Assembly (NCBI GenBank): GCA_051294905.1
Contig: CM119371.1
Coordinates: forward strand, 3,226,001-3,290,000
DNA length: 64,000 nt
Direction: 5' to 3'
From: Botryllus schlosseri
Taxonomy: Eukaryota
Positions within the stretch are counted from its first letter, which is position 1, and each line of letters starts with the position of its first letter. Shown one piece after another: positions 1 to 64,000 of the stretch. The notes below the pieces were generated by a model. It did not search any database, was not told where the DNA came from, and saw only the letters and a program-made list of their open reading frames with translations. The position numbers were made by a program, and so were the translations under genes.

Positions 1-265
1 CCGAAGAATAGTAAATTAGTCACCCTATTGTTACTGATACTTGAAAATGCGACCCGAAACTATTAAAAGTGAGGAAAATTAGTATATTATAAATGCGAAC
101 CATTCGATATCACCAAACAGAGTTATAGAAAGTGGGTTTAACAAGACTATAAATGGAAAAGGAGAAGTCAACACAATCACTTGGACTTGGACTCGAGTCA
201 TAATACCATGACTCGGACTCGAACCTCTGCTCGATGACTTGGACTCGGACTTGAATCGGTGGCTG
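1..265. mobile_element. Fragment of a dispersed repeat/MITE family rich in GACTCGAGTC/GACTTGGACTC motifs
   Basis: Colinear similarity to 22168-22440 (aaaatgcgacc.gaaact...gaggaaaatta...cacaat.acttggact...gtcataatacca.gactcggactc). Confidence 0.7.
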
Positions 266-271
266 CAACGT

Positions 272-1612
272 ATTTCAACTCAGACTTGCTCCGGATCTGA
301 TAGGTGCGCACTATTTCAACCCGGACGCGCTCCGGATCTGATAGCTGCGCACTATTTCACCCCGGGCGTGCTCCGGAGCTGATAGCTGCGCACTATTTCA
401 ACCCAGACAAGCTCCAGCGCTGATAGCTGCGCCCTAAACGATACGTGACCTTTAAATGACCTGTATGTCTGCGATTTTTGGTGATAGATGTGATAGCTGA
501 GTATATCCACCGTAGTGATAGTGATAGCTGCGCAGTATTTCAACCCGGACGTACTCCGGAGCTGATAGCTGCGCACTATTTCCACCCAGACTTGCTCCGG
601 ATCTGATAGCTGCGCGCTATTTCAACCTGGACGTGCTCCGATGCTGATAGCTGCGCACTATTTCAACCTGGACGTGCTCCGATGCTGATAGCTGCGCACT
701 ATTTCAACCTGGACATGCTCCGGATCTGATAGCTGCGCACTATTTCAACTGAGACTTGCTCCGGATCTGATAGCTGCGCACTATTTCAACCCGGGCGTGC
801 TCCGGAGCTGATAGCTGCGCACTATTTCAACCCAGACAAGCTCCAGCGCTGATAGCTGCGCCCAAACGATACGTGACCTTTAAATGACCTGTATGTCTGC
901 GATTTTTGGTGATAGATGTGATAGCTGAGTATATCCACAGTAGTGATAGTGATAGCTGCGCACTATTTCAACCCGGACGTACTCCGGAGCTGATAGCTGC
1001 GCACTATTTCCACTCAGACTTGCTCCGGATCTGATAGCTGCGCGCTATTTCAACTCAGACGTGCTCCGGATCTGATAGCTGCGCACTATTTCAAGCCAGA
1101 CAAGCTCCAGCGCTGATAGCTGCGCCCTAAACAATACGTGACCTTTAAATGACCTGTATGTCAGCGATTTTGGTGATAGATGGGATACCGGTGTATATCC
1201 ACAGTAGTGATAGCTGCGCACTATTTCAACACGGACGTACTCCGGAGCTGATAGCTGCGCACTATTTACACTCAGAGTAGCTCCGGATGTGATAGCTGCG
1301 CACTATTTCAACCTGGACGTGCTCCGGATCTGATAGCTGCGCACTATTTCAACCAGGACGTGCTCCGAATCTGATAGCTGCGCACTATTTCCACTCAGAC
1401 TTGCTCCGGATCTGATAGCTGCGCACTATTTCAACCCAGACAAGCTCCAGCGCTGATAGCTGCGCCCTAGACGATACGTGACCTTTAAATGACCTGTATG
1501 TCTGCGATTTTTGGTGATAGCTGCGATAGCTGTGATAGCTGAGTATATCCACAAGTGATAGCTGCGATAGCTGCGGGAGCTGCGATAGCTGTGATAGCTG
1601 AGTATATCCACG
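272..1612. repeat. Tandem satellite with a ~40-bp monomer (gatagctgcgcactatttcaacccggacgtgctccggatct) and higher-order structure
   Basis: Roughly 20 monomers, punctuated four times (near 432, 861, 1125, 1465) by the same ~100-bp block (cc.taaacgatacgtgacctttaaatgacctgtatgtc...gtatatccac); decays into gatagctg(c) micro-units at 1516-1600. Confidence 0.95.
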
Positions 1613-2158
1613 GGGCCGACATATCACACTAAACGTATCAGGATTCCATTTTCGAGCATATTGATTGAATACATAAACACTTCTTCCTTGCCGAGGGCAA
1701 TTTTCAGAGTCCGGGGTTACCGGTATAGACTATCAAGATATGTTACCATTTCAAAAGATTTCACATCACACCAAACCTTTCGTAACACACTGATGCAGCC
1801 AGAGGCCATCACAATTTCGAGTTGGTAACCAAGACTGTACTATTTTATGTGAGCAGTGGCAGTGGCAGTGCCAGTCCCACTGTACACAGTAGAAGCGCGA
1901 AACGGTATGCCAATAAAGCACTGGTCTACAATCAATCAACATCAAGTAGCTTAGGTTTGCGAATTTGCCCATTCGGCATCGTGAAGAATGAAGATCCATC
2001 TATTCTTCCTAAATTCAGGTGTAAACATTCCCTTGTCAATCTATTTCGCTTTATCGAGTAATATAAGTGGGTTAGCCTGTACTCTGAAACATATTAGCTA
2101 TATCTCCAACGTCCGATCGAAATAAAACTGATATTAGAACACTCTATCAGCTGATTTC

Positions 2159-5100
2159 TACAGGGTTGGTTCGATTGGTTTGAAATAAGGACAGATTTGT
2201 TTGAAATGAGGAGAGTCTCATGTTTGAAATGAGGATAGTCATGTCAGAAATAAGGATAGTCATGTTTGAAATGAGGATAGTCGCTATATTCACTATAAAG
2301 TCAGTTGCAGTACCAGGCACGACTTCCCAGTGGTAATTAACCCAGTCCGAACACATCCCAGACATGATGTCCGAACACGCCCCAGACACGATGTCCTAGC
2401 GTCAACACAGTCCTAACATACCCCAGACATGATGTCCGAACACGCCCCAGACACGATGTCCGAAGGGCAGCACAGGCCGAACACACCCCAGACATGATGT
2501 TCAAACACGCGCCAGACACGATCTACGAGTGTCAATACAGGCCTAACACGCCCAAGACACCATGTCTGAATCGCAACACAGACCGAACACGCCCCAGACA
2601 CGATGTCCTAGTGTCAACTCAGATCCGAAAACAACCCAGACACCATGTTTGAATGGCCGAACATGCCCCAGACAAGATGTCCGATTGGCAGCACAGGCCG
2701 AACACACCCCAGACATGATGTCCAAACACGCCCCAGACACGATGTCCGGTTATCAACACAGGCCGAAAACGCCCAAGACACCATGTCCGAATGGCAACAC
2801 AGGTCGAACACACCCCAGACATGATATCCAAACACGCCCAAGACACCATGTCCGAATGGCAACACGGACCGAACACGCCCCAGACACGATGTCCCATTGG
2901 CAGCACAGACCGAACACACCACAGACATGATGTCCAAACACGTCCCAGACACGATGTCCGATTGGCAGCACAGGCCGAACACACCCCAGACATGATGTTC
3001 AAACACGCGCCAGACACGATGTACGAGTGTCAGTGTCAACTCAGTCCGAACACAACCCAGACACCATGTTTGAATGGCCGAACACGCCCCAGACACGATG
3101 TGCGATAGGCAACACAGTCCCAACCCCCCCCCAGACACGATGTTAATAAGGTTGGTCATGTTTGAAATAAGGTCAGTCTCGTGTTTGAAATAAGGATAGT
3201 CATGTTAGAAATGAGGATAGTCATGTTTGATATAAGGATAGTCATGTTTGAAATGAGGTTAGTCTCATGTTTGAAATGAGGATAGTCATGTCAGAAATAA
3301 GGATAGTCATGTTTGAAATGAGGATAGTCGCTATATTCACTATAAAGTTAGTTGCAGTACCAGGCACGACTTCCCAATGGTAACCCAGTCCTAACACACC
3401 CCAGACATGATGTCAAAACACGTCCCAGACACGATGTCCGATTGGCAGCACAGGCCGAGCACACCCCAGACATGATGTTCAAACACGCGCCAGACGATGT
3501 ACGAGTGTCAATACAGGCCTAACACGCCCAAAACACCATGTCTGAATGGCAACACAGACCGAAGACGCCACAGACACGGTGTCTGATTGGCAACTCAGAT
3601 CCGAAAACAACCCAGACACCATGTTTGAATGGCCGAACATGCCTCAGACACGATGTCCGATTGGCAGCACAGGCCGAACACACCCCAGACATGATGTCCA
3701 AACACGCCCCAGACACGATGTCCGGGTATCAACACAGGCCGAACACGCCCAAGACACCATGTCCGAATGGCAACACAGGCCGAACACACCCCAGACATCA
3801 TGTCCAAACACGCCCCAGACACGATCTCCGAGTATTAACACAGGCCGAACACGCCCAAGACACCATGCCCGAATGGCAACACAGTTATAGGCCTGTATTG
3901 ACACTCGGACATCGTGTCTGGGGCGTGTTTGGACATCATGTCTGGGGTGTGTTCGGCCTGTGCTGTCAATCGGACATCGTGTCTGGGGCATGTTCGGCTA
4001 TTCAAACATCGTGTCTGGGTTGTGTTCGGACTGAGTTGACACTCGGATATCGTGTCTGGGGCGTGTTCGGTCTGTGTTGCCATTCGAGCATGATGTCTTG
4101 GACGTGTTCGGCCTATGTTGATACTCGGACATCGTTTCTGGGGCGTGTTTGGACATCATGCCTGGGGTGTGTTCGGCCTGTGCTGCCAATCGAACATCGT
4201 GTCTGGGGCATGTTCGGCCATTCAAACATGGTGTCTGGGTTGTTTTCGGATCTGAGTTGACACTAGTACATCGTGTCTGGGGCGTGTTCGGTCTGTGTTG
4301 CGATTCAGACATGGTGTCTTGGGCGAGTTAGGCCTGTATTGACACTCGGATATCGTGTCTGGGGCGTGTTCGGTCTGTGTTGCCATTCGAGCATGAAGTC
4401 TTGAGCGTGTTCGGCCTATGTTGATACTCGGACATCGTTTCTGGGGCGTGTTTGGACATCATGTCTGGGGTGTGTTCGGCCTGTGCTGCCACTCGGACAT
4501 AGTCTCTTGGGCGTGTTCGGCCTGTGTTGATACCCGGACCATAGTCGTTTACAGCAGTGCTGTAAACGACTATGCCCGGACATCGTGTCTGGGGCGTGTT
4601 TGGACATCATGTCTGGGCAGTGTTCGGCCTGTGCTGCCAATCGGATATCGTGTCTAGGGCATGTTCGGCCATTCAAACATGGTGTCTGGGTTGTTTTCGG
4701 ATCTGAGTTGACACTAGGACATCGTGTCTGGGGCGTGTTCGGTTTGTGTTGCGATTCAGACATGGTGTCTTGGGCGTGTTAGGCCTGTATTGACACTCGT
4801 AGATCGTGTCTGGCGCGTGTTTGAACATCATGTCTGGGGTGTGTTCGGCCTGTGCTGCCATTCGGACATCGTGTCTGGGGCGTGTTCGGACATCATGTCT
4901 GGGGTATGTTAGGACTGTGTTGACGCTAGGACATCGTGTCTAGGGCGTGTTCGGACATCATGTCTGGGATGTGTTCGGACTGGGTTACCACTGTGAAGTC
5001 GTGCCTGGTACTGCAACTGACTTTATAGTGAATATAGCGACTATCCTCATTTCAAACCTGACTATCCTTATTTCTGACATGACTATCCTCATTTCAAACA

Positions 5101-5163
5101 TGAGACTCTCCTCATTTCAAACAAATCTGTCCTTATTTCAAACCAATCGAACCAACCTTCCTC
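2159..5163. mobile_element. Non-autonomous foldback (FB/Mutator-like) element built from modular tandem repeats
   Basis: Inverted arms ggttggttcgattggtttgaaataagg... (2164) and ...ccttatttcaaaccaatcgaaccaacc (5157); 20-bp subterminal repeats gtttgaaatgaggatagtcat; internal ccgaacacgccccagacacgatgt units flip orientation near 3887; 9-bp direct repeat gctgatttc at 2150-2158 and 5164-5172. Confidence 0.85.
4540..4574. mobile_element. 35-bp perfect palindrome (17+1+17) with a 7-bp TSD; probable P-superfamily excision footprint
   Basis: cccggac|catagtcgtttacagca-g-tgctgtaaacgactatg|cccggac; absent from the other repeat units of the host element. Confidence 0.7.
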
Positions 5164-5517
5164 GCTGATTTCATTCCATGTTTTGACTTAGAGCCATTGA
5201 TGCACGTGAGACATTAGCTCCACCACGCGGAAGAACGAAAGGCGTCAAATCAATAACATCATGCAGTTCGTTATTACTTACATTTACTTCATAATCTATT
5301 TAGTTTTGTTATCTTTCCGAATTTTATTCTCGTGTACATATCGATATCATCGGATCAGTCGGTAAAGCCCACACTCGAATAGAGTTCGTATTATAAACAT
5401 TTAAAAGAACTATTCTGCCAGAAAGGTGAGGAGCCATCAATGCATGACGCCCTTGGAAACTGAGGAGATCGCTTGCTTAGTAACCGCTCTATATGTCGTT
5501 TTGCACTTGCGCAGTGC

Positions 5518-5640
5518 CGGGGGCGGCAACTTGTCCGGTTGGTGAGAAGGATATGGGAAAATTAGGCACTTGGCGGGCCGGATTACAGAATATATACATT
5601 ACACCCTAATGGCGTATCTATCCACCTCTACAAGGAATTA
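5518..5640 (+). mobile_element. Left-end fragment of the hAT-type MITE family seen intact at 25633-26865
   Basis: gggggcggcaactt...ggatat..gaaaattagg.actt..gggccg aligns with 25633-25730. Confidence 0.6.
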
Positions 5641-5866
5641 ATTGTGTTTAATGTAAACTTCCAGCTTAAAGCGTATAGGTATCAAAACAGTATTTAATGA
5701 ATTTATTTACAACAGCTATTGAATTCATTCAGACATCTATGGTCGCTCAATACTGTCAACTAGTTTATTGAACTCTGATTGCATGTCATATGCAAAAACC
5801 CTTGGTAAAGACTGCATGCGACCATCCGTTATATTGGAACGCAGCCCTCCTCGTTAATGTTCGTGA

Positions 5867-6100
5867 CAGTGTTGGGATTAAGTCACTGCCTTCGAATCAC
5901 AAGTCATCTCGAATCATTGCTCATTTTGACTCTAATCAAGTCAATTCACTTGATTTTCATAGGGCACAAGGGTCAAGTCAAGTCACCCGATTTTTGGAGG
6001 TGACCCGAGTCACGTCGGGTCAAGTCAAGTCACGAGTCAAGTAACTAGTCAAGTCATGTTGAAATGTCAAAATATTAGACATGATTCAAAGTCATTTCAC
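5867..6100 (+). mobile_element. Left part of a cagtgttgggat-TIR element (same family as 33921-34876)
   Basis: cagtgttgggattaagtcactgccttcgaatcacaagtc... followed by caagt/gagtc subrepeats, colinear with 33921-34130. Confidence 0.75.
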
Positions 6101-8099
6101 GTGCAAAAATGCAAAAAAAAATTACTTAAAAAAAAAGTCATTTTCAGACCACCCTACAACGCATGCCTATTGACATTCCAACATTTAACGACAAATGACG
6201 ATACTTATCCTCACATCTTCACAAAGTCTACCTTCCTCTCATTCGAATTAAGTTCTGAAACATGAAACGATTGTCTGGCATTTATCTTGATTGCTGCACA
6301 ACCTTTTGTCACATTGTACGCATTCGCGTAAAATACATTGTCTCTCCATATCCCGATAACCCAAAGAAAATGCAAGGCTCAAAGAACTAATTAATATTTA
6401 TTTCAAATCAATTCTATACATTTCATAACATGAAAAAGCAGCCCAATACAACATAAAATCACGGAAATTACAGCCACTACTCTCTAAGTCCAAGATGAAG
6501 ATACTTATTAGGAGTCATTAACAATACTCTCAGTTGTCTGTTGTGGATAATGTTAGTATAATTGCAAATTAGTCACAATGGACAGTAAGAGTAATTTATA
6601 GAATGTCAAGCAGCATATCATAATAGCTCAGTAAAAAGGGAATATTGAAGCACATTCATAAGATTATCTGAAATTTCGATTGTTATGGATTGACAATTTG
6701 CCTCTTTTTCAGTTAACTATGGTGTATCAGGTCACTGAGAATCAATTAATCACATACCAATAACAAACGACCACATCGAGAGGGATAAGCCAATTATATT
6801 ATTCTTGAAGCATTTAGAAACACCAAGGTAGCAGAAAACTTGGTCATTGGTCATAGAAGCAAGAAAAATCGTTAGCTTGAAGTGCAGCGACCGTCATTCT
6901 ACAGAATAACATCAAGGTCATGAAATATCTTGGTAATGGAAGTTCTCAACTCGATAAGTTTACCATTCAACACTCTCCTGAAGTCAACTGTACTAAAGAT
7001 ATAGAGAAAGATCACAAGATCATGATGGAGCATGAAGAATCCTACATAATTGATACTACAATGGATTTCATACACTACACTACTTTTATTTTCAACAAAA
7101 TTTTATATTTTATATTTTTTTGGGTTTTTTGAAGTATTTAATTTCTATCATAATACATCACACAAAACATACAACACTACACACTACACACTGCATATCT
7201 AAGATTATAACAATTTGTTTTAATCATTTTTCCATATTTATGTATTTTTTGTAACTTCTATTATAATCAACTATTTTAAGGTGTAACACGATGAAATACA
7301 TTTATTTATTTTATCCCGCTATTCGATTCTACCTTGCGAATCAATCATTATAATAGCAGAAAATCAACAGGATGACGGCTTGAACTCTACTGTAGTAAAA
7401 CCATCTGCACATTGAAATCAACTAATTAACTTCATTTTCGGAAATATTTAGGATCGACGTGACGCTTACGGTATTTTCATTGTTTTCGTCGAATTGTGAA
7501 TTTTTTTTGCCAACTGTTTTGGTTACCTAATTGTGAAATGCACCATACAAATAGCATTGCGAAATTGCATCAATTAAACATGAAATAGCCAGTTTAAATT
7601 CTTAAATGAAATGCGGTAATTCTACTCTCCATATTTTAATTTTGCTGATGAGAAAATGTTGGCTCTTGTACACGATCAACGATGTTGCATCTGTGGTCTT
7701 CTCAACAAGTGACTGAAAAACAAGTATCTCTGAATAAATCAATATCCTAATTCATCAATCACGTCTGCAAACTATTCGGACTATGAGCCTGAGATGGACT
7801 GATCACTCGGGTATGTCATTATACTGCACAAAATAGAATTAAACTTTTGTAGATGACCTGCATGGGCTCATAGTCGGATAGATTTGAGGGATTTATTCTA
7901 CAGGTAGATTGCGGATTTATATTTTCGCTATACGGTTCTCAGGTATCATGGGCACACAATTCAATATACGGAAACATATTTAGTCAGTACTCCCATTTCA
8001 TGAAAATAAACCTGCACGCAACACATCGTATCCCAGTGAGCGGTATTGGGTGGGACGGTTTACTTGCTAGAGGATATTTTTGACAGTTTATATTTCAAT

Positions 8100-9100
8100 T
8101 CGGAAAATTTCGGTGCAGTTAACAATGTCAGGTATTAATGTTTGATAGAAATTCTATTTTTAATGCCACTAGGATCATCTCTACGAGTGGAAAATTCACC
8201 AAAACTAGGGACGTACGTTTCTTCTTCAAGGTAGCCTAAAATGGGTGACGATAAGCGCACTAATACCATACTTCGATAATTGGACAACTCTAGGTGTCCA
8301 ATTAGACTAGTTTGAGCGAAATGCCGGTAATCTAATTTGAGTCTATTTTGTGAAATGATTCTATGCTCTAATTCTGATCTAATTTGTCAAATTTTTATAC
8401 GTTCTCACTTTAATGCAAACCCTGTAAATGCTCCTGAGAGAACTGTATAGTGCGAAACAAGCCAAACTTGTTTCACAGACATTTTCTGTTATCATCCTCA
8501 TAAGCATAAACCATGATTTGATAGTAATGGAACTGGATTCAATGACCTAGTTTTTGCGGATTCAGTAATTTTAATTCCACTCTAATTTGGAAAAATTTAT
8601 AATTATACCTGTAGTATGAATGTCTTTTAACAGCTTGTTTCATGAAAGTATAATTTTAATGCCACTAGGATCATCTGTATGAGTGGAAAATTCATCTAAA
8701 ATAGGTACGTGCGTTTTATCTTCAAGGTTGCCTAAAATAGGTGACGATAAGCGTACTCCTATCAGACTTGAATAATTAAATAATTCTAGTTGTCTAATTA
8801 GACTAAATAGAGCTAAATGCCTGTAATTTAATTCAAATATAATTTGTGAAATGATTTTTCGCCCTGATTCTGTGAAATTTTTAGATGTTCTCATTTCAAC
8901 GCAAAGCCTATCTCTGGTTTTCCTGTTCACCTGTTTTCCAGATAATTGTATAGTACCAAACGAGCCAAGCTTGTTGGACAGACATTTTCTATTATCATGC
9001 TCATGAGATTCAACCATGATTTGATAGTAACGGAACTGGATTCAATGACCCAGTTTTTGCGGATTCAATTCTAATTCCTATCTAATTTCGAAAAATGTAT
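8100..9100 (-). pseudogene. Tandem duplication (~500-bp unit) of a decayed coding segment, product unknown
   Basis: 8155-8600 and 8655-9100 are colinear. Copy 2 holds ORF 8640-9017; copy 1 has stops but keeps the frame over ~60 codons, with several synonymous differences (agg/cgg, gaa/gag, tta/ttg, gta/gtg, cct/ccc). Confidence 0.45.
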
Positions 9101-10269
9101 AGCAATAACTACTGTTTTAATGTGTTTTGAAAAAGTACCGGTAATGCGATAAATAAATTCTACTATAATTTGGAAAAAAATGTGTAGCGTCAATTCTAAC
9201 TCTACTGTATGTAGAAAGAAAATTTAACTGTAATTATAATACTAATCAATTTTGCGAAAGCAGGAAATCTTCTAGATGACCGAGTCTGACTGGAAATGAA
9301 TCTGAATTCTTGTCGATTCGCAGCACAACTATTGAGCACATTCAAGACGAAGTTTACAAAAAATTTGTAAGTTGTCACTTGCGATTACCTAAGAAAAGTA
9401 TTGGACAACCAGTCCCAGTAATAATATTTGAAATGCACATACTCCAGTACTTTTCAAACTTTCATTTACACTATTGCTACATGCACCCGAGTAAAAAATG
9501 AACGGGATCACTCCAACTTCTGTTCGAGTTTAATCAATGACTATTTTGATAGTCTCTTTGAAAATTTTGTGACAACATATTACGACCAATAACTCTATTT
9601 ATATCACCCCCAGCAGCTAAACAATCCAGACGCATTAATTCTCGACCTACACCTCATTGACATATAAATTCTTCGAGTATCTCATCAAATCTCAGTTTCA
9701 TAATACAACAAATATTTCTCCCAATAAAATGAAATCTGTGTGGTCTGGATGCAGCAAGTAATCATGAATTGAAGTGACGCATTACTGCCAAAGATCAACT
9801 TTAGTATATATTGACAGAGGTGATCAGTAACCAACTAACTCCACTTTGTCAAAGTATAAAAGTACGTTTTGCCCACTTACACTACTTACTTAAGAAGCTA
9901 TTACTTCCGACTACTTCTACTTCTATTTGACAACTTTCATTTTTTTCAGCAAAACTATATGATGTGAAAAGTATGTTGCGATTCGATCTGAAATGATGCA
10001 TGACAGCGCTATTATATTCTTACAGAATAAACAAAGTATTTATTCCACAAAGCTACGTGTTATGGTCACCGTGTCAACGTTATGATGTCACTATCTGACA
10101 TCACATCAGGTAATATTATATATTAATTTATATAATACACAGTTTGCGTCACAATGTTTCTAAGCTGTTGTTTGAAACCAGATTTGCATGAGAACGGATC
10201 GACGATGTAATGGAAGGAAAAATCTCAATTCTCATTTTAGAATGGTCACACTTCGTAACATCTACTCAC

Positions 10270-10321
10270 CTCTGATAAAAATCCCATTCAAGTAGATTCC
10301 AGGCATCCGTATCTCGGAAGA
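10270..10321 (-). other. Candidate 52-bp exon, gene assignment unknown
   Basis: Minus strand cttatttcctatttcag|TCTTCC...ATCAGAG|gtgagt: consensus acceptor and donor; open in two frames. Confidence 0.4.
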
Positions 10322-10750
10322 CTGAAATAGGAAATAAGTTATATAGCTTAAAATGCTTGTTAGCAAAAGATGTATGTATCCTATGAATTGTGCTCTGTTG
10401 CTGAACCTATTGCGTAATATCTGAAACAGTCATCAGGCTCAAAGAGAGTTGAAATCATCAAAAATATAAATGAATTGTGTCCTACGATACAAGGTGGTTT
10501 AGTTATGGTGGGTAGGCGTACAGAACTTGCGCTTATCTACTATTTTAAATCCGAATCCTATTCCTGATGATACATTCAAATTCAAGTACAAATCCCGATT
10601 TTATTTTGTCTCGCGCCCATATCCACGTCCAATCCGGTAATGGCTGAAACTTGATCAAAAATTCGCATGAAAATGAAAGGTACGTGAAATTTTATGTCAA
10701 AGTACAGATTAAAATCCATCTTCAAATGAATCATAAACCATTATCTGAAG

Positions 10751-11124
10751 CAGTGGTTCCCAACGTGAGCGATTTGGCGGTCTAGGGGGGCGAAAATGAC
10801 GAAGGGGGCGATAGGGGGCGAAAATGGACAAAGGCTGCGACAGGGGGCGATAATAGCAAAGGGGACGACTGGGGGGGGACGCTGCGTTAAAACGGCTGTA
10901 TTGGAGTCAAGTCGGAGAAATTACTTTTTTTTAGTCAACCCACGAAAATTTAGCTGCAAAAGTGTAGAAATTCGATATCGAGCCGAAAAGTTGACTTTTT
11001 TTTATTCAACCCGCTGCTGATTACAGTTTGTACGCCCATTTTTCGGTTCACACAATTTAGGGGGCGATGATTGGTGTGGTGCTTGAAAAGGGGGCGAATA
11101 GTCGAAAAAGGTTGGGAGCCACTG
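10751..11124. mobile_element. hAT (Charlie-like) MITE
   Basis: TIRs cagtggttcccaac / gttgggagccactg; degenerate 8-bp TSD atctgaag/atctaaac; agggggcg subterminal repeats. Confidence 0.8.
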
Positions 11125-13007
11125 ATCTAAACCCAGGCAAAAGAGATGACGCGTGACCTCAATACCATAGAGATGCATAAAGTGGATTCGTGAAATCGTG
11201 AAATTATTTGTTATAGTTTCCGTTCAAAAGCGGTGGCTTTCAAAGGGAACATTGCTGCGGCCAAAATGTTTTTCACACTCTCCACTTTCTTTCCAGACAA
11301 CATCATATTTAAAGCGCAGTGTCGTTTTAATGTGTTATAGTTATGTCAGTTGGAAGTGAAATGAGAAATTACACGCAATATGATGCCCGACAGTACAATG
11401 CATATTACGTATATCTAATCCAATTCGATATGAGAATGAGTGAAAGCAACTCTAATCCATTTGTAAAACATTCCCTGCAATATGCAGCTAATTAGTTACG
11501 TACTGTCAATCGATTAAAATCACAGAATTCATATTCGCACCGGTTCCACGTTCTGTGAGATACTTTCACAAAACAATTATGAACTCGCATATTCGTTTTC
11601 GTATCAAAGGTAAATCGAACAAAGTAATCCCGAATGCTATTTCAAGATTCAGAGTAGGCTACTTGATTAGGTTGGACGAAACGATTTCGGAATTAATGCA
11701 ATGTTGTCGATTATAATTCAGTTCTACCTAAAAAAAGCACAATGCACAAGAGATGATTCGTATCAACGCCAATATAAAAAGTGGGATGCTGTATGACATA
11801 AAACCACGAATCCTGCAGAGTGGTGATCAGTAACGGAGTAACTCTACTTTATCAGACTACTCAAGTAGTGCTGTCTACTTGCATCGCTTAATCAAGGGGT
11901 TGTCATTTTAGACCACTTCTGTTTTTACTTCTTGTCACAGTTGTTAGTCAAAACTACTTACTTTATACAATATTGATTTTAAAAGTATCAAGTTGTTCCT
12001 AGTTCCGTATTCGTCATCGTTTTCAGTGAAATTCTTATAGGAGCCGCCTTAAATAGCCCATGTATCACGGTGACTGCATGGACATATTTTCAAAGATTCC
12101 ACTCCCTTGCAGTGTCATTAGTCATTTTGCATTAGCCACGAAGACATATCTTGCAATTTCGAAAGTAGATATATCCTATACACTGCTAAAAGTATACGGC
12201 CATTTGACCAAATCTTCTTTTTGGAACTACTTATTCCACCACATTTCAGACTAATACTTTTTCTACTTCAAGCTCAAGTCAATTTGTGATTTCTTATAAA
12301 TTGCTACTTCTACTTGCATACCAGCAGCAGCTTACGGCACTGTTCATCGTTCTACATGAGTCTTAACTCTGACTACTTAGACTACCTCTAATCATTCATG
12401 AATTCGTGTTAGCAACTCTCAGAACCGATCGGAGTCCGCTTGGTCACCAGATGTCGTAAATTAGCTACATGAAGTATTAAATTTCGTTCCATAGATATAT
12501 AAGCATATGAAATTGGTTTACAAGTTTTTTTGGCACATTGTCCCCTTATCAAGCTCGATATATCTTTATCACGCCCCATAATGGTAAAGTACTATCAGCA
12601 GCGAAGTAGTTGTGTAGTACTTATTATTATATACTTGTTTCGCTTACTCAAGTACTTTTGTTCGTATACTACCTCTACGTCAACAATTTTTATATGGTGA
12701 ATACTTCTTTGTGCATACTTGACATTGTCAAGTGAAGTAGCTTTTGACCCACGTTAATGATGCCTTGCTCCGAAATTAATATGCAAGCTCACAATCAGCT
12801 ACGTGTGAGAGATCATGCCTGAATTCCATACTACAATTATTCGTATTAAGTATGGGATATCGAATGAAAGTAAAATTCATGGATACCGTGCGTTATCACA
12901 TAACCCTGGTAACGACACTATGTCATGCATGAAACTAAAGCCCAATGATTTCTAGCGTTAGTAACGAATTAGACCTAAATTGACCATTTCATTCAAAGTG
13001 ATCGCGC

Positions 13008-13256
13008 TTATTTAATACAGCTAATAAAACGTATCTGAGATACGATGCAACCAAACAATGACTCACATTTTAAAACTTCCAACTCAGTATCGAGATCATT
13101 TGCAATCTTCTGGACCTTCTGCAATTCGTCTTCTTTCAACATATGATATCTCTGCTCGTATATCAATGTTACTTTCTTCAAATTGGAGTTGTTGACGAGA
13201 GACGAAATGTCAGCCAGTGAAACACGATACCGTAATATCCATCGGATATATTCGAT
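13008..13256 (-). CDS. NLR gene, terminal exon (degenerate LRR-like region, ends at TAA)
   Basis: Acceptor tttctcaccgcag|ATC; phase 0 matches the previous exon; IEYIRWILRYRVSLADISSLVNNSNLKKVTL...SCIK*. Confidence 0.7.
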   Translation of the reverse strand: MEYIRWILRYRVSLADISSLVNNSNLKKVTLIYEQRYHMLKEDELQKVQKIANDLDTELEVLKCESLFGCIVSQIRFISCIK

Positions 13257-13646
13257 CTGCGGTGAGAAATTATGTCTATTAATATTGTGTATTACAATGA
13301 AAGCTACCACTATTGTTGACCATTTCACCAGGGGCCATCTTCTATTACAATATACTTTGGATCACCAGTTTGGACAGTTTAGTCTGACTCGCTAGGCGAT
13401 TCTGAAAAAATGGCCGTATTATCCGACACATTTCTAATACATGTTGAGATATTTAGTCGGAAACACTTACATTCTCTCAAGTCAGAAAATGTCGAGCATG
13501 TTCATAGGCCACATTATAACCATCCGACCGTGGTGTTGAGGTTACACTGTAGTCACCATCAGCAACAAGTCACTGCCATATGGACACTATTGTAACCATA
13601 GATCCTCTTTTCTTTTTTAACTTTTTTTAAAGTGATCTGGCAACTG

Positions 13647-14708
13647 TAGGTGTGTTAATTTTTTTTCCAAATATCATTGGCTTACTTGTCAACTTGTCTA
13701 AATCAGCGTTGCACACCAAATTTGACTCAACTCCAACCAGTGGAAGCTGAGGTCGGTCAAATTGAAATTGAAATAATAGTATTTACGGTGACCAATTTTG
13801 TCACACAGACATGATCAAAAATAGTGTTCCAGGTACGCCCCGTAGCAGGGATGTCTTTTTCACTTGTTTTCATCTTGATACAAGCCTAGGGTGGCTTTTG
13901 GATTAAGACATCGCCAGTAAACGAAACAAATATACGATACGGACTACCTGGAAATTGGTCCACTTCGTTGAAATAGACATGTCAAAACGATGGTGAGATA
14001 ATTTTCAAATAGAGTAGGCCTACTTTACACACCGAAATTAACAATGACGAAAAGAAAATGAACGAAGGAGCAGCTAAAATCCAAGTAAAATATATTTCTC
14101 AAGTGATCTATATTGTTGCTGCTGAGGAATGCAACTGATGTCTCTGTGGATGAGGTTTTGGTAATGGCGACTTTGCAATTGGCAAAAACTTTGAATCAAG
14201 GCAGAGAGTATGCCCTGCATGACTGGGACAGATTTCATCTAATTTAAATTTGCCTGACAAAAAATACTTCTAGATAGGATTATCACTTGAGAAATACATT
14301 TACCTGTATTTTACCTTCTTGTCAGTTCATTTTCTTTTCGTGGTCGTTAATTTTAGTGTGTTAAGTACTATATTTGAAAATTATCGCACCATCGTTTTAA
14401 CTTAATCCGATGTCGTCATTCAAACCCCACCCTAGGACCTTGTCAAGATCCAAACAAGTGGAAAAGACATTCCTGCCACTTCAGGCGTACCTGAAAAACG
14501 ATTTTTGGTCATGTCGGTATGACGAAATCGGTCACCGCCAATAGCCTACTATTACTTCAAAAATGACCGAAATTTCAATTTGAGTGACCTCGGCTTCTAC
14601 TAGTTGGAATTGAGTCAAATTTGGCGTTCAACATTTTTTAGGTAACCTGACAATTTGAAAACCAAGCCGATAAAATTTGAAAAATAAAATTTTTTTCAGC
14701 ACCCCTAA
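13647..14708. mobile_element. Old non-autonomous DNA transposon with ~400-bp degenerate inverted arms
   Basis: 13647-14070 is the diverged reverse complement of 14320-14708 (e.g. ccaaatttgactcaactccaac / gttggaattgagtcaaatttgg). Confidence 0.75.
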
Positions 14709-15145
14709 GGAGCACGCTCAAATGACCTCATTTTGAGAATTTGTCCTTTTTTTTGAAAATTATGGTAAAATGTATGTGAAAATTCAACTGGAAATAAGTA
14801 CTGAAGTAACGTTCCGGCAGGTCTTTCGAGAGTTGAGCCAGAAAGGTGACCTTTTTTATTTAACTAACTACAAACATGGATTAAATTAACCATTTTTTCC
14901 GGATTTTACTCCGGTGTTGTAAGTATGAATTTTTTTAAAGGTGTCCTTTTCAGATTCCCAAAATGTGGTAACCCTAATTGACACTAAATTCCGAGATTAC
15001 CATTAAAAAAAAAGCAATCATTGCAATATGCCAATGTATATCGTCGATAAAGCCTCTGTTTAGCAATTTATTTTTTGTGTAAAACAAGGGCATTGATTTT
15101 GAAGCAATCTTTAGAATAAGTGATTTGTGGTACAGAACTTCAGAA

Positions 15146-15457
15146 TAACGCGAAACAATAACTTCATATTGTTAATTTATTCGCTAAAAGCTTTTCGACT
15201 AACTCTCATCAGTAGCGAACGTTAGTGATGGAGTGAATCAAGTTCTAAATGTAAGAAATATTTTTTCTGTATGACGTAATAATAACAAAAACAAACAACG
15301 TCCCCAGTCCGTCTACCAGTTGTTTTAATGTTATTATTACGTCATACAGACAAAATATTTCTTACATTTCGAATTTGATTCACCCCATCACTGATGAGAG
15401 TTTGTCGAAAAGCTTTTAGCGAATAAATTAACAATATGAAGTTATTGTTTCGCGTTA
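15146..15457. mobile_element. Palindromic MITE (~310 bp)
   Basis: taacgcgaaacaataacttcatattgttaatttattcgctaaaagc... / ...gcttttagcgaataaattaacaatatgaagttattgtttcgcgtta; ~140-bp arms and a short loop. Confidence 0.85.
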
Positions 15458-15733
15458 ATCTTTAGAATCATTTTACTGGTCCAGCCCGCGAGTGCCCTGA
15501 AGGTTAGAATTTGACCCGCAACACCAGTTGAATTTGACACCCCTGCTTTAGATGAGCAAATTACCAGGAATCACGAACTCCGCAACTGCGGTGGATATCT
15601 CGGGCATGGAATATAAGTTTATTCATGTGAAGGGGACTCGTACTGCGCGGCAGAATTCTATGATCAACGTGCGATGGCGGGAGAAGAGCGTTCAATATAT
15701 CCAATGGAACTAATACTGGATGATAAGTATTAC

Positions 15734-15901
15734 CTTCTTTTGCTGACAAGCTTCTAACGTCTTCCAGAATTCATCTGCTTCTCCAACGTAAAACATGGCA
15801 TGGACATTGCCAAAAACGGAAATTGCTGTCCTGCGCTCCAAAATTCGGCTGTAATCCTGGTCAGGTATCAGGCCATTCACGGCAATATCCAGGAGATCCA
15901 A
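15734..15901 (-). CDS. NLR gene, internal exon (C-terminal region)
   Basis: cacattttag|TTG...AAGAAG|gtaata; 168 bp, phase 0-0, open (LDLLDIAVNG...EACQQKK). Confidence 0.75.
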
Positions 15902-17910
15902 CTAAAATGTGAAAACAGTTATTCCCAGACTTGAATATAGCCGCCGAAGAGATGATTGGGTTCGAAGTCATATAAAATGATAGGTAAATATAAACGCATT
16001 TAAAAATACTTTGGGAATAGAATCAGGATCGTACTTGATACTTTTTCCAGCAAGTCTCAATCAACGACCAATCGATGTTTTCTTCTTCTGTGCAATCGAG
16101 CAGGATCTTGCTTATCTGAACACAATATTGGTTTCAATAGGTAATATGACGTGATTGGCTCAAAGTTCTCAAATTTGAATAAATATTCATATAGGTAAAG
16201 TTCAATACTGATTCATTAGAATTCTTCGATTCTCCATAATGCATATGCTACATCGGTTTTAGTCTCATTCCAGAGTATGATTTCTTTTGTAAATATACTT
16301 ATGAATATTCTATCCATTGTACAAACGTATGATATAGAAGGTGGTGGTCAAACTAGTCACCGTCTGTACTCAAGTAGAAGTGAAAGTAGCGATATACAAT
16401 TTAGTAAAATATAATCATTGTAGGCCTAGTTTCGCGTAAAAATGATAACTGCCTAATAGAAGTAGTCTGAAATTTTATCTGCATGAGTATGTAGGACAAG
16501 TAGATAAATCTACCTGAAGTACTACGGCAAGTAGAAGTACTTCGTTACTGACCACCTCCAGATAGCCTATGTAGTGATGTCGCGTATATTTACGCAAAGG
16601 TTGAATTTTACCCGAGCAGTAAAACATATACAGCATACCCTATTTTTAATTTTATCTACATGCTTTCGAAACCTAGATTTCGAGCAGGCATTGCTGCTTT
16701 TCACCTCAGACTACGCCAATACTTTAGCGCACATTGCGAGATGATCAGTAGCAATCTGCTTCTACTTCTTAAATGTATGTGGTTGATGTAACGATTTCAC
16801 TTATGAAATTGATGCAAAATTATACCAGAAACATGTACTGCACTCTAAAAATTATGTGGTCTCAAATTGAAGGGCAAAACGAAAACAAAATTTGGCCCCA
16901 GCCATTTTCTACAGAACGCCGCCGTACTGGAGCTGCAATTTATTGAAATTTCCGCAGGACCTTCACGCTTCAGCAGTCATACAGAGATCGAACTTTATAT
17001 AGTTGTCAGTCAATGTTGTGAAGGAAATATGTCGTACATGTCAAGGTGGTTTAGATACCGCGTTCAACGGAAGATGCTCAGTGAGGAGATTTATGTCAAA
17101 ATTGGGCCAAGTGTATTCTATTTCTTTAGGACAGAAATAGATGATGCTCAACAATTTTCTTATAAATAAACAATATTTTATGCATAAGAATAAGACATGA
17201 TTTTAGACTACTTTCACGCAAAATTACTTACTTTTTACGGATTGGATTTTGAGAAATAGAAAGTAGTTTTGTGTTATGTTTGTATCACTGTGATGCGTGA
17301 AACCGTCTCAAGAAATCGCAATAGACATCGTGGTAACTGTTGAATCTAATTTCCAGGATTATACAAATTAGCAATAATAATCATATTTAGTTACTCATCG
17401 CTCTCAGAGACTCATCTTGTAATTTACAAAGTAAACGCTAGCGATAAATCACCAAACACTTACGAGCGATCGACCAAAACTACTTTTCGAAACTCAAGTA
17501 CTTACTAAGGTCCTTTTCAAACTTGTCACTTTTTACCTCCACTTGAAGTAGTTTTAGCACATCGTGGACACATCTATTTCTACATATAATTGCATATAAA
17601 ATTAAAACCTTACTTCTACTTCTTCACGATTACCAAGGCTGACTACTTTCACCACATCTACGTACAATTGAGACTCGACTCACAATACTAGAGATGCAAG
17701 TAGAGTGGAAATTGAGAATGGAAGTTTTTTTGAACAGTGATGAGCGGATTTGAAATTTCAAAATACAAATCCTCTTCAAATCAAGAATTTATTTTGTCTC
17801 AACTTCAAGTCCAAATCCGATTACGGCTGAAATTTGTCCAAAAGTATCATGGAAATTGAACAATATCAGGAAATATTGTACTATAATATTATAGGAAATG
17901 TATCTAATAC

Positions 17911-18060
17911 CTTCTCAAATTTACAATGAGATATCTTCCGGAAATCATCCTGCTTGGCCAACAGTTGTTCATCGAATTTCAAGAATTCTGCATCAAAAAG
18001 TATTCCAAGAAATGCAACTTCTGCTAAGCAAATAACCTGGTCGAAAGATAGATTGGAATC
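17911..18060 (-). CDS. NLR gene, internal exon
   Basis: ttttattttcacag|GAT...GAGAAG|gtatta; 150 bp, phase 0-0, open (DSNLSFDQVICLAEVAF...HCKFEK). Confidence 0.75.
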
Positions 18061-20096
18061 CTGTGAAAATAAAATGTTGTCAGTTACATCACGATCTACA
18101 CTAATAAGAAACTCTCAGAGGCACGACCATGCATGAGAGATTATTGTTACTACTGAAAGCTAGTGCGGGTGAAGCGATGGCTATGATGCTTGTCCGTTGG
18201 AAAATGCGATGTGAAAGAAACACAATCCTTATGTTTTTGATAGATGTAACATAACATTTCTAATGGATTTGATAATCAAAGTACAGTGACGACAATTTAT
18301 TTTTGTTAATTCATCATGTACAAACTCTATACTTATAAAATCAACACAAGTTGTTAGCTTACTATTCTCAACAAAAGCATCTCGTCTTCATGACACTCAT
18401 GATTACGTCATAATCTACATCCTGGCTACAGTACACCGCAAGGTCATCGTTGTACGTGCCTAGTGTAGCTGACAGCTCCGTACAGTAAACTCAGTGAAAT
18501 GAGCGAAACTTCATTCCAATCATTATTATGGACTCGTTATCAAACTCGAATCATTTTGCTATCAAACCTTCATGTGACCTTCAGTCCAGTCACCTATTAT
18601 CTTGATGACATCTTCTTCGTTCTTCAATTCAACAGGATATATTTCATTAACAGTCAGCTTGACAACCTGAATATTATCCAGATGTGAAACTTGAGATTGT
18701 GCATTGTATCGATCATCCACCATCTATCCGTGACGTCATATCTTACATACAGTGACGACCGCAGCATCACAGATAATCATGTGCTATACTTCATCGACAC
18801 GGGTCAGTGATTTCACTGACGTTTTTGCTGTTGGTGGCATTTTGCTACTTTAGTGACTCGATATCTCCAAAAGTACTCGTTTATATGAGGTAAGAAGTAT
18901 CATGGCGGAATCCGTAGAAAGGTATAAGTATGGAGACGAATATATTTTGGGCAATATAGTTGACTTTTAATCAAATCGTAAGCACCCGGAACCGCATCCG
19001 TGCATTGACACGAATGCATAAGCTAATTTCGTCTTTTTATTCGTAGCGTGATAATTGACAGTTTCCTGTTGTGAGCATGTAAATCGGAATTACTCCATAG
19101 ACATCATAGTGAGTCCTATATTACAAGGGAAATAAAACACTGCAGACAAAAACGCTGTTATAATTAGAGCTGCGCACAATGATTCGAGTGCTTAAATCTG
19201 AATGGAATATCAATTTAATGATTCAGGGCGAGTAGTAAAAGTCCGTTTTTTCAAGTACCGAAATTGCGCGTTCGTCGACACTGAAAATTACTTTATTGAC
19301 AAAAATTGTAGTTTTGACAGTATTTTTCACTTTTGAAGCTTTGGAATCACGATTGGTCGCATAGCAGCGTATCAAACATATCGTATAAAGCTACGCACGT
19401 TACTGGAATAACATATTTTCTAAGTCATGATCATCGACCCAAATTGCCAAAAACTGCAATGAAATTGGTATGTTCGAAAAAACACCGAAGTATCTTTTTT
19501 GTGATGCATAACAACAGTCATTATATTATTTAAGGTGACATAAAAGGTACATATTTGAACTTTGATATATTATATTCTGTTATGACGTCACAACATAACG
19601 AGTCTCGAATAGTCGACTCGACTCTAAGCTTTATATGTGATTTAGAAAGTAATCACTCAGATACTCGATTTTCCCAGCCCTAGTTCTAATCAGTGAACAA
19701 TTTCGCTACGCAATGTCAAAATCATTGTGTTGGCCTGAAAATCAGATGCGCACTTTGTTGATTAGGAGTAGTAATATTCTGTTGCGCACTGATTCATGTC
19801 GACATGCTCACTTTTGAATTTTGACGATGCTGACAATGTTACTTTTTATTTACGCAGTGCATTTTGTAGGGGCACGCAATCGTTTGCTAACGTAAATGTG
19901 ACATAATTTTTCAAAATATTGATGAACAATTCGATCATCGCAAGACTGGCTGGTATCGATCACACCAATATCAAATTCCATTACATTGCATTCATTGTCA
20001 ATGTAGTAGAAAGTTGATTTTTGTTGATGAGGTAGTGACATTAGCTCAACTCTCTTATTGCTGCCACTATGCTACGGCTTCGGGATGAAAGCAGAG

Positions 20097-20964
20097 TAGG
20101 ACTGTTAAAAAAAATATCTTCATAACTCACTGATTATGTGATAAAATTGTTAGGTTGGTTGAAACAACGCTGTGAGCCAATTTTGGTTTCAAGTCCAACC
20201 AGTAGAATCAAGATTCTTGCTGTAAAAAATGTGAATTTATGATTGAAAGTAATTTCAAAGTTTTTTTATCAACCCCATCAAATTGATAGGGAATCAGTAG
20301 TGATCATGCATACCAAACTTGGCTCAATTCTAACCGCTAGGAGCTAGAAGCTAGAAATTATTGCCGTAGTAAAATTTCCAATTCCATGATTTTATAGCTG
20401 GAAATAATTATAGCTTTCAATACAACATCCATTGTAGTACTATATTTAAACTTGAATACTTTTCGGCACACTAATGGGATTTAAATGGATTTAGAAGCAA
20501 AACCAAATCTGTTTACATCCCTTCAGTGCGCCGTTAACTCTTGAAAGAGGCAAGAAAAAAGTCTTCGAGTTTAATAAATATTCTACTACAATGGATTTTG
20601 TATTGAAAGCTATAGTCAAGTTCTATACCACGAATCAGCTTTTTGAATAGATACATAAAGAGTTAGACACCGTAAAATTATTCTATTCGAATCCAAATTT
20701 TTCTACAGCAATAACTTCACTTCTAGTGGTTGGAATTGAGCCACATTTGGTGTGCATCGTTTGTACTGACAGCCCAACAATTTTACATTATTGACAGAAA
20801 AATTTTAAAAATTAATTTTTTATTATAAATCCAAAATTTATCACTGCCAGAAAATCGCTTCTACTGGTTGCAATTGACCCAATGTTGGCATGCAGCGTTG
20901 TTGTCGCCAACCTAACAATTTTATAACATAACCGAATATATCTGAAGGTTTTTTGAACAGCCCT
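20097..20964. mobile_element. Old long-TIR non-autonomous DNA transposon
   Basis: taggactgttaaaaaaaatatcttca... / ...tgaaggttttttgaacagcccta; internal mirror segments (caatacaacatccattgtagta / tactacaatggattttgtattg). Confidence 0.7.
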
Positions 20965-21102
20965 AATGCAGAGAATGTGCGTATATTGCTTTCTATCACG
21001 AATCACCAATCATGTGCGATTGTGACGTCATAAGTCTCCGCATACTCACATAAAATAATAATGGCTTGTTAGTACAAAACTAAATCATAGAATCGATCTC
21101 AC

Positions 21103-21207
21103 TTCCCAATCCAATTTTCCAGATAGCGATTCAATCCGACGATGTCCGAGAAGTGAACGCAGTGCTGTTGCTGAGAACTTATTGTAACGCAAATTCACTT
21201 CCTTCAC
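21103..21207 (-). CDS. NLR gene, LRR exon
   Basis: tcatcattccag|GTG...GAA|gtgaga; 105 bp, phase 0-0; VKEVNLRYNKFSATALRSLL fits the LxxLxLxxNxhxxxghxxL RI-like LRR consensus. Confidence 0.85.
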
Positions 21208-21924
21208 CTGGAATGATGAATGAAATATGAATACAATGCCTGCCAATATCATGTCAAACTAACAGTGCTTTGCACAGACTTATTCGGGGCATATTTTGGA
21301 AGTTGAGTATGCTCAACATCATTGCAATTCCCATAATGAAGGCAGACGACCCTAGGTTTAGAGCCACAGTCTCTTACTAATCCATTCGAACAGCTTCAAT
21401 CAATTCTAGGAATACACCGTACTCTATAATTGAGATTACGATTTGATTTCATCCTGATGTTCATCAAATGCAGTCGAACAGTTTTGAGCAAGTGATAATG
21501 TAACTAGAAACCAAAATTTTGTAATTGGTAGTTATCAGGAGCTTCTTTACTTTTCCAATTATTTTAATTTGACACACCTTATCGGTATCATCCTTATTGT
21601 CTTACCAATAACATTTCATTCACCTTACTCAGCTCTGAGCAATCGTTTGAGTACATTTCATTGACTGTCTTGTATCCTATTCGCTATTAGACGTTGCCAG
21701 TCGCTCGAACTTTTGATTGTTAGTAGTCGCTTATAAAAAATTTCGGTGTTTTGTATTTTTCAGAGCTCATGATTAGGAATAGTTCGGATACGTTCAAGTT
21801 TGTTCTGTCTAATTAAAGGATAATCTACGTAGTGCGAATCAGGAATGCCGGTAGCTTGAGATTGTTGGTAAATACGTCGCTACAGTTGTCAAAGAGCACC
21901 TCTCTACCAAATCAGTCAGAATTT

Positions 21925-22550
21925 TACCAGTAATTGTAATTGTAATTGTACTTACATGTTTAACAGTAATTGTAATTGTAGTCAGCGTTCTAAAGACTCG
22001 AGTTACAATTTTCTGATGACTCGACTTGACTTGAGTCATTTTCGCAAGATTCGGAAATGACTCATCACAACTCTGGTCAATCTGTGTATTGACTCGACTT
22101 CAACTCGAGTCATTACTCATGGCTCGAGACTTATACGGCCAAGATCGACATTTCATTGTAATTTCAAAGAATAGTAAAGTGACCACACTATTGGGATTTC
22201 GTCTATTGGTACTGGTACTTAAAATGCGACCAGAAACTGCTACAAATGAGGAAAATTAATATAATAACATGAGAACCATTTGATATCAACAACTGGGTTA
22301 CCAAGACTTTAACTGGAAGCTGAGCCGTCGACACAATGACTTGGACTCGGGTCATAATACCAGGACTCGGACTCCACCCTTTGATCGCTGACTTGGACTC
22401 GGTCGTGAGTTGAAAATGACTCGACTTGACTCGAGTCAAAACTATGAAAATGAGATTAACTTGTTACTCAGATCCTCTGTGACTAGGTTACAACTCTGAT
22501 TGTAGTTGTAATTTGGTATTAGTCAGTAGTCACACATCAACACTGATTCC
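21925..22550. mobile_element. Degenerate mosaic of GACTCGAGTC-family MITE sequence with (AATTGT)n subrepeats
   Basis: gactcgacttgactcgagtc motifs, similarity to 1-265, and aattgt tandem copies at 21930-21980. Confidence 0.6.
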
Positions 22551-24168
22551 AGATCACATAGTGATTTTTTTACAAGTGCGAGTTAATGAAAGAACACTAT
22601 TTTCAAAACATACTATATTCTGCTGACAAATTGATATGGCTGCATATTAAATGTGGAGCTGACAAATTTTCCCGCAATATTTGTTGGTGAATGCTTGGCT
22701 CTCATTGTCCATTATTGCTCACCCTCTCACTTACATCTGACACCATTACATAATCAAACTGATCAGTTGTATCAAATTTGATCGCGCGAGAAAACATAAT
22801 CAGCATTCAGCATGGATCAACCAAACCCCTGACTTTCGACGAATCGGTACATAGGTGCTTGTAATGTTATCCTTGGCGATATTACTGAATTTGGTTTGGC
22901 ATAAGTGACGAATAATTCCAGACCATGCAGTCGAAAAAGGCCTCTTTCCATATATTGTTTCTGGAAGAGACCAAATCAGAAGACAAAATTATTGTGGTAA
23001 GCCGGGACAAGAGTTTAAACTTATTCTGTGGCGTGTTAATTCTGGTTCTAAATTTCGGGCAGTAAAGGATATCTTTACGCGAGATGCTAAGTAATATTTC
23101 CTCAAGCTGCGCACGTGCGTAATTGCGCAGTGCTGACACGTCCTCTGAGCACAGAAAATCTAAGCTGCACACAAAAACTCCGAAGTGATGATCATTTTTT
23201 CAGTCGTTACGCACTGCTGCCCAAGGACCGCGCAGTGAGTTGGTGAATGTGCACAGACTCGTTAAAAATTAGATGGAACAGTGCTGCTAAGAGCTAAGTG
23301 AATGTGTAATTAGCATAATAATATTTTCTTATCAATTACTGAGTAAATGACTGTTTATTCACAACAAAACTCACTGACCATGTAAGAATGCTAACAAACA
23401 AGGTTGAAACTGAACAATACAATAATCAGACAGCAATGCCGAAGCTGGAAGTTGGAATCAGCATTCACTCAAGTTTATTAATCAAAGTTCATGTAGACTA
23501 AGGGCGAAGGTTACGGAAGCTAGTTCATCCAGGTTAATTATGATCGGTTGATGAAAAGACTTTTAATATTGGCCAGCAAACTTTGATATTGTGTTTCCCG
23601 AAAACTGAACATCTGCATAATATCTACTCTGAAGATCAAGCCAATGTGATGTCTACTAGCGTCATATATTGCGCACAATTAGCCAGTTTTCTCCGCCCGG
23701 CAATGAAATTAGGTCAATCGTAACGCGCGAGTTCGTTGATTGAATCTGAATTAGTCTGTTTTGGATAACAGCTGACGTCTATGCCAAACCACTATTTGGA
23801 GTAGCTAATCTCCGAAGTAATACCTTAAGCCATCGCTGTCAGGTTCATGATATCGATGAAAATACTCCCGATAAACTCATATATCATGTATGTTCAATTG
23901 TTCATAGTTCACTGTACAGTACATGTTGCTACTATATCGTTCCCATCGAATATGATTTTGAAAATTGCTATGGTTCCCGGAATAGGCCTAAGCGCCGTGA
24001 AAATATGACCCCGAATGGATTGTTACGAACAGTGCATCGCCGCGAAAATATGTGAATCTTGCACCATATCATATCTGAAGAGGGGAGGCTTCAAAATGAG
24101 ATAAATTCCAGAATAACACATGATATAGTTTTCCTACGAAATGAATCATTTGAAAAAGTATGACTCAC

Positions 24169-24479
24169 TCGTATTCGATTTTCCAGACACCTTGCAATGA
24201 TGCTCAAAAGCTCGTCGTCGATACTGCATTCGAATAAATCCAAATAAACAAGACTTTGATTCCTTGCTGCGAGCGATCCAACGATGTGAGCTTCATCACG
24301 ATTCAATGAGATGCGATATGCGTCGATGGCGGAAAGACCTTTCATAAGGTTGTCGTCGCCCGATTCGTAGATTGCTGTATATAGTTCCATGTGAGCGTAT
24401 CCGCCGTATTTTTCAGTCTTCTGTAGTCGCAAACGGATCGATCGAAAAAGAATATGTCGCTTCTGTGTTTGATCCGAGA
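24169..24479 (-). CDS. NLR gene, HD2-to-LRR exon
   Basis: tattgcttgacag|TC (phase 1, matching the NACHT exon end)...CGA|gtgagt (phase 0); contains MELYTAIYES and the LRR SLVYLDLFECSIDDELLSIIARCL. Confidence 0.88.
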
Positions 24480-25632
24480 CTGTCAAGCAATACACAGAGT
24501 CGTTGTTCGTAAATTTTCTTGCCTTACCGGTTACGTAACAATTGTATGATTTACACGACTGTTATGACGCATGGTTCAAATGGAGTCATTGAACTCTCAT
24601 ATCTATCTAGTTCAGTGGTTCTCTCTCAACCTTTTTCACCTCACGGACCGGTAAAATTTCAAAAAATGTCAGGCGGACCGGTGGACTTTCAAAAATTGAA
24701 ATGAAGCCAATATGTGAAGTATGCAGCCGTTTTTTGCAATTATCTAGTGCTAGAGAGTGACATCAGAAGGTTTTGATCGTAATTAATTATCTTCATGACG
24801 GCATCCACGTGATTTTATGGTAGTCAATCTGCTGAGTTGATGTAAAATTGCCCTGTCTAGATAAATGTGCTACGCCGACAGTCGTTTACAACCGAAGGCC
24901 GTGCATTTAACCGACCATGTCAACTCGAATAGTAGGCTATTCTTCTATTTGACAATTTCGAGGAAAGAAGCGTTTGGGAGTCAAACCAAGCACCTTGTCG
25001 TGCTGCCTTGCTCATTGCCCACTGACACAGGACGCATAGGCTACTCTGGCAACTACGAATACCATGCGCCGCAAGAAAACACCTTACAGCAGCTATACCG
25101 GCCATCCGCTAATCCGGGCCGGAAAAGCACTTCGTCAGCCCACCCCAAAAAACATTGGTCCCCAGAGGGTGATAAGCAAAACTTAGAGGGTCTTCGCCCT
25201 CGGATCCCACAGTTAGGTGGATGTTTTCACTTGTACTTGTGAGCAAATTCATTCTACTCAGTGTTAGCAGAGAGTTTATGTAGCTTAATCGCGCCAATAG
25301 CGAAAATATTCCATCATTTATGACTTACTCGTTTTTCTCGCTGCCGAATTTTTGGCACACCTTCCCTAGTCCCATGTTAGCCTGAACCCCATTATGTGTT
25401 GATACGTCGTGGCGCGGTAATGTGTGACACCGAAATACCTATTTCTATAAATCATGCGTATTTCATGGAGACGGGCACCTAATAAGCAAGACATTTAGAG
25501 AAACTGACTCGCGCAAAGTGTGAAAATGATATGAAAAATGTTGGGAAACGTTTCAAAAAATACACTATGATTTATGTTTATTTGCAAAATAATTTTCGTC
25601 CCCAATAAAGCTCGGTCCCTCTCCAATTAGAC

Positions 25633-26865
25633 CAGGGGCGGCAACTTCTACAGTCGGCGAGCCGGATATTTGAAAATTAGGTACTTTGAGGGCCGCATTG
25701 TGAATCGATACATTATTCGCCCATTTATCCACATATAAAAGGAATAATTCGTAAATAACGAATGCCTTTTAACAGCAGTGTCACTTCAAAGCCGTTTCTC
25801 ACCGATAAAGAAGAAGACAATGTCAATTTGTGAAGAGCATTGTCATACAGGCGCCGCCATGTCTGCTTCTATCTGATCAGTCAACACACGGTGCAATCCT
25901 TAATTAAGATTTCAAGGCGTTCGGAAACCCCGGTACCCCAAATTTACCAAGATATCAATTCATTAAAGTTGAGTAGGTGACGAGATAGCGTCGTTGTTCA
26001 ACTGTGTGACCTGATTAATCTCGATGTTGAATTCATGCGGTCCGCGTCCTCTACGTAATTTGAAAAGTGGCCTGCAACTCGTTTTGATTTGGCGACCCTT
26101 GGTATAAGCGGTGTCGTACTAGGGTTACGATATGTCCTCTTTTAATAGGATTTGTCCACTCTTTTTACTTTTTTGAAAGTGTCCTTTGAGGACGCCCAAA
26201 TGTCCTCTTTTTTTGAGAGTTTTGGTTAAATATATGGCATAATCGACTGAGATTGAAATTGACCCTGTTTTAGTCAACCAACTTACAATGTGAAAGGAAA
26301 AACTGTATTTTGGGCGCTGAGCGAGAAAGTTGACCTTTCATTTTTTAATCAACCGACCACGAAGAGACAAAAATTTACCATTTTTCATGATTTTCATCCT
26401 GTTTTGCAGGTCTGAAAATTTTGAGAAAGTTTCCTCTTTTCAGATTTCCAAAATATGGTAACCAAACGTCTTAAAATAGCCTAGAAGTGTGTACAGTGTA
26501 GTGCTACAAGGTGGCGGTTACGGAATGAAAAATAAGAAATATCAGCCTGGTGTAAATGACTATTGTTGTCGACAAACACCATGATTACCACAAACGACAT
26601 TAGGGTTGAGTACATCGTAAATGCCGATAATTTAAGTCTTCTCGCTTCGGCGAACTTACGCGTAAGCCACTCTCGCACGCTGCGCATACTCGTATATTAT
26701 AACATACAGTCACTAAAATTTGACGTAGTAAGCCAATAGTGAGAAGTCTTAGCAGACTGGGCCTGCGGGCCACATTATCATGTAAGCCGGAAAACTCTCC
26801 GCGGGCCGGACAAAATCCCTTCGGGGGCCGGATCCGGCCCACGGGTTGTATGTTGCCGGCCCCTG
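25633..26865. mobile_element. hAT-type MITE nested in 24613-27211
   Basis: TIRs caggggcggcaac / gttgccggcccctg; perfect TSD aattagac. Confidence 0.9.
26120..26467. mobile_element. Small tagggttac-type MITE nested at the third level
   Basis: tagggttacgatatgtcctc... / ...aatatggtaacc; the 3' part resembles 14830-14976 (cttttcagattcccaaaatgtggtaacccta). Confidence 0.6.
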
Positions 26866-27763
26866 AATTAGACGGTTGGGGTGCCCCAGTCACGGTCCTG
26901 CACAAAGGAATGAATCGAAAACGAGTGATCACGCAAACTGCGCTGTTTAGCGATGAGCCAGAACGTATCTGGTCTGTACTTGTCGCTCGCATGTCGACAA
27001 ATGACACGTCTGGAACTTCAAGTCAAATCGAACATGTTTCCAGTCCTAATATTACCTCACGAAGTTTTTAATCTATTTAGAATTTGATGGTTTGTTTATT
27101 TTATCAATGAACAAGCCTTCAACATTGCATCTCGAAATTAAGGTTTAAATTTGTAATTTCCCTGGCGGACAGACAGTAATGTCACCACGGACCGGCGGTT
27201 GAGAACCACTGATCTAGTTCACAATCACATTACATTAGCATTTCATGCGCATCAATGGCACATAGGCCTATCCGTCTGAGGTCGACTACAGAATTCATAC
27301 CTAAGTGTTGGAGGTTTAATTAGGTTCCTCCTCGCCATCTCGCCCGCGGGAGCGTTTTTTTTTTTCGAAAAGCTAAGAAGTGGGTCGTGCTACAAGTCGA
27401 CAGATGCGGAATAAAAAATCCAAAAAATCGGTCTGGTGTTAATGACCACTATAGTCGACAGACACCATGAATCGAATACCCCAAACAAACGAACAATGTC
27501 ACACAATGCTCATGTTCAACAATTAGCCCTGGTAGCGCTCACGTTCAATATTCTGCGAACTTATGCAGATTTTATATATAAAGTTATATTTTTCCGACTG
27601 AATGTAAGGACTTATTTACCGGCCGTGTGCGTATTTAAGATCTTTCGACTATTTCACCCATTCGATTGTGATGATGCCAACAAAGTCATGATACACTATA
27701 AGCGACCCTTAATAATCAATCAGTTTTGCGGCAGAATAGCTGCAGTAAACCATGACTACTTAC

Positions 27764-29203
27764 CGCTGTGAAGGTCACTAGTAGATTTCATGTGAACGAT
27801 GCCTGTAACGAATCTTCGAACCACGGACCATCGTTTCTCATGTAGATGTTGGTCATCAAAATGAGAGAACATTTCGAGCTCCATTTCCGAGATAAAACTA
27901 GCTGCCAGAAACTCCTGCATGCTTTGATGACAGAAGAAGAATGTGAAGTCGCCTTCCATCAAGTGACGGCTGAGGATGTTGTTGCCAGGGACTTTCATCA
28001 TCAAATCCTGCACTTCGTCAGCGGAAACTTTAAACCGATCCAAATCTGCTTTGTAGAATACGACTCGCCCCTCTTTCATGCCTTCAAACGCCATTGCTTT
28101 CAATTTCTGGATAATCGAGAGGATTTGCTTTCTGTTTCGCATATTTTCCACACTCTGTAAGACTAACAGGATCCTGCTGTACAGTTCTGTCACGGTAGAC
28201 GGAGGAGGTCCATCTGGATCCATTCCCATCACCACTGCTATCAAAATCAGGAAAACCGGGACTGATACAAGTTGTAATAATAGCGGTGACATGATTTCAA
28301 TCTTCTCCCAGAGATGCTGCCCGTTGTCAAAGAGAAGAGACGTGAACAGTTTATAAGCGTCTTGTGTCGTGAGACCATTGAGTGTGATAATTTCTTCAGG
28401 GCGTGCTTGCGCCGGTAATTCGGAGACTTTGAATTCACGTGACGAGACGAGTATCTTGACGTGACGAAGGACACTGCGGGATAAGATATTATACATGATG
28501 ATCGGAGAGCTTGCTTTCTGATACGGTGTAATTTTTCGGACGCTGCTCTCCTCGAAATCCCACTGCATTTGATCAAGCCCGTCAAAAATGATAATTGCAT
28601 CACTTTGATTCTCGACCAGCCATTCGAAAGCATTTTCCTCTTCAGATTCATTTTTGAAGAGACCGTCGAATAGAAACTTGGATGTTTTGATACCGCTCTT
28701 GTCTTCCTTGTTCTTCAATTCAATATAATGTATCATTTTTCGTTTTGGTTCACCGTTGTCACTCACAGATGAAATTCCGAGCGCTTTTTTAGCAATTCTA
28801 CGCATGAGGATGGTTTTACCCGATCCTGCAGACGCGACGATAGCAGTGTAACCAACTTTGTAATTTGAAGGTAATTTTTCATACTTTGACAGCGATTCCA
28901 TTATCTTTGCCATTGTTATCGATTTACCGTCGTTGTCGGATTGACGATAAAACCCGACTTCCTCTATCATCTGACTTTGAAAATCTTTTCTTCTAGATCC
29001 ATGAACAGTTTCGTCAGTTGCAGATTTTTTATCGCGAAAACGGCCTTTGTAGTAGTCATTAACATTGACCTTCTTCATTCGCGGGAAAACCTCGAAGTCA
29101 GGTTCGTGAAGAAATTCATTCTTGAAGTCTTCACGAATTCCACTTGCCGTTTCTTGACGAGTATGGTCGTTTATAACTTCTATCAATTTCTTGTATTTAA
29201 CGC
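27764..29203 (-). CDS. NLR gene, large NACHT (STAND NTPase) exon
   Basis: 1440-bp phase 1-1 exon (ttttctgcag|GC...G|gtaagt). Walker A ASAGSGKT, Walker B IIIFDGLDQ, sensor-1 ILVSSR, HD1 VPVFL, WHD FFFCHQSMQEFLAA, HD2 WSVVRRFVTG. Confidence 0.95.
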
Positions 29204-29306
29204 CTGCAGAAAAGAGAGCTTAAATTAGGAAATATATCAAAACTGCTTCGTCATATCGGCTGTAAGAAATTATTGCAAATGGTACCGGTACCTTCTTACA
29301 CTAGGA

Positions 29307-30289
29307 CCGGCGTTCTCAACTTCCCTCGTATAACGGGCCGCAGAACATCATTTCCATGTATTAGTGGGATACTACCAAATTTAGGCTACTATAGCCTACT
29401 TCTTTCCTTCTATGGATGCAGCCCTACTAGTATTTCCACTCTGATAGAGAGCACCCAGATAATTAATTCGTTCTGTAATGTCTGTGGAGTCAGTGGATTC
29501 GTCCGATGCCTGGCCAAAGTAGTCTACCCGTCAACGTATTTCCGAACATGCGATGAAAGATCGACTGAAATTGCTGTTACTCTTCTGGTCACGGTTGAAA
29601 CAGACAACTGTAACTTCAAAATTTGTCAGGTGATGTTGTCCTTGCTGTTAAGTATCGGAAGCAGCGAATATTCGTTTTATTGAAATCATACCGTCTATGG
29701 CCAATTTTGTGGGTTTAACGATATTCCAAGCAATTTTAAACCATGCGTCTGTAACATAGTCGACAATTTTAACATTGCCTCGAAATATAGATTGGTGGGC
29801 TTGATACCTAATAGCTAGCAATGTTTTTTCTAACATCAGGCGTTGCGTATAACTTCAGAAGAAAGTGTCGTGGTATAATCTTGAGCTTGTACGCTTCGTC
29901 ACGAAAACTGTTATTCGACAAATATATCACATCGGTTTTCCATTTATATCTGAGAAAGCAAATTGATTGTTCCGAACGGAGTTACAAACTCAGTTCCCGC
30001 CGTTTAATTACCCGTTCCTTGTTCTTGTTGAGTTAAGCATCCTTTAAGAGTTTACTACACAACAGAATTCTCCTGAACCAGGGAACAGCTGAATACCGAT
30101 TTTAAACAATAACAATCTACACTTGAGCATATAAGCAAGAAACCTGAATACATCAAAGAATGAGTAATTAAACGATACATAGACGGTGCGATAAGAGAGC
30201 TAAAGTATCTAAATTAATATGTAACATCGTGCCAGTAGCAATTGCGTTTATAATGAAAGATGTCGCGGGCCGCGGGTTGAGAACCCCTG
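29307..30289. mobile_element. hAT-type MITE
   Basis: TIRs ccggcgttctcaac / gttgagaacccctg; perfect TSD cactagga (29299-29306, 30290-30297). Confidence 0.85.
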
Positions 30290-30394
30290 CACTAGGACAC
30301 TGTCCTCAAACCTAATTGTTGTAGCTACATCAGCATGACGGCCGATTTAAACCGGTCAGAGTTCGAGTGTTGCTGAATGTAACCTACGACAGTT

Positions 30395-31094
30395 GGTGCT
30401 TCTTCGATATACGCCCGAGATCAAAACAGTGTTCCCCATGACACCCGTAAATGTTTTTCCATGAACACGATATAAATTTATAAACGTCAAAATATTTTTT
30501 TCCTCGTTTGAATAGACGGATATTAGGGTTGGTGGAATGGATATATTGGTGTTGGATGTGGGTTAGGTTCAAAGTCGGGGTTAGGGTATCCCAAGAGTAG
30601 GGTTGGGGGAGAGGGGAGAATTAGGGTTGGGGAAACCCTAACCTCAACTTCAACCCTAACCCCAACCCACATCCAACTCTAAGAACCCCCTCCCCCAACT
30701 CTGATATTCCCCTTCCCAAACCCTAATTTTGAGATACCCCCAATTCAACTTTGACCCTAACCCTAACCCGCATCCAACTCTTATACCCCTCCCCCAACCT
30801 TAATATGCCCTTCTTCAACCCTAATCTTGGGATACCCTAACCCCAACTTTGACCCTAACCCACATCCAACCGTGATATCTCTCCTTCCTCTTCCCTAATA
30901 CCCCGTCGCCAACCGTAATCTTGGGATACCCTAACCCCAACTTCGACCCTAACCCACCCCCAGCCCTAATATCTGTCTCTCCAAAGGCAAAAAAAAATTT
31001 TTACGCTTATAAAATTGTATCGTGCTCATGGGAAGCACTTGCTGGTGTTACGTGAAACACTGTTTCGATCTCGGGCGTATATCGAAGAAGCGCC
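30395..31094. mobile_element. MITE copy A with (TTAGGGTT)-like internal repeats
   Basis: TIRs gg(t/c)gcttcttcgatatacgcccgagatc.aaacagtg at both ends. Confidence 0.9.
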
Positions 31095-31228
31095 AAACAT
31101 TCAGCGGGAATCATGTCGCGTTAAGGGAGACTGATCTACTACAGGGTTGGATAGATATTTGTAATGATTCATTGGAGATAATGGTGGGCTAGCCAGGATT
31201 AGATTTCGGAGAAATATGGTAACTGTCG

Positions 31229-31883
31229 GGCGCTTCTTCGATATACGCCCGAGATCGAAACAGTGTTTCACGTAACACCAGCAAGTGCTTTTTTTGCCTT
31301 TGGAGAGACAGATATTAGGGCTGGGGGTGGGTTAGGGTCGAAGTTGGGGTTAGGGTATCCCAAGATTACGGTTGGCGACGGGGTATTAGGGAAGAGGAAG
31401 GAGAGATATTACGGTTGGATGTGGGTTAGGGTCAAAGTTGGGGTTAGGGTATCCCAAGATTAGGGTTGAAGAAGGGCATATTAAGGTTGGGGGAGGGGTA
31501 TAAGAGTTGGATGCGGGTTAGGGTCAAAGTTGAATTGGGGGTATCCCAAAATTAGGGTTTGGGAAGGGGAATATTAGAGTTGGGGGAGGGGGTTCTTAGA
31601 GTTGGATGTGGGTTGGGGTTAGGGTTAAAGTTGAGGTTAGGGTTTCCCCAACCCTAATTCTCCCCTCTCCCCCAACCCTACTCTTGGGATACCCTAACCC
31701 CGACTTTGAACCTAACCCACATCCAACACCAATATATCCATTCCACCAACCCTAATATCCGTCTATTCAAACGAGGAAAAAAATATTTTGACGTTTATAA
31801 ATTTATATCGTGTTCATGGAAAAACATTTATGGGTGTCATGGGGAGCACTGTTTTGATCTCGGGCGTATATCGAAGAAGCGCC
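31229..31883. mobile_element. MITE copy B, near-identical to copy A and in the opposite orientation
   Basis: Same TIRs; the internal sequence is the reverse complement of 30395-31094 with small indels. Confidence 0.9.
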
Positions 31884-31964
31884 GAATGTTTTGCTAAGAA
31901 AACTGAGCCGTTGTCCGCAGTGTGGTTGTCGTTGTTGTTGCCGATATGGATCGTCGAGTTATTA

Positions 31965-33062
31965 CAGGGGTGGGCAAACTACGGCCCGCGGGCCGCATGC
32001 GGCCCGCCACGTCGTTTTGTACGGCCCGCGAGAGTCTAAATAAATTTTTTAAAAATTTTGATAAAATGCGTACTAAAAATCGAATTAATGCAGGGACTTG
32101 ATTAACTTTTCTTATTATATTTCACCAGGATAATTCTAAGACAGTGGTTTTCAAACTGGTGGACGCAACCCCCTTGGGGGCGTGAAAGCCTCTGAAAGGG
32201 GCGCGAAGCTGAGCTTGACTGATAAAATTTTTGTGCTACGCGCAATTTTCAGCCAAGTCAGTGTTATTGCTATGTATTTAGTCTGAATTACATATTTAAA
32301 AATCTCTTATCCACAGTCGTATTCTTCACGCCATCAAACTACCCGTTAGGTTTGCTTCCATTCTGATTGCGTTTTGCGATATGACGATAAGAGGCCGTGA
32401 AATCTTTGACCATCATAAGGGGGTGGGGCGTGTCTTAAAAAGTTTGAGAACCACTGATCTAAGGTAAATACTTGATATCACAGCGGGGTAGCTGCAACGA
32501 GATTGACATAATTTGGATCACCAGTGAGGTTTTAGATTGCCCACTTCATTTTTAATTATTTCAGTGATGTGCTTATAAAAAACCGATTCGGGCGTGTTAT
32601 AAGCACATTCGTTGTCTGTACGCGTGGAATGGGGGTATGTATATTTTACCTACACAAAGTAGAAGCGTGTTTGAAGCTAACATGGTTATGATGCTGTTAG
32701 CATCGTGTGTCCTGGAACTGAGCCAAAAGTGGAATTACTAAATCTATGAACAGATCACTGCTTACAGATTTATATTTCAATCATATTCTAAGAATAGGGC
32801 CAACGGCCTTTTATCTCTATAGTTTTGACAAATTGGTTATTGAGGTCCGCCTGCCTATGAAATCTCGCCACTGTATGTTTCTGACGCGTGTACGATATCA
32901 TCAAAGCAATATTTGGCTTGTTTTAAATAAGCACATATATTGTCTCCACGCCATATATCAATATTACGTTTTGGGTTATAATCCCAATTTTATATAGTGC
33001 GGTCCGCGAATGAATTCAGATGTTGAATGCGGCCCGCGAGCTCAAAAGTTTGCCCACCCCTG
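31965..33062. mobile_element. hAT-type MITE with a nested MITE at 32142-32456
   Basis: TIRs caggggtgggcaaact / agtttgcccacccctg with perfect TSD agttatta; nested cagtggttttcaaact / agtttgagaaccactg with TSD ttctaaga/atctaagg. Confidence 0.9.
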
Positions 33063-33920
33063 AGTTATTATATTGTGACGTTGAAACCTTGACAGCGGCT
33101 TAACCTAAGGTCACGGAAAGGTAGTAGGACGTTCATTGATTGTGTAACAATTGGTTTGCAGCTCAACCTTTCGTGGCTCTGGAGCATTTGCCATTTCGTC
33201 AGATACCGAAATCAAAATCCAAGATTGAATACCGGATGCCGCGACGCTGCCAGAGATCGACTATTATACCAGAGACAAGAGATTGACTATTAATTCAACA
33301 CCGTGTAGTGGGCGAGTCTGATATCATAGAAATGTTGAATTAGGCGAATTGGAGGGACCGTTATACGATCGGCAACGCAGGACCATAACATCACTTTGTC
33401 AGACCCACCCTCCTCCCCGACAAAAAATCATTGGTATTGGGGAGTAGTTAGTATGATCGGTCGTGGTGTGCCATTGTGGCTTATGGGTGCGGCGGCGATT
33501 CGCCTGGAAACCCGGGGTGGCGATTCGCCTTTTTAGACCCCCCTCTGGGCCGCGATTCGCCATGTGTTCTTATGGGTGCGGTCGTGATTCGCCTTTCCAG
33601 GTATAGGCCGCGGTCGTGATTCGCCGTGAAAACTCGTGGTCGTGACTCGCCTTTTTTGCTATAGGCGGTGGCGGCGATTCGCCTGTCGTGTATTCTTACG
33701 GGATCTGTGGTGATTCGGCATGTGTTCTTATGGGTGCGGTCGTGATTCGTACTTTCGGTATAGACTGCGGGCGGCATGTCGTACTTTCAGCAAAAAAGGT
33801 GTGAAATAGTTTGCCAAGTCTAGGAATCACTTGCAAGGTAATATTTTGGTATTTAGTTTACCACAGAGCCGGCGTAGACGGCGATTCGAATATCAACAAT
33901 AACAACGCTCACGAATTAAC

Positions 33921-34876
33921 CAGTGTTGGGATCAAGTCACTACCTTCGAGTCACGAGTCATTTCGAGTCATTGCACATTTTGACTCGAGTCAAGTCAAGT
34001 CAATCGATTTTTGAAGGTGACTCGAGTCAAGTCAAGTCACTAGATTTTTGGAGGTGACTCGAGTCAAGTCGAGTCAAGTCAAGTCAAGTCACGAGTCAAG
34101 TCACAATTCAAGTCAAGTTGCCTTTTCAAAATGTGAGACATGGTTACGTAATTGAATCTTGCTAGCTGTATAAAATACAGATTGAGTGGTCATTGATTTT
34201 GAACAGATGAACGAATATAGATTTAAATGTGCAAGCAAGAAGGCGCTGTATCGCTCACATATACCTACAACTGCTAACTACGTAAGTAATTGCAGAGTCT
34301 CAGGTTATAGTTACGAGCCAAAATCGAGAAAAGAATTTATAAGATACAATACATTATGTATTTACAAATTGATTCGACCTGCGCCAATGGTTGAGGGCTA
34401 TATACACGATATTTGAATTATATTTCAATAAAACAAGAGGTTTGCTTGAGGTAAGAACAGTGAACAGAAATAAAAATTTTGCTATTAAATTGCTCTACTA
34501 TACTAGTTTGCGACAACATAAGCTGTAAGTTTCGGTCCTATGGTTTGCGGTCAATTTATTAGGGAGAGAACAATAACGACTCAATAAAACGCACGACTAA
34601 TGAATGATTGGTCGCTCTCACGGGTTACACCAGCGTTTCGCGAGCAATCTGAACATATGCAAGATACAATATTTTTTGTCGACACCGATTACTTGATGAC
34701 TTGAAATTGACTCGTGAATTTTGCTCCGAGTCACGAGTCAATCCTCATTTCTGATACGCCGAGTCAAGTCAAGTCAAGTCATTTCAGCAAAGTGACTCGA
34801 GTCAAGTCAAGTCATCCGAAAAAGGTGACTCGAGTCTGACTCGAGTCAAGTCATGACTCGAGTCATCCCAACACTG
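33921..34876. mobile_element. hAT-type MITE inserted in the left arm only of element 1
   Basis: TIRs cagtgttgggat / atcccaacactg; TSD gaattaac; the empty site (single gttaattc) is at 45823-45830 in the right arm. Confidence 0.95.
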
Positions 34877-37800
34877 GAATTAACACTTCAAATAGCTGTG
34901 AAATAGTTTGCAAAACCCCGCGATCGCTAACAAGATAATGTCTCGGTCATAACCATCTTTCACGACTTGGTGTCATAACCATACCGATCGCTCACGCGGA
35001 GAAATTTTAGTAATCAGTTTGTCACAGAACTTGATATCGCTGGTAAGATTTAACAAGTAACGAATAACAGACCGCGGTAACTTGAATAGCGACAAATTGT
35101 CACTTATTTCCGCTCTAACCCTAATCCTTTGTGAAGTGAACGCTTATTCAAAAGGGTGTGATATAATTTTAAAATCCAACGACCACTCACCGGATAATAC
35201 TTCAGACATAGCAATTCCTCATACCCGCCCACAAGGTAATATTTCGGTAATTAGTTTGTCACAGAACCGTCGCAGGCGGTGATTGGAAAACCGACAATTT
35301 GTCACTCGCCCGCGATCGCTATATGTTTCACGCCTCCAGAATAGTGGCTGACTTTAGTTGCGTGATAAGATCCATGAAAATATTCAATCAATGTGTTAGT
35401 TTATCAACTTGAAATGAAACTCACTACACAAATCAAGTCGATTCGTATCTGAATGTTTTAAATCGGTACAACTCTAATCCTTTGACAAATCCCATAACGC
35501 GTTTTTGTTGAATCGAACGTAACCCGAATATTACTGACGCCGACTTTCAGCCGCATCGAATTATTCGCACATTCCGCGCCACTGTTTTCACACTTATAGA
35601 ATCAATACCAACTATAACTCTACAAGAATCAAGAATCACAAGTATGTGCATTACACAGTTATTGTCTTTATTAACTTGAAATCAAACACTTAACAAAAAC
35701 ACGCAACTAATCATTTGGCAACTCTAGCATTACCAAAAAATTCCAGTATTGTTGATTGAAAATCCTTGAGTCATTATTATCAAAAATGTTATAGTACCGC
35801 ATCGAAATCCATTCGCGGGATGTACTAAAGGTAAATCCAGATAATCCAAAATGAAATATTTGGACTTTGACAAACATGACTACCAACTTTGATCCAGTCA
35901 TATTTCAAGATCATACTTTGAAACAATCCTTGAAACTTACAACTCTATTCACGACTGAGTTTTCCGTTTATCAAATAGAGTTTCAGTAAATACTATCGCG
36001 ATATTTAATGTGTTACTACACACAATAGAATCAATCAATGAAATACCACCTGTTGTAAATATTTCTAACTTGACAACCACTTGTGCATACCGTGATCAAG
36101 TTGCGACGCGATGAGTTAAATCGGGATATTTCAATCTATTTGTCGAAACCTTGAACAAACTATCAGGTTATTTATTGTTGTAATCGAGTGAACGGAAATA
36201 GTATTACGTCTCAACATTTTAACATCTCCCCATACACAAAAGAGTAAAATACAAAAAAACCTTGTCAAGTCAATCCGTTTGTAACTTACCCAACCAAAAC
36301 AAAAAGTATCCTTATGAAAAGTAGACAAGACTACGTGAGTAATCACCACAATCCAAAATCCATAGCAAGTTCGGTTGCATTCATAGTCCACCAACTCGTA
36401 TTTTTATTCCACTTTAAAAGTCGTTACTATTCCGCAAGACAAAGAAATTACTATGTGGTATATTTTGTAAGACAAAAGTAATTACTTCTCAGTGTCGGCG
36501 ACTTGAGATTAACATACTATGTTTGAGTATACGAGATTTGACAGTCTGACCATCGTAGTTGAGAATTCATCTCTTACAATCGAACACAGGTGTTATATCA
36601 AAAGTTATCATACTGTAAACATAAGGATTGACACATTGATTTGACGTATTTAATAGTTGATCACGACTTGATTATTAAATTATTCGCGTTAATTAAACCC
36701 GCGTTGTGTTGAAAGTTATGACAGTAACAAACTTTTCGGAAACGTTGTTATTAACATATTGATTTGTAAAACTATACTTGTCTGAAATGTTCTTGATTTG
36801 GAAGATATTCCGTGTTGGTACAAATCACTCTGCGTATTGCGGATATCAGGAAATATTTTACAAATGTAATTGTTTCCAGTAACCAAGACTAAAGACGAAA
36901 CAACAACATCGGTATTATTACATTCAACAACCAGTACAATTATTAAAATCTATCGTTTGCTATAACCGGGGCTAAAGATGTAACAATTCCATTATTCATA
37001 TATTGAAACGACTAAGTGGAGAATCATTAGGCCTATATCACAATATCGTTACTATTGAATCCAACGATTTATTGTCGGAATTTGTGACAGAGAATTGAAA
37101 CATATGCACTTTACAGAGTGTGAAAATATCACTTTGAGTATCGAGTACCGTTCGAAGCTAGCGATCAATTCTTAATCATTTCAGTAACTCCCCATTGTGC
37201 GTGCCAAATGTAAAATATCGCGAGGTTATACACTCTAAGACTTTGATTATTGCAAAAGTAAATTGTGATATGTTTGTTAGATGCATCCAATTCAACTAGA
37301 AGTGTCTAGTGCCCAACACTCGTAATATCGAAAAAGTACTTGCCACACTGTTATTTGCTAAACGTGTTTTGCATTGTTGCTCATTTCTAGTATTGATTGA
37401 AATCATTCTCGAACCCTCAAATAGTAATTCCCGACATGAAACCAAGCCGCTGAAAGTCGTTACCATCACGAAGATACAATGTGCACGATGTTTGTCAAAT
37501 GTGTCCTACCTGGCCAACAGAAAACAATTTTCACTCACTCGAAATGAAACCAATGTGATGGTCTCCATTCGATATTTTGTTCGTGTCAAATACTTTGCAA
37601 TGAACACATTTGCGTGGTTGAGCTTTGCCATCATCAAGCTGTCATTTGTATCTTTTAATTAACCGACATTTAGCGATTGGTGAACATACCGACCGATACA
37701 CAGTCACTTCGAAATACTCCGTTGATCGTAATTTCCATCATCATAATAATCGAAGTACAATTGTTTCGAATCGATAGACTGGTTGAGCTTTACATCATCA

Positions 37801-39259
37801 GACTGCCATCTGTACATCAAGAATACATCCGTCTTGTAACTGGGTCGTTTACCTAACCGAGTTGTATGCACCGTTTGATATTTAGCGATTGCAGAACATA
37901 CCATTTCGAAATACTACGTTGATCTCAATTCCTTTGTCGTGATAATCGAAGTATATTTGTTTCGATTTCATAAAAACCAACTTTTCTATGACATGATAAA
38001 TTTTTGAAAAGTTATACTTAGAAGGTTGGTGCATATCGCGAAAAATAATATACCATGCATATTGATATTGCTACTCCATTGATCGGTATTTTCACGCGAG
38101 TCGATTTTCAAATGAGTAAAATTTATTACATGAGTTTCTCCGCTTAATGTAAATGAAAACTCAGTCGTCTTTTAACATCACAAAGACATTGATAAAATGT
38201 AAGCAATCAAACACAACACTTTGTACGACACTAATTATTGTTCCACACATCTCATTTCATACTAAGTGTATACGAAAGATATTCATGTTACACGAAAATA
38301 TTCGCTCATGCTACAAACCTGTACAATGATTGGTGGTGTAAGGCCAGCCCAATTGTGGTATCCATCCGAGTTTAGTTAACACAATTTACGACACCGAGGT
38401 CGCCTCATCTTTCGTAAGACAACAAACCAAGGCTTCAGGATATGTCCATGTCATAACAATAAATCAGCTACTCCAACAACAGAGTACATATGTTTTCTAG
38501 CACGGTGCTTACATCTTACACACAAATCAACCCACTTTGCTAACGAAAAGTGCTGAGTCATCACAACAATACAACTAAAACATACTATCATACAAAATGG
38601 CCGTTATAGTCACCAATGGTACATCGTACCAGTAACAAGTCTCGAGAATCAAGTTTTCCAAAAAACGTGAAAGTATTTCTACACCAAGTCGTTATGTTGA
38701 CGAAGACGTATATTGTAATATCATGATCGATTTACATTCGTTGGTCACAAAATGTCACTACTCTAAATAATTATTTTTCACTCAAAGCCTACTTGTCACC
38801 ATTCGTTTCATCAAGCACGAGTTCAAGAAACCTGCTACGACGTGAATTGATATTTTTATGTTGTGTAAATAGGTAATAATCAATTTTAGTAACACTATAT
38901 CAACATCATCGAGTTGTGCGAATAGATTTACATGTGGTCTTGTGGTTTTAATCGAAGTATACAGCACGGTCTAATGTAGAGTCATCTCTATTGTACAACA
39001 ACTCGGTAATCGAAATGCATTAAAATTTAAACAACGATCTTGTTTCGTCGCACCAAAAATATGTTTACTATCACGATACTCTGCACAGGTCGTGTAAATC
39101 CTTTTCACACTCGTAATAGTATACCAACGGATACCGGCGACAACGTTTAACAATACCAACGACACTAAATATACGATACCTACCCAAGTAAAATTACCAT
39201 TTTCACCTGGAGGTCGGTCGTTACCCGAGTAGAAATACCATTGTCCTTTGGAGATTTAT

Positions 39260-39740
39260 CGTTTACCCAGTGTAACAAACCCCTTACCCTTTGGAAATCT
39301 ATTTTTTCTCTGGGTAACAAACCTTTTTCACTTGGAAATATATTTTTTCTCTGGTTAACAAACCTTTTTCACTTGGAAATATATTTTTTCTCTGGGTAAC
39401 AAACCTTTTTCACTTGGAAATATATTTTTTCTCTGGGTAACAAATCTTTTTCACTTGGAAATATATTTTTTCCGCGGGTAACAAACCTTTTTCCCTGAGC
39501 AAGAAACCATTTTCACTTGGTGGTCCATCGTTTTACCCGAGTAAAAATATCATTTTCTTTTGGAGATCCGGCGTTTACCCAGTGTAACAATACATTTTCA
39601 CTTGGAAAAATACTTTTACCTAGAGTAACTAATCATTTTCTCCTGGGTAACAAACCCTTTTCGTCTGGAAACTATCATTTACCTGAGTACCAATACAGTT
39701 TTCACTTGGAAATCTACCTTCTCCCTGGGTAACAATATCA
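39260..39740. repeat. ~39-40-bp tandem array inside the arms (aaacctttttcacttggaaatatattttttctctgggtaac)
   Basis: Several near-perfect units plus degenerate flanks; mirrored at ~42200-42680 and present in element 2 at ~54720-55260 and ~57640-58180. Confidence 0.9.
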
Positions 39741-41128
39741 GTTTCGTTTTGAAAACTGACAACCACACCGGACAATTTGATATTTTTGTATATTGTTACA
39801 ACGGGCAGCGACAAAATATACACCAACAACGACTCCGATACATTTGTCTAATCAAATATTCACTTGATCTGATGCATCCCATCAAAATCATTGGTTACTC
39901 ACATACAATAACAATGAACTGTTGTACATCGACATGTATGTTTTCGGAATTGGCGAATAAATGGGTTTCCGATATGTCCGTGATGTCCGGGTTCGTGCTT
40001 TGGATTTTCCAGAGTCAAAATGCCTGAATAAAACACCTCCTCGACTTTGGTAGCTGGTTGATACACGGATAATGGTATTCGGAAAACGGATGAATTTATG
40101 TTCCCCATCGCGCCAACAACTCCGGGTTACTTGTGAGTTTCCTCAGCTCTGTTTACTATATTGTGTCTTTACTGATCAATACATGTCGCTCCAGTAAGCT
40201 GAAGCCGGATCACTAATATGAGAAAGTGTGTGGGGGCCTGATCCGGATATTCACTCATGAACCAACGACCAATATTCAAGTAAACATGTTACAGACAGTG
40301 TTTTGTCTCCATGAAAAATACCAACCATCACATACAAGTAACGTCACGATTGTTCACAAGTATTCGCGTAAACCAGGTGTACATACAATGTGTCGGTGTA
40401 CAAACATCACGGAAAACAAATTCATGTTCTCAAGTCTCATCATGCGACGACTCTGTACATTCAATGTGGGCATAGATGACTTGGGGACAGGCAAGCAGCC
40501 ATATTTGGACGTAACATGGTCTTAGTATGAACCGGCCTCCGCCCAACTTGTGAAAAATGAATCTCACACGAGTACAATCCTTTCACGGTTTACACCTTGA
40601 TTTTGCAAGATTGTTTGGATTCTCAGGTAGACTTGCATCGTGATCCGGACCTCGATATAATCGTGTTGCGTAACTCACTCAATCCCTGCGTATCGTTGGT
40701 CATAACCTGCTAACTTTTTCGCCGAGACCGCAGTGTTTCACCTGGTTTTATGTATTTGGCGATCACCATCGTTATCAATCTTTCAGGTGATGAATATGCC
40801 GGATGTTGCTACTCCCACATAACGACTCCAGCTAAACATCGTGAGCAGTGACTCCGGATTGAAATCGTAAACAGGGACTCTGTGTGTGTGTGTGAATCTC
40901 GAGTTCGAATACGATTAGATAATGTAATCCAAGGTGTGTCTCTGCGGGTTGAAGACTGATTTCTTGTTAACCACTCCGCAAGAGGGTGCTGTCTCGTAAT
41001 TCTACATGTCGTTATAAAACGTGGTTGGAAACTTTTGGTCTAGTTGATCCAGCTACGTATTGAAACGGTGCACTCACGCAGACCACTGAGAAAACGTTGT
41101 CGTTACCTGACTATATCCACGAGTAATT

Positions 41129-41404
41129 ATGGGACTACGCATAACGTTCCATAGATTCCTCTGGCCCCACACCGTGGTTTTACGACACAGACAAGATGCA
41201 GCGGTGGAAATATTGAAAATGAAAAACGATACCTTGGTGACATTTGATTTGGATTTTACACCTGATGAACCATACACTCGATTGGTACATTGGGATGACA
41301 ACTCTATCGTCGAGGTCGAGGGAAAAGAAATGTACAGATTTGTTGGTGTTGTGGATATTCAGCGAAAATCAGGGTATATGGTTGTGTATGGTTCGCATAT
41401 TTGA
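41129..41404 (+). CDS. 91-aa hypothetical protein in the loop of element 1
   Basis: Intact ATG..TGA; aligns without gaps to 56371-56096 at 55/91 identities (hand count), with synonymous changes (FTPDEPY: cct/ccc, gat/gac, cca/cct). Confidence 0.75.
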   Translation: MGLRITFHRFLWPHTVVLRHRQDAAVEILKMKNDTLVTFDLDFTPDEPYTRLVHWDDNSIVEVEGKEMYRFVGVVDIQRKSGYMVVYGSHI

Positions 41405-44400
41405 CTGAGAATATATCGGTATGCATAATGCACTGTCCATTGTGTCATGACGTGTGTCATCTATGGCCACATTGAATGTACAGAGTCGTCGCATGATGAG
41501 ACTTGAGAACATGAATTTGTTTTCCGTGATGTTTGTACACCGACACATTGTATGTACACCTGGTTTACGCGAATACTTGTGAACAATCGTGACGTTACTT
41601 GTATGTGATGGTTGGTATTTTTCATGGAGACAAAACACTGTCTGTAACATGTTTACTTGAATATTGGTCGTTGGTTCATGAGTGAATATCCGGATCAGGC
41701 CCCCACACACTTTCTCATATTAGTGATCCGGCTTCAGCTGACTGGAGCGACATGTATTGATCAGTAAAGACACAATATAGTAAACAGAGCTGAGGAAACT
41801 CACAAGTAACCCGGAGTTGTTGGCGCGATGGGGAACATAAATTCATCCGTTTTCCGAATACCATTATCCGTGTATCAACCAGCTACCAAAGTCGAGGAGG
41901 TGTTTTATTCAGACATTTTGACTCTGGAAAATCCAAAGCACGAACCCGGACATCACGGACATATTGGAAACCCATTTATTCGCAAATTCCGAAAACATAC
42001 ATGTCGATGTACAACAGTTCATTGTTATTGTATGTGAGTAACCAATGATTTTGATGGGATGCATCAGATCAAGTGAATATTTGATTAGACAAATGTATCG
42101 GAGTCGTTGTTGGTGTATATTTTGTCGCTGCCCGTTGTAACAATATACAAAAATATCAAATTGTCCGGTGTGGTTGTCAGTTTTCAAAACGAAAATGATA
42201 TTGTTACCCAGGGAGAAGGTAGATTTCCAAGTGAAAACTGTATTGGTACTCAGGTAAATGATAGTTTCCAGACGAAAAGGGTTTGTTACCCAGGAGAAAA
42301 TGATTAGTTACTCTAGGTAAAAGTATTTTTCCAAGTGAAAATGTATTGTTACACTGGGTAAACGCCGGATCTCCAAAAGAAAATGATATTTTTATTCGGG
42401 TAAAACGATGGACCACCAAGTGAAAATGGTTTCTTGCTCAGGGAAAAAGGTTTGTTACCCGCGGAAAAAATATATTTCCAAGTGAAAAAGATTTGTTACC
42501 CAGAGAAAAAATATATTTCCAAGTGAAAAAGGTTTGTTACCCAGAGAAAAAATATATTTCCAAGTGAAAAAGGTTTGTTAACCAGAGAAAAAATATATTT
42601 CCAAGTGAAAAAGGTTTGTTACCCAGAGAAAAAATAGATTTCCAAAGGGTAAGGGGTTTGTTACACTGGGTAAACGATAAATCTCCAAAGGACAATGGTA
42701 TTTCTACTCGGGTAACGACCGACCTCCAGGTGAAAATGGTAATTTTACTTGGGTAGGTATCGTATGTTTAGTGTCGTTGGTATTGTTAAACGTTGTCGCC
42801 GGTATCCGTTGGTATACTATTACGAGTGTGAAAAGGATTTACACGACCTGTGCAGAGTATCGCGATAGTAAACATATTTTTGGTGCGACGAAACAAGATC
42901 GTTGTTTAAATTTTAATGCATTTCGATTACCGAGTTGTTGTACAAAAGAGATGACTCTACATTAGACCGTGCTGTATACTTCGATTAAAACCACAAGACC
43001 ACATGTAAATCTATTCGCACAACTCGATGATGTTGATATAGTGTTACTAAAATTGATTATTACCTATTTACACAACATAAAAATATCAATTCACGTCGTA
43101 GCAGGTTTCTTGAACTCGTGCTTGATGAAACGAATGGTGACAAGTAGGCTTTGAGTGAAAAATAATTATTTAGAGTAGTGACATTTTGTGACCAACGAAT
43201 GTAAATCGATCATGATATTACAATATACGTCTTCGTCAACATAACGACTTGGTGTAGAAATACTTTCACGTTTTTTGAATAACTTGATTCTCGAGACTTG
43301 TTACTGGTACGATGTACCATTGGTGACTATAACGGCCATTTTGTATGATAGTATGTTTTAGTTGTATTGTTGTGATGACTCAGCACTTTTCGTTAGCAAA
43401 GTGGGTTGATTTGTGTGTAAGATGTAAGCACCGTGCTAGAAAACATATGTACTCTGTTGTTGGAGTAGCTGATTTATTGTTATGACATGGACATATCCTG
43501 AAGCCTTGGTTTGTTGTCTTACGAAAGATGAGGCGACCTCGGTGTCGTAAATTGTGTTAACTAAACTCGGATGGATACCACAATTGGGCTGGCCTTACAC
43601 CACCAATCATTGTACAGGTTTGTAGCATGAGCGAATATTTTCGTGTAACATGAATATCTTTCGTATACACTTAGTATGAAATGAGATGTGTGGAACAATA
43701 ATTAGTGTCGTACAAAGTGTTGTGTTTGATTGCTTACTTTTTATCAATGTCTTTGTGATGTTAAAAGACGACTGAGTTTTCATTTACATTAAGCGGAGAA
43801 ACTCATGTAATAAATTTTACTCATTTGAAAATCGACTCGCGTGAAAATACCGATCAATGGAGTAGCAATATCAATATGCATGGTATATTATTTTTCGCGA
43901 TATGCACCAACCTTCTAAGTATAACTTTTCAAAAATTTATCATGTCATAGAAAAGTTGGTTTTTATGAAATCGAAACAAATATACTTCGATTACCACGAC
44001 AAAGGAATTGAGATCAACGTAGTATTTCGAAATGGTATGTTCTGCAATCGCTAAATATCAAACTGTGCATACAACTCGGTTAGGTAAACGACCCAGTTAC
44101 AAGACGGATGTATTCTTGATGTACAGATGGCAGTCTGATGATGTAAAGCTCAACCACTCTATCGATTCGAAACAATTGTACTTCGATTATTATGATGATG
44201 GAAATTACGATCAACGGAGTATTTCGAAGTGACTGTGTATCGGTCGGTATGTTCACCAATCGCTAAATGTCGGTTAATTAAAAGATACAAATGACAGCTT
44301 GATGATGGCAAAGCTCAACCACGCAAATGTGTTCATTGCAAAGTATTTGACACGAACAAAATATCGAATGGAGACCATCACATTGGTTTCATTTCGAGTG

Positions 44401-47250
44401 AGTGAAAATTGTTTTCTGTTGGCCAGGTAGGACACATTTGACAAACATCGTGCACATTGTATCTTCGTGATGGTAACGACTTTCAGCGGCTTGGTTTCAT
44501 GTCGGGAATTACTATTTGAGGGTTCGAGAATGATTTCAATCAATACTAGAAATGAGCAACAATGCAAAACACGTTTAGCAAATAACAGTGTGGCAAGTAC
44601 TTTTTCGATATTACGAGTGTTGGGCACTAGACACTTCTAGTTGAATTGGATGCATCTAACAAACATATCACAATTTACTTTTGCAATAATCAAAGTCTTA
44701 GAGTGTATAACCTCGCGATATTTTACATTTGGCACGCACAATGGGGAGTTACTGAAATGATTAAGAATTGATCAATTGAATTGTTTCAAAGTATGATCTT
44801 GAAATATGACTGGATCAAAGTTGGTAGTCATGTTTGTCAAAGTCCAAATATTTCATTTTGGATTATCTGGATTTACCTTTAGTACATCCCGCGAATGGAT
44901 TTCGATGCGGTACTATAACATTTTTGATAATAATGACTCAAGGATTTTCAATCAACAATACTGGAATTTTTTGGTAATGCTAGAGTTGCCAAATGATTAG
45001 TTGCGTGTTTTTGTTAAGTGTTTGATTTCAAGTTAATAAAGACAATAACTGTGTAATGCACATACTTGTGATTCTTGATTCTTGTAGAGTTATAGTTGGT
45101 ATTGATTCTATAAGTGTGAAAACAGTGGCGCGGAATGTGCGAATAATTCGATGCGGCTGAAAGTCGGCGTCAGTAATATTCGGGTTACGTTCGATTCAAC
45201 AAAAACGCGTTATGGGATTTGTCAAAGGATTAGAGTTGTACCGATTTAAAACATTCAGATACGAATCGACTTGATTTGTGTAGTGAGTTTCATTTCAAGT
45301 TGATAAACTAACACATTGATTGAATATTTTCATGGATCTTATCACGCAACTAAAGTCAGCCACTATTCTGGAGGCGTGAAACATATAGCGATCGCGGGCG
45401 AGTGACAAATTGTCGGTTTTCCAATCACCGCCTGCGACGGTTCTGTGACAAACTAATTACCGAAATATTACCTTGTGGGCGGGTATGAGGAATTGCTATG
45501 TCTGAAGTATTATCCGGTGAGTGGTCGTTGGATTTTAAAATTATATCACACCCTTTTGAATAAGCGTTCACTTCACAAAGGATTAGGGTTAGAGCGGAAA
45601 TAAGTGACAATTTGTCGCTATTCAAGTTACCGCGGTCTGTTATTCGTTACTTGTTAAATCTTACCAGCGATATCAAGTTCTGTGACAAACTGATTACTAA
45701 AATTTCTCCGCGTGAGCGATCGGTATGGTTATGACACCAAGTCGTGAAAGATGGTTATGACCGAGACATTATCTTGTTAGCGATCGCGGGGTTTTGCAAA
45801 CTATTTCACAGCTATTTGAAGTGTTAATTCGTGAGCGTTGTTATTGTTGATATTCGAATCGCCGTCTACGCCGGCTCTGTGGTAAACTAAATACCAAAAT
45901 ATTACCTTGCAAGTGATTCCTAGACTTGGCAAACTATTTCACACCTTTTTTGCTGAAAGTACGACATGCCGCCCGCAGTCTATACCGAAAGTACGAATCA
46001 CGACCGCACCCATAAGAACACATGCCGAATCACCACAGATCCCGTAAGAATACACGACAGGCGAATCGCCGCCACCGCCTATAGCAAAAAAGGCGAGTCA
46101 CGACCACGAGTTTTCACGGCGAATCACGACCGCGGCCTATACCTGGAAAGGCGAATCACGACCGCACCCATAAGAACACATGGCGAATCGCGGCCCAGAG
46201 GGGGGTCTAAAAAGGCGAATCGCCACCCCGGGTTTCCAGGCGAATCGCCGCCGCACCCATAAGCCACAATGGCACACCACGACCGATCATACTAACTACT
46301 TTGGGGCCCCATACGGTGATATGCCCGACTTTTCGGGTAAGAAGTCCATTTGGCTTTAGTTTTTGGGCTGCTACTTATCAGCGAGTTTTGTGTACTGTTT
46401 GGCAAGTCAGCTTTAGTCGTCTAGACTCGCGAAAGACGAAATTTTTATATAATACATGACTAAATCGGTCAATATGATCAGGAATTGGATATATATGTTG
46501 TTATCATTTTTTTATTTCCTCTCTGGTCATTTAACCAGATTTATTGGTAGAACTGAGTGAGTTGTCTTGGAAAATGTAGGGGCCGTTAATAATGATGAAA
46601 CAACTTCGGGCGGACCCGTTGGTATAATGATTTTATCGCATGATATTATTTAGTGACCTCCTGTCTGCTATGTCGAAAGATACTGGCAAATAATTTTTCC
46701 CTGCGAGATGACATCTGTCTTGTGGGATTCAAATTTCTTGGACAGGAACGTTCAGCGTCATATATTTAGCGGCTATGGACATATTGGACAATATATCGAA
46801 GTTTTCGGTCAGTATAGGGGCGGTCTTTTTCAGCCAAGGATTTCTCTCTGGCGATTTTCCTGACACACTTCTCGGGGTCGCATGTGACATGGCCTAAAAC
46901 CACATATATCTTGGTACGTTGTGGCACCGTAATGGCCGAGGCCGAAATGTCAATTTCTCTAAATAATGCTCATCTGTTCTTGGGGAGGTAACCAATACTC
47001 AGGATATTTGGCAACAATAAATCGCGCGCAACGCGGAACATTTATGAAAATGTTGGATATCTATGAATTTCCCAAATTTCCAATTTCGTTAGGTTTGGGG
47101 TACCACAGAAGCCTGAACACTAATGAAATCTTCAAGACTTCCAGGCCTGGAAAAACTTCTTCACATATTTTGAACATCATTGTAAAGGTGCCTTCAGCAG
47201 ACCCTTCCCCAAATTTACAAACCGTATTGAATAAAGAGCATTATACTCAC

Positions 47251-47397
47251 TTTGAATCCCGGAAGGTGTTTCTCCTTCAGCGCCAGTAATGTTGTAGACG
47301 ATTTCTTTTACATTTATTTGATCTCCGGACACGACGTTAACAGAGCTTTTCGTGAACTTCAGATTGACATTTTCTCCTTCGGCCAAAGTTGCGGATC
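47251..47397 (-). CDS. Probable N-terminal exon of the NLR gene
   Basis: tgtgtttcttag|GA...CAAA|gtgagt; 147 bp, phase 1-1, joins in frame to the NACHT exon (..GIQ-S-VKYKKLIEVIND). The start-codon exon was not identified. Confidence 0.6.
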
Positions 47398-49000
47398 CTA
47401 AGAAACACATTTTTATTGTATACTGCTTGTCAGGTTCAATATATAGCCTTATAACAAAATGATATGGATTCTATTATTTTCTTCGATGTCCTTCAGATTA
47501 TTATTTGCGCAACAAGCAAAATGTACGGTATTTAAATAACTTCACAACTGTTCCAGATGGATAATATTATCATGTATTATAAGAGATCTGAGCTCAAATA
47601 CTAGGCTACTAACCGCTTATTACGGAGGTCATTGATATAGGCTTGACATAAGCGACACCAGAATCGTTATCTTTACCCTCATCTGGCACTCTACTGATAA
47701 GGTGGTACTAATTAGCTAGCATATATGACGATACTGAAAATATTTCTTAGCATTCTATGTTGAATCCATCGAATTTCATAATCGATAACTTTCTCTTCAA
47801 CAGTCGTAACCTCTCATGCCATCAAACTGTCTGTTGGGATAGCCAACATTCTTGTGGCCTTTTGTTGTGATACGACTATAAAAGGGCAGGATATTTTTAT
47901 TGTTATGAAGGAGGGCGTGTCTATTAAAGCATGAAAACCACTGCTTCATGGCATTGTCTTTAAACGATTGTAGATTGCAGCCAAAGTCTGAGTGGCCCGA
48001 CACGCGATTATTCAGGCCAGCGAATAGCGATGATATCTTGCACACATGGCCTGTTGTAGGCCTACATACGATTGCTCAGGTCGGTTGTTGACGCGAACAA
48101 TTATTGAGTATTGCGAGCGGGTGCAGCTATCCACTACCCAATTATGCTCATGTAGCCTACAAATGACAAACCAATTCAGCAGGATATTGCATGCGGCTCT
48201 GTGCAGCGCGGACGAATCTTGCTAATTGGCAGCGCGTAACACTGGTAATACGAATTATGCGAATCGCGATTGAAAACAAACACGAAGAAGGATGTGATTT
48301 GAAGTTTTATTTTGAAGGGAGATTTTTTTCAAGAATTGTTGTACTCATGCGTAATGTGCGCCCCCTGACAAAAATCGGGAGGTAAGATTTTGCACAGTAT
48401 AAGTGAAAAAATTATGGTAATTCAGTATACATGGACGGGCTACTCGTGAGCCCCTTCAATTTTATTCTAGTGACTTTGATTCTAAAGCATAATATATATG
48501 GCATATGACATGAACTTATAAGGAAATATATTACGTTTTCATAATTTTGTACCTTTCTATGCGCTCAGAACATATGCCTGACAGACAGACCATCAGCTAT
48601 TCAACCAACAGCTATACGCACTCGCCAGTTACTCTTATCAGAGGCATCTCCGGATCGGTGCAATGTGCATCATTCAAAATCTAGTTTTAGTGAATGGATG
48701 GTTCGATCATCGCAATGATGACAGTTAAAATCGTAATATAATTTTTTTTCTTCTTTTGGCTAACCGCCAGATATTTATTACATTCATATAATTTCAATAC
48801 AAAAAAATGCAAATTAGATAACGCGCGCGGCAAATAATAACATGAAATGCATGAAATACATGAAACACATGAAATCGCCGCGCATCCTTTTCCATTTTCG
48901 TCTTTTTTCCGTCATCCCATCATTTCGTCATTCCGATCTTCGTCTCGTCAGGTATGTTGTCTTTTCCCATCTGTTTTCGTTCCTTTGGATAGAAGGCATT

Positions 49001-52000
49001 AGTAGTATAGTAGATCGCTCACATGACGCGCTTTTTAACATGGGGTAGTATAGGGCCCGCTGGTGAGGTGCCGCGAAACTCGTGTTGGTGATGGCACCCT
49101 TTTGACCCCCCCTTCCGCTGGTGAGGTGCCATGGGTTCTTATGGGATCTCTGGTGATGGTACCCTTTCAGGTATAGGCTGCGTCAGTGATGTGCCGTGAA
49201 AACTCGTGTTGGTGAGTCGTATTTTCGGGTATAGGCTGTGTCGGTGATGTGCCTGTCATGTATTCTTACGGGATCTCTGGTGATGTGCCATTGTCTCTTA
49301 TGGTATCTCTGGTGACGGCACCCTTTCAGGTATAGGCTGCGTCGGTGATGTGTCTGTCATGTATTCTTACGGGGTCTCTGGTGATTCGCCATGTGTTCTT
49401 ATGGGTGCGGTCATGAATCGCCCTTTCGGGTCTAGTCAACTCTCGCGCTGTGTTGAATAGGTATCAGGAATAGTAAATAGTCACGTGATTGATTCTTAGT
49501 TAATGTGTACATTACAAATTATTAAATATGACTGATTCGAGTTAATCCCAACGTTTACGGTGAGTACGACAATGATATATCGTTATTCTTATGGCGGGGG
49601 TGGCATGCGGCTCTTATGTCTTACGGCGGGGGTCGCATGCGGCTGGGAAATCCGGGGTGGCAAGCGGCTCTTTTGTCTTATGGCGGGGGTGGCATGCGGC
49701 TATTTGTGTCTTGTGGTCGCACGGTAATCCTTTCAGGTAGAGATGATTTGACTAACGTTGTGGGTATAGGCGCGGCGGCACGGTGTTGAATATGTACCAG
49801 ATGAATAGTCATGTGAATGTACCTTTGTTAATGTGTATATCGTAAATTATTATATATGATGTAGTTTAGTCGTGACAAACGACCGATCGTCTCAAGTCTT
49901 TTCGCGCTGTGTCTATTGATTTCTACGTAACCTGAATAGTACTTTCAGATCGGATTATTCGCACCTTGTATACCGCTGTTTCGCACCTACAGAATAGTCT
50001 GCTGTTCACAACCACAACAAGAATCACAAGTATACACATTTATACATTCATTCATTACTGTCAAATCAAACTAAAGCACGCACAATCGTATCATTAACTT
50101 TTTTTTACCATCACCCAAAATAATTCAAGTATTCCTTGGCTGAAAATCCTTGAGTCCTTATTATCAAAAATGTTATGGTGCGGTGTCGGAATCCATTCGC
50201 AGGATGTACTAAAGGTAAATTCAGATAATCCACCCGCGATCGCTCACAAGATAATACCTAAGACATAACCATCGCTCGCGACTCGCTGTTACATGCATGC
50301 CGATCGTTAACAATGTAATATTTTGGTAATTGGTTTGCCACAGAGCCGGCGTAGACGGTGATTCGAATATCAACAATAGCAGCGTTCACAAACCAACACT
50401 TCAAAAACGCGTGAAATAGGTTACAAATCCCACGATTGCTCACAAGATAACACCAAAGACATAGCCATTTCTCGCGTCTTGTCATTACATACATCCCAAT
50501 CGCTACAGTGTAATATGTCGATGGTTGTTACTATCAAGTAATAAGTAATGAATAACAGTACCAGCGCAGACCGTGATTCGAAAACCGACAATTTGACACT
50601 TGCACGCGATCGCTATATGTTTTGACACTTCATAACAGTCGTTGACTTTGCGTGATACAAATCATGAAAATATTCAATCAGTGTGTCAATTTGTCAACTT
50701 GAAATGAAACTTACTACACAGCTCAAGTTGATTCGTATCTGAATGTGTTAATTCGGTACAATTCTAATTATTTTGAGTAATCTTTTTAACGCGATCAGTT
50801 GATTCGAACGTAACCTGAATATTACTGACTCCAACTTCAGCCGCATCGAATTATTCACACATTCCACACCGCTGTTTCACACCTATAGAGTCAACACCAA
50901 CTAAGTCAACAAGAATCAAGAATCACAAGTACGCACATACAATCATTGCATTTATCAACTTGAAATCAAACAATTAACAAAAACATGCAACTAATCATTT
51001 GCCAACTCTAGCATTACCAAAAAATTCAGGTATTGTTGATTGAAAATCCTCGAGTCCTTATTATTAAAAATACGGGGTCGGAATCTATTCGCGAGATGTA
51101 CAAAAGGTAAATTCAGATAATCCAAAATGGAATATTTTGACTTTGGTATAGTGTGAATTGAAATAGGACTGACAAACATGACTACCAACTTTCACGCAGT
51201 CACATTTCGAGATTTCGGGCATATTGATTTGAAACAAGTATTGAAACATCACAACTCTATTCACGAATTGACTTTACGTATGTCAAAGAGAGTTTCAGAA
51301 ATACTATCGCTATGACATCTCAACATATTAACATCTTGTCATACGCAAAAGAGTAAAATACAAAAACCTTGTCAAGTCAATCCGTTTGTAACTTACCAGA
51401 CCAACTCAAACAGTATCAGTATGAAAAACAACCAAACATACACGAATCCATACAATCACTAAAACCTTAAATCCGTAACAAGCTTGGTTGTATTCATATC
51501 CCTACGACGCATCTTTTTTATTCAACTTGAAAAGTCGTTACTATTCTGTAAGATAGAGGAATTACTACGCGGTATATTCTGCAAGACAAACTAATTACTA
51601 CTCGGTATATTTTGTAAGACAAAAGTAATTACTTCTCAGTGTCGGCGACTTGAGATTAACATAATATGTTTGAGTATACGAGATTTGAAAGTCCGACCAA
51701 CGTAGTTGAGAATTCATTTCTTACAATCGAACGATGGTGTTATATTCAAAGTTATCATGCTGTGAACATAAGGATTGACACATTGATTTGACATATGAGA
51801 TTTTGTAATAGTTGATCATTACTTTATTATTAAATTATTTGCGTTAATTAGACACGGCGTTGTGCTAAATGTTATGACAGCAACAAACTTTTCAGTGCCA
51901 TTGTTCTTAACATATTAAGTTGTAAAACTATACGTGTCTGAAATGTTCTTGATTGGAGAATGACTCCACCTCGATAAAAATCACTCTGCGTATCGCGATA

Positions 52001-55000
52001 TCAGGAAATATTTTACAAATGTAATTGTTTCCAGTAACCAAGACTAAAGATGTAACAGCAATATCGGTATTATTACATTCAACAACCAGTACAATTATTA
52101 AAATCTATCGTTTGCGATAAACAACGCTAAAGATGCAATAATTCCATTATTCATACATTGAACATCCGATACAAAATGCTTTATTATCCCGATTCGCAAC
52201 GGGTAATTGAAACGACTAAGTGTAGAGTCAGTATATCACAATGAGACGTCGTTACTATTGAATCCAGCAATTGATACGATTTATTGCAGGGATTTGTGAC
52301 AGCGCATTGAAACATACACAACTTACAGAGTGTGAAAATATCACTTTGGGTATCGAGTACCCTTTGAAGCGCGCGATCAATACATAATTCCAGTCGCACT
52401 CTCTAAGACATTGTGAAGTCTACGGATTTACACTTCAAGACTTTGATCAACACAGAAGCAATTTGGAATGTCTTTACTGGACGCATCCTATTCTACTAGA
52501 CTTGAGTATACGCAAAACTCATAGCATTAACAAAATCGCAATAGGCGCTACACTGAAATTTACAAAATGTGTTTGTATTCTTGCTCAAAGTAGTGATCAT
52601 GAATTATCATTTGAATCTTCTAAAGTAATTGTAATCGTAAAACCAAACTTGCGAAAGTCATTACCATAACAGAAGAATATTGTAGGTTGCTTGCTAAATG
52701 TATGCCGGAAATATTTGTAGAACGCTCACGACCAAAGAAATCGGAAATTGTCATTCATCAAAGTAAATGTCGTCACAATACTCTGCCGCTAAAAGACGTT
52801 ACTCGTATGTGATTGAATCGCCGGTGATTAACTCGCTAAATCAAACCCTAAGAAATTTCACTCACTCATCGGATATTAAACAGCGTCGCTTAATCGGTGT
52901 AGTTCGTTTTTTTTTTCTAAATGCAAATCATACCTAGCCAAGAGAAAACAATTTTCACTCACCCGGTAATGAAACCAAGCGGTGGCTCTTCGTTCGATAT
53001 TTTGTTTGCGTCAAATACTTTGCAATGAACACATTTGAGTGGTTGAGCTTTACATCATCAAGCTGTCATCTGTAAATCGAGATTACATCCGACTTGTAAC
53101 TCTATCGTTTAACTAACCGAGTTGTATGCACAGTTTGATATTTTGGTCATTTAGTGATTGCTGAACATACCAAACGATGCACACCCACCTCCGAAATACT
53201 GCGTTGATCTTAATTTCCATCATCGTGATAATCGAAGTACATTTCCCTCGAATTCATAACAACCAACTATGACATGATAGATTTTTGACAAGTTTACTTA
53301 GAAGGTTTGTTGCATATCGCGAAAAATAATATACCACTCACATTGATACTTTTACTCCATTGATCGATATTGTCAAACGAGTAAAATTTATTACTTGAGT
53401 TTCTCCGCTTACTATATGTAAATGTAAACTCAGTCGTCTTTCAAAACCATAACAAACAATGATAAAAAGTAGGCAATCAAACGCTGCAAGTTTAACTTTT
53501 GTAGGTTGTGTATGATTACCCCACGCAACTCATTTCATACCAAAGGTATATGAAATATATTCATGTTACACGAAAATACTCGATATTCCCATGCTACAAA
53601 CCTGTACAATGATTGGTGGTGCTTTCAAACTGTTTCGATACCTCAAGAACTTTATTGTCTGAATGGTTGTTCATGTATCTTAATAATCAAGTAGTTCAAC
53701 ACAGAACTAGTATTAACAGAAACACCAGAGTTGTTTACACAAAAGTTTGTATGTGTACAGTATACGAATACCATGTGTAAGTCCAGCACAATTGTGGTAT
53801 CCATACGAGTTTAGTTAACACAATTTACGACACCGAGGTCGCGTCATCTTTCGTAAGACAACAAACCAAGGCTTCAGGATATGTCCATGTCATAGCAATG
53901 AATCAGCTACTCCAACAACAGAGTGCATATGTTTTCTAGTTACGGTGCTTACATCTTACACACAAATCAATCTACTTTGCTAACGAAATGTGGTGAGTCA
54001 TCATATGGTTATCCTCACTAGTAAAACATACTATCATACAAAATGGTCGTTATAGTTTGCACACCAACGGTACATCGTACAAGTAACAAGTCTCGAGAAT
54101 CCAGTTATTCAAAAAACGTGAAAGTATTTCTACACCAAGTCGTTATGTTGACGAAAGCGTATATTGTAATATCATGATCGATTTGCATTCGTTGGTCACA
54201 AACTGTCACTACTCTAAATAATTCTTTTTCACTCAAACACAAACGCATACTTGTCACCATTCGTTTTCATCAAGTACGAGTTCAAGAAACTTACTACGAC
54301 ATGAATTTTTATTTTTATATTGTGTAAATAGGTATTAATTAATTCAAGTAACACTATATCAACATCATCGAGTTGTGCTAATAGATTTACATGTGGTCTT
54401 GTGGTTTTCGTCGGGACATACAGCACGAACTAACTGTAGACTCCTCTCTGTTGTACAGCTACTCGGTAATCGAAATGCATTAACATGTAAACAACGATCT
54501 TGTTTCGTCACACCAAAAATATGTTCACTGTCGCGATACTCCGCACAAGACGTGCATAGCCTTTTCACACTCGTAATAGTATACCAACGTCAAGCGATAA
54601 CGTTTAACAAGACCAACGACACTGAACCCACGACGTTTACCTATGTAAAATTACCACTTTCACTTCTCAGTCCATCGTTTACCTGACTAAACATATTATT
54701 CTCCTTTGGAGATCTGACGTTTACCCAGAGTAAGAAACCATTTTCACTTGTAAATATATTTTTTCCTTGGCTAACAAACCTTTTTTCACTTGGAAATATA
54801 TTTTTTCTCTGGTTAACAAACCTTTTTTCACTTGGAAATATATTTTTTCTCTGGTTAACAAACCTCTTTCACTTGGAAATATATATTTTTCCTCTGAGCA
54901 ACAAACCATTTTCATTGGAAATATATTTTTCCCTGAATAACAACCCATTTTCACTTGTAAATATATTTTTCCCTCAGCAACAAACCTTTTTCACTTGGAA

Positions 55001-58000
55001 ATATATTTTTCCCTGAGCAACAAACCATTTTCACTTGGTGGTCCGTCGTTTAGCCGAGTAAAAATATCATTTTCCTTTGGAGATCTGGCGTTTGCCCAGT
55101 GTAACTATACATTTTCGCTTGGAAAAATACTTTTACCTAGAGTAACTAATCATTTTCTCCTGGGTAACAATCCCTTTTCGTCTGGAAACTATCATTTAAC
55201 TGAGTACCAATACCGTTTTCACTTGGAAATACATTTTTTCCCTGGGTAACAATACCATTTTCGTTTTGAAAACTGACAACCACACCGGCCAATTTGATAT
55301 TTTTGTATATTGTTACAACGAACAGTGACGGAAATATACACAGACTACCGGTTTCAGAGTATACCCCCATCAGTCGTATCACATCAATATCATCGGTTAA
55401 CGACATACAATATGCTCTTGTACACCGAAATGCATGTTTTGGAAAATTGGACAATAGGCTTCGATAGTTCTGTGATGTCCGGGTTCGTGCTTTGGATTTT
55501 CCAGAGTCAAAATGTCTGAATAAAACACCTCCTTGACGATGGTTGGTATGTGGATAACGGTGTTCGGAAAACGGTTGGATTTATGTCACCCATCGCGATA
55601 ACAACTCCAGGTCGAGTTTTCCTCTCGCATGTTTACTATACTGTGTCTTTATTGGTCAATGTATGTCTCGACATTCAGTTTGAAATCGGAAATGATAAAG
55701 TATGTAACCGGATCCGGATATCAACTGTGAATCGATAAACCAATGGACAATATTCAAAGTAAACATGTTACACCCTGTGTTTCCACGAAAAAATACCATC
55801 CAGACATACGTCGCGCTTGTTTGCCCACACCAGTATACGCGTAAATGGAGGTGTGTGACATTGCATGCAATGTGTTGGTATACAAACATCGATCCACAGA
55901 CATTATCGTAGCCGGTAGTTTTGATGTAGATCGAATGTCACCTGATAACAATGTCATACCAATAAGCCACATTGCAATGACTCTGAGTCAATCTGAAGCA
56001 TGATATACGGACACACAAACATAGAAACCGTAACATGGGTATTCACACGACGGTGAAAGTGAACTATACAGCATATACCAATAGAGTGTTCACAGTCAAA
56101 TATGCGAACCGTGCACAATCATATACCCTGTTTTTTGTTGGATATGTACGAAACCAATAAATCGATACATTTCTGTTCCTTCGATGTCAATAATACAAGC
56201 GTCGTTCCAATGTATCGCTCGAATGTAAGGTTCGTCGGGTGTAAATGCCATGTCAAATAACACCAAAGTGTGCCTTCTGTGTTTTATTATTTCCACCGAT
56301 GCATCTTACCTGTGTCGTAACACTATGGTGCAGGGACTCGAAAAACGGTACTTTGTAAAACGGATTGACATGCCCAACTGAATCGACGTCAATAGCCTTG
56401 TGACGATGGCGTTTCAAAATGATACCGATCTCTTGTGGTGATGACCGTTTCGAAATGTCACCGGACGAACTGGACCCTTACGATGATGTGTTTTATGATT
56501 GCGTGTGAAATCACGAGGTAGTGTTCTATTGTGGTGTACGATTGCAGTCTTCATTCCACAGAAACATACCTTATTGGATCACAGTATCAGTCCGAGATTT
56601 ACAGAATCACTGTTCACGATATTTATCTGGAGTCGTTATGTGGGAGTAGCGACATCCATTCATCGTGACTGAAAGACTGATCGCAATCATTTCGAGCACC
56701 CGTGATTCGATAGTTCACCTAGATCAAACGCTGCAGTCTCGGCAGAAAATTTCGGTGTCGACAACACGACGGATATTGACCGATGTATCCAATTGGTCTG
56801 GGTGGTCTGTCTGCAGATAGAGTCATGACTATCTTGCAATGTAACAACACGATAAGACCATCGAGTAAATCAGTGAACGGTGTCGAAATATCGATGTAAT
56901 AGCGCAGACTCAGAGTCATTGCAATGTGGCTTATTGGTATGACATTGTTATCAGGTGACATTCGATCTACATCAAAACTACCGGCTACGATAATGTCTGT
57001 GGATCGATGTTTGTATACCAACACATTGCATGCAATGTCACACACCTCCATTTACGCGTATACTGGTGTGGGCAAACAAGCGCGACGTATGTCTGGATGG
57101 TATTTTTTCGTGGAAACACAGGGTGTAACATGTTTACTTTGAATATTGTTCATTGGTTTATCGATTCACAGTTGATATCCGGATCCGGTTACATACTTTA
57201 TCATTTCCGATTTCAAACTGAATGTCGAGACATACATTGACCAATAAAGACACAATATAGTAAACATGCGAGAGGAAAACTCGACCTGGAGTTGTTATCG
57301 CGATGGGTGACATAAATCCAACCGTTTTCCGAACACCGTTATCCACATACCAACCATCGTCAAGGAGGTGTTTTATTCAGACATTTTGACTCTGGAAAAT
57401 CTAAAGCACGAACCCGGACATCACAGAACTATCGAAGCCTATTGTCCAATTTTCCAAAACATGCATTTCGGTGTACAAGAGCATATTGTATGTCGTTAAC
57501 CGATGATATTGATGTGATACGACTGATGGGGGTATACTCTGAAACCGGTAGTCTGTGTATATTTCCGTCACTGTTCGTTGTAACAATATACAAAAATATC
57601 AAATTGGCCGGTGTGGTTGTCAGTTTTCAAAACGAAAATGGTATTGTTACCCAGGGAAAAAATGTATTTCCAAGTGAAAACGGTATTGGTACTCAGTTAA
57701 ATGATAGCTTCCAGACGAAAAGGGATTGTTACCCAGGAGAAAATGATTAGTTACTCTAGGTAAAAGTATTTTTCCAAGCGAAAATGTATAGTTACACTGG
57801 GCAAACGCCAGATCTCCAAAGGAAAATGATATTTTTACTCGGCTAAACGACGGACCACCAAGTGAAAATGGTTTGTTGCTCAGGGAAAAATATATTTCCA
57901 AGTGAAAATGGTTTGTTGCTGAGGGAAAAATATATTTACAAGTGAAAATGGGTTGTTATTCAGGGAAAAATATATTTCCAATGAAAATGGTTTGTTGCTC

Positions 58001-60664
58001 AGGGGAAAAATATATATTTCCAAGTGAAAGAGGTTTGTTAACCAGAGAAAAAATATATTTCCAAGTGAAAAAAGGTTTGTTAACCAGAGAAAAAATATAT
58101 TTCCAAGTGAAAAAAGGTTTGTTAGCCAAGGAAAAAATATATTTACAAGTGAAAATGGTTTCTTACTCTGGGTAAACGTCAGATCTCCAAAGGAGAATAA
58201 TATGTTTAGTCAGGTAAACGATGGACTGAGAAGTGAAAGTGGTAATTTTACATAGGTAAACGTCGTGGGTTCAGTGTCGTTGGTCTTGTTAAACGTTATC
58301 GCTTGACGTTGGTATACTATTACGAGTGTGAAAAGGCTATGCACGTCTTGTGCGGAGTATCGCGACAGTGAACATATTTTTGGTGTGACGAAACAAGATC
58401 GTTGTTTACATGTTAATGCATTTCGATTACCGAGTAGCTGTACAACAGAGAGGAGTCTACAGTTAGTTCGTGCTGTATGTCCCGACGAAAACCACAAGAC
58501 CACATGTACATCTATTAGCACAACTCGATGATGTTGATATAGTGTTACTTGAATTAATTAATACCTAATTACACAATATAAAAATAAAAATTCTTGTCGT
58601 AGTAAGTTTCTTGAACTCGTACTTGATGAAAACGAATGGTGACAAGTATGCGTTTGTGTTTGAGTGAAAAAGAATTATTTAGAGTAGTGACAGTTTGTGA
58701 CCAACGAATGCAAATCGATCATGATATTACAATATACGCTTTCGTCAACATAACGACTTGGTGTAGAAATACTTTCACGTTTTTTGAATAACTGGATTCT
58801 CGAGACTTGTTACTTGTACGATGTACCGTTGGTGTGCAAACTATAACGACCATTTTGTATGATAGTATGTTTTACTAGTGAGGATAACCATATGATGACT
58901 CACCACATTTCGTTAGCAAAGTAGATTGATTTGTGTGTAAGATGTAAGCACCGTAACTAGAAAACATATGCACTCTGTTGTTGGAGTAGCTGATTCATTG
59001 CTATGACATGGACATATCCTGAAGCCTTGGTTTGTTGTCTTACGAAAGATGACGCGACCTCGGTGTCGTAAATTGTGTTAACTAAACTCGTATGGATACC
59101 ACAATTGTGCTGGACTTACACATGGTATTCGTATACTGTACACATACAAACTTTTGTGTAAACAACTCTGGTGTTTCTGTAAATACTAGTTCTGTGTTGA
59201 ACTACTTGATTATTAAGATACATGAACAACCATTCAGACAATAAAGTTCTTGAGGTATCGAAACAGTTTGAAAGCACCACCAATCATTGTACAGGTTTGT
59301 AGCATGGGAATATCGAGTATTTTCGTGTAACATGAATATATTTCATATACCTTTGGTATGAAATGAGTTGCGTGGGGTAATCATACACAACCTACAAAAG
59401 TTAAACTTGTAGCGTTTGATTGCCTACTTTTTATCATTGTTTGTTATGGTTTTGAAAGACGACTGAGTTTACATTTACATATAGTAAGCGGAGAAACTCA
59501 AGTAATAAATTTTACTCGTTTGACAATATCGAAATCTCGAAATGTGACTGCGTGAAAGTTGGTAGTCATGTTTGTCAGTCCTATTTCAATTCACACTATA
59601 CCAAAGTCAAAATATTCCATTTTGGATTATCTGAATTTACCTTTTGTACATCTCGCGAATAGATTCCGACCCCGTATTTTTAATAATAAGGACTCGAGGA
59701 TTTTCAATCAACAATACCTGAATTTTTTGGTAATGCTAGAGTTGGCAAATGATTAGTTGCATGTTTTTGTTAATTGTTTGATTTCAAGTTGATAAATGCA
59801 ATGATTGTATGTGCGTACTTGTGATTCTTGATTCTTGTTGACTTAGTTGGTGTTGACTCTATAGGTGTGAAACAGCGGTGTGGAATGTGTGAATAATTCG
59901 ATGCGGCTGAAGTTGGAGTCAGTAATATTCAGGTTACGTTCGAATCAACTGATCGCGTTAAAAAGATTACTCAAAATAATTAGAATTGTACCGAATTAAC
60001 ACATTCAGATACGAATCAACTTGAGCTGTGTAGTAAGTTTCATTTCAAGTTGACAAATTGACACACTGATTGAATATTTTCATGATTTGTATCACGCAAA
60101 GTCAACGACTGTTATGAAGTGTCAAAACATATAGCGATCGCGTGCAAGTGTCAAATTGTCGGTTTTCGAATCACGGTCTGCGCTGGTACTGTTATTCATT
60201 ACTTATTACTTGATAGTAACAACCATCGACATATTACACTGTAGCGATTGGGATGTATGTAATGACAAGACGCGAGAAATGGCTATGTCTTTGGTGTTAT
60301 CTTGTGAGCAATCGTGGGATTTGTAACCTATTTCACGCGTTTTTGAAGTGTTGGTTTGTGAACGCTGCTATTGTTGATATTCGAATCACCGTCTACGCCG
60401 GCTCTGTGGCAAACCAATTACCAAAATATTACATTGTTAACGATCGGCATGCATGTAACAGCGAGTCGCGAGCGATGGTTATGTCTTAGGTATTATCTTG
60501 TGAGCGATCGCGGGTGGATTATCTGAATTTACCTTTAGTACATCCTGCGAATGGATTCCGACACCGCACCATAACATTTTTGATAATAAGGACTCAAGGA
60601 TTTTCAGCCAAGGAATACTTGAATTATTTTGGGTGATGGTAAAAAAAAGTTAATGATACGATTG
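49001..60664. mobile_element. Second, diverged giant palindromic AGTAGT element (element 2), right arm interrupted
   Basis: Starts AGTAGTATAGTAGATCG, with subterminal repeats related to element 1; arms 49001-55989 and 56907-60664; 917-bp loop; colinear homology with element 1; the right end and TSD are not in the window. Confidence 0.85.
56096..56371 (-). pseudogene. Homologue of the 91-aa loop ORF with an in-frame TAA at codon 22
   Basis: MSIRFTKYRFSSPCTIVLRHR*DASVEIIK...GSHI*; same 276-bp length as 41129-41404; TAA at 56306-56308 replaces CAA. Confidence 0.75.
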
Positions 60665-63600
60665 AGTAGTATTATACAGCGGGTTTATACGCCGACCAAT
60701 AGTCATCGAGTATTTGATCACGTGACATCTGTTAGCCAATCAGAATGCAGAACAATGTAGGTGTGGTTCCAATACGAGAGAGGTTTTGGTTGTTGGAGAG
60801 ATGGCATAGTTCCAGTCCAGTAACGCTGAGATATTTATTACGTCATTGCGTAAGTTGATTACCTATGATTGCGTATTGCACCATATTCATGATTACGTCA
60901 CAAGCGTAGTTGATTACTTTAGTTATTACTAGAGCGACTTTGCTTAGTTCCAGTAACGCTGAGATATTATCACGTCATTATTGCGTGTAGTTCCAGTCTA
61001 ATAACGCTGAGAAATGTTTACGTTATTATGATTGTGCAGTTGAAGCATGTGCAGTAATGATTACGTCATATGCGTAGCTGATTACTTTAGTTATTACGAG
61101 AGCGGCTTTGCTTAGTTCCAGTCCAGTGAAAACTAACATTTAAGCCGTCACTATCCCAGGATCTCAGGGGAGCTCTACGCGGTGTTCTGAACGATTAGTA
61201 AATGTGCTCGATCGTTTATTACTTCAAATAAACTGCACATGTGTATTTGATTGTGTAAAATGTATTATAAAAGTCAGTCGACGGAAGTGAATAGACAAGT
61301 CTGAACCTGTATATTGCAGCATATTAGAGATAAATTGTGCAATAACCGTTTTCGCTGAGTCATAAAACAAAACAAAATGGGAAGTATGAGCGATTTGCAA
61401 GTTTGATGCACCTGAAATCGGTATCATTATAACGTTCATTTCATAAAAAGTCAATTTTGACTTGCACAAATCATCATCGAGGCTACTCAAGGGTTAAATT
61501 ACACTCAAAAGCTAATCAAGTAGCATCACCTGCGATAATGCTACTGCGTATTGCTATTTGGAAAAGCTCCAATAGCAAAGCCAGCATCAGCATTCTGGAA
61601 AACTTGCAATAGCTTATTTTTATTAATCATTGAAATCGTGCACATTATAATAGTGAACGTCTTTTGTACAAACTAATTATTTTCATCAACAACGCAAGAT
61701 AATTGATAATTTACCTAAAAAATGAATAAGATATACACAAAGCAACAATGTTATTAATTTCAACATAACGACCAATTCCGTTGCGCATGCTATGTTTTCG
61801 AAACGACTACATTAGTCGCGCATGAAGCAGATCTGTCCACCCTGTACTATAGTAATGTGTTAAATGTGTACTCAAATGTATATTGTGAATAAGACCAGTT
61901 ACGCTACAGCTACTGTGTTTGTTACTTCCAGTCCAATAACACTGATAAATATTTACGTCATTATGATTGCGTATTGCAGTTGAAGCATGTTCAGTAATGA
62001 TTACGTCATATGCGTAGTTGATTACTTTAGTAACGCTGAGATATGATTACGTCAATATTGCGTTGATCGCCTTTGTTATTGCAGTTGAAGCAAGTGCAAG
62101 GCAATATATAACGTGTAATATTTATTACATGATTATTCGCTGTACGCTGTAGATTGAATGTGTGTAATAATATAAAAATTGGCTAAAATTGTGAATATCT
62201 AATCATTGTGAAAATAGCAATTATCTCATGTTGTTGATGAAAATGATCAGCTTACGTTGTTATAAGCTCCAAAGCATGATTTAAATATTTTTTAAATATT
62301 CCATTTTTTAAATAATAATACTTTGGTTCTAACTTTGGAATAATAATTATTGATAATATTTTCATTATTCATTGAAATCATTGTAGCTTATAACGGTGTA
62401 CATCTTTTAAATATTATTGTAATGATATCAATTATTAACGAAAAAATATTATCAATAATCTTATTGATTTTTTAGTTAAATTATCGATTATCTTGTGTAG
62501 TTGATAAATTAGTTTGTACAAAAGACGTTCACTGTTATAATCTACATGATTTCAATGATTATTAAAAAATAATTTTACTATTAAATCTAACAAAGTAACA
62601 ATATAAAAAATTGGCTAATATTGTGAATATCGTATCATTGTGAAATTAGCAATTATCTCGTGTTGTTGATGAAAATAATCATCTTACGTTGTATTAGGAT
62701 TAATTTTACAAAACTGTAGTGTAAAGGTTTTTAGTACTTTGGAAAAAGTAGTTTCTATCTACTTTACTAAATTTGATGTAAAGTGTTCGACGATTTAAAA
62801 AATTGGTATTTATTTTACAAAATCCCCACTATAAAAGTTTTTATAAAATCGACTTGAGTAAGTACTGTCACTAGGCAAACGCTAGCAGAGTGTACTCTGA
62901 TAAATGTAATAGTAGTAATCGATTATCGCGAAATAAATAGATAACATACAATATGTGCGTTGCTACGATGTCTCATAAATACTTTCATTTAATGTATACA
63001 AGTAGGTTATTTATACGTTAAGTAAAGAATAAAAAAATTAACGCTATCTCCGTAGAAAGATATGTAAATATACTAGAACGGTTACATCTGAACGCCTGCA
63101 AGTAAGAACGTAAGCTGATCATTTTCACCAACAACATGAGATAATTGCTAATTTCACAATGATTAGATATTCACAATATAAGCCAATTTCTATATTTTTA
63201 CTGATTATCTTATCATTGTGAGGTTTATTCAACTCTCATTAATTCAGGATTCTAGAACTACTGAAGTCTCATGGAATTATAAAATACCGTGCTTTGCAAA
63301 CAATGTAAAAATAATAGAAGCGAAGTTAGCTTGGTTCCCTGGGGACATCTATGCCTTTGTCAGGAATGTTCATCCAACGATTAGGTAATTGAATGCGCGC
63401 GCTTATCAATGCGTCTTGAAAAGCTGGTGGACGGGAAGTGAATACCCTAGACAAGTCCGAACCTGTATGTATTGCAGCATATTAGAGATAGCTTGTGCAA
63501 TAGCCCTAAATACAACAAAATGCGGAGAGCTGATATCGCAATAGGTGCGCGGTATTCGACAATAACAAAACGCAATTGTTCGAACTTAGTGCATCCCATA

Positions 63601-64000
63601 CCGCATTGTTAGCTCTAAATACTTATAACCGTTGAAAAATCTATTCCCCAATGAGTTAGACAGAAATGCGTTAGTCGTAGCGATTCAATCGTGTGCTCTA
63701 TAATAACAAAAACACAAATGACTTAGTGGATATCACTGCTAGCTCTAAATACCAGTTGCATAGCTGAGGCTAAATGCCGTAAATAACTACTGAGTTGGCC
63801 GAGTGGTGATGTACTTGCTCGGAAATCGTCACTTCTTGCACTTTACTAAAAATTTGCTGCTACTAAAATGTTAAAATGTACTTTTTTCAATGGCCTTGAT
63901 GAGCAGCGTCAGTTTCATCTATATCCTATCATGCATTTTCGTACAGCAGAATGACTTATCGCATCGTAGAATAGCAAAAATACATCGAGAATCTGCAGAC
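60665..64000. mobile_element. Third AGTAGT-starting element (different sequence family) inserted into the right arm of element 2; right boundary unknown
   Basis: Arm symmetry stops exactly at ...tacgattg|AGTAGTATTATACAGC; followed by subterminal repeats (ttccagt..taacgctgagatat..acgtcatt) and AT-rich internal direct and inverted duplications. Confidence 0.6.

Follow-up and report, generated by a model that had tools for sequence, protein, structure and literature searches.

A palindromic element with Maverick/Polinton-type ends in Botryllus schlosseri probably represents a non-autonomous, trans-mobilised family

The window analysed here, a stretch of 64,000 nucleotides of Botryllus schlosseri contig CM119371.1, contains at positions 33443–46300 an element of 12,858 bp (11.9 kb without a nested insertion) that is largely palindromic and probably belongs to a non-autonomous family which is present in high copy, stems from or parasitises Mavericks/Polintons and is mobilised in trans. 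Its left end, AGTAGTTAGTATGATCGG..., starts with AGTAGT at 33443, its right end closes with ACTACT at 46300, and a perfect 6-bp target-site duplication, TTGGGG, flanks it at 33437–33442 and 46301–46306. All pairs between the 23 AGTAGT and 21 ACTACT sites of the window were compared over their 30 terminal bases with a threshold of at least 28 matches. The results showed that three pairs passed, and only the 33443/46300 pair had identical 6-bp flanks; the other two were arm-to-arm matches within the two copies of the family present in the window. The ends and the duplication proposed in a first-pass annotation of this DNA were thereby confirmed as the sole pair of their kind in the window, the duplication being that of the one complete copy (n = 1). 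The flanks of this copy (copy 1) are otherwise unique, and no paralogous empty site was found within the window.

The paired arms of copy 1 total 4,847 bp each and make up 75% of the element (81% without the nested insertion). They enclose a unique centre of 975 bp at 40481–41455. Both lengths agree with the earlier description of ~4.8-kb arms and a 975-bp loop, which had to be amended in that the left arm contains two unpaired stretches and the pairing is two-tiered, with no mismatch in the outer repeats (1,529 bp) and 16 mismatches in the inner repeats (3,318 bp; 99.5% identity). The left outer repeat (plus strand) begins with (AGT)2 and is split by the nested insertion into 33443–33920, with 0 mismatches in 478 bp against 45823–46300, and 34877–35927, with 0 mismatches in 1,051 bp against 44780–45830; its right counterpart (44780–46300, minus strand) runs uninterrupted for 1,521 bp and ends with (ACT)2. 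The left inner repeat (37163–40480, plus strand) pairs with 41456–44773 (minus strand). Between the left outer and inner repeats lies an unpaired segment of 1,235 bp, U1 (35928–37162, plus strand), which the right arm lacks; there, a 6-bp filler at 44774–44779 occupies the junction. A subterminal array of about nine copies of an 11-mer resembling GGCGATTCGCC, spaced ~25–36 bp apart, extends over bases ~50–310 of the outer repeat, and tandem repeats of 41–43 bp are found inside the left inner repeat at ~39181–39754. No RNA family was detected in 30000–64000 and no tRNA in the window. The idea that the inner palindrome is a separate nested transposon was rejected, because there is no duplication at 37163/44773 and the boundary differs in copy 2.

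The nested insertion, an unrelated element of 956 bp (33921–34876, plus strand; ends CAGTGTTGGG.../...CCCAACACTG), is present in the left arm only and is flanked by an 8-bp duplication, GAATTAAC, at 33913–33920 and 34877–34884. The consensus of hAT elements comprises an 8-bp duplication and CAG/TAG-type ends; the nested insertion, with its CAGTG... ends, shows both and is hAT-like, whereas the main element shows neither. A joint from 33912 to 34877 with 8 shared letters was found in public runs X1 and X13, and loose ends at 33921 and 34876 occurred in all four runs. A fragment related to the nested element lies at 5867–6083. The window also harbours other foldback structures, one of them at 2164–5157 with a 9-bp duplication, and a NACHT gene for which the closest clusters in the Atlas come from cnidarians and chordates.

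The second copy of the family (copy 2; 49001–60664, plus strand) has the left end AGTAGTATAGTAGATCG, is cut off on the right at 60664, and is 77–88% identical to copy 1. A related copy 2.7 kb away had been reported in the first pass; it does start there, at 49001, and proved to be palindromic itself. A third, different element, which begins with AGTAGT and carries subterminal repeats, lies directly against the cut-off right arm of copy 2 and continues beyond the end of the window (60665–64000, plus strand); the AGTAGT starts at 33443, 49001 and 60665 belong to three different elements. Copy 2 has the same architecture, arm/centre boundary and two-tier identity as copy 1: its outer repeats (50083–51217 versus 59530–60664) have 0 mismatches in 1,135 bp, its inner repeats (53364–55989 versus 56907–59532) have 11 in 2,626 bp, and its centre at 55990–56906 is homologous to that of copy 1. 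The family layout reads, from the outside, as an outer repeat of ~1.5 kb, an unpaired segment, an inner repeat of ~3 kb, a 1-kb centre with a 91-codon frame, and then the mirror image.

Comparison of the two copies bears on how this layout was transmitted. U1 is homologous to 51170–52388 of copy 2, and in homologous coordinates the two copies differ by only ~20 bp in the outer breakpoint of this segment (chance ~0.007). The right-arm junctions that skip the segment show the 6-bp filler in copy 1 and a 3-bp microhomology in copy 2. The centre lies in opposite orientations relative to U1 in the two copies. Arms are 99.5–100% identical inside each copy versus 77–88% between copies, and the arm mismatches of both copies fall without exception in the inner repeats (27/27, with none in the outer repeats; combined P = 5e-4). 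Of 22 variant positions listed for the inner repeat, 17 have a letter that the two arms of copy 1 share and that almost no family contig from run X1 carries. Since two subfamilies 12–23% apart have a common boundary and common layers, the palindromic design appears to be inherited and to belong to the family.

Public sequencing runs yielded 258,809 (X1), 25,056 (X4) and 1,165 (X13, which has another species label) contig pieces at an identity of at least 90% over 8.7 kb, and many family contigs were at least 99% identical. Summed depth reached ~1e5–4e5 in the arm bins, compared with 1.3e3 in the flank bin. Every part of the element, the centre included, was recovered from independent runs belonging to four studies and under another species label. 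These contigs suggest that the source organism carries the family as a high-copy repeat and that the family also occurs under two other species labels. Together with the copy at 49001, they bear out the earlier statement that the element represents a family and not a one-off. The run search listed no RNA run carrying the element, and in the raw RNA run X23, of which about 6% was read, mean depth was 0–3.5 per direction in the arm bins and below 1 in the ORF91 bins, values too thin for an inference on expression; most of the X23 reads fell on the nested hAT-like element.

Examination of the coding content revealed no polymerase, integrase or capsid gene in the element. The longest open reading frame has 132 codons, none of the 78 frames of at least 55 codons in the two copies reached the Pfam cut-off (best E 0.012), and no transposase remnant was seen among them. 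Likewise, no Maverick gene was found in the window among the frames scanned (44 of 45). Codon periodicity was absent from five arm segments, and only 7 of 58 indels were multiples of three. The first-pass annotation was therefore right that replication, integration and capsid genes are lacking and that no long open reading frame exists, but the element is not gene-free, for the centre contains a conserved frame of 91 codons plus stop, ORF91 (41129–41404, plus strand), with TATAAAA ~110 bp upstream (41013). The homologue in copy 2 (56099–56371, minus strand) has one in-frame stop, at codon 22.

Five database proteins of 90–93 residues are 63–98% identical to ORF91 and all have the same start; four of them share its stop and the fifth runs 2 residues further. 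The frame is intact in all five database copies, a sample biased towards intact frames. Between the window copies, dN/dS was 0.33 for ORF91 versus 0.52–2.2 for the other five frames, based on one DNA pair, and the phase test gave P = 0.06. Judged from these sequence comparisons, ORF91 seems to be under constraint, and the element would therefore keep a gene. ORF91 had no match in Pfam or the Atlas, none below E 0.076 in PHROG and none below E 0.59 among solved structures, and no longer relative was found among 14 candidates. An exhaustive HMMER search with ORF91 returned only P0002 and P0004, and the latter was rejected as a translated tandem repeat; three candidates from sequence collections, L001–L003, were rejected as chance matches, their likeness being confined to the query peptide pattern (16–41 residues). 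The AlphaFold model has a mean pLDDT of 45.8, a quality too low for fold comparison, and no AATAAA poly(A) signal occurs on the plus strand within 2.4 kb after ORF91. As a guess, the product might be a DNA-binding or helper-modulating factor.

Autonomous animal Mavericks/Polintons were reportedly described by Kapitonov and Jurka in 2006 and by Pritham et al. in 2007. Long inverted ends and 6-bp duplications are the marks of the order (PMC8969392), and autonomous members are defined by having both a protein-primed family B polymerase and an integrase of retrovirus-like type (PMC5499653). In PMC8097293, vertebrate Mavericks most often end in 5′-(AGT)2//(ACT)2-3′, with (AG)3//(CT)3 also in the definition, and are reported to have perfect 6-bp duplications, inverted ends of 46–1,447 bp and sizes of 12.7–24.6 kb; the end repeats are thought there to serve jumping-back in protein-primed replication. 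The element shares the (AGT)2//(ACT)2 ends, the inverted ends and, in its one complete copy, the perfect 6-bp duplication, so that the Maverick hallmark recognised in the first pass agrees with the vertebrate signature, a reference that may not be the host's. With 12.9 kb it lies at the lower edge of the size range. Its inverted ends exceed the range given there: the perfect outer repeat alone measures 1,529 bp, and the 4.8-kb arms are 3–4 times longer than any reported inverted end of a Maverick. Unlike autonomous Mavericks, the element lacks genes for a protein-primed polymerase, integrase, ATPase, protease and capsid, seems to be present in very high copy, a level that Mavericks seldom reach, and has a 91-codon orphan as its sole conserved frame. 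Because the autonomous genes are absent from its frames and its arms are without codon periodicity, it cannot be an autonomous member. No autonomous Maverick was seen in the window, so that three features tie the element to Mavericks: the end motif, a single duplication and the size. The terminal 21-mer and 18-mer had no match in metagenome and viral contigs.

Among other explanations, we considered a foldback-type origin, in which the family would be non-autonomous but belong to a different superfamily of cut-and-paste elements, either known or still undescribed; its transposase would generate 6-bp duplications by coincidence, and its ends would have been lengthened by repair copying, as proposed for Galileo. 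The long, internally repetitive inverted ends, the subterminal arrays of short repeats and the tandem repeats in the arms are foldback-like traits, the window has further foldback structures, including the one with a 9-bp duplication, and a high copy number fits cut-and-paste miniature elements. Galileo and other foldback-like elements of the P superfamily, as described in PMC3573991, also have very long, internally repetitive and near-identical ends (98–100% identity between the ends of one Galileo copy), which grow by recruiting internal sequence through repair copying and are longest in non-autonomous copies; arm identity alone is therefore no pointer to protein-primed copying. However, the same source gives Galileo 7-bp duplications, ends of up to ~1.2 kb and a P-type transposase, whereas our element has 6-bp duplications, AGT-repeat ends, 4.8-kb arms and an inner repeat layer. 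Its duplication also differs in length from the 8-bp class of the nested hAT-like insertion and the 9-bp class at 2164–5157, and neither a P-type transposase nor a remnant of any transposase was found in the 78 frames. On this balance, an origin in another superfamily is conceivable but improbable.

A different possibility is that each copy arose afresh as a snap-back/copy-back defective Maverick genome and was then integrated, so that the palindrome is not inherited. Daniell is said to have found in 1976 that DNA molecules of adenovirus incomplete particles can bear long inverted duplications, and hairpin forms derived from the linear killer plasmids of yeast are comparable defective genomes of protein-primed replicons. 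The near-identity of the arms inside each copy would be expected from such events, and the 6-bp filler and 3-bp microhomology at the skip junctions are typical of template switching. Adenovirus incomplete particles, which contain left-end DNA (PMC5033970), and the killer-plasmid derivatives resemble the element in that replication ends are kept, genes are lost, a helper is needed and one-end inverted duplications can result. Defective genomes of adenoviruses or killer plasmids are, however, sporadic by-products of one infection or cell, whereas the element family is inherited, integrated and diversified and has a fixed turn-around and its own small gene. Independent accidents would not hit the same points, yet subfamilies 12–23% apart pass from arm to centre at the same boundary, hold homologous 1-kb centres that both contain the 91-codon frame, and have a near-identical outer breakpoint; nor do arms or centre hold a coding remnant of a parent Maverick. 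The snap-back/copy-back origin put forward in the first pass was thus not upheld, and we regard it as decidedly unlikely. Long-read assemblers can create inverted duplications. Among the contigs and reads listed, none bridges the entire palindrome, so that the case for its reality is an internal one. It is nevertheless highly improbable that a chimeric fold-back read misled the assembly or that host DNA underwent a local inverted duplication, given the exact ends and 6-bp duplication in otherwise unique flanks, the diverged second copy with the same layout, and the recovery of all parts, centre included, from independent runs of four studies and another species label. The asymmetries are also unlike an artefact, as the nested element, which has an 8-bp duplication of its own, and the 1,235-bp segment are each confined to one arm and the arms differ by 16 substitutions.

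For the favoured reading of a non-autonomous family mobilised by a Maverick/Polinton, the following course can be envisaged. A Maverick integrase supplied in trans would insert the element and generate the 6-bp duplication, and a protein-primed polymerase, likewise in trans, would start copying at the repeated AGT ends. Strand displacement in this process would release a single strand that may fold back, and fold-back repair would keep the two arms alike within each lineage. Renewal would reach the outer 1.5 kb at or near each round, which would explain why the outer repeat is perfect and the inner repeat retains older differences. Helper proteins would likely dock at the subterminal 11-mer array, and the 91-residue protein would be the only product made by the element itself. 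To our knowledge, protein priming and virion formation are supposed for Mavericks/Polintons, and neither has been shown directly in animals. A more specific version, which we find doubtful and offer tentatively, holds that the family is a true Maverick satellite, or hyperparasite, and not just wreckage: a mini-genome with ~6.5 kb of unique sequence maintained as a near-complete inverted dimer of ~12–13 kb, a length that would attain the size accepted by a Maverick capsid or replication machinery, primed by protein from AGT-repeat ends, with arms re-matched every round by fold-back of the displaced strand and a private 91-residue protein acting on the helper or on its own 11-mer array.

A literature search found no description of non-autonomous palindromic Mavericks; non-autonomous Polinton entries probably exist in Repbase and Dfam. 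Elements of this kind are long, near-perfect palindromes, which rearrange readily and pose difficulties for assembly. The family bears the Maverick end signature only, and it appears young from its perfect outer repeats and duplication and its many near-identical contigs; a young family with Maverick ends implies a helper that is active now, or was recently, in the source organism. Its perfect outer repeats beside older inner differences, the private variants common to both arms and the flipped centre may be read as a record of the copying mechanism, and the orphan protein of 91 residues provides a concrete experimental handle. If the satellite reading is true, this would be the first description of a 'satellite' that depends on an animal polintovirus, and the family would give indirect evidence for single-stranded fold-back intermediates in Maverick replication.

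Copy 1, the near-palindromic element at 33443-46300 (12,858 bp), begins with AGTAGTTAGTATGATCGG and ends with its exact reverse complement, and the 6-bp duplication TTGGGG flanks it at 33437-33442 and 46301-46306. The window contains 23 AGTAGT and 21 ACTACT sites, and every possible pairing of the two was compared. Three pairs matched in at least 28 of 30 terminal bases, and only the pair of copy 1 had identical 6-bp flanks, the remaining two being arm-to-arm matches within copy 1 and within its relative, copy 2. The arms of copy 1 pair in three blocks of 478 bp (33443-33920 with 45823-46300), 1,051 bp (34877-35927 with 44780-45830) and 3,318 bp (37163-40480 with 41456-44773), giving 4,847 bp of pairing per arm (75% of the element, or 81% without a nested insertion) around a centre of 975 bp (40481-41455). 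The first-pass annotation had described AGTAGT/ACTACT termini with a 6-bp target-site duplication and arms of about 4.8 kb with a 975-bp loop, and both descriptions were borne out.

Two stretches of the left arm are missing from the right arm. One is a nested element of 956 bp (33921-34876) with the ends CAGTGTTGGG.../...CCCAACACTG and the 8-bp duplication GAATTAAC. Among the public sequencing runs, the joined form without this element, with the 8 shared letters, occurred in five contigs of X1 and one of X13, and loose ends were found at both of its borders in all four runs; therefore, it is a later, unrelated hAT-like insertion. In every run, no other part of the region is as abundant as this miniature element, which has a related fragment at 5867-6083 and received most of the reads, on both strands, from the RNA run X23, about 6% of which was read. 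The other stretch, the 1,235-bp segment U1 (35928-37162), is represented by 6 bp in the right arm; judging from its homologue in copy 2 at 51170-52388, it is a component of the family. That copy 1 is an assembly artefact is very unlikely, given the left-arm asymmetries, the 16 positions at which its inner repeats differ, its unique flanks and the existence of copy 2; no contig among those listed spanned the whole palindromic structure.

Copy 2 (49001-60664) begins with AGTAGTATAGTAGATCG and matches copy 1 in BLAST segments at 77-88% identity, which confirms the earlier proposal of a family with a related copy nearby. It is likewise palindromic, with an outer repeat of 1,135 bp (50083-51217 with 59530-60664; no mismatches), an inner repeat of 2,626 bp (53364-55989 with 56907-59532; 11 mismatches) and a centre of 917 bp. 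The boundary between arm and centre is at homologous positions in the two copies. The left arm of copy 2 also has an unpaired segment, and in the alignment its outer breakpoint and that of the copy 1 segment are about 20 bp apart, a proximity with a chance probability of about 7 in 1,000. The two centres are homologous (72% overall, 80-91% in blocks) and lie in opposite orientation relative to the U1-bearing arm, so that either the centre was flipped or U1 was lost from opposite arms in the two lineages; recombination between long inverted repeats is expected to flip the intervening segment. Copy 2 shows that the palindromic design is inherited.

At 60664 the right arm of copy 2 is cut short, and directly at this point a third, different element (60665-64000) begins with AGTAGT (AGTAGTATTATACAGC). 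Units with TTACGTCA-like words recur in it from about 130 bp inward, its far end lies beyond the window, and its frames of at least 85 codons gave no Pfam match. Copy 2 also has about 880 bp absent from copy 1, between the subterminal array and the remaining outer repeat (49430-50310); within it, four 32-bp units (49583-49701) form a second array, which resembles a different subterminal array. The stretch of about 880 bp may be a recombinant end.

The mismatches of copy 1 are distributed as in copy 2, with 16 in the 3,318 bp of inner repeat and none in the 1,529 bp of outer repeat, and their confinement to the inner repeats of both copies has a combined P of 5e-4 under a uniform rate. The shift in identity falls at the right-arm junction that lacks U1; this junction carries a 6-bp filler in copy 1 and shows a 3-bp microhomology in copy 2. 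Only one arm has the nested hAT-like insertion in its perfect outer repeat, and this insertion was neither copied nor erased. On the simplest reading, the copy 1 molecule had perfect outer repeats and already differing inner repeats when it integrated. Among the rows listed (40 of 394) were 22 inner-repeat variant positions: at 17 the letter common to both arms of copy 1 was rare in the X1 family contigs, at four the arms disagreed and the family letter stood in the right arm, and at one the majority had the reference letter. The arms of copy 1 are each other's nearest relatives. Subfamilies diverge by 12-23% and arms within one copy by no more than 0.5%, so each lineage must keep its arms alike.

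To assess abundance, contig pieces were placed on the 8.7-kb stretch 32900-41600 at an identity of at least 90%. X1 yielded 258,809 pieces (71,670 at 99% or more), X4, from an independent study, 25,056, and X13, under another species label, 1,165 (277 at 99% or more) with a nearly empty flank bin. The summed word depth of X1 was about 1e5-4e5 in arm bins, 2.5e4-6.6e4 in centre bins and 1.3e3 in a mostly unique flank bin; because such sums do not give a copy number, we claim only that the family is high-copy, partly very young and present under at least two further species labels. X12 and X13, which bear two other species labels, contained about one third of the 31-mers sampled from a 10-kb stretch; either these species are very close relatives or the family moved between species.

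With regard to coding capacity, none of the 78 frames of at least 55 codons from both copies reached the Pfam cut-off (best E 0.012). When copies 1 and 2 were aligned, codon periodicity was absent from five arm segments, and 7 of the 58 indels in aligned arm segments were divisible by three. Outside both copies, 42 of the 45 frames of at least 85 codons were scanned and gave no hit; two of the other three, one of them a NACHT gene, were scanned separately, and 28250-28714 (minus strand), which overlaps the NACHT frame, was left out. The frame scans and the absent periodicity indicate that, within the frames scanned, Maverick enzyme genes are missing from the element and the window. The NACHT gene, situated 4 kb upstream of copy 1, is a 487-codon open frame of the NLR immune type (27756-29219, minus strand); it encodes NACHT and NOD2 winged-helix domains, and its closest Atlas clusters are cnidarian and chordate.

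The first-pass statement that there was no long ORF holds insofar as the longest frame in copy 1 has 132 codons, but the centre contains a conserved 91-codon frame, ORF91 (41129-41401, stop 41402-41404, plus strand). ORF91 aligns without gaps with 56099-56371 (minus strand) of copy 2 at 62% identity and 83% positives over the open part, the homologue having a single in-frame stop at codon 22. Five ORF91-like proteins from short contigs (90-93 residues, 63-98% identical) were found in the protein collection; all share the start methionine, four share the stop and one is longer by two residues, and one intact member falls in the copy-2 subfamily. Between the window copies, dN/dS was 0.33 (dN 0.28, dS 0.85), versus 0.52-2.2 in the other five frames, with 26, 15 and 31 substitutions at codon positions 1, 2 and 3 (P = 0.06). 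TATAAAA lies about 110 bp upstream. Pfam, HMMER, PHROG, solved-structure and Atlas searches returned no relatives, and the predicted fold was unreliable. ORF91 is probably a real small gene, with the reservation that protein databases favour intact frames.

Vertebrate Mavericks most commonly end in 5'-(AGT)2//(ACT)2-3', and they have perfect 6-bp duplications and inverted ends of 46-1,447 bp at sizes of 12.7-24.6 kb (PMC8097293), and long inverted ends with 6-bp duplications mark the Maverick order (PMC8969392). Copy 1 shares the end motif and the 6-bp duplication of vertebrate Mavericks and stands at their lower size limit. However, it lacks the Maverick gene content, so that, on its sequence, it can only be a non-autonomous member. 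We regard a trans-mobilised Maverick/Polinton derivative of this kind as the reasonably probable reading. A cut-and-paste foldback-type element whose long ends were made by repair copying is unlikely, yet it keeps some weight because Galileo shows that inverted ends can lengthen and remain similar through repair copying, with no need of protein priming (PMC3573991). The 6-bp duplication of copy 1 fits neither the 7 bp given for Galileo in that source, nor the 8 bp of the nested hAT-like element, nor the 9 bp of a foldback at 2164-5157.

The latter is a separate 3-kb element with arms of 41-, 65- and 106-bp tandem repeats; the 9-bp word GCTGATTTC a few bases beyond each arm suggests a 9-bp duplication, and the family is likely distinct from that of copy 1. 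A 1.5-kb palindrome at 30389-31889, without AGTAGT ends, has arms of 375 bp (98%) and 236 bp (100%) and includes 94-bp tandem repeats with abundant TTAGGG-like units, and a satellite-like array of about 25 41-bp units with a higher-order period of 264 bp occupies 271-1469.

The end repeats of vertebrate Mavericks are thought to permit jumping-back during protein-primed replication (PMC8097293). Our proposal for a Maverick/Polinton derivative builds on the observed end signature, inherited mirror design, co-evolving arms and high copy number, together with the perfect outer and older inner repeats and the constrained small frame ORF91. The integrase of a helper would insert the element, and the helper's protein-primed polymerase would copy it from the AGT-repeat ends. 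The displaced single strand could fold back, with arm-to-arm mismatches repaired in each round, and the outer 1.5 kb would be renewed by copying one end from the other, which would also account for the template-switch-like junctions. A subterminal 11-mer array, with about nine sites in the region from base 50 to base 310 of each end and a changed motif in copy 2, is a putative docking site.

In full-text literature searches, no description of non-autonomous palindromic Mavericks was found; Repbase and Dfam probably contain non-autonomous Polinton entries. Tlr1 elements have sometimes been regarded as non-autonomous Polintons (PMC5499653). The new points presented by this family are the two-layer palindrome, the co-evolving arms and a probable orphan gene of 91 codons.

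Follow-up and report, generated by a model that had tools for sequence, protein, structure and literature searches.

The locus considered here raises the question of how an element which has no gene for its own replication, and most of which consists of two inverted copies of one sequence, could have been copied and inserted into a genome. The element, referred to as E1, lies within the window (viz. the whole stretch of 64,000 nucleotides that was analysed), and its main features are as follows.

33443-46300, unstranded: element E1, a probable palindromic non-autonomous Polinton/Maverick derivative, 12,858 bp
33437-33442, unstranded: target-site duplication, left copy, ttgggg, 6 bp
46301-46306, unstranded: target-site duplication, right copy, ttgggg, 6 bp, identical to the left copy
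33443-33681, plus strand: left terminal region, with the (AGT)2 start and repeated GGCGATTCGCC-like motifs
46062-46300: terminal region, mirror copy of 33443-33681
33443-40480, unstranded: left arm, nested insertion counted in, 7,038 bp
40481-41455, unstranded: single-copy central loop, 975 bp
41456-46300, unstranded: right arm, 4,845 bp
33921-34876, unstranded: hAT-like non-autonomous element, in the left arm only, ends CAGTGTTGGGAT...ATCCCAACACTG
35928-37162, unstranded: left-arm segment without a right-arm partner
39272-39493, unstranded: 41-bp tandem repeat array in the left arm, with a mirror array at about 42440-42664

E1 opens with AGTAGTTAGTATG at 33443 and is closed at 46300 by the reverse complement of AGTAGTTAGTATG, and ttgggg, a 6-bp duplication of the kind that belongs to the cis features of Polinton/Maverick elements, is present on both sides of it; the AGTAGT/ACTACT termini and the perfect duplication reported in the original prediction are thus seen at 33443-46300 and in its flanks. 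The two arms pair in three blocks, viz. 33443-33920 with 45823-46300 (478 bp, 100% identity), 34877-35927 with 44780-45830 (1,051 bp, 100%) and 37163-40480 with 41456-44773 (3,318 bp with 16 mismatches, 99.52%), and the resulting total of 4,847 paired bp with 16 mismatches, enclosing the loop at 40481-41455, agrees with the ~4.8 kb of paired arms and the 975-bp loop that had been predicted. All 16 of the mismatches are located in the inner 3,318 bp and none in the outer 1,529 bp. Of the two segments that interrupt the pairing, the hAT-like insert at 33921-34876 is delimited by CAGTG...CACTG and flanked by an 8-bp duplication (gaattaac), and a relative of it is found at 5867-6083 of the window. 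The other segment, 35928-37162, is possessed by other copies of the element, and due to this it is the right arm of E1 which has a deletion, of 1.2 kb. To the left of E1, a repeat of high copy number occupies 32400-33062, and the contigs of public reads from four runs hardly cover 33063-33442. One contig, from run X6, aligns with 33334-33442 and then continues for 167 letters that are unlike E1; it may represent an empty site.

As regards coding capacity, no ORF of at least 150 aa is present in E1, its 22 ORFs of at least 65 aa gave no Pfam match above the curated cut-off (the matches seen being at chance level only), and a search of 30000-64000 against Rfam gave no match. E1 is without a polymerase, integrase, ATPase or capsid gene, and the claim that it lacks replication genes has held up, as the proteins of P1, a Polinton from the same genome, match nothing in E1 by tblastn. 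The related claim that no long ORF is present is correct for ORFs of at least 150 aa, but the element is not gene-free, and a conserved gene for a 91-aa protein in its loop had been missed.

The terminal 23-mer of E1 recurs in the genome 312 times in the forward and 306 times in the reverse orientation, compared with 0 times for a reversed control, and the ends of E1 are therefore not a product of chance. The family amounts to several hundred copies, and possibly to about a thousand. All of the further copies that were fetched (10 of 10) are palindromic, with arms of 6.1-6.7 kb, and within each of them the two arms are 99.7-99.98% identical, whereas the identity of one copy to another is 81-90%. 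When 12 elements are considered together, there are 108 arm-to-arm differences over 74.8 kb (~0.14%), as against 10-19% between copies; the arms of one copy evolve in concert. In the 12 elements these differences amount to 0.9 per kb within the outer 5 kb, compared with 2.8 per kb nearer the loop. The prediction that other copies would keep the ends and the duplications is supported, with AGTAGT starts in 12/12 end pairs of the family and perfect 6-bp duplications in 11/12 (matching duplications are absent in one), and one copy has three AGT units at its ends. The two ends of a pair are a median of 13,881 bp apart (43 pairs; interquartile range 13.3-14.8 kb), and in 33 of the 43 the distance falls within 12-16 kb. 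Insertions or deletions of at least 0.5 kb that affect only one arm are present in 5 of the 11 family-1 copies compared and also in E2 (see below) and copy C7:4462837, from which it follows that these copies have spent time in the chromosome. The C7 copy (L051, 20.3 kb) was considered as a helper and ruled out, its extra length being a one-arm insert whose ORFs have no Pfam match.

That E1 belongs to a family and is not a one-off had been predicted from a related copy 2.7 kb away, and this is confirmed both by the number of copies and by the element E2, which starts at 49001, 2,700 bp downstream of E1, and which is itself interrupted by another element, F3.

49001-60664, unstranded: element E2, in-window part, a palindromic relative from another subfamily, begins AGTAGTATAGTAGATCGCTC
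55990-56906, unstranded: E2 loop, 917 bp
56099-56371, minus strand: E2 copy of the loop gene, with one in-frame stop codon
60665-64000, unstranded: element F3, in-window part, 15,565 bp in full, ends AGTAGTATTATACAGCGGG

The identity of E2 to E1 is 77-88%, and its arms are paired at 50083-51217 with 59530-60664 (100%) and at 53364-55989 with 56907-59532 (99.6%); its right arm continues on the other side of F3, and E2 terminates at the window-equivalent position 77317. F3, a member of a second, unrelated family, is a perfect palindrome without a loop, symmetric through its centre; it is nested in the right arm of E2 with a 6-bp duplication (cgattg), and it also has the AGTAGT end signature.

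The functions that E1 lacks may be sought in Polintons of the same genome. There are 954 candidate integrase loci, of which 116 were scored and most of those scored are intact, and a protein search gave 318 polymerase candidates, with about 45 intact among the 50 scored. PF03175 gave no match when searched against the genome, which, given the polymerase ORFs from the protein search, is a false negative. Judging from these sequences, the genome contains many Polintons with intact predicted genes for an integrase and a protein-primed polymerase. One of them, P1, has genes for an rve+Chromo integrase, a Pox_A32-type packaging ATPase and a polymerase; its 1,314-aa ORF shows family-B polymerase motifs and PF03175 is found in 23 of its 30 Atlas neighbours, while the search of solved structures with this ORF and with a 443-aa ORF gave nothing informative. 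P1 bears the AGTAGT signature with a 6-bp duplication, and another Polinton, P4, has 601-bp inverted ends, AGTAGT and a 6-bp duplication, which enclose an integrase gene and the N-terminal part of a polymerase. The assignment of the E1 ends to Polintons is thus well founded, as P4 and P1 combine the same end type with integrase and polymerase genes. The two Polintons examined for length are 15.0 and 17.8 kb long. For comparison, ends of the type (AGT)2//(ACT)2 with 6-bp duplications are described as the commonest in vertebrate Mavericks, whose inverted ends are given as 46-1,447 bp and whose size is constrained to 16.9 +/- 1.7 kb (PMC8097293).

The similarity of the ends extends beyond this signature. 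The inverted ends of P4 match the first 239 bp of E1 with 73% identity over 242 aligned columns (E 2e-33) and the first 247 bp of E2 with 74% identity, in both cases as colinear blocks. For E1 the match is confined to the inverted-end part of P4, and GGYGAYTCG-type motifs are repeated in its ~240-bp terminal region. E2 has an extra match to P4 of ~330 bp, and it contains ~160 bp present only at the left end of P4, where the two E2 arms match each other perfectly; apart from this, the part of an arm that matches a Polinton is limited to ~240 bp. The ends of F3 are 89-92% identical to those of P1 over 250-430 bp, and F3 carries sequence otherwise found only at the right end of P1, which, because F3 is a palindrome, is present in both of its arms. 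The expectation that a Polinton would share the termini of E1 is borne out in part: the P4 ends are colinear with them at 73%, but the exact terminal 23-mer of E1 was found in no Polinton, and the listed pairs of 23-mer ends enclose no listed integrase locus. As the match to the P4 ends is only 73%, the true helper may be of a lineage different from P4. Further, the tblastn comparison of P1 proteins with E1, E2, F3 and 10 other copies revealed no remnant of a P1 gene in the arms, and for ~5 kb of each arm no parent sequence was found.

The only gene that was recognized in these elements is found in the loop.

41129-41401, plus strand: loop gene, 91 codons, encoding an orphan protein; the stop codon ends at 41404

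The loop of E1 has homologues in 12 other copies, with an identity of 75-94%, and at the corresponding position a frame of 84 aa or more is open in 12 of the 13 copies examined, the exception being E2, with its one in-frame stop. There are 1,202 candidates for this gene in the genome, the best 150 of which were scored for stops, and 148 of these 150 are without a stop codon. A set of 36 pairs was used for dN/dS, with one excluded for low dS, and in all of the 35 pairs with dS >0.1 the ratio is 0.09-0.44. These ratios indicate that the loop gene is under purifying selection, and this selection, together with the intact duplications, leads to the view that the copies diverged in lineages which were still active, and not after their insertion. 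A search of 5.8 billion proteins retrieved only three relatives of the loop protein, each of 91 aa and unnamed; nothing significant was found in Pfam and PHROGs, sequence and profile searches of PDB gave 0 matches and the ESM Atlas had no usable match. The WD40 repeats of a bacterial STAND protein gave a weak profile match, which was rejected as its hhalign probability is 1.8%. The AlphaFold model of the protein has a mean pLDDT of 39, and no homologue of the gene was detected in P1 or in those parts of P4 that were retrieved.

Based on the ends, the duplications and the intact genes of the candidate helpers, E1 is probably a helper-dependent snap-back derivative of a Polinton/Maverick, integrated by a Polinton integrase, whose replication and packaging would likewise be provided by the helper. 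The integrase would act in trans by recognizing the ends and inserting the element, and the duplicated AGT at the ends would serve jumping-back initiation by the protein-primed polymerase of the helper, a mode of priming to which the end repeats of Mavericks have been tied (PMC8097293). The palindrome itself could have arisen by snap-back, or by tail-to-tail dimerization, of a half-length defective genome with one Polinton end, the outcome of which would be two identical ends and a length near that of the helper genome. The tight length, with its median of 13.9 kb, would then reflect the packaging limit of a capsid, and the single strand displaced in replication would fold into a full hairpin, in which mismatch repair could keep the arms identical. 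This length, near that of the helpers, and the selection on the loop gene lend indirect support to propagation and packaging with a helper. However, the uneven distribution of arm differences, with fewer outside and more near the loop, counts against this proposal in that it fits chromosomal gene conversion too.

A further-reaching form of this explanation, which we put forward only tentatively as a possibility that falls short of being probable, is that the family represents an endogenous satellite of a polintovirus, similar to a defective interfering genome. Its ~14-kb snap-back genomes would be copied and packaged by the helper and transmitted both by infection and through the germ line; their helper-like length would be due to their being packed in helper capsids, and each round of replication would pass through a full-length single-stranded hairpin from which identical arms emerge. 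The 91-aa protein would be required when a single genome founds a new lineage, and because of this requirement selection would be visible despite the hundreds of copies that could complement one another.

It is also conceivable, although we consider it unlikely, that E1 is an ordinary non-autonomous element without any virus-like stage, on which the Polinton integrase alone acts, whose ~14 kb is inherited and whose arms are kept alike by gene conversion in the chromosome. Gene conversion between inverted repeats keeps the arms of sex-chromosome palindromes alike, and the patchy arm differences rising towards the loop are those expected if conversion needs homology on both sides; the one-arm insertions and deletions of at least 0.5 kb in several copies also speak of residence in the chromosome. 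However, the selection on the loop gene, with 148/150 intact, is unlike the decay that follows insertion, and 11/12 duplications are perfect despite 10-19% divergence between copies. Further, the length is tight though only the ends and a 273-bp gene are needed, the unrelated palindromic family F3 is likewise 15-16 kb long, and the conserved (AGT)2 ends, along with the copy with three AGT units, suggest priming by a polymerase.

Another proposal, which is very unlikely, regards the elements as hairpin-RNA loci retained by the host, with the 6-kb arms giving rise to dsRNA and small RNAs that silence Polintons, so that the benefit to the host explains their persistence. Transcription would indeed give a perfect hairpin RNA and the arms have end sequence in common with Polintons, but this common part is limited to ~240 bp per arm (with ~330 bp extra in E2), and Polinton coding sequence is absent from the elements. 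Hundreds of dispersed copies with fresh duplications are indicative of the spread of a parasite rather than of a host locus, and the selection is on the loop protein and not on the arms.

The likeness to Polintons could also be coincidental, in which case E1 would be a foldback element from a different cut-and-paste superfamily (FB/Mutator-like, P/Galileo-like, IS3EU or Dada); the long inverted arms, the internal tandem repeats and the motifs near the ends do resemble FB and Galileo. IS3EU and Dada also make 6-bp duplications; however, those of FB are 9 bp and those of P/Galileo 7-8 bp, whereas the duplications of this family are 6 bp. A coincidence is extremely unlikely, as the terminal 240 bp is homologous and colinear with the inverted ends of a real Polinton, F3 and P1 agree at 89-92% over 250-430 bp of their ends, and none of the copies examined showed a transposase of a different kind. 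The (AGT)2 ends with 6-bp duplications are, in addition, the published Maverick signature (PMC8097293). Lastly, an assembly artefact from foldback chimeric long reads, which are able to produce false palindromes, can practically be dismissed in view of the same architecture at ten other loci, the copies' own flanks and matching duplications in 11/12 end pairs, the scattered arm differences and the one-arm insertions with their own duplications (the hAT-like element in E1 and F3 in E2).

The resemblance of E1 to several known systems and its differences from them can be specified. In adenovirus, defective genomes occur, and undersized vector genomes become inverted dimers. The palindromic elements resemble snap-back defective genomes in being highly symmetric, nearly complete in their symmetry, in a length near that of the helper genome and in their presumed dependence on helper proteins for replication and integration; they may also resemble them in having both arms derived from one parental end, given the sequence from the left end of P4 in E2 and from the right end of P1 in F3. 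Unlike such genomes, the E1 family is integrated, heritable, diversified and present in hundreds of copies, and it does not consist of short-lived by-products of infection; it also has a conserved gene of its own and is known here from integrated sequences alone. The snap-back/copy-back class of defective viral genomes is defined in PMC13506859. With Polintons/Mavericks, the family shares the (AGT)2//(ACT)2 ends, the 6-bp duplications, inverted ends and a length near 14-17 kb (PMC8097293), and its ends are homologous to those of the real Polintons P4 and P1 in the same genome. However, it is without polymerase, integrase, ATPase, protease and capsid genes, its sole gene is the 91-aa orphan in the loop, and its inverted ends make up ~90% of the element compared with 46-1,447 bp in Mavericks (PMC8097293). 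Similarly to the foldback transposons FB of Drosophila and Galileo, the elements code for little or nothing, and their inverted arms are very long, contain tandem repeats and are highly identical within each element, but they differ from these in their 6-bp duplication, Polinton-homologous ends and uniform length of ~14 kb. Transpovirons and virophage-type satellites are also small and linear with inverted ends, depend on another virus, can integrate, and are described as descending from Polinton-like ancestors through gene loss (PMC5499653). Transpovirons are, however, ~7 kb long, encode a helicase joined to what remains of a polymerase, and are associated with the giant viruses that infect protists (PMC5499653), whereas the E1 family is a full palindrome with a 91-aa gene alone, in an apparently animal host.

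In the papers searched, Polinton derivatives that are palindromic or nearly devoid of genes are not described. The family is a sizeable component of the genome, of which 300 copies at ~13.9 kb would account for ~0.8%, a share that rises if the 1,202 loop-gene candidates prove genuine. With its 6-kb inverted repeats it also provides a natural example of concerted evolution. The broader question on which it bears is whether Polintons replicate by their own polymerase and form virions, as, according to PMC8097293, virus particles of Polintons have not been observed. A parasite that depends on the Polinton machinery shows which features this machinery selects, viz. the (AGT)2 termini, the motifs repeated close to them and the length of the genome, and the family thus provides simple markers for seeking replicating or packaged forms. 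Should the satellite reading be correct, the family would represent the first satellite-like parasite of Polintons from an apparent animal genome, and its existence would be indirect evidence for Polinton virions.

The element E1 is a palindrome with Polinton/Maverick-like ends, and the features of it that are relevant here are listed below by their positions in the window.

33443-46300: E1, 12,858 bp, starting at its 5' end with AGTAGTTAGTATG and finishing at its 3' end with the reverse complement of AGTAGTTAGTATG
33921-34876: nested hAT-like element in the left arm, unpaired, with CAGTG...CACTG ends and an 8-bp duplication
35928-37162: left-arm segment lacking a right-arm partner, found in other copies
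40481-41455: loop (unpaired centre), 975 bp
41129-41401, + strand: loop gene, 91 aa with C-terminal GSHI, the sole conserved ORF of the loop

The sequence ttgggg flanks E1 on either side as a 6-bp duplication, and the arms, viz. the mirrored halves on the two sides of the loop, pair in three blocks of 478 bp (100% identity), 1,051 bp (100% identity) and 3,318 bp (16 mismatches), which give 4,847 bp of paired sequence surrounding the loop. The palindrome of the original prediction, with this duplication, paired arms of about 4.8 kb and a 975-bp loop, was in all these respects measured in E1, and the absence of a long ORF was likewise confirmed, as a scan of the element revealed no ORF reaching 150 aa. 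Since the segment 35928-37162 is found in other copies, about 1.2 kb has been lost from the right arm of E1. The left flank of E1 (32400-33062) is a very high-copy repeat, where the contig depth in four public runs is hundreds of times that at 33063-33442. Apart from E1, the window contains a small palindrome (30389-31889, about 1.5 kb) that lacks AGTAGT ends; its arms measure 375 bp (98%) and 236 bp (100%), and internal repeats are numerous in it. At 4 kb upstream of E1 there is an NLR-type immune gene or exon (27756-29219, - strand), an open frame of 487 aa in which NACHT (E 7e-17) and NOD2 winged-helix (NOD2_WH) domains were recognised.

The assembly to which the window belongs (495.5 Mb, 219 contigs) was searched for relatives of E1 (family 1), the genome-wide counts being lower bounds or candidate matches only; the elements read were 11 family-1 copies, the neighbouring copy E2, the second-family palindrome F3, one copy of the gene-bearing Polinton P1 and parts of another, P4. 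The terminal 23-mer of E1 (up to 3 mismatches) occurs at 312 forward and 306 reverse sites, its reversed control at none, and all 10 further copies retrieved in full are palindromes, so that E1 represents a family and not a one-off, as had been claimed. The 43 listed end pairs are 7.0-28.2 kb apart (median 13,881 bp, interquartile range 13.3-14.8 kb), 33 of them between 12 and 16 kb. The 10 retrieved copies have arms of 6.1-6.7 kb, with 99.7-99.98% identity between the arms of a copy, and the longest ORF does not exceed 163 aa; six have loops of 0.66-0.98 kb, and in the remaining four an insert in one arm widens the unpaired centre to 0.9-3.2 kb. Another copy (L051:4300-9000; C7:4468500-4477500) has several kb inserted in one of its arms, and the overlapping minus-strand ORFs of this insert (122-219 aa) matched no Pfam family. 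The original prediction also extended the AGTAGT ends and 6-bp duplications to other copies, and of the 12 end pairs all start with AGTAGT (one with three AGT units) and 11 have perfect 6-bp duplications. The sole exception (L005/L009, C3:31484567-31498622) has the mismatched flanks GTGGTC and CAAGTG, which may have resulted from recombination between two copies. Many target duplications (CACGTG, CACGAC, CACGAG, GACGCA, GACGCT, TACGTA) contain ACG at positions 2-4, which suggests a weak target preference. A search confined to a paper library found no description of such palindromic elements.

The related copy noted 2.7 kb away is E2, whose subfamily is 77-88% identical to E1, and it is itself interrupted by F3.

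49001 to window-equivalent 77317 (far end outside the window): E2, starting 2,700 bp past E1
60664/60665: site at which F3 interrupts the right arm of E2
F3: 15,565 bp, a perfect palindrome without a loop, with AGTAGT ends and the 6-bp duplication cgattg

Past F3, the right arm of E2 equals its left arm at 171 of 171 positions. The interior of F3 is unrelated to E1, and as F3 has no loop it also has no loop gene. In E1 (35928-37162) and E2 (51218-53363) an overlapping internal region of the family is lost from one arm, and since, with respect to the loop gene, it is not the same arm that is shortened in the two elements, the region may be a deletion-prone one.

The ORFs of the arms are not conserved, being broken by stop codons in other copies. 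The loops are homologous between copies (75-94% identity), and their orientation in the chromosome varies: of 12 loops, 8 are forward and 4 reverse. The view that the E1 interior has no genes does not hold for the loop, where the conserved 91-aa ORF is found. At the homologous site the frame stays open for 84 aa or more in 12 of 13 copies, one of these being truncated and one without a start codon, and the exception is E2, with one in-frame stop. The loop gene is under purifying selection: in a comparison of 9 copies over 76 aligned codons (Nei-Gojobori), every one of the 35 pairs whose dS exceeds 0.1 has a dN/dS ratio within 0.09-0.44, and the remaining one of the 36 pairs was left out for its low dS. 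Between subfamilies, dS values go up to 1.0-1.5. Genome-wide, there were 1,202 first-look candidates for the loop protein, and 148 of the 150 scored matches, all 91-100% identical, are free of stops. Its only relatives among 5.8 billion proteins are three nameless proteins of 91 aa; no convincing match was seen among 1.84 billion cluster representatives and no significant one in Pfam, PHROGs or PDB, and its structure model (mean pLDDT 39) is unusable. In these searches the loop protein could be assigned to no known family. Homologues of it are absent from P1 and from the retrieved parts of P4.

The palindromes have no enzymes of their own, in agreement with the predicted lack of replication genes, and P1 and P4 are candidate helpers for them in the same genome.

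C2:2211650-2229478: P1, one examined 17.8-kb copy, non-palindromic (loci L056, L054 and L055, kept separate)
L056:397-915, + strand: Bcl-2 family gene (E 5e-21), near the end of P1
L056:1408-1878, + strand: E2 ubiquitin-conjugating enzyme gene (E 2e-47), near the end of P1
L055:3632-4036, + strand: BIR/IAP-domain gene (E 8e-11), near the end of P1
C4:15128927-15143965: P4, 15.04 kb, a pair of E2-pattern ends enclosing an integrase gene of the 51% tier

The F3 end pattern occurs at 17 forward and 18 reverse sites, with end pairs about 15-16 kb apart and four pairs 17.8 kb apart. The inverted ends of P1 (about 250 bp) are 96% identical to each other and are flanked by the duplication tacgta; its genes include those for a chromodomain-containing rve integrase and an ATPase of the Pox_A32 type. 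Its 1,314-aa ORF contains KLCGNSAFG and GDTDS, motifs matching those of family-B polymerases, and 23 of the 30 Atlas neighbours of this ORF carry PF03175. The Bcl-2, ubiquitin-conjugating and BIR genes of P1 look like a set controlling cell death; the Bcl-2 and BIR genes, together with the NACHT/NOD2_WH frame of the window, suggest an animal as the host. F3 is matched by the P1 ends in two stretches, one of 252 bp (92%) and one of 431 bp (89%), and the latter reaches into sequence exclusive to the right end of P1. The E2 end pattern occurs at 48 forward and 62 reverse sites. P4 has inverted ends of 601 bp (99.3% identical) with the terminus AGTAGTATAGTAGATCGGTCGCACG and the duplication tacatc, and the N-terminal part of its polymerase is 31% identical to that of P1 over 352 aa (E 7e-61). 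Aligned from base one, the P4 inverted end matches the first 239 bp of E1 (73%, E 2e-33) and the first 247 bp of E2 (74%), and the ends of all three show a common order of blocks, viz. CTTATGGG, GAAAC.CG.G, TTTCAGACCCCCC and repeated GGYGAYTCG motifs. Positions 452-782 of P4, which include about 160 bp exclusive to its left end, match E2 at 83%. The expectation that a Polinton shares the ends of E1 is therefore upheld as regards homology, as seen in P4, but not as regards identity, as the genome search found no Polinton with the exact E1 terminus. The alignments show that the palindrome ends are homologous to those of genuine Polintons in the same genome; for about 5 kb of each arm no parent sequence was identified.

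Polintons are very abundant in this genome and the scored copies are mostly intact. The P1 integrase query gave 954 candidates, and the 116 scored loci, nearly all without stop codons, fall into four identity tiers (97-100%, ~76%, ~69% and ~51%). The P1 polymerase query gave about 45 stop-free ORFs of 1,283-1,314 aa among the 50 scored of 318 candidates; an empty genome search with Pfam PF03175, which missed all of these, was therefore a false negative. Judged from these open frames, many helper genes are intact.

Family-1 palindromes carry Polinton-type ends and duplications. According to PMC8097293, the commonest termini of vertebrate Mavericks are likewise 5'-(AGT)2//(ACT)2-3', with 6-bp duplications and inverted ends of 46-1,447 bp; their size is constrained (16.9 +/- 1.7 kb), and a role in jumping-back initiation, by which protein-primed replication would start, is proposed for the end repeats. 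Within copies, 108 differences between the arms were counted over 74.8 kb (12 elements), i.e. 0.14%, whereas the arm identity between copies is 81-90%, an approximate value in which BLAST matches are weighted by their length. As the loop gene diverged under purifying selection, and the duplications are intact despite the 10-19% difference between copies, the divergence of the copies must have taken place in lineages that were still active and not after insertion. Nearly all of the substitutions separating lineages are shared by the two arms of a copy; the arms show concerted evolution, and therefore either a step of the life cycle or a very efficient conversion copies one arm onto the other. 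The main alternative is that the elements move by integrase only, with gene conversion between the arms taking place in the chromosome. The uneven spread of the arm differences fits this alternative: in 12 elements they number 0.9 per kb over the outer 5 kb, and their density rises about threefold, to 2.8 per kb, closer to the loop. The outermost 1.1-3.3 kb of the arms are 100% identical in E1, E2 and F3.

Adenovirus vector genomes of less than full size are recovered in the form of inverted dimers, and snap-back molecules are present in defective adenovirus particles. In the favoured reading, the palindrome probably originated from a half-length genome that carried a single Polinton end and underwent snap-back or tail-to-tail dimerisation. 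The polymerase of a helper would initiate at the (AGT)2 ends, the displaced single strand would fold into a complete hairpin in which mismatch repair would make the arms identical, and the integrase of the helper would insert the element. The narrow, near-helper-size lengths in two unrelated palindromic families suggest that these elements are subject to a packaging limit.

What the first reader, a model, noticed from the sequence alone, without database searches (positions are those of the whole stretch)
41129..41404. Conserved orphan 91-aa gene carried in the unpaired loop of both giant palindromes
Seen: the loop ORF of element 1 and 56371-56096 of element 2 have the same length, align without indels, and share 55/91 residues. 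Many changes are conservative (V/I, L/I, D/E, S/T) or synonymous, while the flanking DNA is full of indels. I recognise no family; the alternating hydrophobic pattern suggests a small beta-rich fold. Inference: this cargo gene was under purifying selection. The loop is one of the few parts whose transcript could not fold into long dsRNA, so the gene may help the element exploit or interfere with a helper polintovirus, or modulate the host.
Basis: partly seen in the sequence, partly recalled or inferred. Interest (0 to 1): 0.85.

Follow-up and report, generated by a model that had tools for sequence, protein, structure and literature searches.

The report
Orphan gene inside palindromic Maverick-like transposon
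A small 91-amino-acid gene of no known family, which shows the marks of natural selection, sits in the only unpaired stretch of a gene-less, hairpin-shaped mobile element whose ends look like those of virus-like Maverick transposons; one of the two copies here is broken and its function is unknown.

Summary
The ORF at 41129-41404 (+) is real and intact.

The substitution pattern is that of a coding sequence. dN/dS is 0.33, against 0.52-2.2 in the other five frames. In 0 of 20,000 random-substitution trials did amino-acid identity reach the observed value. The ORF is the longest indel-free block of the element-to-element alignment, although it is the most diverged long block. Six public proteins of 91-98 aa (71-98% identical) lie on 1-2 kb contigs.

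No family, fold or longer relative was found. Both AlphaFold models were unusable.

Element 1 (33443-46300) has 5'-AGTAGT...ACTACT-3' ends and a perfect 6-bp target duplication, the published Maverick/Polinton end signature. None of the 149 ORFs scanned carries a Pfam domain. The inverted repeats come in two tiers: outer ones are identical, inner arms are 99.5% identical. The loop is inverted between the two elements.

My reading: a genuine orphan gene carried by a multi-copy, non-autonomous Maverick-type element. A role in exploiting a helper is inferred and not shown. RNA evidence is thin.

The parts
41129..41404 (+). Intact 91-codon orphan ORF (P0001), single exon, ATG to TGA. The N-terminal 22 residues are basic (pI 12); the rest is acidic (pI 4.6).
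56096..56371 (-). Element-2 copy of the ORF. It is colinear without indels and shares 55 of 91 residues, but has an in-frame TAA at codon 22 (56308-56306).
40481..41455 (.). Loop (spacer) of element 1, 975 nt, between the inner inverted arms. It holds the ORF, a TATAAA at 41013-41018 (116 nt upstream of the ATG, with no ATG in between) and a conserved non-coding block.
40771..40870 (.). Best-conserved block of the loop (about 87% identical between elements; highest word depth in the three contig-type runs). No conserved reading frame.
33443..46300 (.). Element 1, 12,858 bp, ends 5'-AGTAGT...ACTACT-3'. Layout: outer TIR, one-sided segment, inner arm, loop, inner arm, outer TIR.
33437..33442 (.). 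Left copy of the 6-bp target-site duplication TTGGGG of element 1.
46301..46306 (.). Right copy of the 6-bp target-site duplication TTGGGG of element 1.
33443..35927 (.). Outer TIR, left, of element 1. It has 0 mismatches to the right TIR over 478 + 1051 nt and is interrupted by a nested insertion at 33921-34876.
44780..46300 (.). Outer TIR, right, of element 1.
35928..37162 (.). One-sided segment of element 1, absent from the right half. It is homologous in direct orientation to part of the one-sided segment of element 2.
37163..40480 (.). Inner arm, left, of element 1. It has 16 mismatches in 3318 nt to the right arm and contains 41-nt tandem repeats.
41456..44773 (.). Inner arm, right, of element 1.
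49001..60664 (.). Element 2. The left end is AGTAGT at 49001. Parts: outer TIR 50083-51217 / 59530-60664 (0 of 1135 mismatches); one-sided segment 51218-53363; inner arms 53364-55989 / 56907-59532 (11 of 2626 mismatches); loop 55990-56906. The right TIR is cut at 60664.
55990..56906 (.). Loop of element 2, 917 nt. It is inverted relative to the one-sided segment when compared with element 1.

Best explanation
The 91-codon ORF is a genuine, single-exon protein-coding gene of no known family. It is the only coding cargo of a multi-copy family of non-autonomous Maverick/Polinton-type transposons.

Shown:
- The element has Maverick-type ends (AGTAGT...ACTACT) and a 6-bp target duplication.
- It has no recognisable gene of its own.
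- It has a two-tier inverted-repeat body: identical outer TIRs of 1.1-1.5 kb and inner arms of 2.6-3.3 kb that are 99.5% identical.
- It has a ~1-kb loop whose orientation differs between the two elements here.
- The ORF evolved under purifying selection along most of the divergence between the two elements.

Inferred:
- The element is integrated, and probably copied, by the integrase and polymerase of an autonomous Maverick supplied in trans.
- The inner arms are kept alike by recombination or gene conversion, which also flips the loop.
- The gene is transcribed from within the loop (TATAAA 116 nt upstream in element 1), so its coding part cannot pair with an arm.
- The small protein has a basic N-terminal tail and an acidic, probably beta-rich body. 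It acts in trans for the family, most likely by engaging helper or host machinery, so copies with a broken gene can still spread.

My odds: real gene under selection, about 0.8. Maverick-type non-autonomous element, about 0.75. Trans-acting role in the element's own propagation, about 0.35.
For: Coding signature:
- dN/dS is 0.33 in frame, against 0.52-2.17 in the other frames. Codon-position differences are 30/15/35.
- 0 of 20,000 random-substitution trials reached the observed 55 of 91 identities.
- The ORF is the longest of 71 ungapped blocks despite 70% identity.
- None of 126 control frame-blocks in the rest of the elements is both open and as biased.
- Of the 8 ORF variants among the 40 best-supported differences shown by read laying (110 more not shown), 5 are synonymous third-position changes and 3 are I>V, D>N, Y>H.

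Relatives:
- Six public proteins in three 90% clusters are 71-98% identical. Five are 91 aa with the same start and stop; one has a 7-residue N-terminal extension.
- They lie on contigs of 965-2005 nt, about the size of a loop.

Family size:
- 39, 141 and 32 contig pieces at 80% likeness or more were laid on the loop in three runs, under two organism labels.

Element identity:
- Ends and target duplication match the (AGT)2//(ACT)2 plus 6-bp signature in PMC8097293.
- The same AGTAGT stands at the left end of element 2 and at a third terminus at 60665.
- The flanks of elements 1 and 2 are unrelated, so these are separate insertions.

No other genes:
- 0 Pfam hits in 35 ORFs of 75 aa or more. 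These were 35 of 54 listed; left out were the ORF itself and 18 right-arm mirror images.
- 0 Pfam hits in 114 of 115 ORFs of 45-74 aa.

Two tiers:
- 0 of 2664 outer mismatches against 27 of 5944 inner mismatches; Poisson P = 5.6e-6.

Loop inversion:
- The one-sided segments are direct repeats, while the ORFs are on opposite strands.
- Contigs in two runs join 40520 to 41443 on opposite strands.
Against: - The element-2 copy has a stop at codon 22 although its outer TIRs are identical. A broken copy was therefore probably inserted or kept, and the gene is not needed in cis.
- dN/dS rests on one DNA pair only. No DNA of the other copies could be fetched.
- The six public proteins are biased towards open frames, because gene callers report only those.
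- RNA evidence is thin. 25 single-cell RNA reads came from about 3% of one run. None was 99% or more like element 1, 13 were only partly on it, and both strands were hit. The other 'RNA?' runs are guesses.
- No fold, domain or longer relative was found.
- No helper Maverick is in the window and no genome is held.
- A target duplication could be checked for one element only.
Confidence: 0.6

Rival explanations
1. Relic gene. The ORF was a working accessory gene of an ancestral, gene-bearing element. Its coding signature is inherited, and today the copies decay neutrally and do nothing.
For: One of the two copies here is broken. RNA reads are few and none matches element 1 closely. There is no promoter or poly(A) signal conserved between the two loops. 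dN/dS of 0.33 is compatible with a mix of past constraint and recent neutral decay.
Against: Start, stop and length are kept in five of the six public proteins (the sixth only adds seven residues at the N-terminus) down to 71% identity. Under random substitution at the divergence seen here, only 6.8% of trials stay free of stops; the mean is 2.6 stops, against 0 or 1 observed. The identical outer TIRs suggest recent activity of the family.
Confidence: 0.17
2. Captured host fragment. The ORF is a piece of a host beta-propeller (WD40-type) gene picked up by the element, about two blades long. It acts, if at all, as a decoy or by assembling with itself.
For: The only non-family hit among 1.84 billion representatives is a 694-aa WD40-repeat protein (E 1.4e-7 summed over 5 stretches). 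hhalign aligns residues 26-74 to one repeat unit at 29% identity, probability 49%. Models predict only beta strands.
Against: No Pfam WD40 match appeared even at E up to 10. The E-value comes from adding near-identical repeats of one target. No other WD40 protein scored. The 'longer' word search found nothing. Foldseek gave no propeller.
Confidence: 0.08
3. Nucleic-acid function. The conserved block serves DNA or RNA, for example as a hairpin-loop processing signal, a replication or packaging signal, or part of a long hairpin-RNA locus that feeds small-RNA pathways. On this reading the open frame is incidental.
For: The locus is a long, near-perfect inverted repeat with a ~1-kb loop. RNA reads fall on both strands. 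The best-conserved part of the loop (40771-40870) is non-coding.
Against: The ORF block is the least conserved long block at the base level (70%), yet it is free of indels and biased to third-position and conservative changes. That pattern is expected for a protein, not for a DNA or RNA signal. No Rfam family matched.
Confidence: 0.07
4. Artefact. The palindromes are assembly errors of long reads and the ORF similarity is chance.
For: Near-perfect palindromes are a known failure mode of long-read assembly (my own knowledge, not a tool result).
Against: Two elements about 80% alike share the same architecture. The arms differ at 16 and 11 sites. There is a perfect target duplication and a nested insertion with its own 8-bp duplication in one arm only. 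The loop is held by runs of 11 studies and by independent public contigs.
Confidence: 0.03

Closest known systems
Maverick/Polinton self-synthesising transposons (polintoviruses)
   Same: 5'-(AGT)2...(ACT)2-3' ends, a perfect 6-bp target duplication and long terminal inverted repeats (PMC8097293 passages; PMC3014272 passages).
   Different: No protein-primed polymerase, integrase, ATPase, protease or capsid gene, and no Pfam domain at all. The body is a nested palindrome. The single conserved gene is an orphan. In the passages I read, non-autonomous Polintons are mentioned only for Tlr1 (PMC5499653) and reported absent in the anole.
Foldback-type elements (Drosophila FB, FB-NOF; Galileo)
   Same: Very long, internally repetitive inverted arms around a central spacer that may carry a gene (Galileo: abstract seen in the listing; FB-NOF recalled).
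   Different: Those belong to other superfamilies (Galileo: P-element, by its abstract) and have longer target duplications (recalled). Here the ends and the 6-bp duplication are of the Maverick type, and no transposase is present.
Snap-back defective genomes of protein-primed linear DNA viruses (adenovirus incomplete particles; recalled, no paper read)
   Same: Both halves are inverted copies of one end of the genome, as expected from strand switching during strand-displacement replication. The length is close to, but below, a helper genome.
   Different: These elements are integrated with target duplications and form diverged subfamilies that all keep the architecture. They also carry their own selected gene.
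Few-gene dependants of larger mobile elements or viruses (transpovirons, satellites)
   Same: A small element with helper-type ends and one or a few private genes would depend on the helper's machinery.
   Different: No helper, particle or dependence has been shown here. The likeness is functional analogy only.
Endogenous hairpin-RNA (hpRNA) loci of animals (recalled)
   Same: Kilobase-scale near-perfect inverted repeat with a loop. Read-through transcription would give long double-stranded RNA.
   Different: Transposon ends, a target duplication and a selected ORF in the loop. Small RNAs were not examined.

Membership tests
Maverick/Polinton (as a non-autonomous derivative) | Perfect 6-bp target-site duplication | tested here: met
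   TTGGGG at 33437-33442 and 46301-46306. Only element 1 could be tested, because the right end of element 2 is missing.
Maverick/Polinton (as a non-autonomous derivative) | Conserved end motif 5'-(AGT)2 ... (ACT)2-3' or (AG)3 ... (CT)3 | tested here: met
   AGTAGT/ACTACT at both ends of element 1, at the left end of element 2 (49001) and at a third terminus (60665). The motif comes from PMC8097293, where it is described for vertebrates.
Maverick/Polinton (as a non-autonomous derivative) | Terminal inverted repeats | tested here: met
   Outer TIRs of 1529 nt (element 1, nested insert removed) and at least 1135 nt (element 2), with 0 mismatches.
Maverick/Polinton (autonomous) | Protein-primed family B polymerase, retrovirus-like integrase and a capsid/packaging module | tested here: not met
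   0 Pfam matches in 149 ORFs of 45 aa or more. No ORF of 130 aa or more in the elements has a domain. It is therefore not an autonomous member.
Maverick/Polinton (as a non-autonomous derivative) | An autonomous element with matching ends in the same genome | not testable with these tools
   No genome is held for this window. None is present in the window.
Protein-coding gene | Open frame kept, with excess of synonymous and conservative change across copies | tested here: met
   One of the two genomic copies is broken.
Protein-coding gene | Transcribed on the sense strand and translated | tested here: inconclusive
   A few single-cell RNA reads whose direction fits plus-strand RNA lie over 40899-41222 and 41259-41366. 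They come from non-identical copies, and the other strand is hit as well. Translation is not testable here.
WD40 repeat (PF00400) | Match to the repeat profile above threshold | tested here: not met
   No Pfam WD40 row at E up to 10. There is only one summed hit to a repeat protein, with hhalign probability 49%.
TriTu immunity protein (PF24689) | Score at or above the gathering cut-off (27 bits) | tested here: not met
   12.9 bits, E 0.1. 3 of 5 members give such weak rows.
Foldback elements (FB) | Long arms made of tandem sub-repeats, and a target duplication of the MULE type (9 bp, recalled) | tested here: not met
   41-42-nt tandem repeats occupy only 0.2-0.3 kb of each inner arm. The duplication is 6 bp.
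Hairpin-RNA (endo-siRNA) locus | Small RNAs mapping to the arms | not testable with these tools
   Only 50 nt of each arm were laid. No small-RNA run was examined.

The most novel reading that the evidence does not exclude
These elements are satellite-like parasites of an animal Maverick (polintovirus). On this reading they are snap-back, near-genome-length defective genomes that kept only the helper's ends. They propagate as a lineage because they encode one private 91-aa protein, which hijacks or tunes the helper's replication, packaging or the host's silencing. The recombining arms flip the loop, and on read-through they could make long double-stranded RNA against relatives. This would be an animal counterpart of the virophage and transpoviron relationships.
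Probability: 0.15. Interest if true: 0.85.

Novelty: new variant of a known kind. Interest (0 to 1): 0.55.

Why it matters
Mavericks/Polintons are widely held to be viruses, but little is known about elements that depend on them. In the papers I could search, non-autonomous Polintons are barely mentioned.

A multi-copy, gene-less derivative that nevertheless keeps one selected orphan gene would be a concrete handle on how such dependants work. The protein can be expressed and its partners sought. The two-tier palindrome offers a natural test of how protein-primed elements regenerate their ends, and of how long inverted repeats survive and recombine in an animal genome. If the gene proves inert, the locus is still a clean example of a nested-palindrome Maverick derivative.

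Tried and rejected
- **Whole genome.** None is held, so no census of copies was possible.
- **Longer and shorter relatives.** None found.
- **Profile search of 1.84 billion representatives.** It returned only the family's own cluster and one WD40-repeat protein. I treat that hit as a summed-repeat artefact or a weak lead.
- **Family libraries.** Pfam, PHROGs and NCBIfam gave nothing below E 0.06. The TriTu row (12.9 bits against a cut-off of 27) was rejected.
- **ESM Atlas.** No usable hit.
- **PDB by sequence.** Best E 0.59.
- **Structure.** AlphaFold2 with 5 and with 8 sequences gave pLDDT 45.8 and 42.2, which is unusable.
- **The search for related loci.** One pattern-only false match in viral contigs (L001) and none in metagenome contigs.
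- **Rfam over 33000-61000.** No match.
- **Sequencing runs.** No RNA holder is listed on record.
- **A second ORF on the loop's other strand** (40812-41039). It has a similar C-terminal peptide in both loops but no ATG in either. I rejected it as a gene.
- **Earlier findings of this scan.** Nothing found by place, sequence or words.
- **Poly(A) signal.** No AATAAA/ATTAAA within 1.2 kb downstream in element 1, and no TATA at the matching place in element 2.

Full report
**The observation**

The window is eukaryotic. No prokaryote-style genome is held for it. It carries an NLR-type gene with NACHT and NOD2 winged-helix domains at 27756-29219. The nearest Atlas cluster for that gene is mostly cnidarian.

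At 41129-41404 (+) there is an open 91-codon frame from ATG to TGA. The proposed partner at 56371-56096 (-) aligns to it codon for codon without indels. It shares 55 of 91 residues and 196 of 276 bases.

The partner has an in-frame TAA at codon 22. The longest open frame there is only 66 codons, from a GTG.

**Is it coding?**

- Differences between the two copies fall 30/15/35 on codon positions 1/2/3. Nei-Gojobori dN/dS is 0.33 in frame (0.25-0.31 over the C-terminal two thirds), against 0.52-2.17 in the five other frames.
- I placed the observed 80 substitutions (44 transitions, 36 transversions) at random on the ORF. Mean amino-acid identity was 42.4 (sd 3.1, maximum 54) in 20,000 trials; the observed value is 55. 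Only 6.8% of trials stayed free of stops, with a mean of 2.6 stops.
- In a global alignment of inner arm plus loop of the two elements there are 71 ungapped blocks. The block 41120-41413 (294 nt) is the longest, although at 70% identity it is the most diverged of the seven longest. The next longest are 281 nt at 93% and 176 nt at 94%.
- As a control I ran the same substitution test on 126 frame-by-block combinations from the outer repeat, the one-sided segment and the inner arm. The best z was 3.2, in a frame with 4-5 stops. The ORF scores about 4.1 with 0 and 1 stops.
- Only two copies exist in the window (tblastn).

**Relatives elsewhere**

The word-indexed search found three clusters of 91-aa proteins at 98, 75 and 71% identity. 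Their members add three more sequences, one with a 7-residue N-terminal extension.

All lie on contigs of 965-2005 nt. That is about the size of a loop, and is what one expects if assemblies break at the inverted arms; this is my inference. Thirty-five positions are invariant in all eight sequences.

These six proteins are not a fair sample of intactness, because gene callers report only open frames. Searches for longer and shorter forms found nothing.

Reads and contigs of four public runs were laid on the loop at 80% likeness or more. They show a multi-copy family: 39, 141 and 32 contig pieces in three runs, under two organism labels. One piece has 2 differences over 327 nt. Of the 8 ORF variants among the 40 best-supported differences listed (110 more were not shown), 5 are synonymous third-position changes and 3 are I>V, D>N and Y>H.

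**Expression**

No listed holder is on record as RNA. One raw single-cell RNA run gave 25 reads from about 3% of the run. None was 99% or more like element 1, and 13 were only partly on it.

Reads whose direction fits plus-strand RNA cover 40899-41222 and 41259-41366. Reads of the other direction cover the arm junction, 40611-40682, 41007-41258 and 41367-41474. Family copies are therefore transcribed weakly on both strands. This does not show that the ORF of element 1 is expressed or translated.

In element 1 a TATAAA lies 116 nt upstream of the ATG with no ATG in between. It is not kept in element 2, and no poly(A) signal follows within 1.2 kb.

**What the protein is**

It belongs to no known family.

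- Pfam gives only a sub-threshold TriTu row (12.9 bits against a cut-off of 27), seen in 3 of 5 members. PHROGs and NCBIfam give nothing below E 0.06.
- A profile search of 1.84 billion representatives finds only the family itself and one 694-aa WD40-repeat protein. The E-value of 1.4e-7 for that protein is summed over five near-identical repeats. hhalign aligns residues 26-74 to one repeat at 29% identity with probability 49%. I keep this as a weak lead only.
- The Atlas, the PDB by sequence and Foldseek give nothing.
- Two AlphaFold2 runs gave pLDDT 45.8 and 42.2, predicting only beta strands.
- The protein is 10.8 kDa. The N-terminal 22 residues are basic (pI 12) and the rest is acidic (pI 4.6).

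**What carries it**

Element 1 spans 33443-46300 (12,858 bp). It begins AGTAGT, ends ACTACT, and is flanked by a perfect 6-bp duplication, TTGGGG.

This is the end signature reported for Mavericks: 5'-(AGT)2//(ACT)2-3' with perfect 6-bp target duplications (PMC8097293, passages read; a 6-bp duplication and long TIR also in PMC3014272, passages).

Element 2 starts with AGTAGT at 49001 in an unrelated flank. Its right repeat stops at 60664, exactly where a third, different sequence beginning AGTAGT starts. AGTAGT occurs 44 times on both strands of the window, so three hits exactly at breakpoints are not chance.

No Maverick gene or any Pfam domain is present:
- 0 hits in 35 of the 54 ORFs of 75 aa or more. 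The 19 left out were the ORF itself and 18 right-arm mirror images.
- 0 hits in 114 of the 115 ORFs of 45-74 aa in the left halves and loops.

The elements are thus non-autonomous by content.

**Architecture**

The 'giant palindrome' has two tiers.

- Outer terminal repeats are identical: 0 of 478 and 0 of 1051 mismatches in element 1, and 0 of 1135 in element 2.
- Inner arms differ at 16 of 3318 and 11 of 2626 sites.
- Given the inner rate, zero outer mismatches has a Poisson probability of 5.6e-6.
- Between the left outer repeat and the inner arm lies a one-sided segment (35928-37162 in element 1; 51218-53363 in element 2). It has no partner on the right.

The two one-sided segments are homologous in direct orientation, while the ORFs are on opposite strands. 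The loop is therefore inverted in one element relative to the other. Contigs in two runs join 40520 to 41443 on opposite strands, which fits copies with the other loop orientation, though contigs cannot resolve the full structure.

The arms of elements 1 and 2 are about 82% alike overall, and the loops about 75%.

My inference is that the outer repeats are renewed at each round of copying or insertion. The inner arms are kept alike more slowly by recombination or gene conversion, which also flips the loop. Independent loss of the one-sided segment from different arms is an alternative I cannot exclude.

**Mechanism and its limits**

The best-supported reading is a genuine orphan gene kept by selection in the lineage of source copies of a non-autonomous Maverick-type family.

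The copy in element 2 is broken although its outer repeats are identical. The gene is therefore probably not needed in cis; if it acts, it acts in trans. What it does is unknown.

I commit, at about 0.35, to a role in the family's own propagation, through engagement of helper or host machinery. The reason is that a gene-less dependant has little other reason to keep one frame open through 25-30% protein divergence. The rivals are a relic of an ancestral gene, a captured propeller fragment, a nucleic-acid signal and an assembly artefact. They are scored in their own section.

**Literature**

I read passages of PMC8097293, PMC3014272, PMC6431247, PMC2836005, PMC5499653 and the preprint 10.1101/2025.02.07.637071, and the listings.

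A search for the phrases 'non-autonomous/nonautonomous Polinton/Maverick' and 'Polinton-/Maverick-derived' found 4 papers. Only one uses 'non-autonomous polintons', for Tlr1. I did not see a description of a Maverick derivative with nested palindromes and a private gene. Repbase and subscription journals were not searchable.

The comparisons with adenovirus defective genomes, FB-NOF and hpRNA loci are recalled, not read.

Noticed in passing
window 33921-34876: A 956-nt insertion sits in the left outer repeat of element 1 only. It has an 8-bp target duplication (GAATTAAC at 33913-33920 and 34877-34884) and inverted ends CAGTGTTGGGAT. It looks like a hAT-type miniature element that landed after the repeats were last made identical.
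   Followed up: partly
window 60665-64000: A third terminus beginning AGTAGT starts exactly where the right outer repeat of element 2 breaks off (flank CGATTG). The 3.3 kb that follow are AT-rich, with repeated 'TTACGTCAT'-type units and no ORF of 90 aa or more. This is probably another Maverick-type element inserted into element 2, with the rest lying beyond the window.
   Followed up: partly
window 40771-40870 (and 56560-56650 in element 2): The best-conserved block of the loop: about 87% identity between elements, and the highest word depth in all three contig-type runs. It has no shared reading frame and its function is unknown. It is a candidate cis signal.
   Followed up: partly
window 38336-39129 and 39505-39812 versus 53775-54600 and 55049-55329: Parts of the inner arms are 90-96% identical between elements 1 and 2, while neighbouring stretches are 65-80%. 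This reflects either recent exchange between the two nearby elements or constrained arm sequence.
   Followed up: no
window 39272-39493 / 42443-42664; 54720-55038 / 57858-58176: Tandem repeats of 41-42 nt (5.4 and 7.8 copies) lie inside each inner arm, about 1 kb from the loop.
   Followed up: no
window 40520 and 41443: Contigs in two runs (X9, X19) join these two places on opposite strands. Copies with another loop orientation or other arm boundaries therefore exist.
   Followed up: partly
window 41023-41349, run X9: A run under a second organism label holds a piece with only 2 differences in 327 nt. The family is thus shared almost unchanged between two labels: close relatives, mixed samples or transfer.
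   Followed up: no
window 33443-46300 and 49001-60664: Two separately inserted members of one family (unrelated flanks, about 80% alike) lie 2.7 kb apart, in the same orientation with respect to their one-sided segments, with a third element inserted into the second. This may be a local trap or a preferred target region.
   Followed up: no
window 27756-29219 (-) and 24091-24561 (-): An NLR-type gene: NACHT (E 6.5e-17) and NOD2 winged-helix domains in a 487-codon open stretch, with a weak LRR-like piece downstream. The nearest Atlas cluster is mostly cnidarian.
   Followed up: no
window 168-5143 and 30389-31889: There are GC-rich arrays with 41-, 65- and 106-nt spacing arranged as inverted repeats (2338-4987), and a separate small palindrome with arms of 375 and 236 nt. 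They are unrelated in sequence to the two elements.
   Followed up: no

What the first reader, a model, noticed from the sequence alone, without database searches (positions are those of the whole stretch)
49001..60664. Arms are near-identical within each element but clearly diverged between elements
Seen: the left and right arms differ by only occasional substitutions in each element, whereas element 1 and element 2 differ by many substitutions and indels, which are shared by both arms. Known: protein-primed replicons (adenovirus panhandle, proposed Polinton racket intermediate) correct one TIR against the other. Inference: the multi-kb arms are re-homogenised at replication or by gene conversion, so the palindromic architecture is old and maintained.
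Basis: partly seen in the sequence, partly recalled or inferred. Interest (0 to 1): 0.7.

Follow-up and report, generated by a model that had tools for sequence, protein, structure and literature searches.

The report
Palindromic Maverick-type elements keep arms matched
Two neighbouring copies of a giant mirror-image mobile element differ from each other at about one base in six, yet each keeps its own two halves almost identical, and most identical near the ends, which suggests one half is re-copied from the other while the element replicates.

Summary
Observation confirmed. E1 (33443-46300) and E2 (49001-60664, right arm cut by a third AGTAGT-started element) have Maverick/Polinton ends; E1 has a perfect 6-bp TSD. 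Neither carries core genes. In four-way alignments, 341 inner and 94 outer sites, and all 47 indel runs, group the arms by element; no site groups left with left. Letters rare in the family sit in both E2 arms at 10 of 12 sites. The spacers are homologous, so the palindrome probably predates the E1/E2 split.

Added here: arm identity has two tiers. Outside a one-arm deletion the arms differ at 0 of 2656 sites, inside it at 27 of 5944 (p=7e-5). This favours copying that works inwards from the ends over patchy chromosomal conversion, and it means arm-arm divergence is not a simple insertion clock. The spacer is about twice as diverged as the arms (0.34 vs 0.16-0.19), but so are the arm tips.

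The mechanism is inferred from two copies; no genome was available. The scan already noted this family many times in this genome, including lock-step arms. Concerted evolution of inverted repeats is known elsewhere.

The parts
49001..60664 (.). Element 2 (E2): near-palindromic, core-gene-less Maverick/Polinton-ended element, right arm interrupted
49001..50082 (+). E2 left terminus (AGTAGT) and outermost left arm, no partner in the window; GC-rich short repeats homologous to the E1 terminus; candidate left TSD at 48995-49000 cannot be matched
50083..51217 (+). E2 outer tier, left copy (0/1135 differences from 59530-60664)
51218..53363 (+). E2 segment present in the left arm only (2146 bp lost from the right arm; junction has 3-bp microhomology)
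   Evidence: homologous to E1 left-only and E1 inner-arm DNA
53364..55989 (+). E2 inner tier, left copy (11/2626 substitutions against 56907-59532); holds an array of about 41-bp units
55990..56906 (.). E2 single-copy spacer (917 bp), homologous to the E1 spacer in the opposite orientation
56096..56371 (-). E2 copy of the 91-codon spacer ORF, broken by an in-frame stop at codon 22
56907..59532 (-). E2 inner tier, right copy
59530..60664 (-). E2 outer tier, right copy, ending at the E3 junction
60665..64000 (+). E3: sequence starting AGTAGT with no similarity to E1/E2, probably a third Maverick-ended element inserted into E2's right arm; other end not in the window
   Evidence: no blastn hit to the E1/E2 left halves at E<=0.01
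33443..46300 (.). Element 1 (E1), 12858 bp, AGTAGT...ACTACT termini
33437..33442 (+). E1 left 6-bp TSD (TTGGGG)
46301..46306 (+). E1 right 6-bp TSD (TTGGGG); does not extend beyond 6 bp
33443..33920 (+). E1 outer tier A (0/478 against 45823-46300)
33921..34876 (.). 956-bp hAT-like insertion (8-bp TSD, 12-bp terminal inverted repeat starting CAG) in the left arm of E1 only; the hAT label is recalled from TSD length and ends
34877..35927 (+). E1 outer tier B (0/1051 against 44780-45830)
35928..37162 (+). E1 segment present in the left arm only (1235 bp lost from the right arm; 6-nt insert at 44774-44779 that repeats adjacent sequence)
37163..40480 (+). E1 inner tier, left copy (16/3318 against 41456-44773)
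40481..41455 (.). E1 single-copy spacer (975 bp)
41129..41404 (+). Intact 91-aa ORF of no known family, under purifying selection against the E2 copy (dN/dS about 0.38)
41456..46300 (-). E1 right arm (inner tier 41456-44773, outer tier 44780-46300)

Best explanation
E1 and E2 are copies of an old, helper-dependent family of near-palindromic Maverick/Polinton-ended elements whose two arms evolve in concert. SHOWN: Maverick-type ends, a 6-bp TSD (E1), no core genes, arms grouping by element, a shared spacer, and a perfect outer tier with a 0.45%-diverged inner tier split at a one-arm deletion. INFERRED: a helper's protein-primed polymerase replicates the element outside the chromosome and a helper integrase inserts it. 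During replication one arm is re-copied from the other, working inwards from a terminus: either the new strand folds back on itself after the spacer and continues on its own first arm (snap-back), or the 3' end of the hairpin ('racket') intermediate is trimmed and refilled. Everything outside the switch point becomes identical; everything inside keeps older differences. In E1 and E2 the last events stopped at or outside the deletion, or an out-of-register snap-back made the deletion itself (microhomology in E2, templated insert in E1). The inner tier then records time since the last deep re-copy, and only the outer tier bounds the insertion age (under about 0.2% arm-arm divergence).
For: No conflicting site in 2317+632 ungapped columns, and 47 of 47 indel runs shared within an element. 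Family-minority E2 letters (0.2-14% of summed depth in run X1) are in both arms at 10 of 12 high-depth sites in paired DNA; at 5 of the 7 shared sites mapped to E1, E1 has the family-majority letter, so these are E2-lineage changes copied to both arms. Spacers align only in the opposite orientation (score 397.5 vs 2.0; best of 30 shuffles 9.5) and share an ORF. Tier contrast 0/2656 vs 27/5944, Fisher p=7e-5; each element alone p=0.005 and 0.04; about 12 outer differences expected at the inner rate. Five other inverted repeats in the window keep 5-27% arm differences, so palindromes are not generally homogenised or collapsed here. End motif and TSD match vertebrate Mavericks (PMC8097293, passages). 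A racket-like single-strand intermediate is the proposed Polinton route (PMC4196379, passages, second-hand).
Against: Only two copies were analysed; no genome was held, so the gradient was not tested on intact copies. No helper was seen here; its existence rests on unchecked scan notes. The change-point is loosely placed: the first inner difference lies 617 bp (E1) and 123 bp (E2) past the junction, so the boundary could be anywhere across the left-only segments. Within the inner tier the differences are spread evenly, with no gradient (KS p=0.48 and 0.83). Both outer tiers took a transposon insertion while taking no substitution, which fits very recent insertions but also fits in-place conversion of point differences. 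The ORF-upstream spacer junction aligns weakly (p=0.47 vs 0.57-0.60 for shuffles). The right-arm deletion joint was not among the 15 of 254 joints shown. The control palindromes are shorter and of other families.
Confidence: 0.55

Rival explanations
1. The palindrome is old, but the arms are homogenised by non-polar gene conversion or mismatch repair, either in the chromosome (as in Y-chromosome palindromes) or on the folded hairpin, in multi-kb patches. The perfect outer tiers are recent patches.
For: Same tree prediction. Y palindrome conversion tracts average about 2 kb and arms diverge less than spacers (PMC3723533, passages). Here too the spacer is more diverged than the arms. Two insertions but no substitution in the outer tiers.
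Against: The inner arms are longer uninterrupted pairs next to the loop, yet they are the diverged ones in both elements (p=7e-5). E1 is perfect on both sides of a 956-bp one-arm insertion. Other palindromes in the window are not homogenised.
Confidence: 0.2
2. The palindromes are young and arise repeatedly: E1 and E2 each come from a separate fold-back of one end of already diverged non-palindromic parents at a fixed hot spot. Arm identity then reflects recent origin, not maintenance.
For: Also predicts grouping by element and shared rare letters. Snap-back defective genomes are a known class (PMC13506859, passages, RNA viruses). One spacer junction aligns poorly.
Against: Needs the same switch site (one junction within about 23 bp; spacers 975 and 917 bp) in lineages whose spacers differ by 34%. 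Needs parents with about 6 kb of gene-less end. Does not by itself give two tiers.
Confidence: 0.12
3. The elements are giant foldback DNA transposons of a cut-and-paste type (FB/TU-like) moved by an ordinary transposase, and the AGTAGT ends are coincidental.
For: No Maverick gene is present. The arms hold tandem arrays. An unchecked scan note files the family near foldback elements.
Against: (AGT)2//(ACT)2 ends with an exact 6-bp TSD match the Maverick signature. FB/Mutator TSDs are 9-11 bp (recalled). Cut-and-paste gives no step that re-copies kilobases of arm.
Confidence: 0.08
4. Arm identity is an assembly or polishing artefact (collapse, or chimeric fold-back reads).
For: The outer tiers are perfect. 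No record spans the element, so the arms were not phased with reads.
Against: 27 substitutions and no indels survive in the inner tiers, which are the hardest part to phase, while the flank-anchored outer tiers are the perfect ones. One-arm deletions, a one-arm insertion with its own TSD, and E1's TSD are kept. Both arms carry family-minority letters, not the majority letters expected from polishing with pooled reads. Other palindromes in the window retain differences.
Confidence: 0.05

Closest known systems
Mavericks/Polintons (vertebrate survey, PMC8097293, passages read)
   Same: (AGT)2//(ACT)2 termini, exact 6-bp TSD, total size (12.9 kb; published range 12.7-24.6 kb), terminal inverted repeats.
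   Different: Published TIRs are 46-1447 bp; here paired arms total 4.8 kb in E1 and at least 3.8 kb in E2. No pPolB, integrase, ATPase, protease or capsid gene. The unique centre is under 1 kb.
Butterfly polintons with about 2-kb gene-bearing TIRs and polB-less derivatives (bioRxiv 10.1101/2025.02.07.637071, passages read)
   Same: Long TIRs; derivatives that lack polB and appear to have stayed mobile.
   Different: Those keep core genes and a large unique centre; 'palindrom' does not occur in the main text.
Snap-back/copy-back defective viral genomes (PMC13506859, passages read)
   Same: Helper-dependent, near-fully palindromic, almost no coding capacity.
   Different: Described there for RNA viruses as by-products of replication. 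These are integrated DNA elements, inherited long enough to diverge by 15% or more, and keep a small gene in the loop.
Concertedly evolving inverted repeats: human Y palindromes (PMC3723533, passages), plastid IR (PMC5010901, abstract), TIRs of linear mtDNAs and mitochondrial plasmids (PMC3673629, passages)
   Same: Arms near-identical within a molecule and diverged between lineages; spacer or single-copy DNA more diverged than arms; repeat boundaries move.
   Different: Those are resident chromosomes or organelle replicons homogenised by recombination. Here it is a multicopy transposing element with an apparent end-in polarity.
Foldback transposons (Drosophila FB, sea-urchin TU; recalled, no paper read)
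   Same: Long inverted arms with internal tandem arrays around a short loop; non-autonomous.
   Different: TSD length and termini differ (recalled 9-11 bp TSD); arm identity here reaches 100% over more than 1 kb.

Membership tests
Maverick/Polinton | 5'-(AGT)2//(ACT)2-3' or (AG)3//(CT)3 end motif | tested here: met
   E1 both ends; E2 left end only (motif from PMC8097293)
Maverick/Polinton | 6-bp target site duplication | tested here: met
   E1 TTGGGG on both sides, not extendable; E2 not checkable in the window
Maverick/Polinton | Terminal inverted repeats | tested here: met
   far longer than the published 46-1447 bp
Maverick/Polinton (autonomous) | Encodes pPolB and retroviral-like integrase, plus ATPase, protease and capsids | tested here: not met
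   Longest stop-to-stop frame in E1/E2 is 144 aa. No Pfam hit at cut-off in 36 frames of >=70 aa from the E1 and E2 left halves and E3, the spacer ORF, its E2 piece and one right-arm frame. No codon periodicity at p<0.05 in 30 arm blocks. Only Pfam was scanned.
Non-autonomous Maverick derivative | Shares terminal sequence with an autonomous Maverick of the same genome | not testable with these tools
   No genome held; no match to E2's first 25 bases in viral contigs; unchecked scan notes claim such helpers
Non-autonomous Maverick derivative | Multicopy and recently mobile | tested here: met
   Summed depth 7e4-5e5 inside the element vs 274 in the flank bin (X1), same pattern in X4 and X5 (not a copy number); two copies in one window; perfect outer arms
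FB/Mutator-type foldback transposon | 9-11 bp TSD (recalled) | tested here: not met
   E1 TSD is exactly 6 bp
Concertedly evolving inverted repeat | Arms cluster by molecule, with derived changes shared by both arms | tested here: met
Concertedly evolving inverted repeat | Repeat predates the divergence of the compared lineages | tested here: inconclusive
   Spacer homologous and one junction within about 23 bp, the other weakly aligned; favours but does not prove a single origin
Concertedly evolving inverted repeat | Arms diverge more slowly than single-copy DNA (ancestral-biased correction) | tested here: inconclusive
   Arms 0.16-0.19 vs spacer 0.34-0.36, but the terminal 478 bp of the arm is 0.32-0.38 and some arm windows reach 0.3-0.45
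Snap-back defective genome of a protein-primed replicon | Extrachromosomal hairpin or terminal-protein-capped form replicated by a helper polymerase | not testable with these tools
   needs wet-lab or raw long-read data

The most novel reading that the evidence does not exclude
These elements are a stable class of integrating, giant-hairpin satellites of Mavericks whose arm differences form a fossil record of the helper polymerase's replication. One-arm deletions mark template-switch points, identity falls off from the termini inwards, and the unpaired loop mutates about twice as fast as the paired arms because damage in the paired stem is repaired from the other arm. With hundreds of copies in one genome, this would be the first sequence-level test of the single-strand 'racket' model of Maverick replication.
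Probability: 0.3. Interest if true: 0.72.

Novelty: new variant of a known kind. Interest (0 to 1): 0.45.

Why it matters
How Mavericks/Polintons replicate is still a proposal from sequence features (PMC4196379). A multicopy family that is almost all inverted repeat makes that testable by computation: polarity of arm identity, switch points, and loop-versus-stem mutation rates can be read across copies. Practically, it shows that arm-arm divergence cannot be used like LTR-pair dating without separating the tiers. The principle that inverted repeats evolve in concert is well known, and this family has been reported many times by this scan, which limits the surprise.

Tried and rejected
Whole-genome analysis: no genome held.

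Spacer 'flip' as evidence of isomerisation: rejected. In a symmetric element orientation is defined only by the deletion, which simply hit the ORF-downstream arm in E1 and the ORF-upstream arm in E2.

Threefold slower arms (arms 0.11-0.16 in BLAST-chosen blocks vs spacer 0.355): reduced to about twofold once the whole contiguous arm was aligned, and weakened because the arm tips are as diverged as the spacer.

Excess transitions in the spacer: not significant (p=0.13). Bias of private changes to one arm: not significant (9:2 in E1, p=0.07; 12:7 pooled, p=0.36). Secondary structure at the four deletion breakpoints: within background.

Function of the 91-aa ORF: Pfam only E=0.1; three unnamed homologues at 98/75/71%; profile search gave one family member plus a WD40 protein at E=8e-4, taken as chance; atlas no usable hit; viral contigs none and metagenome contigs three weak partial matches not followed up; model pLDDT 35, so no fold search was run.

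Expression: no RNA holder listed; run X23 gave 254 reads from about 6% of the run, 92% running on unlike, so no verdict. Rfam: no match in 33000-64000. Host lineage from the NACHT ORF: 11 unnamed hits, no taxon.

Literature: searches (titles and abstract starts; passages for four of the listed papers) showed no description of near-fully palindromic non-autonomous Mavericks. Kapitonov and Jurka 2006 is not held; I recall that it mentions non-autonomous Polintons and could not check what it says of their TIRs. Pritham et al. 2007 and Repbase entries were not seen. No supplements were read.
Full report
Anatomy. Self-comparison shows two related giant inverted repeats. E1 spans 33443-46300, begins AGTAGT, ends ACTACT and is flanked by an exact 6-bp duplication that does not extend further. 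E2 begins AGTAGT at 49001. Its right arm stops at 60664, where an unrelated sequence starting AGTAGT begins (E3), so E2's right end is probably beyond the window. That end motif and TSD length are the signature of vertebrate Mavericks, whose TIRs run 46-1447 bp (PMC8097293, passages). No core gene is present: frames are at most 144 aa, none of those scanned reaches a Pfam cut-off, and 30 arm blocks show no codon periodicity. The host is a eukaryote with a NACHT/NOD-type ORF nearby; an unchecked scan note calls it a tunicate. No genome was held. The family is high-copy: summed depth is 7e4-5e5 inside E2 against 274 in the flank bin of run X1, with the same pattern in X4 and X5 (not a copy number).

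Four-way alignment of L1, R1, L2 and R2 gives 341 sites grouping arms by element in 2317 inner columns and 94 in 632 outer-core columns, with none for the two alternative splits. All 39+8 indel runs are shared by both arms of one element, and the trees have bootstrap 100. Over the whole contiguous left arm E1 and E2 differ at 16-19% of aligned sites, depending on the aligner setting.

Homogenisation is recent and lineage-specific. One search showed 40 of 331 variable places. Fifteen fall in paired DNA; three at the junction with depth near 200 were set aside. At 10 of the other 12, E2's letter is a minority in the family (0.2-14% of summed depth in X1) and sits in both arms; at 2 it is private to the left arm. 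At 5 of the 7 shared sites that could be mapped, E1 has the majority letter (one gap, one third letter), so the E2 letter is derived. Caveats: contig depth is a rough measure, and X1 may be the source sample.

Artefact is unlikely. Polishing with pooled reads would push arms to majority letters, not minority ones. The inner arms keep 27 substitutions and no indels. One-arm deletions and a one-arm insertion are preserved. Five other inverted repeats in the window keep 5.2, 7.1, 9.5, 25 and 27% arm differences, although they are shorter and unrelated. No read or contig spans the element, so this is indirect.

Is the palindrome old? The spacers (975 and 917 bp) align only in the opposite orientation (397.5 vs 2.0; shuffles at most 9.5). 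They share a 91-codon ORF, intact in E1, with a stop at codon 22 in E2, and under purifying selection (29/61 synonymous vs 50/209 non-synonymous differences, p=0.0007). On the ORF-downstream side the arm/spacer junctions coincide within about 23 bp (read). On the other side the first 300 bp align weakly (0.47 vs 0.57-0.60 for shuffles). A single origin before the split is the simplest reading; repeated fold-back at a hot spot remains possible (0.12). The opposite orientation is not evidence of isomerisation, because only the deletion defines left and right.

Each right arm lacks a segment present on the left: 1235 bp in E1 (junction with a 6-nt insert that repeats adjacent sequence) and 2146 bp in E2 (3-bp microhomology). 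Part of E2's left-only DNA is paired arm in E1, and unchecked scan notes describe symmetric copies with 6.2-6.8 kb arms, so these are deletions. Their outer breakpoints lie about 21 bp apart in homologous coordinates, with different inner breakpoints; no unusual structure was found there. Outside the deletions the arms differ at 0 of 2656 sites, inside at 27 of 5944 (Fisher p=7e-5; E1 alone 0.005, E2 alone 0.04). About 12 outer differences would be expected at the inner rate. Simple decay after insertion cannot give this. The inner differences must largely predate the last re-copy of the outer arms, so a single arm-arm figure is not an insertion age; the outer tier bounds it at under 0.2% (E1) and 0.26% (E2).

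Mechanism (inferred, 0.55). Copying that starts at a terminus and works inwards explains perfect outer and diverged inner tiers. In protein-primed strand displacement, a new strand that has passed the spacer can fold back and extend on its own first arm, or the 3' end of the folded single strand can be trimmed and refilled. Any event reaching past the deletion would have removed the asymmetry, so while the deletion persists only the outer tier is reset; an out-of-register switch could also create the deletion. The single-strand racket intermediate is the proposed Polinton route (PMC4196379, second-hand); ITR repair in adenovirus is recalled only (listing). Against: two copies only; a loosely placed change-point; no gradient within the inner tier; and two transposon insertions but no substitution in the outer tiers, which in-place conversion could also give (rival, 0.2).

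Spacer versus arms. The spacer differs at 34-36% and the arm at 16-19%. Even non-synonymous sites of the ORF (24%) exceed the BLAST-chosen arm blocks (14%; p=0.0002). This resembles Y palindromes (1.44 vs 2.00%, PMC3723533) and the plastid IR (2-3-fold slower, PMC5010901, abstract). Unbiased homogenisation would not slow the arms, so either repair favours the old base in paired DNA or copies exchange arms. The terminal 478 bp is as diverged as the spacer (0.32-0.38, repeat-rich, alignment uncertain), which points equally to mosaicism. Unresolved.

Comparison and verdict. It works like a snap-back satellite with concertedly evolving arms (PMC13506859; PMC3673629). It carries Maverick ends but fails the gene test for an autonomous Maverick, and the link to a helper could not be tested. 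Five library searches found no account of near-fully palindromic non-autonomous Mavericks, but the founding papers and Repbase were not seen. The scan has reported the family many times in this genome, including lock-step arms; a word search for the spacer-versus-arm contrast found no note. Verdict: real; first reading largely right except for the clock; new variant of a known kind; interest 0.45.

Noticed in passing
window 27756-29219 (-): 487-aa stop-to-stop ORF with NACHT and NOD2 winged-helix domains (NLR-like); 11 unnamed relatives at 40-52% identity.
   Followed up: partly
window 60665-64000: E3, an AGTAGT-started, AT-rich sequence unrelated to E1/E2, with internal direct and inverted repeats of about 100 bp and a 210-bp palindrome at 62359-62568; probably a second Maverick-ended family nested in E2.
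   Followed up: partly
window 35927 and 51217: Two independent one-arm deletions start within about 21 bp of the same homologous position; family depth also collapses at 51215-51271 in three runs, so this spot seems unusually variable.
   Followed up: partly
window 33921-34876: 956-bp non-coding hAT-like element with (AGTCA)n subterminal repeats and an 8-bp TSD, in one arm of E1 only.
   Followed up: partly
window 30389-31889: 1.5-kb foldback with 5% arm differences and arrays containing TTAGGG-like units.
   Followed up: no
window 2164-5157: Composite foldback built of 21-, 24-, 41-, 65- and 106-bp repeat units; outer arms 7% different.
   Followed up: no
window 271-1600: GC-rich 41-bp satellite array with a 264-bp higher-order period.
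   Followed up: no
window 49916-50232 vs 50799-51124: About 330-bp direct duplication (70% identity) inside E2's outer arm.
   Followed up: no
window 50908-50911: A few RNA reads in run X23 (6 and 4) carry poly(T) loose ends here, possibly a polyadenylation site used by some family copies on the minus strand.
   Followed up: no
window 32285-32456 vs 47771-47943: 68% similar direct repeat on either side of E1, about 1.0 and 1.5 kb from its ends.
   Followed up: no
window 5200-27000 and the elements: No CpG depletion in host DNA (o/e 1.0) or in the elements (1.07-1.33).
   Followed up: no
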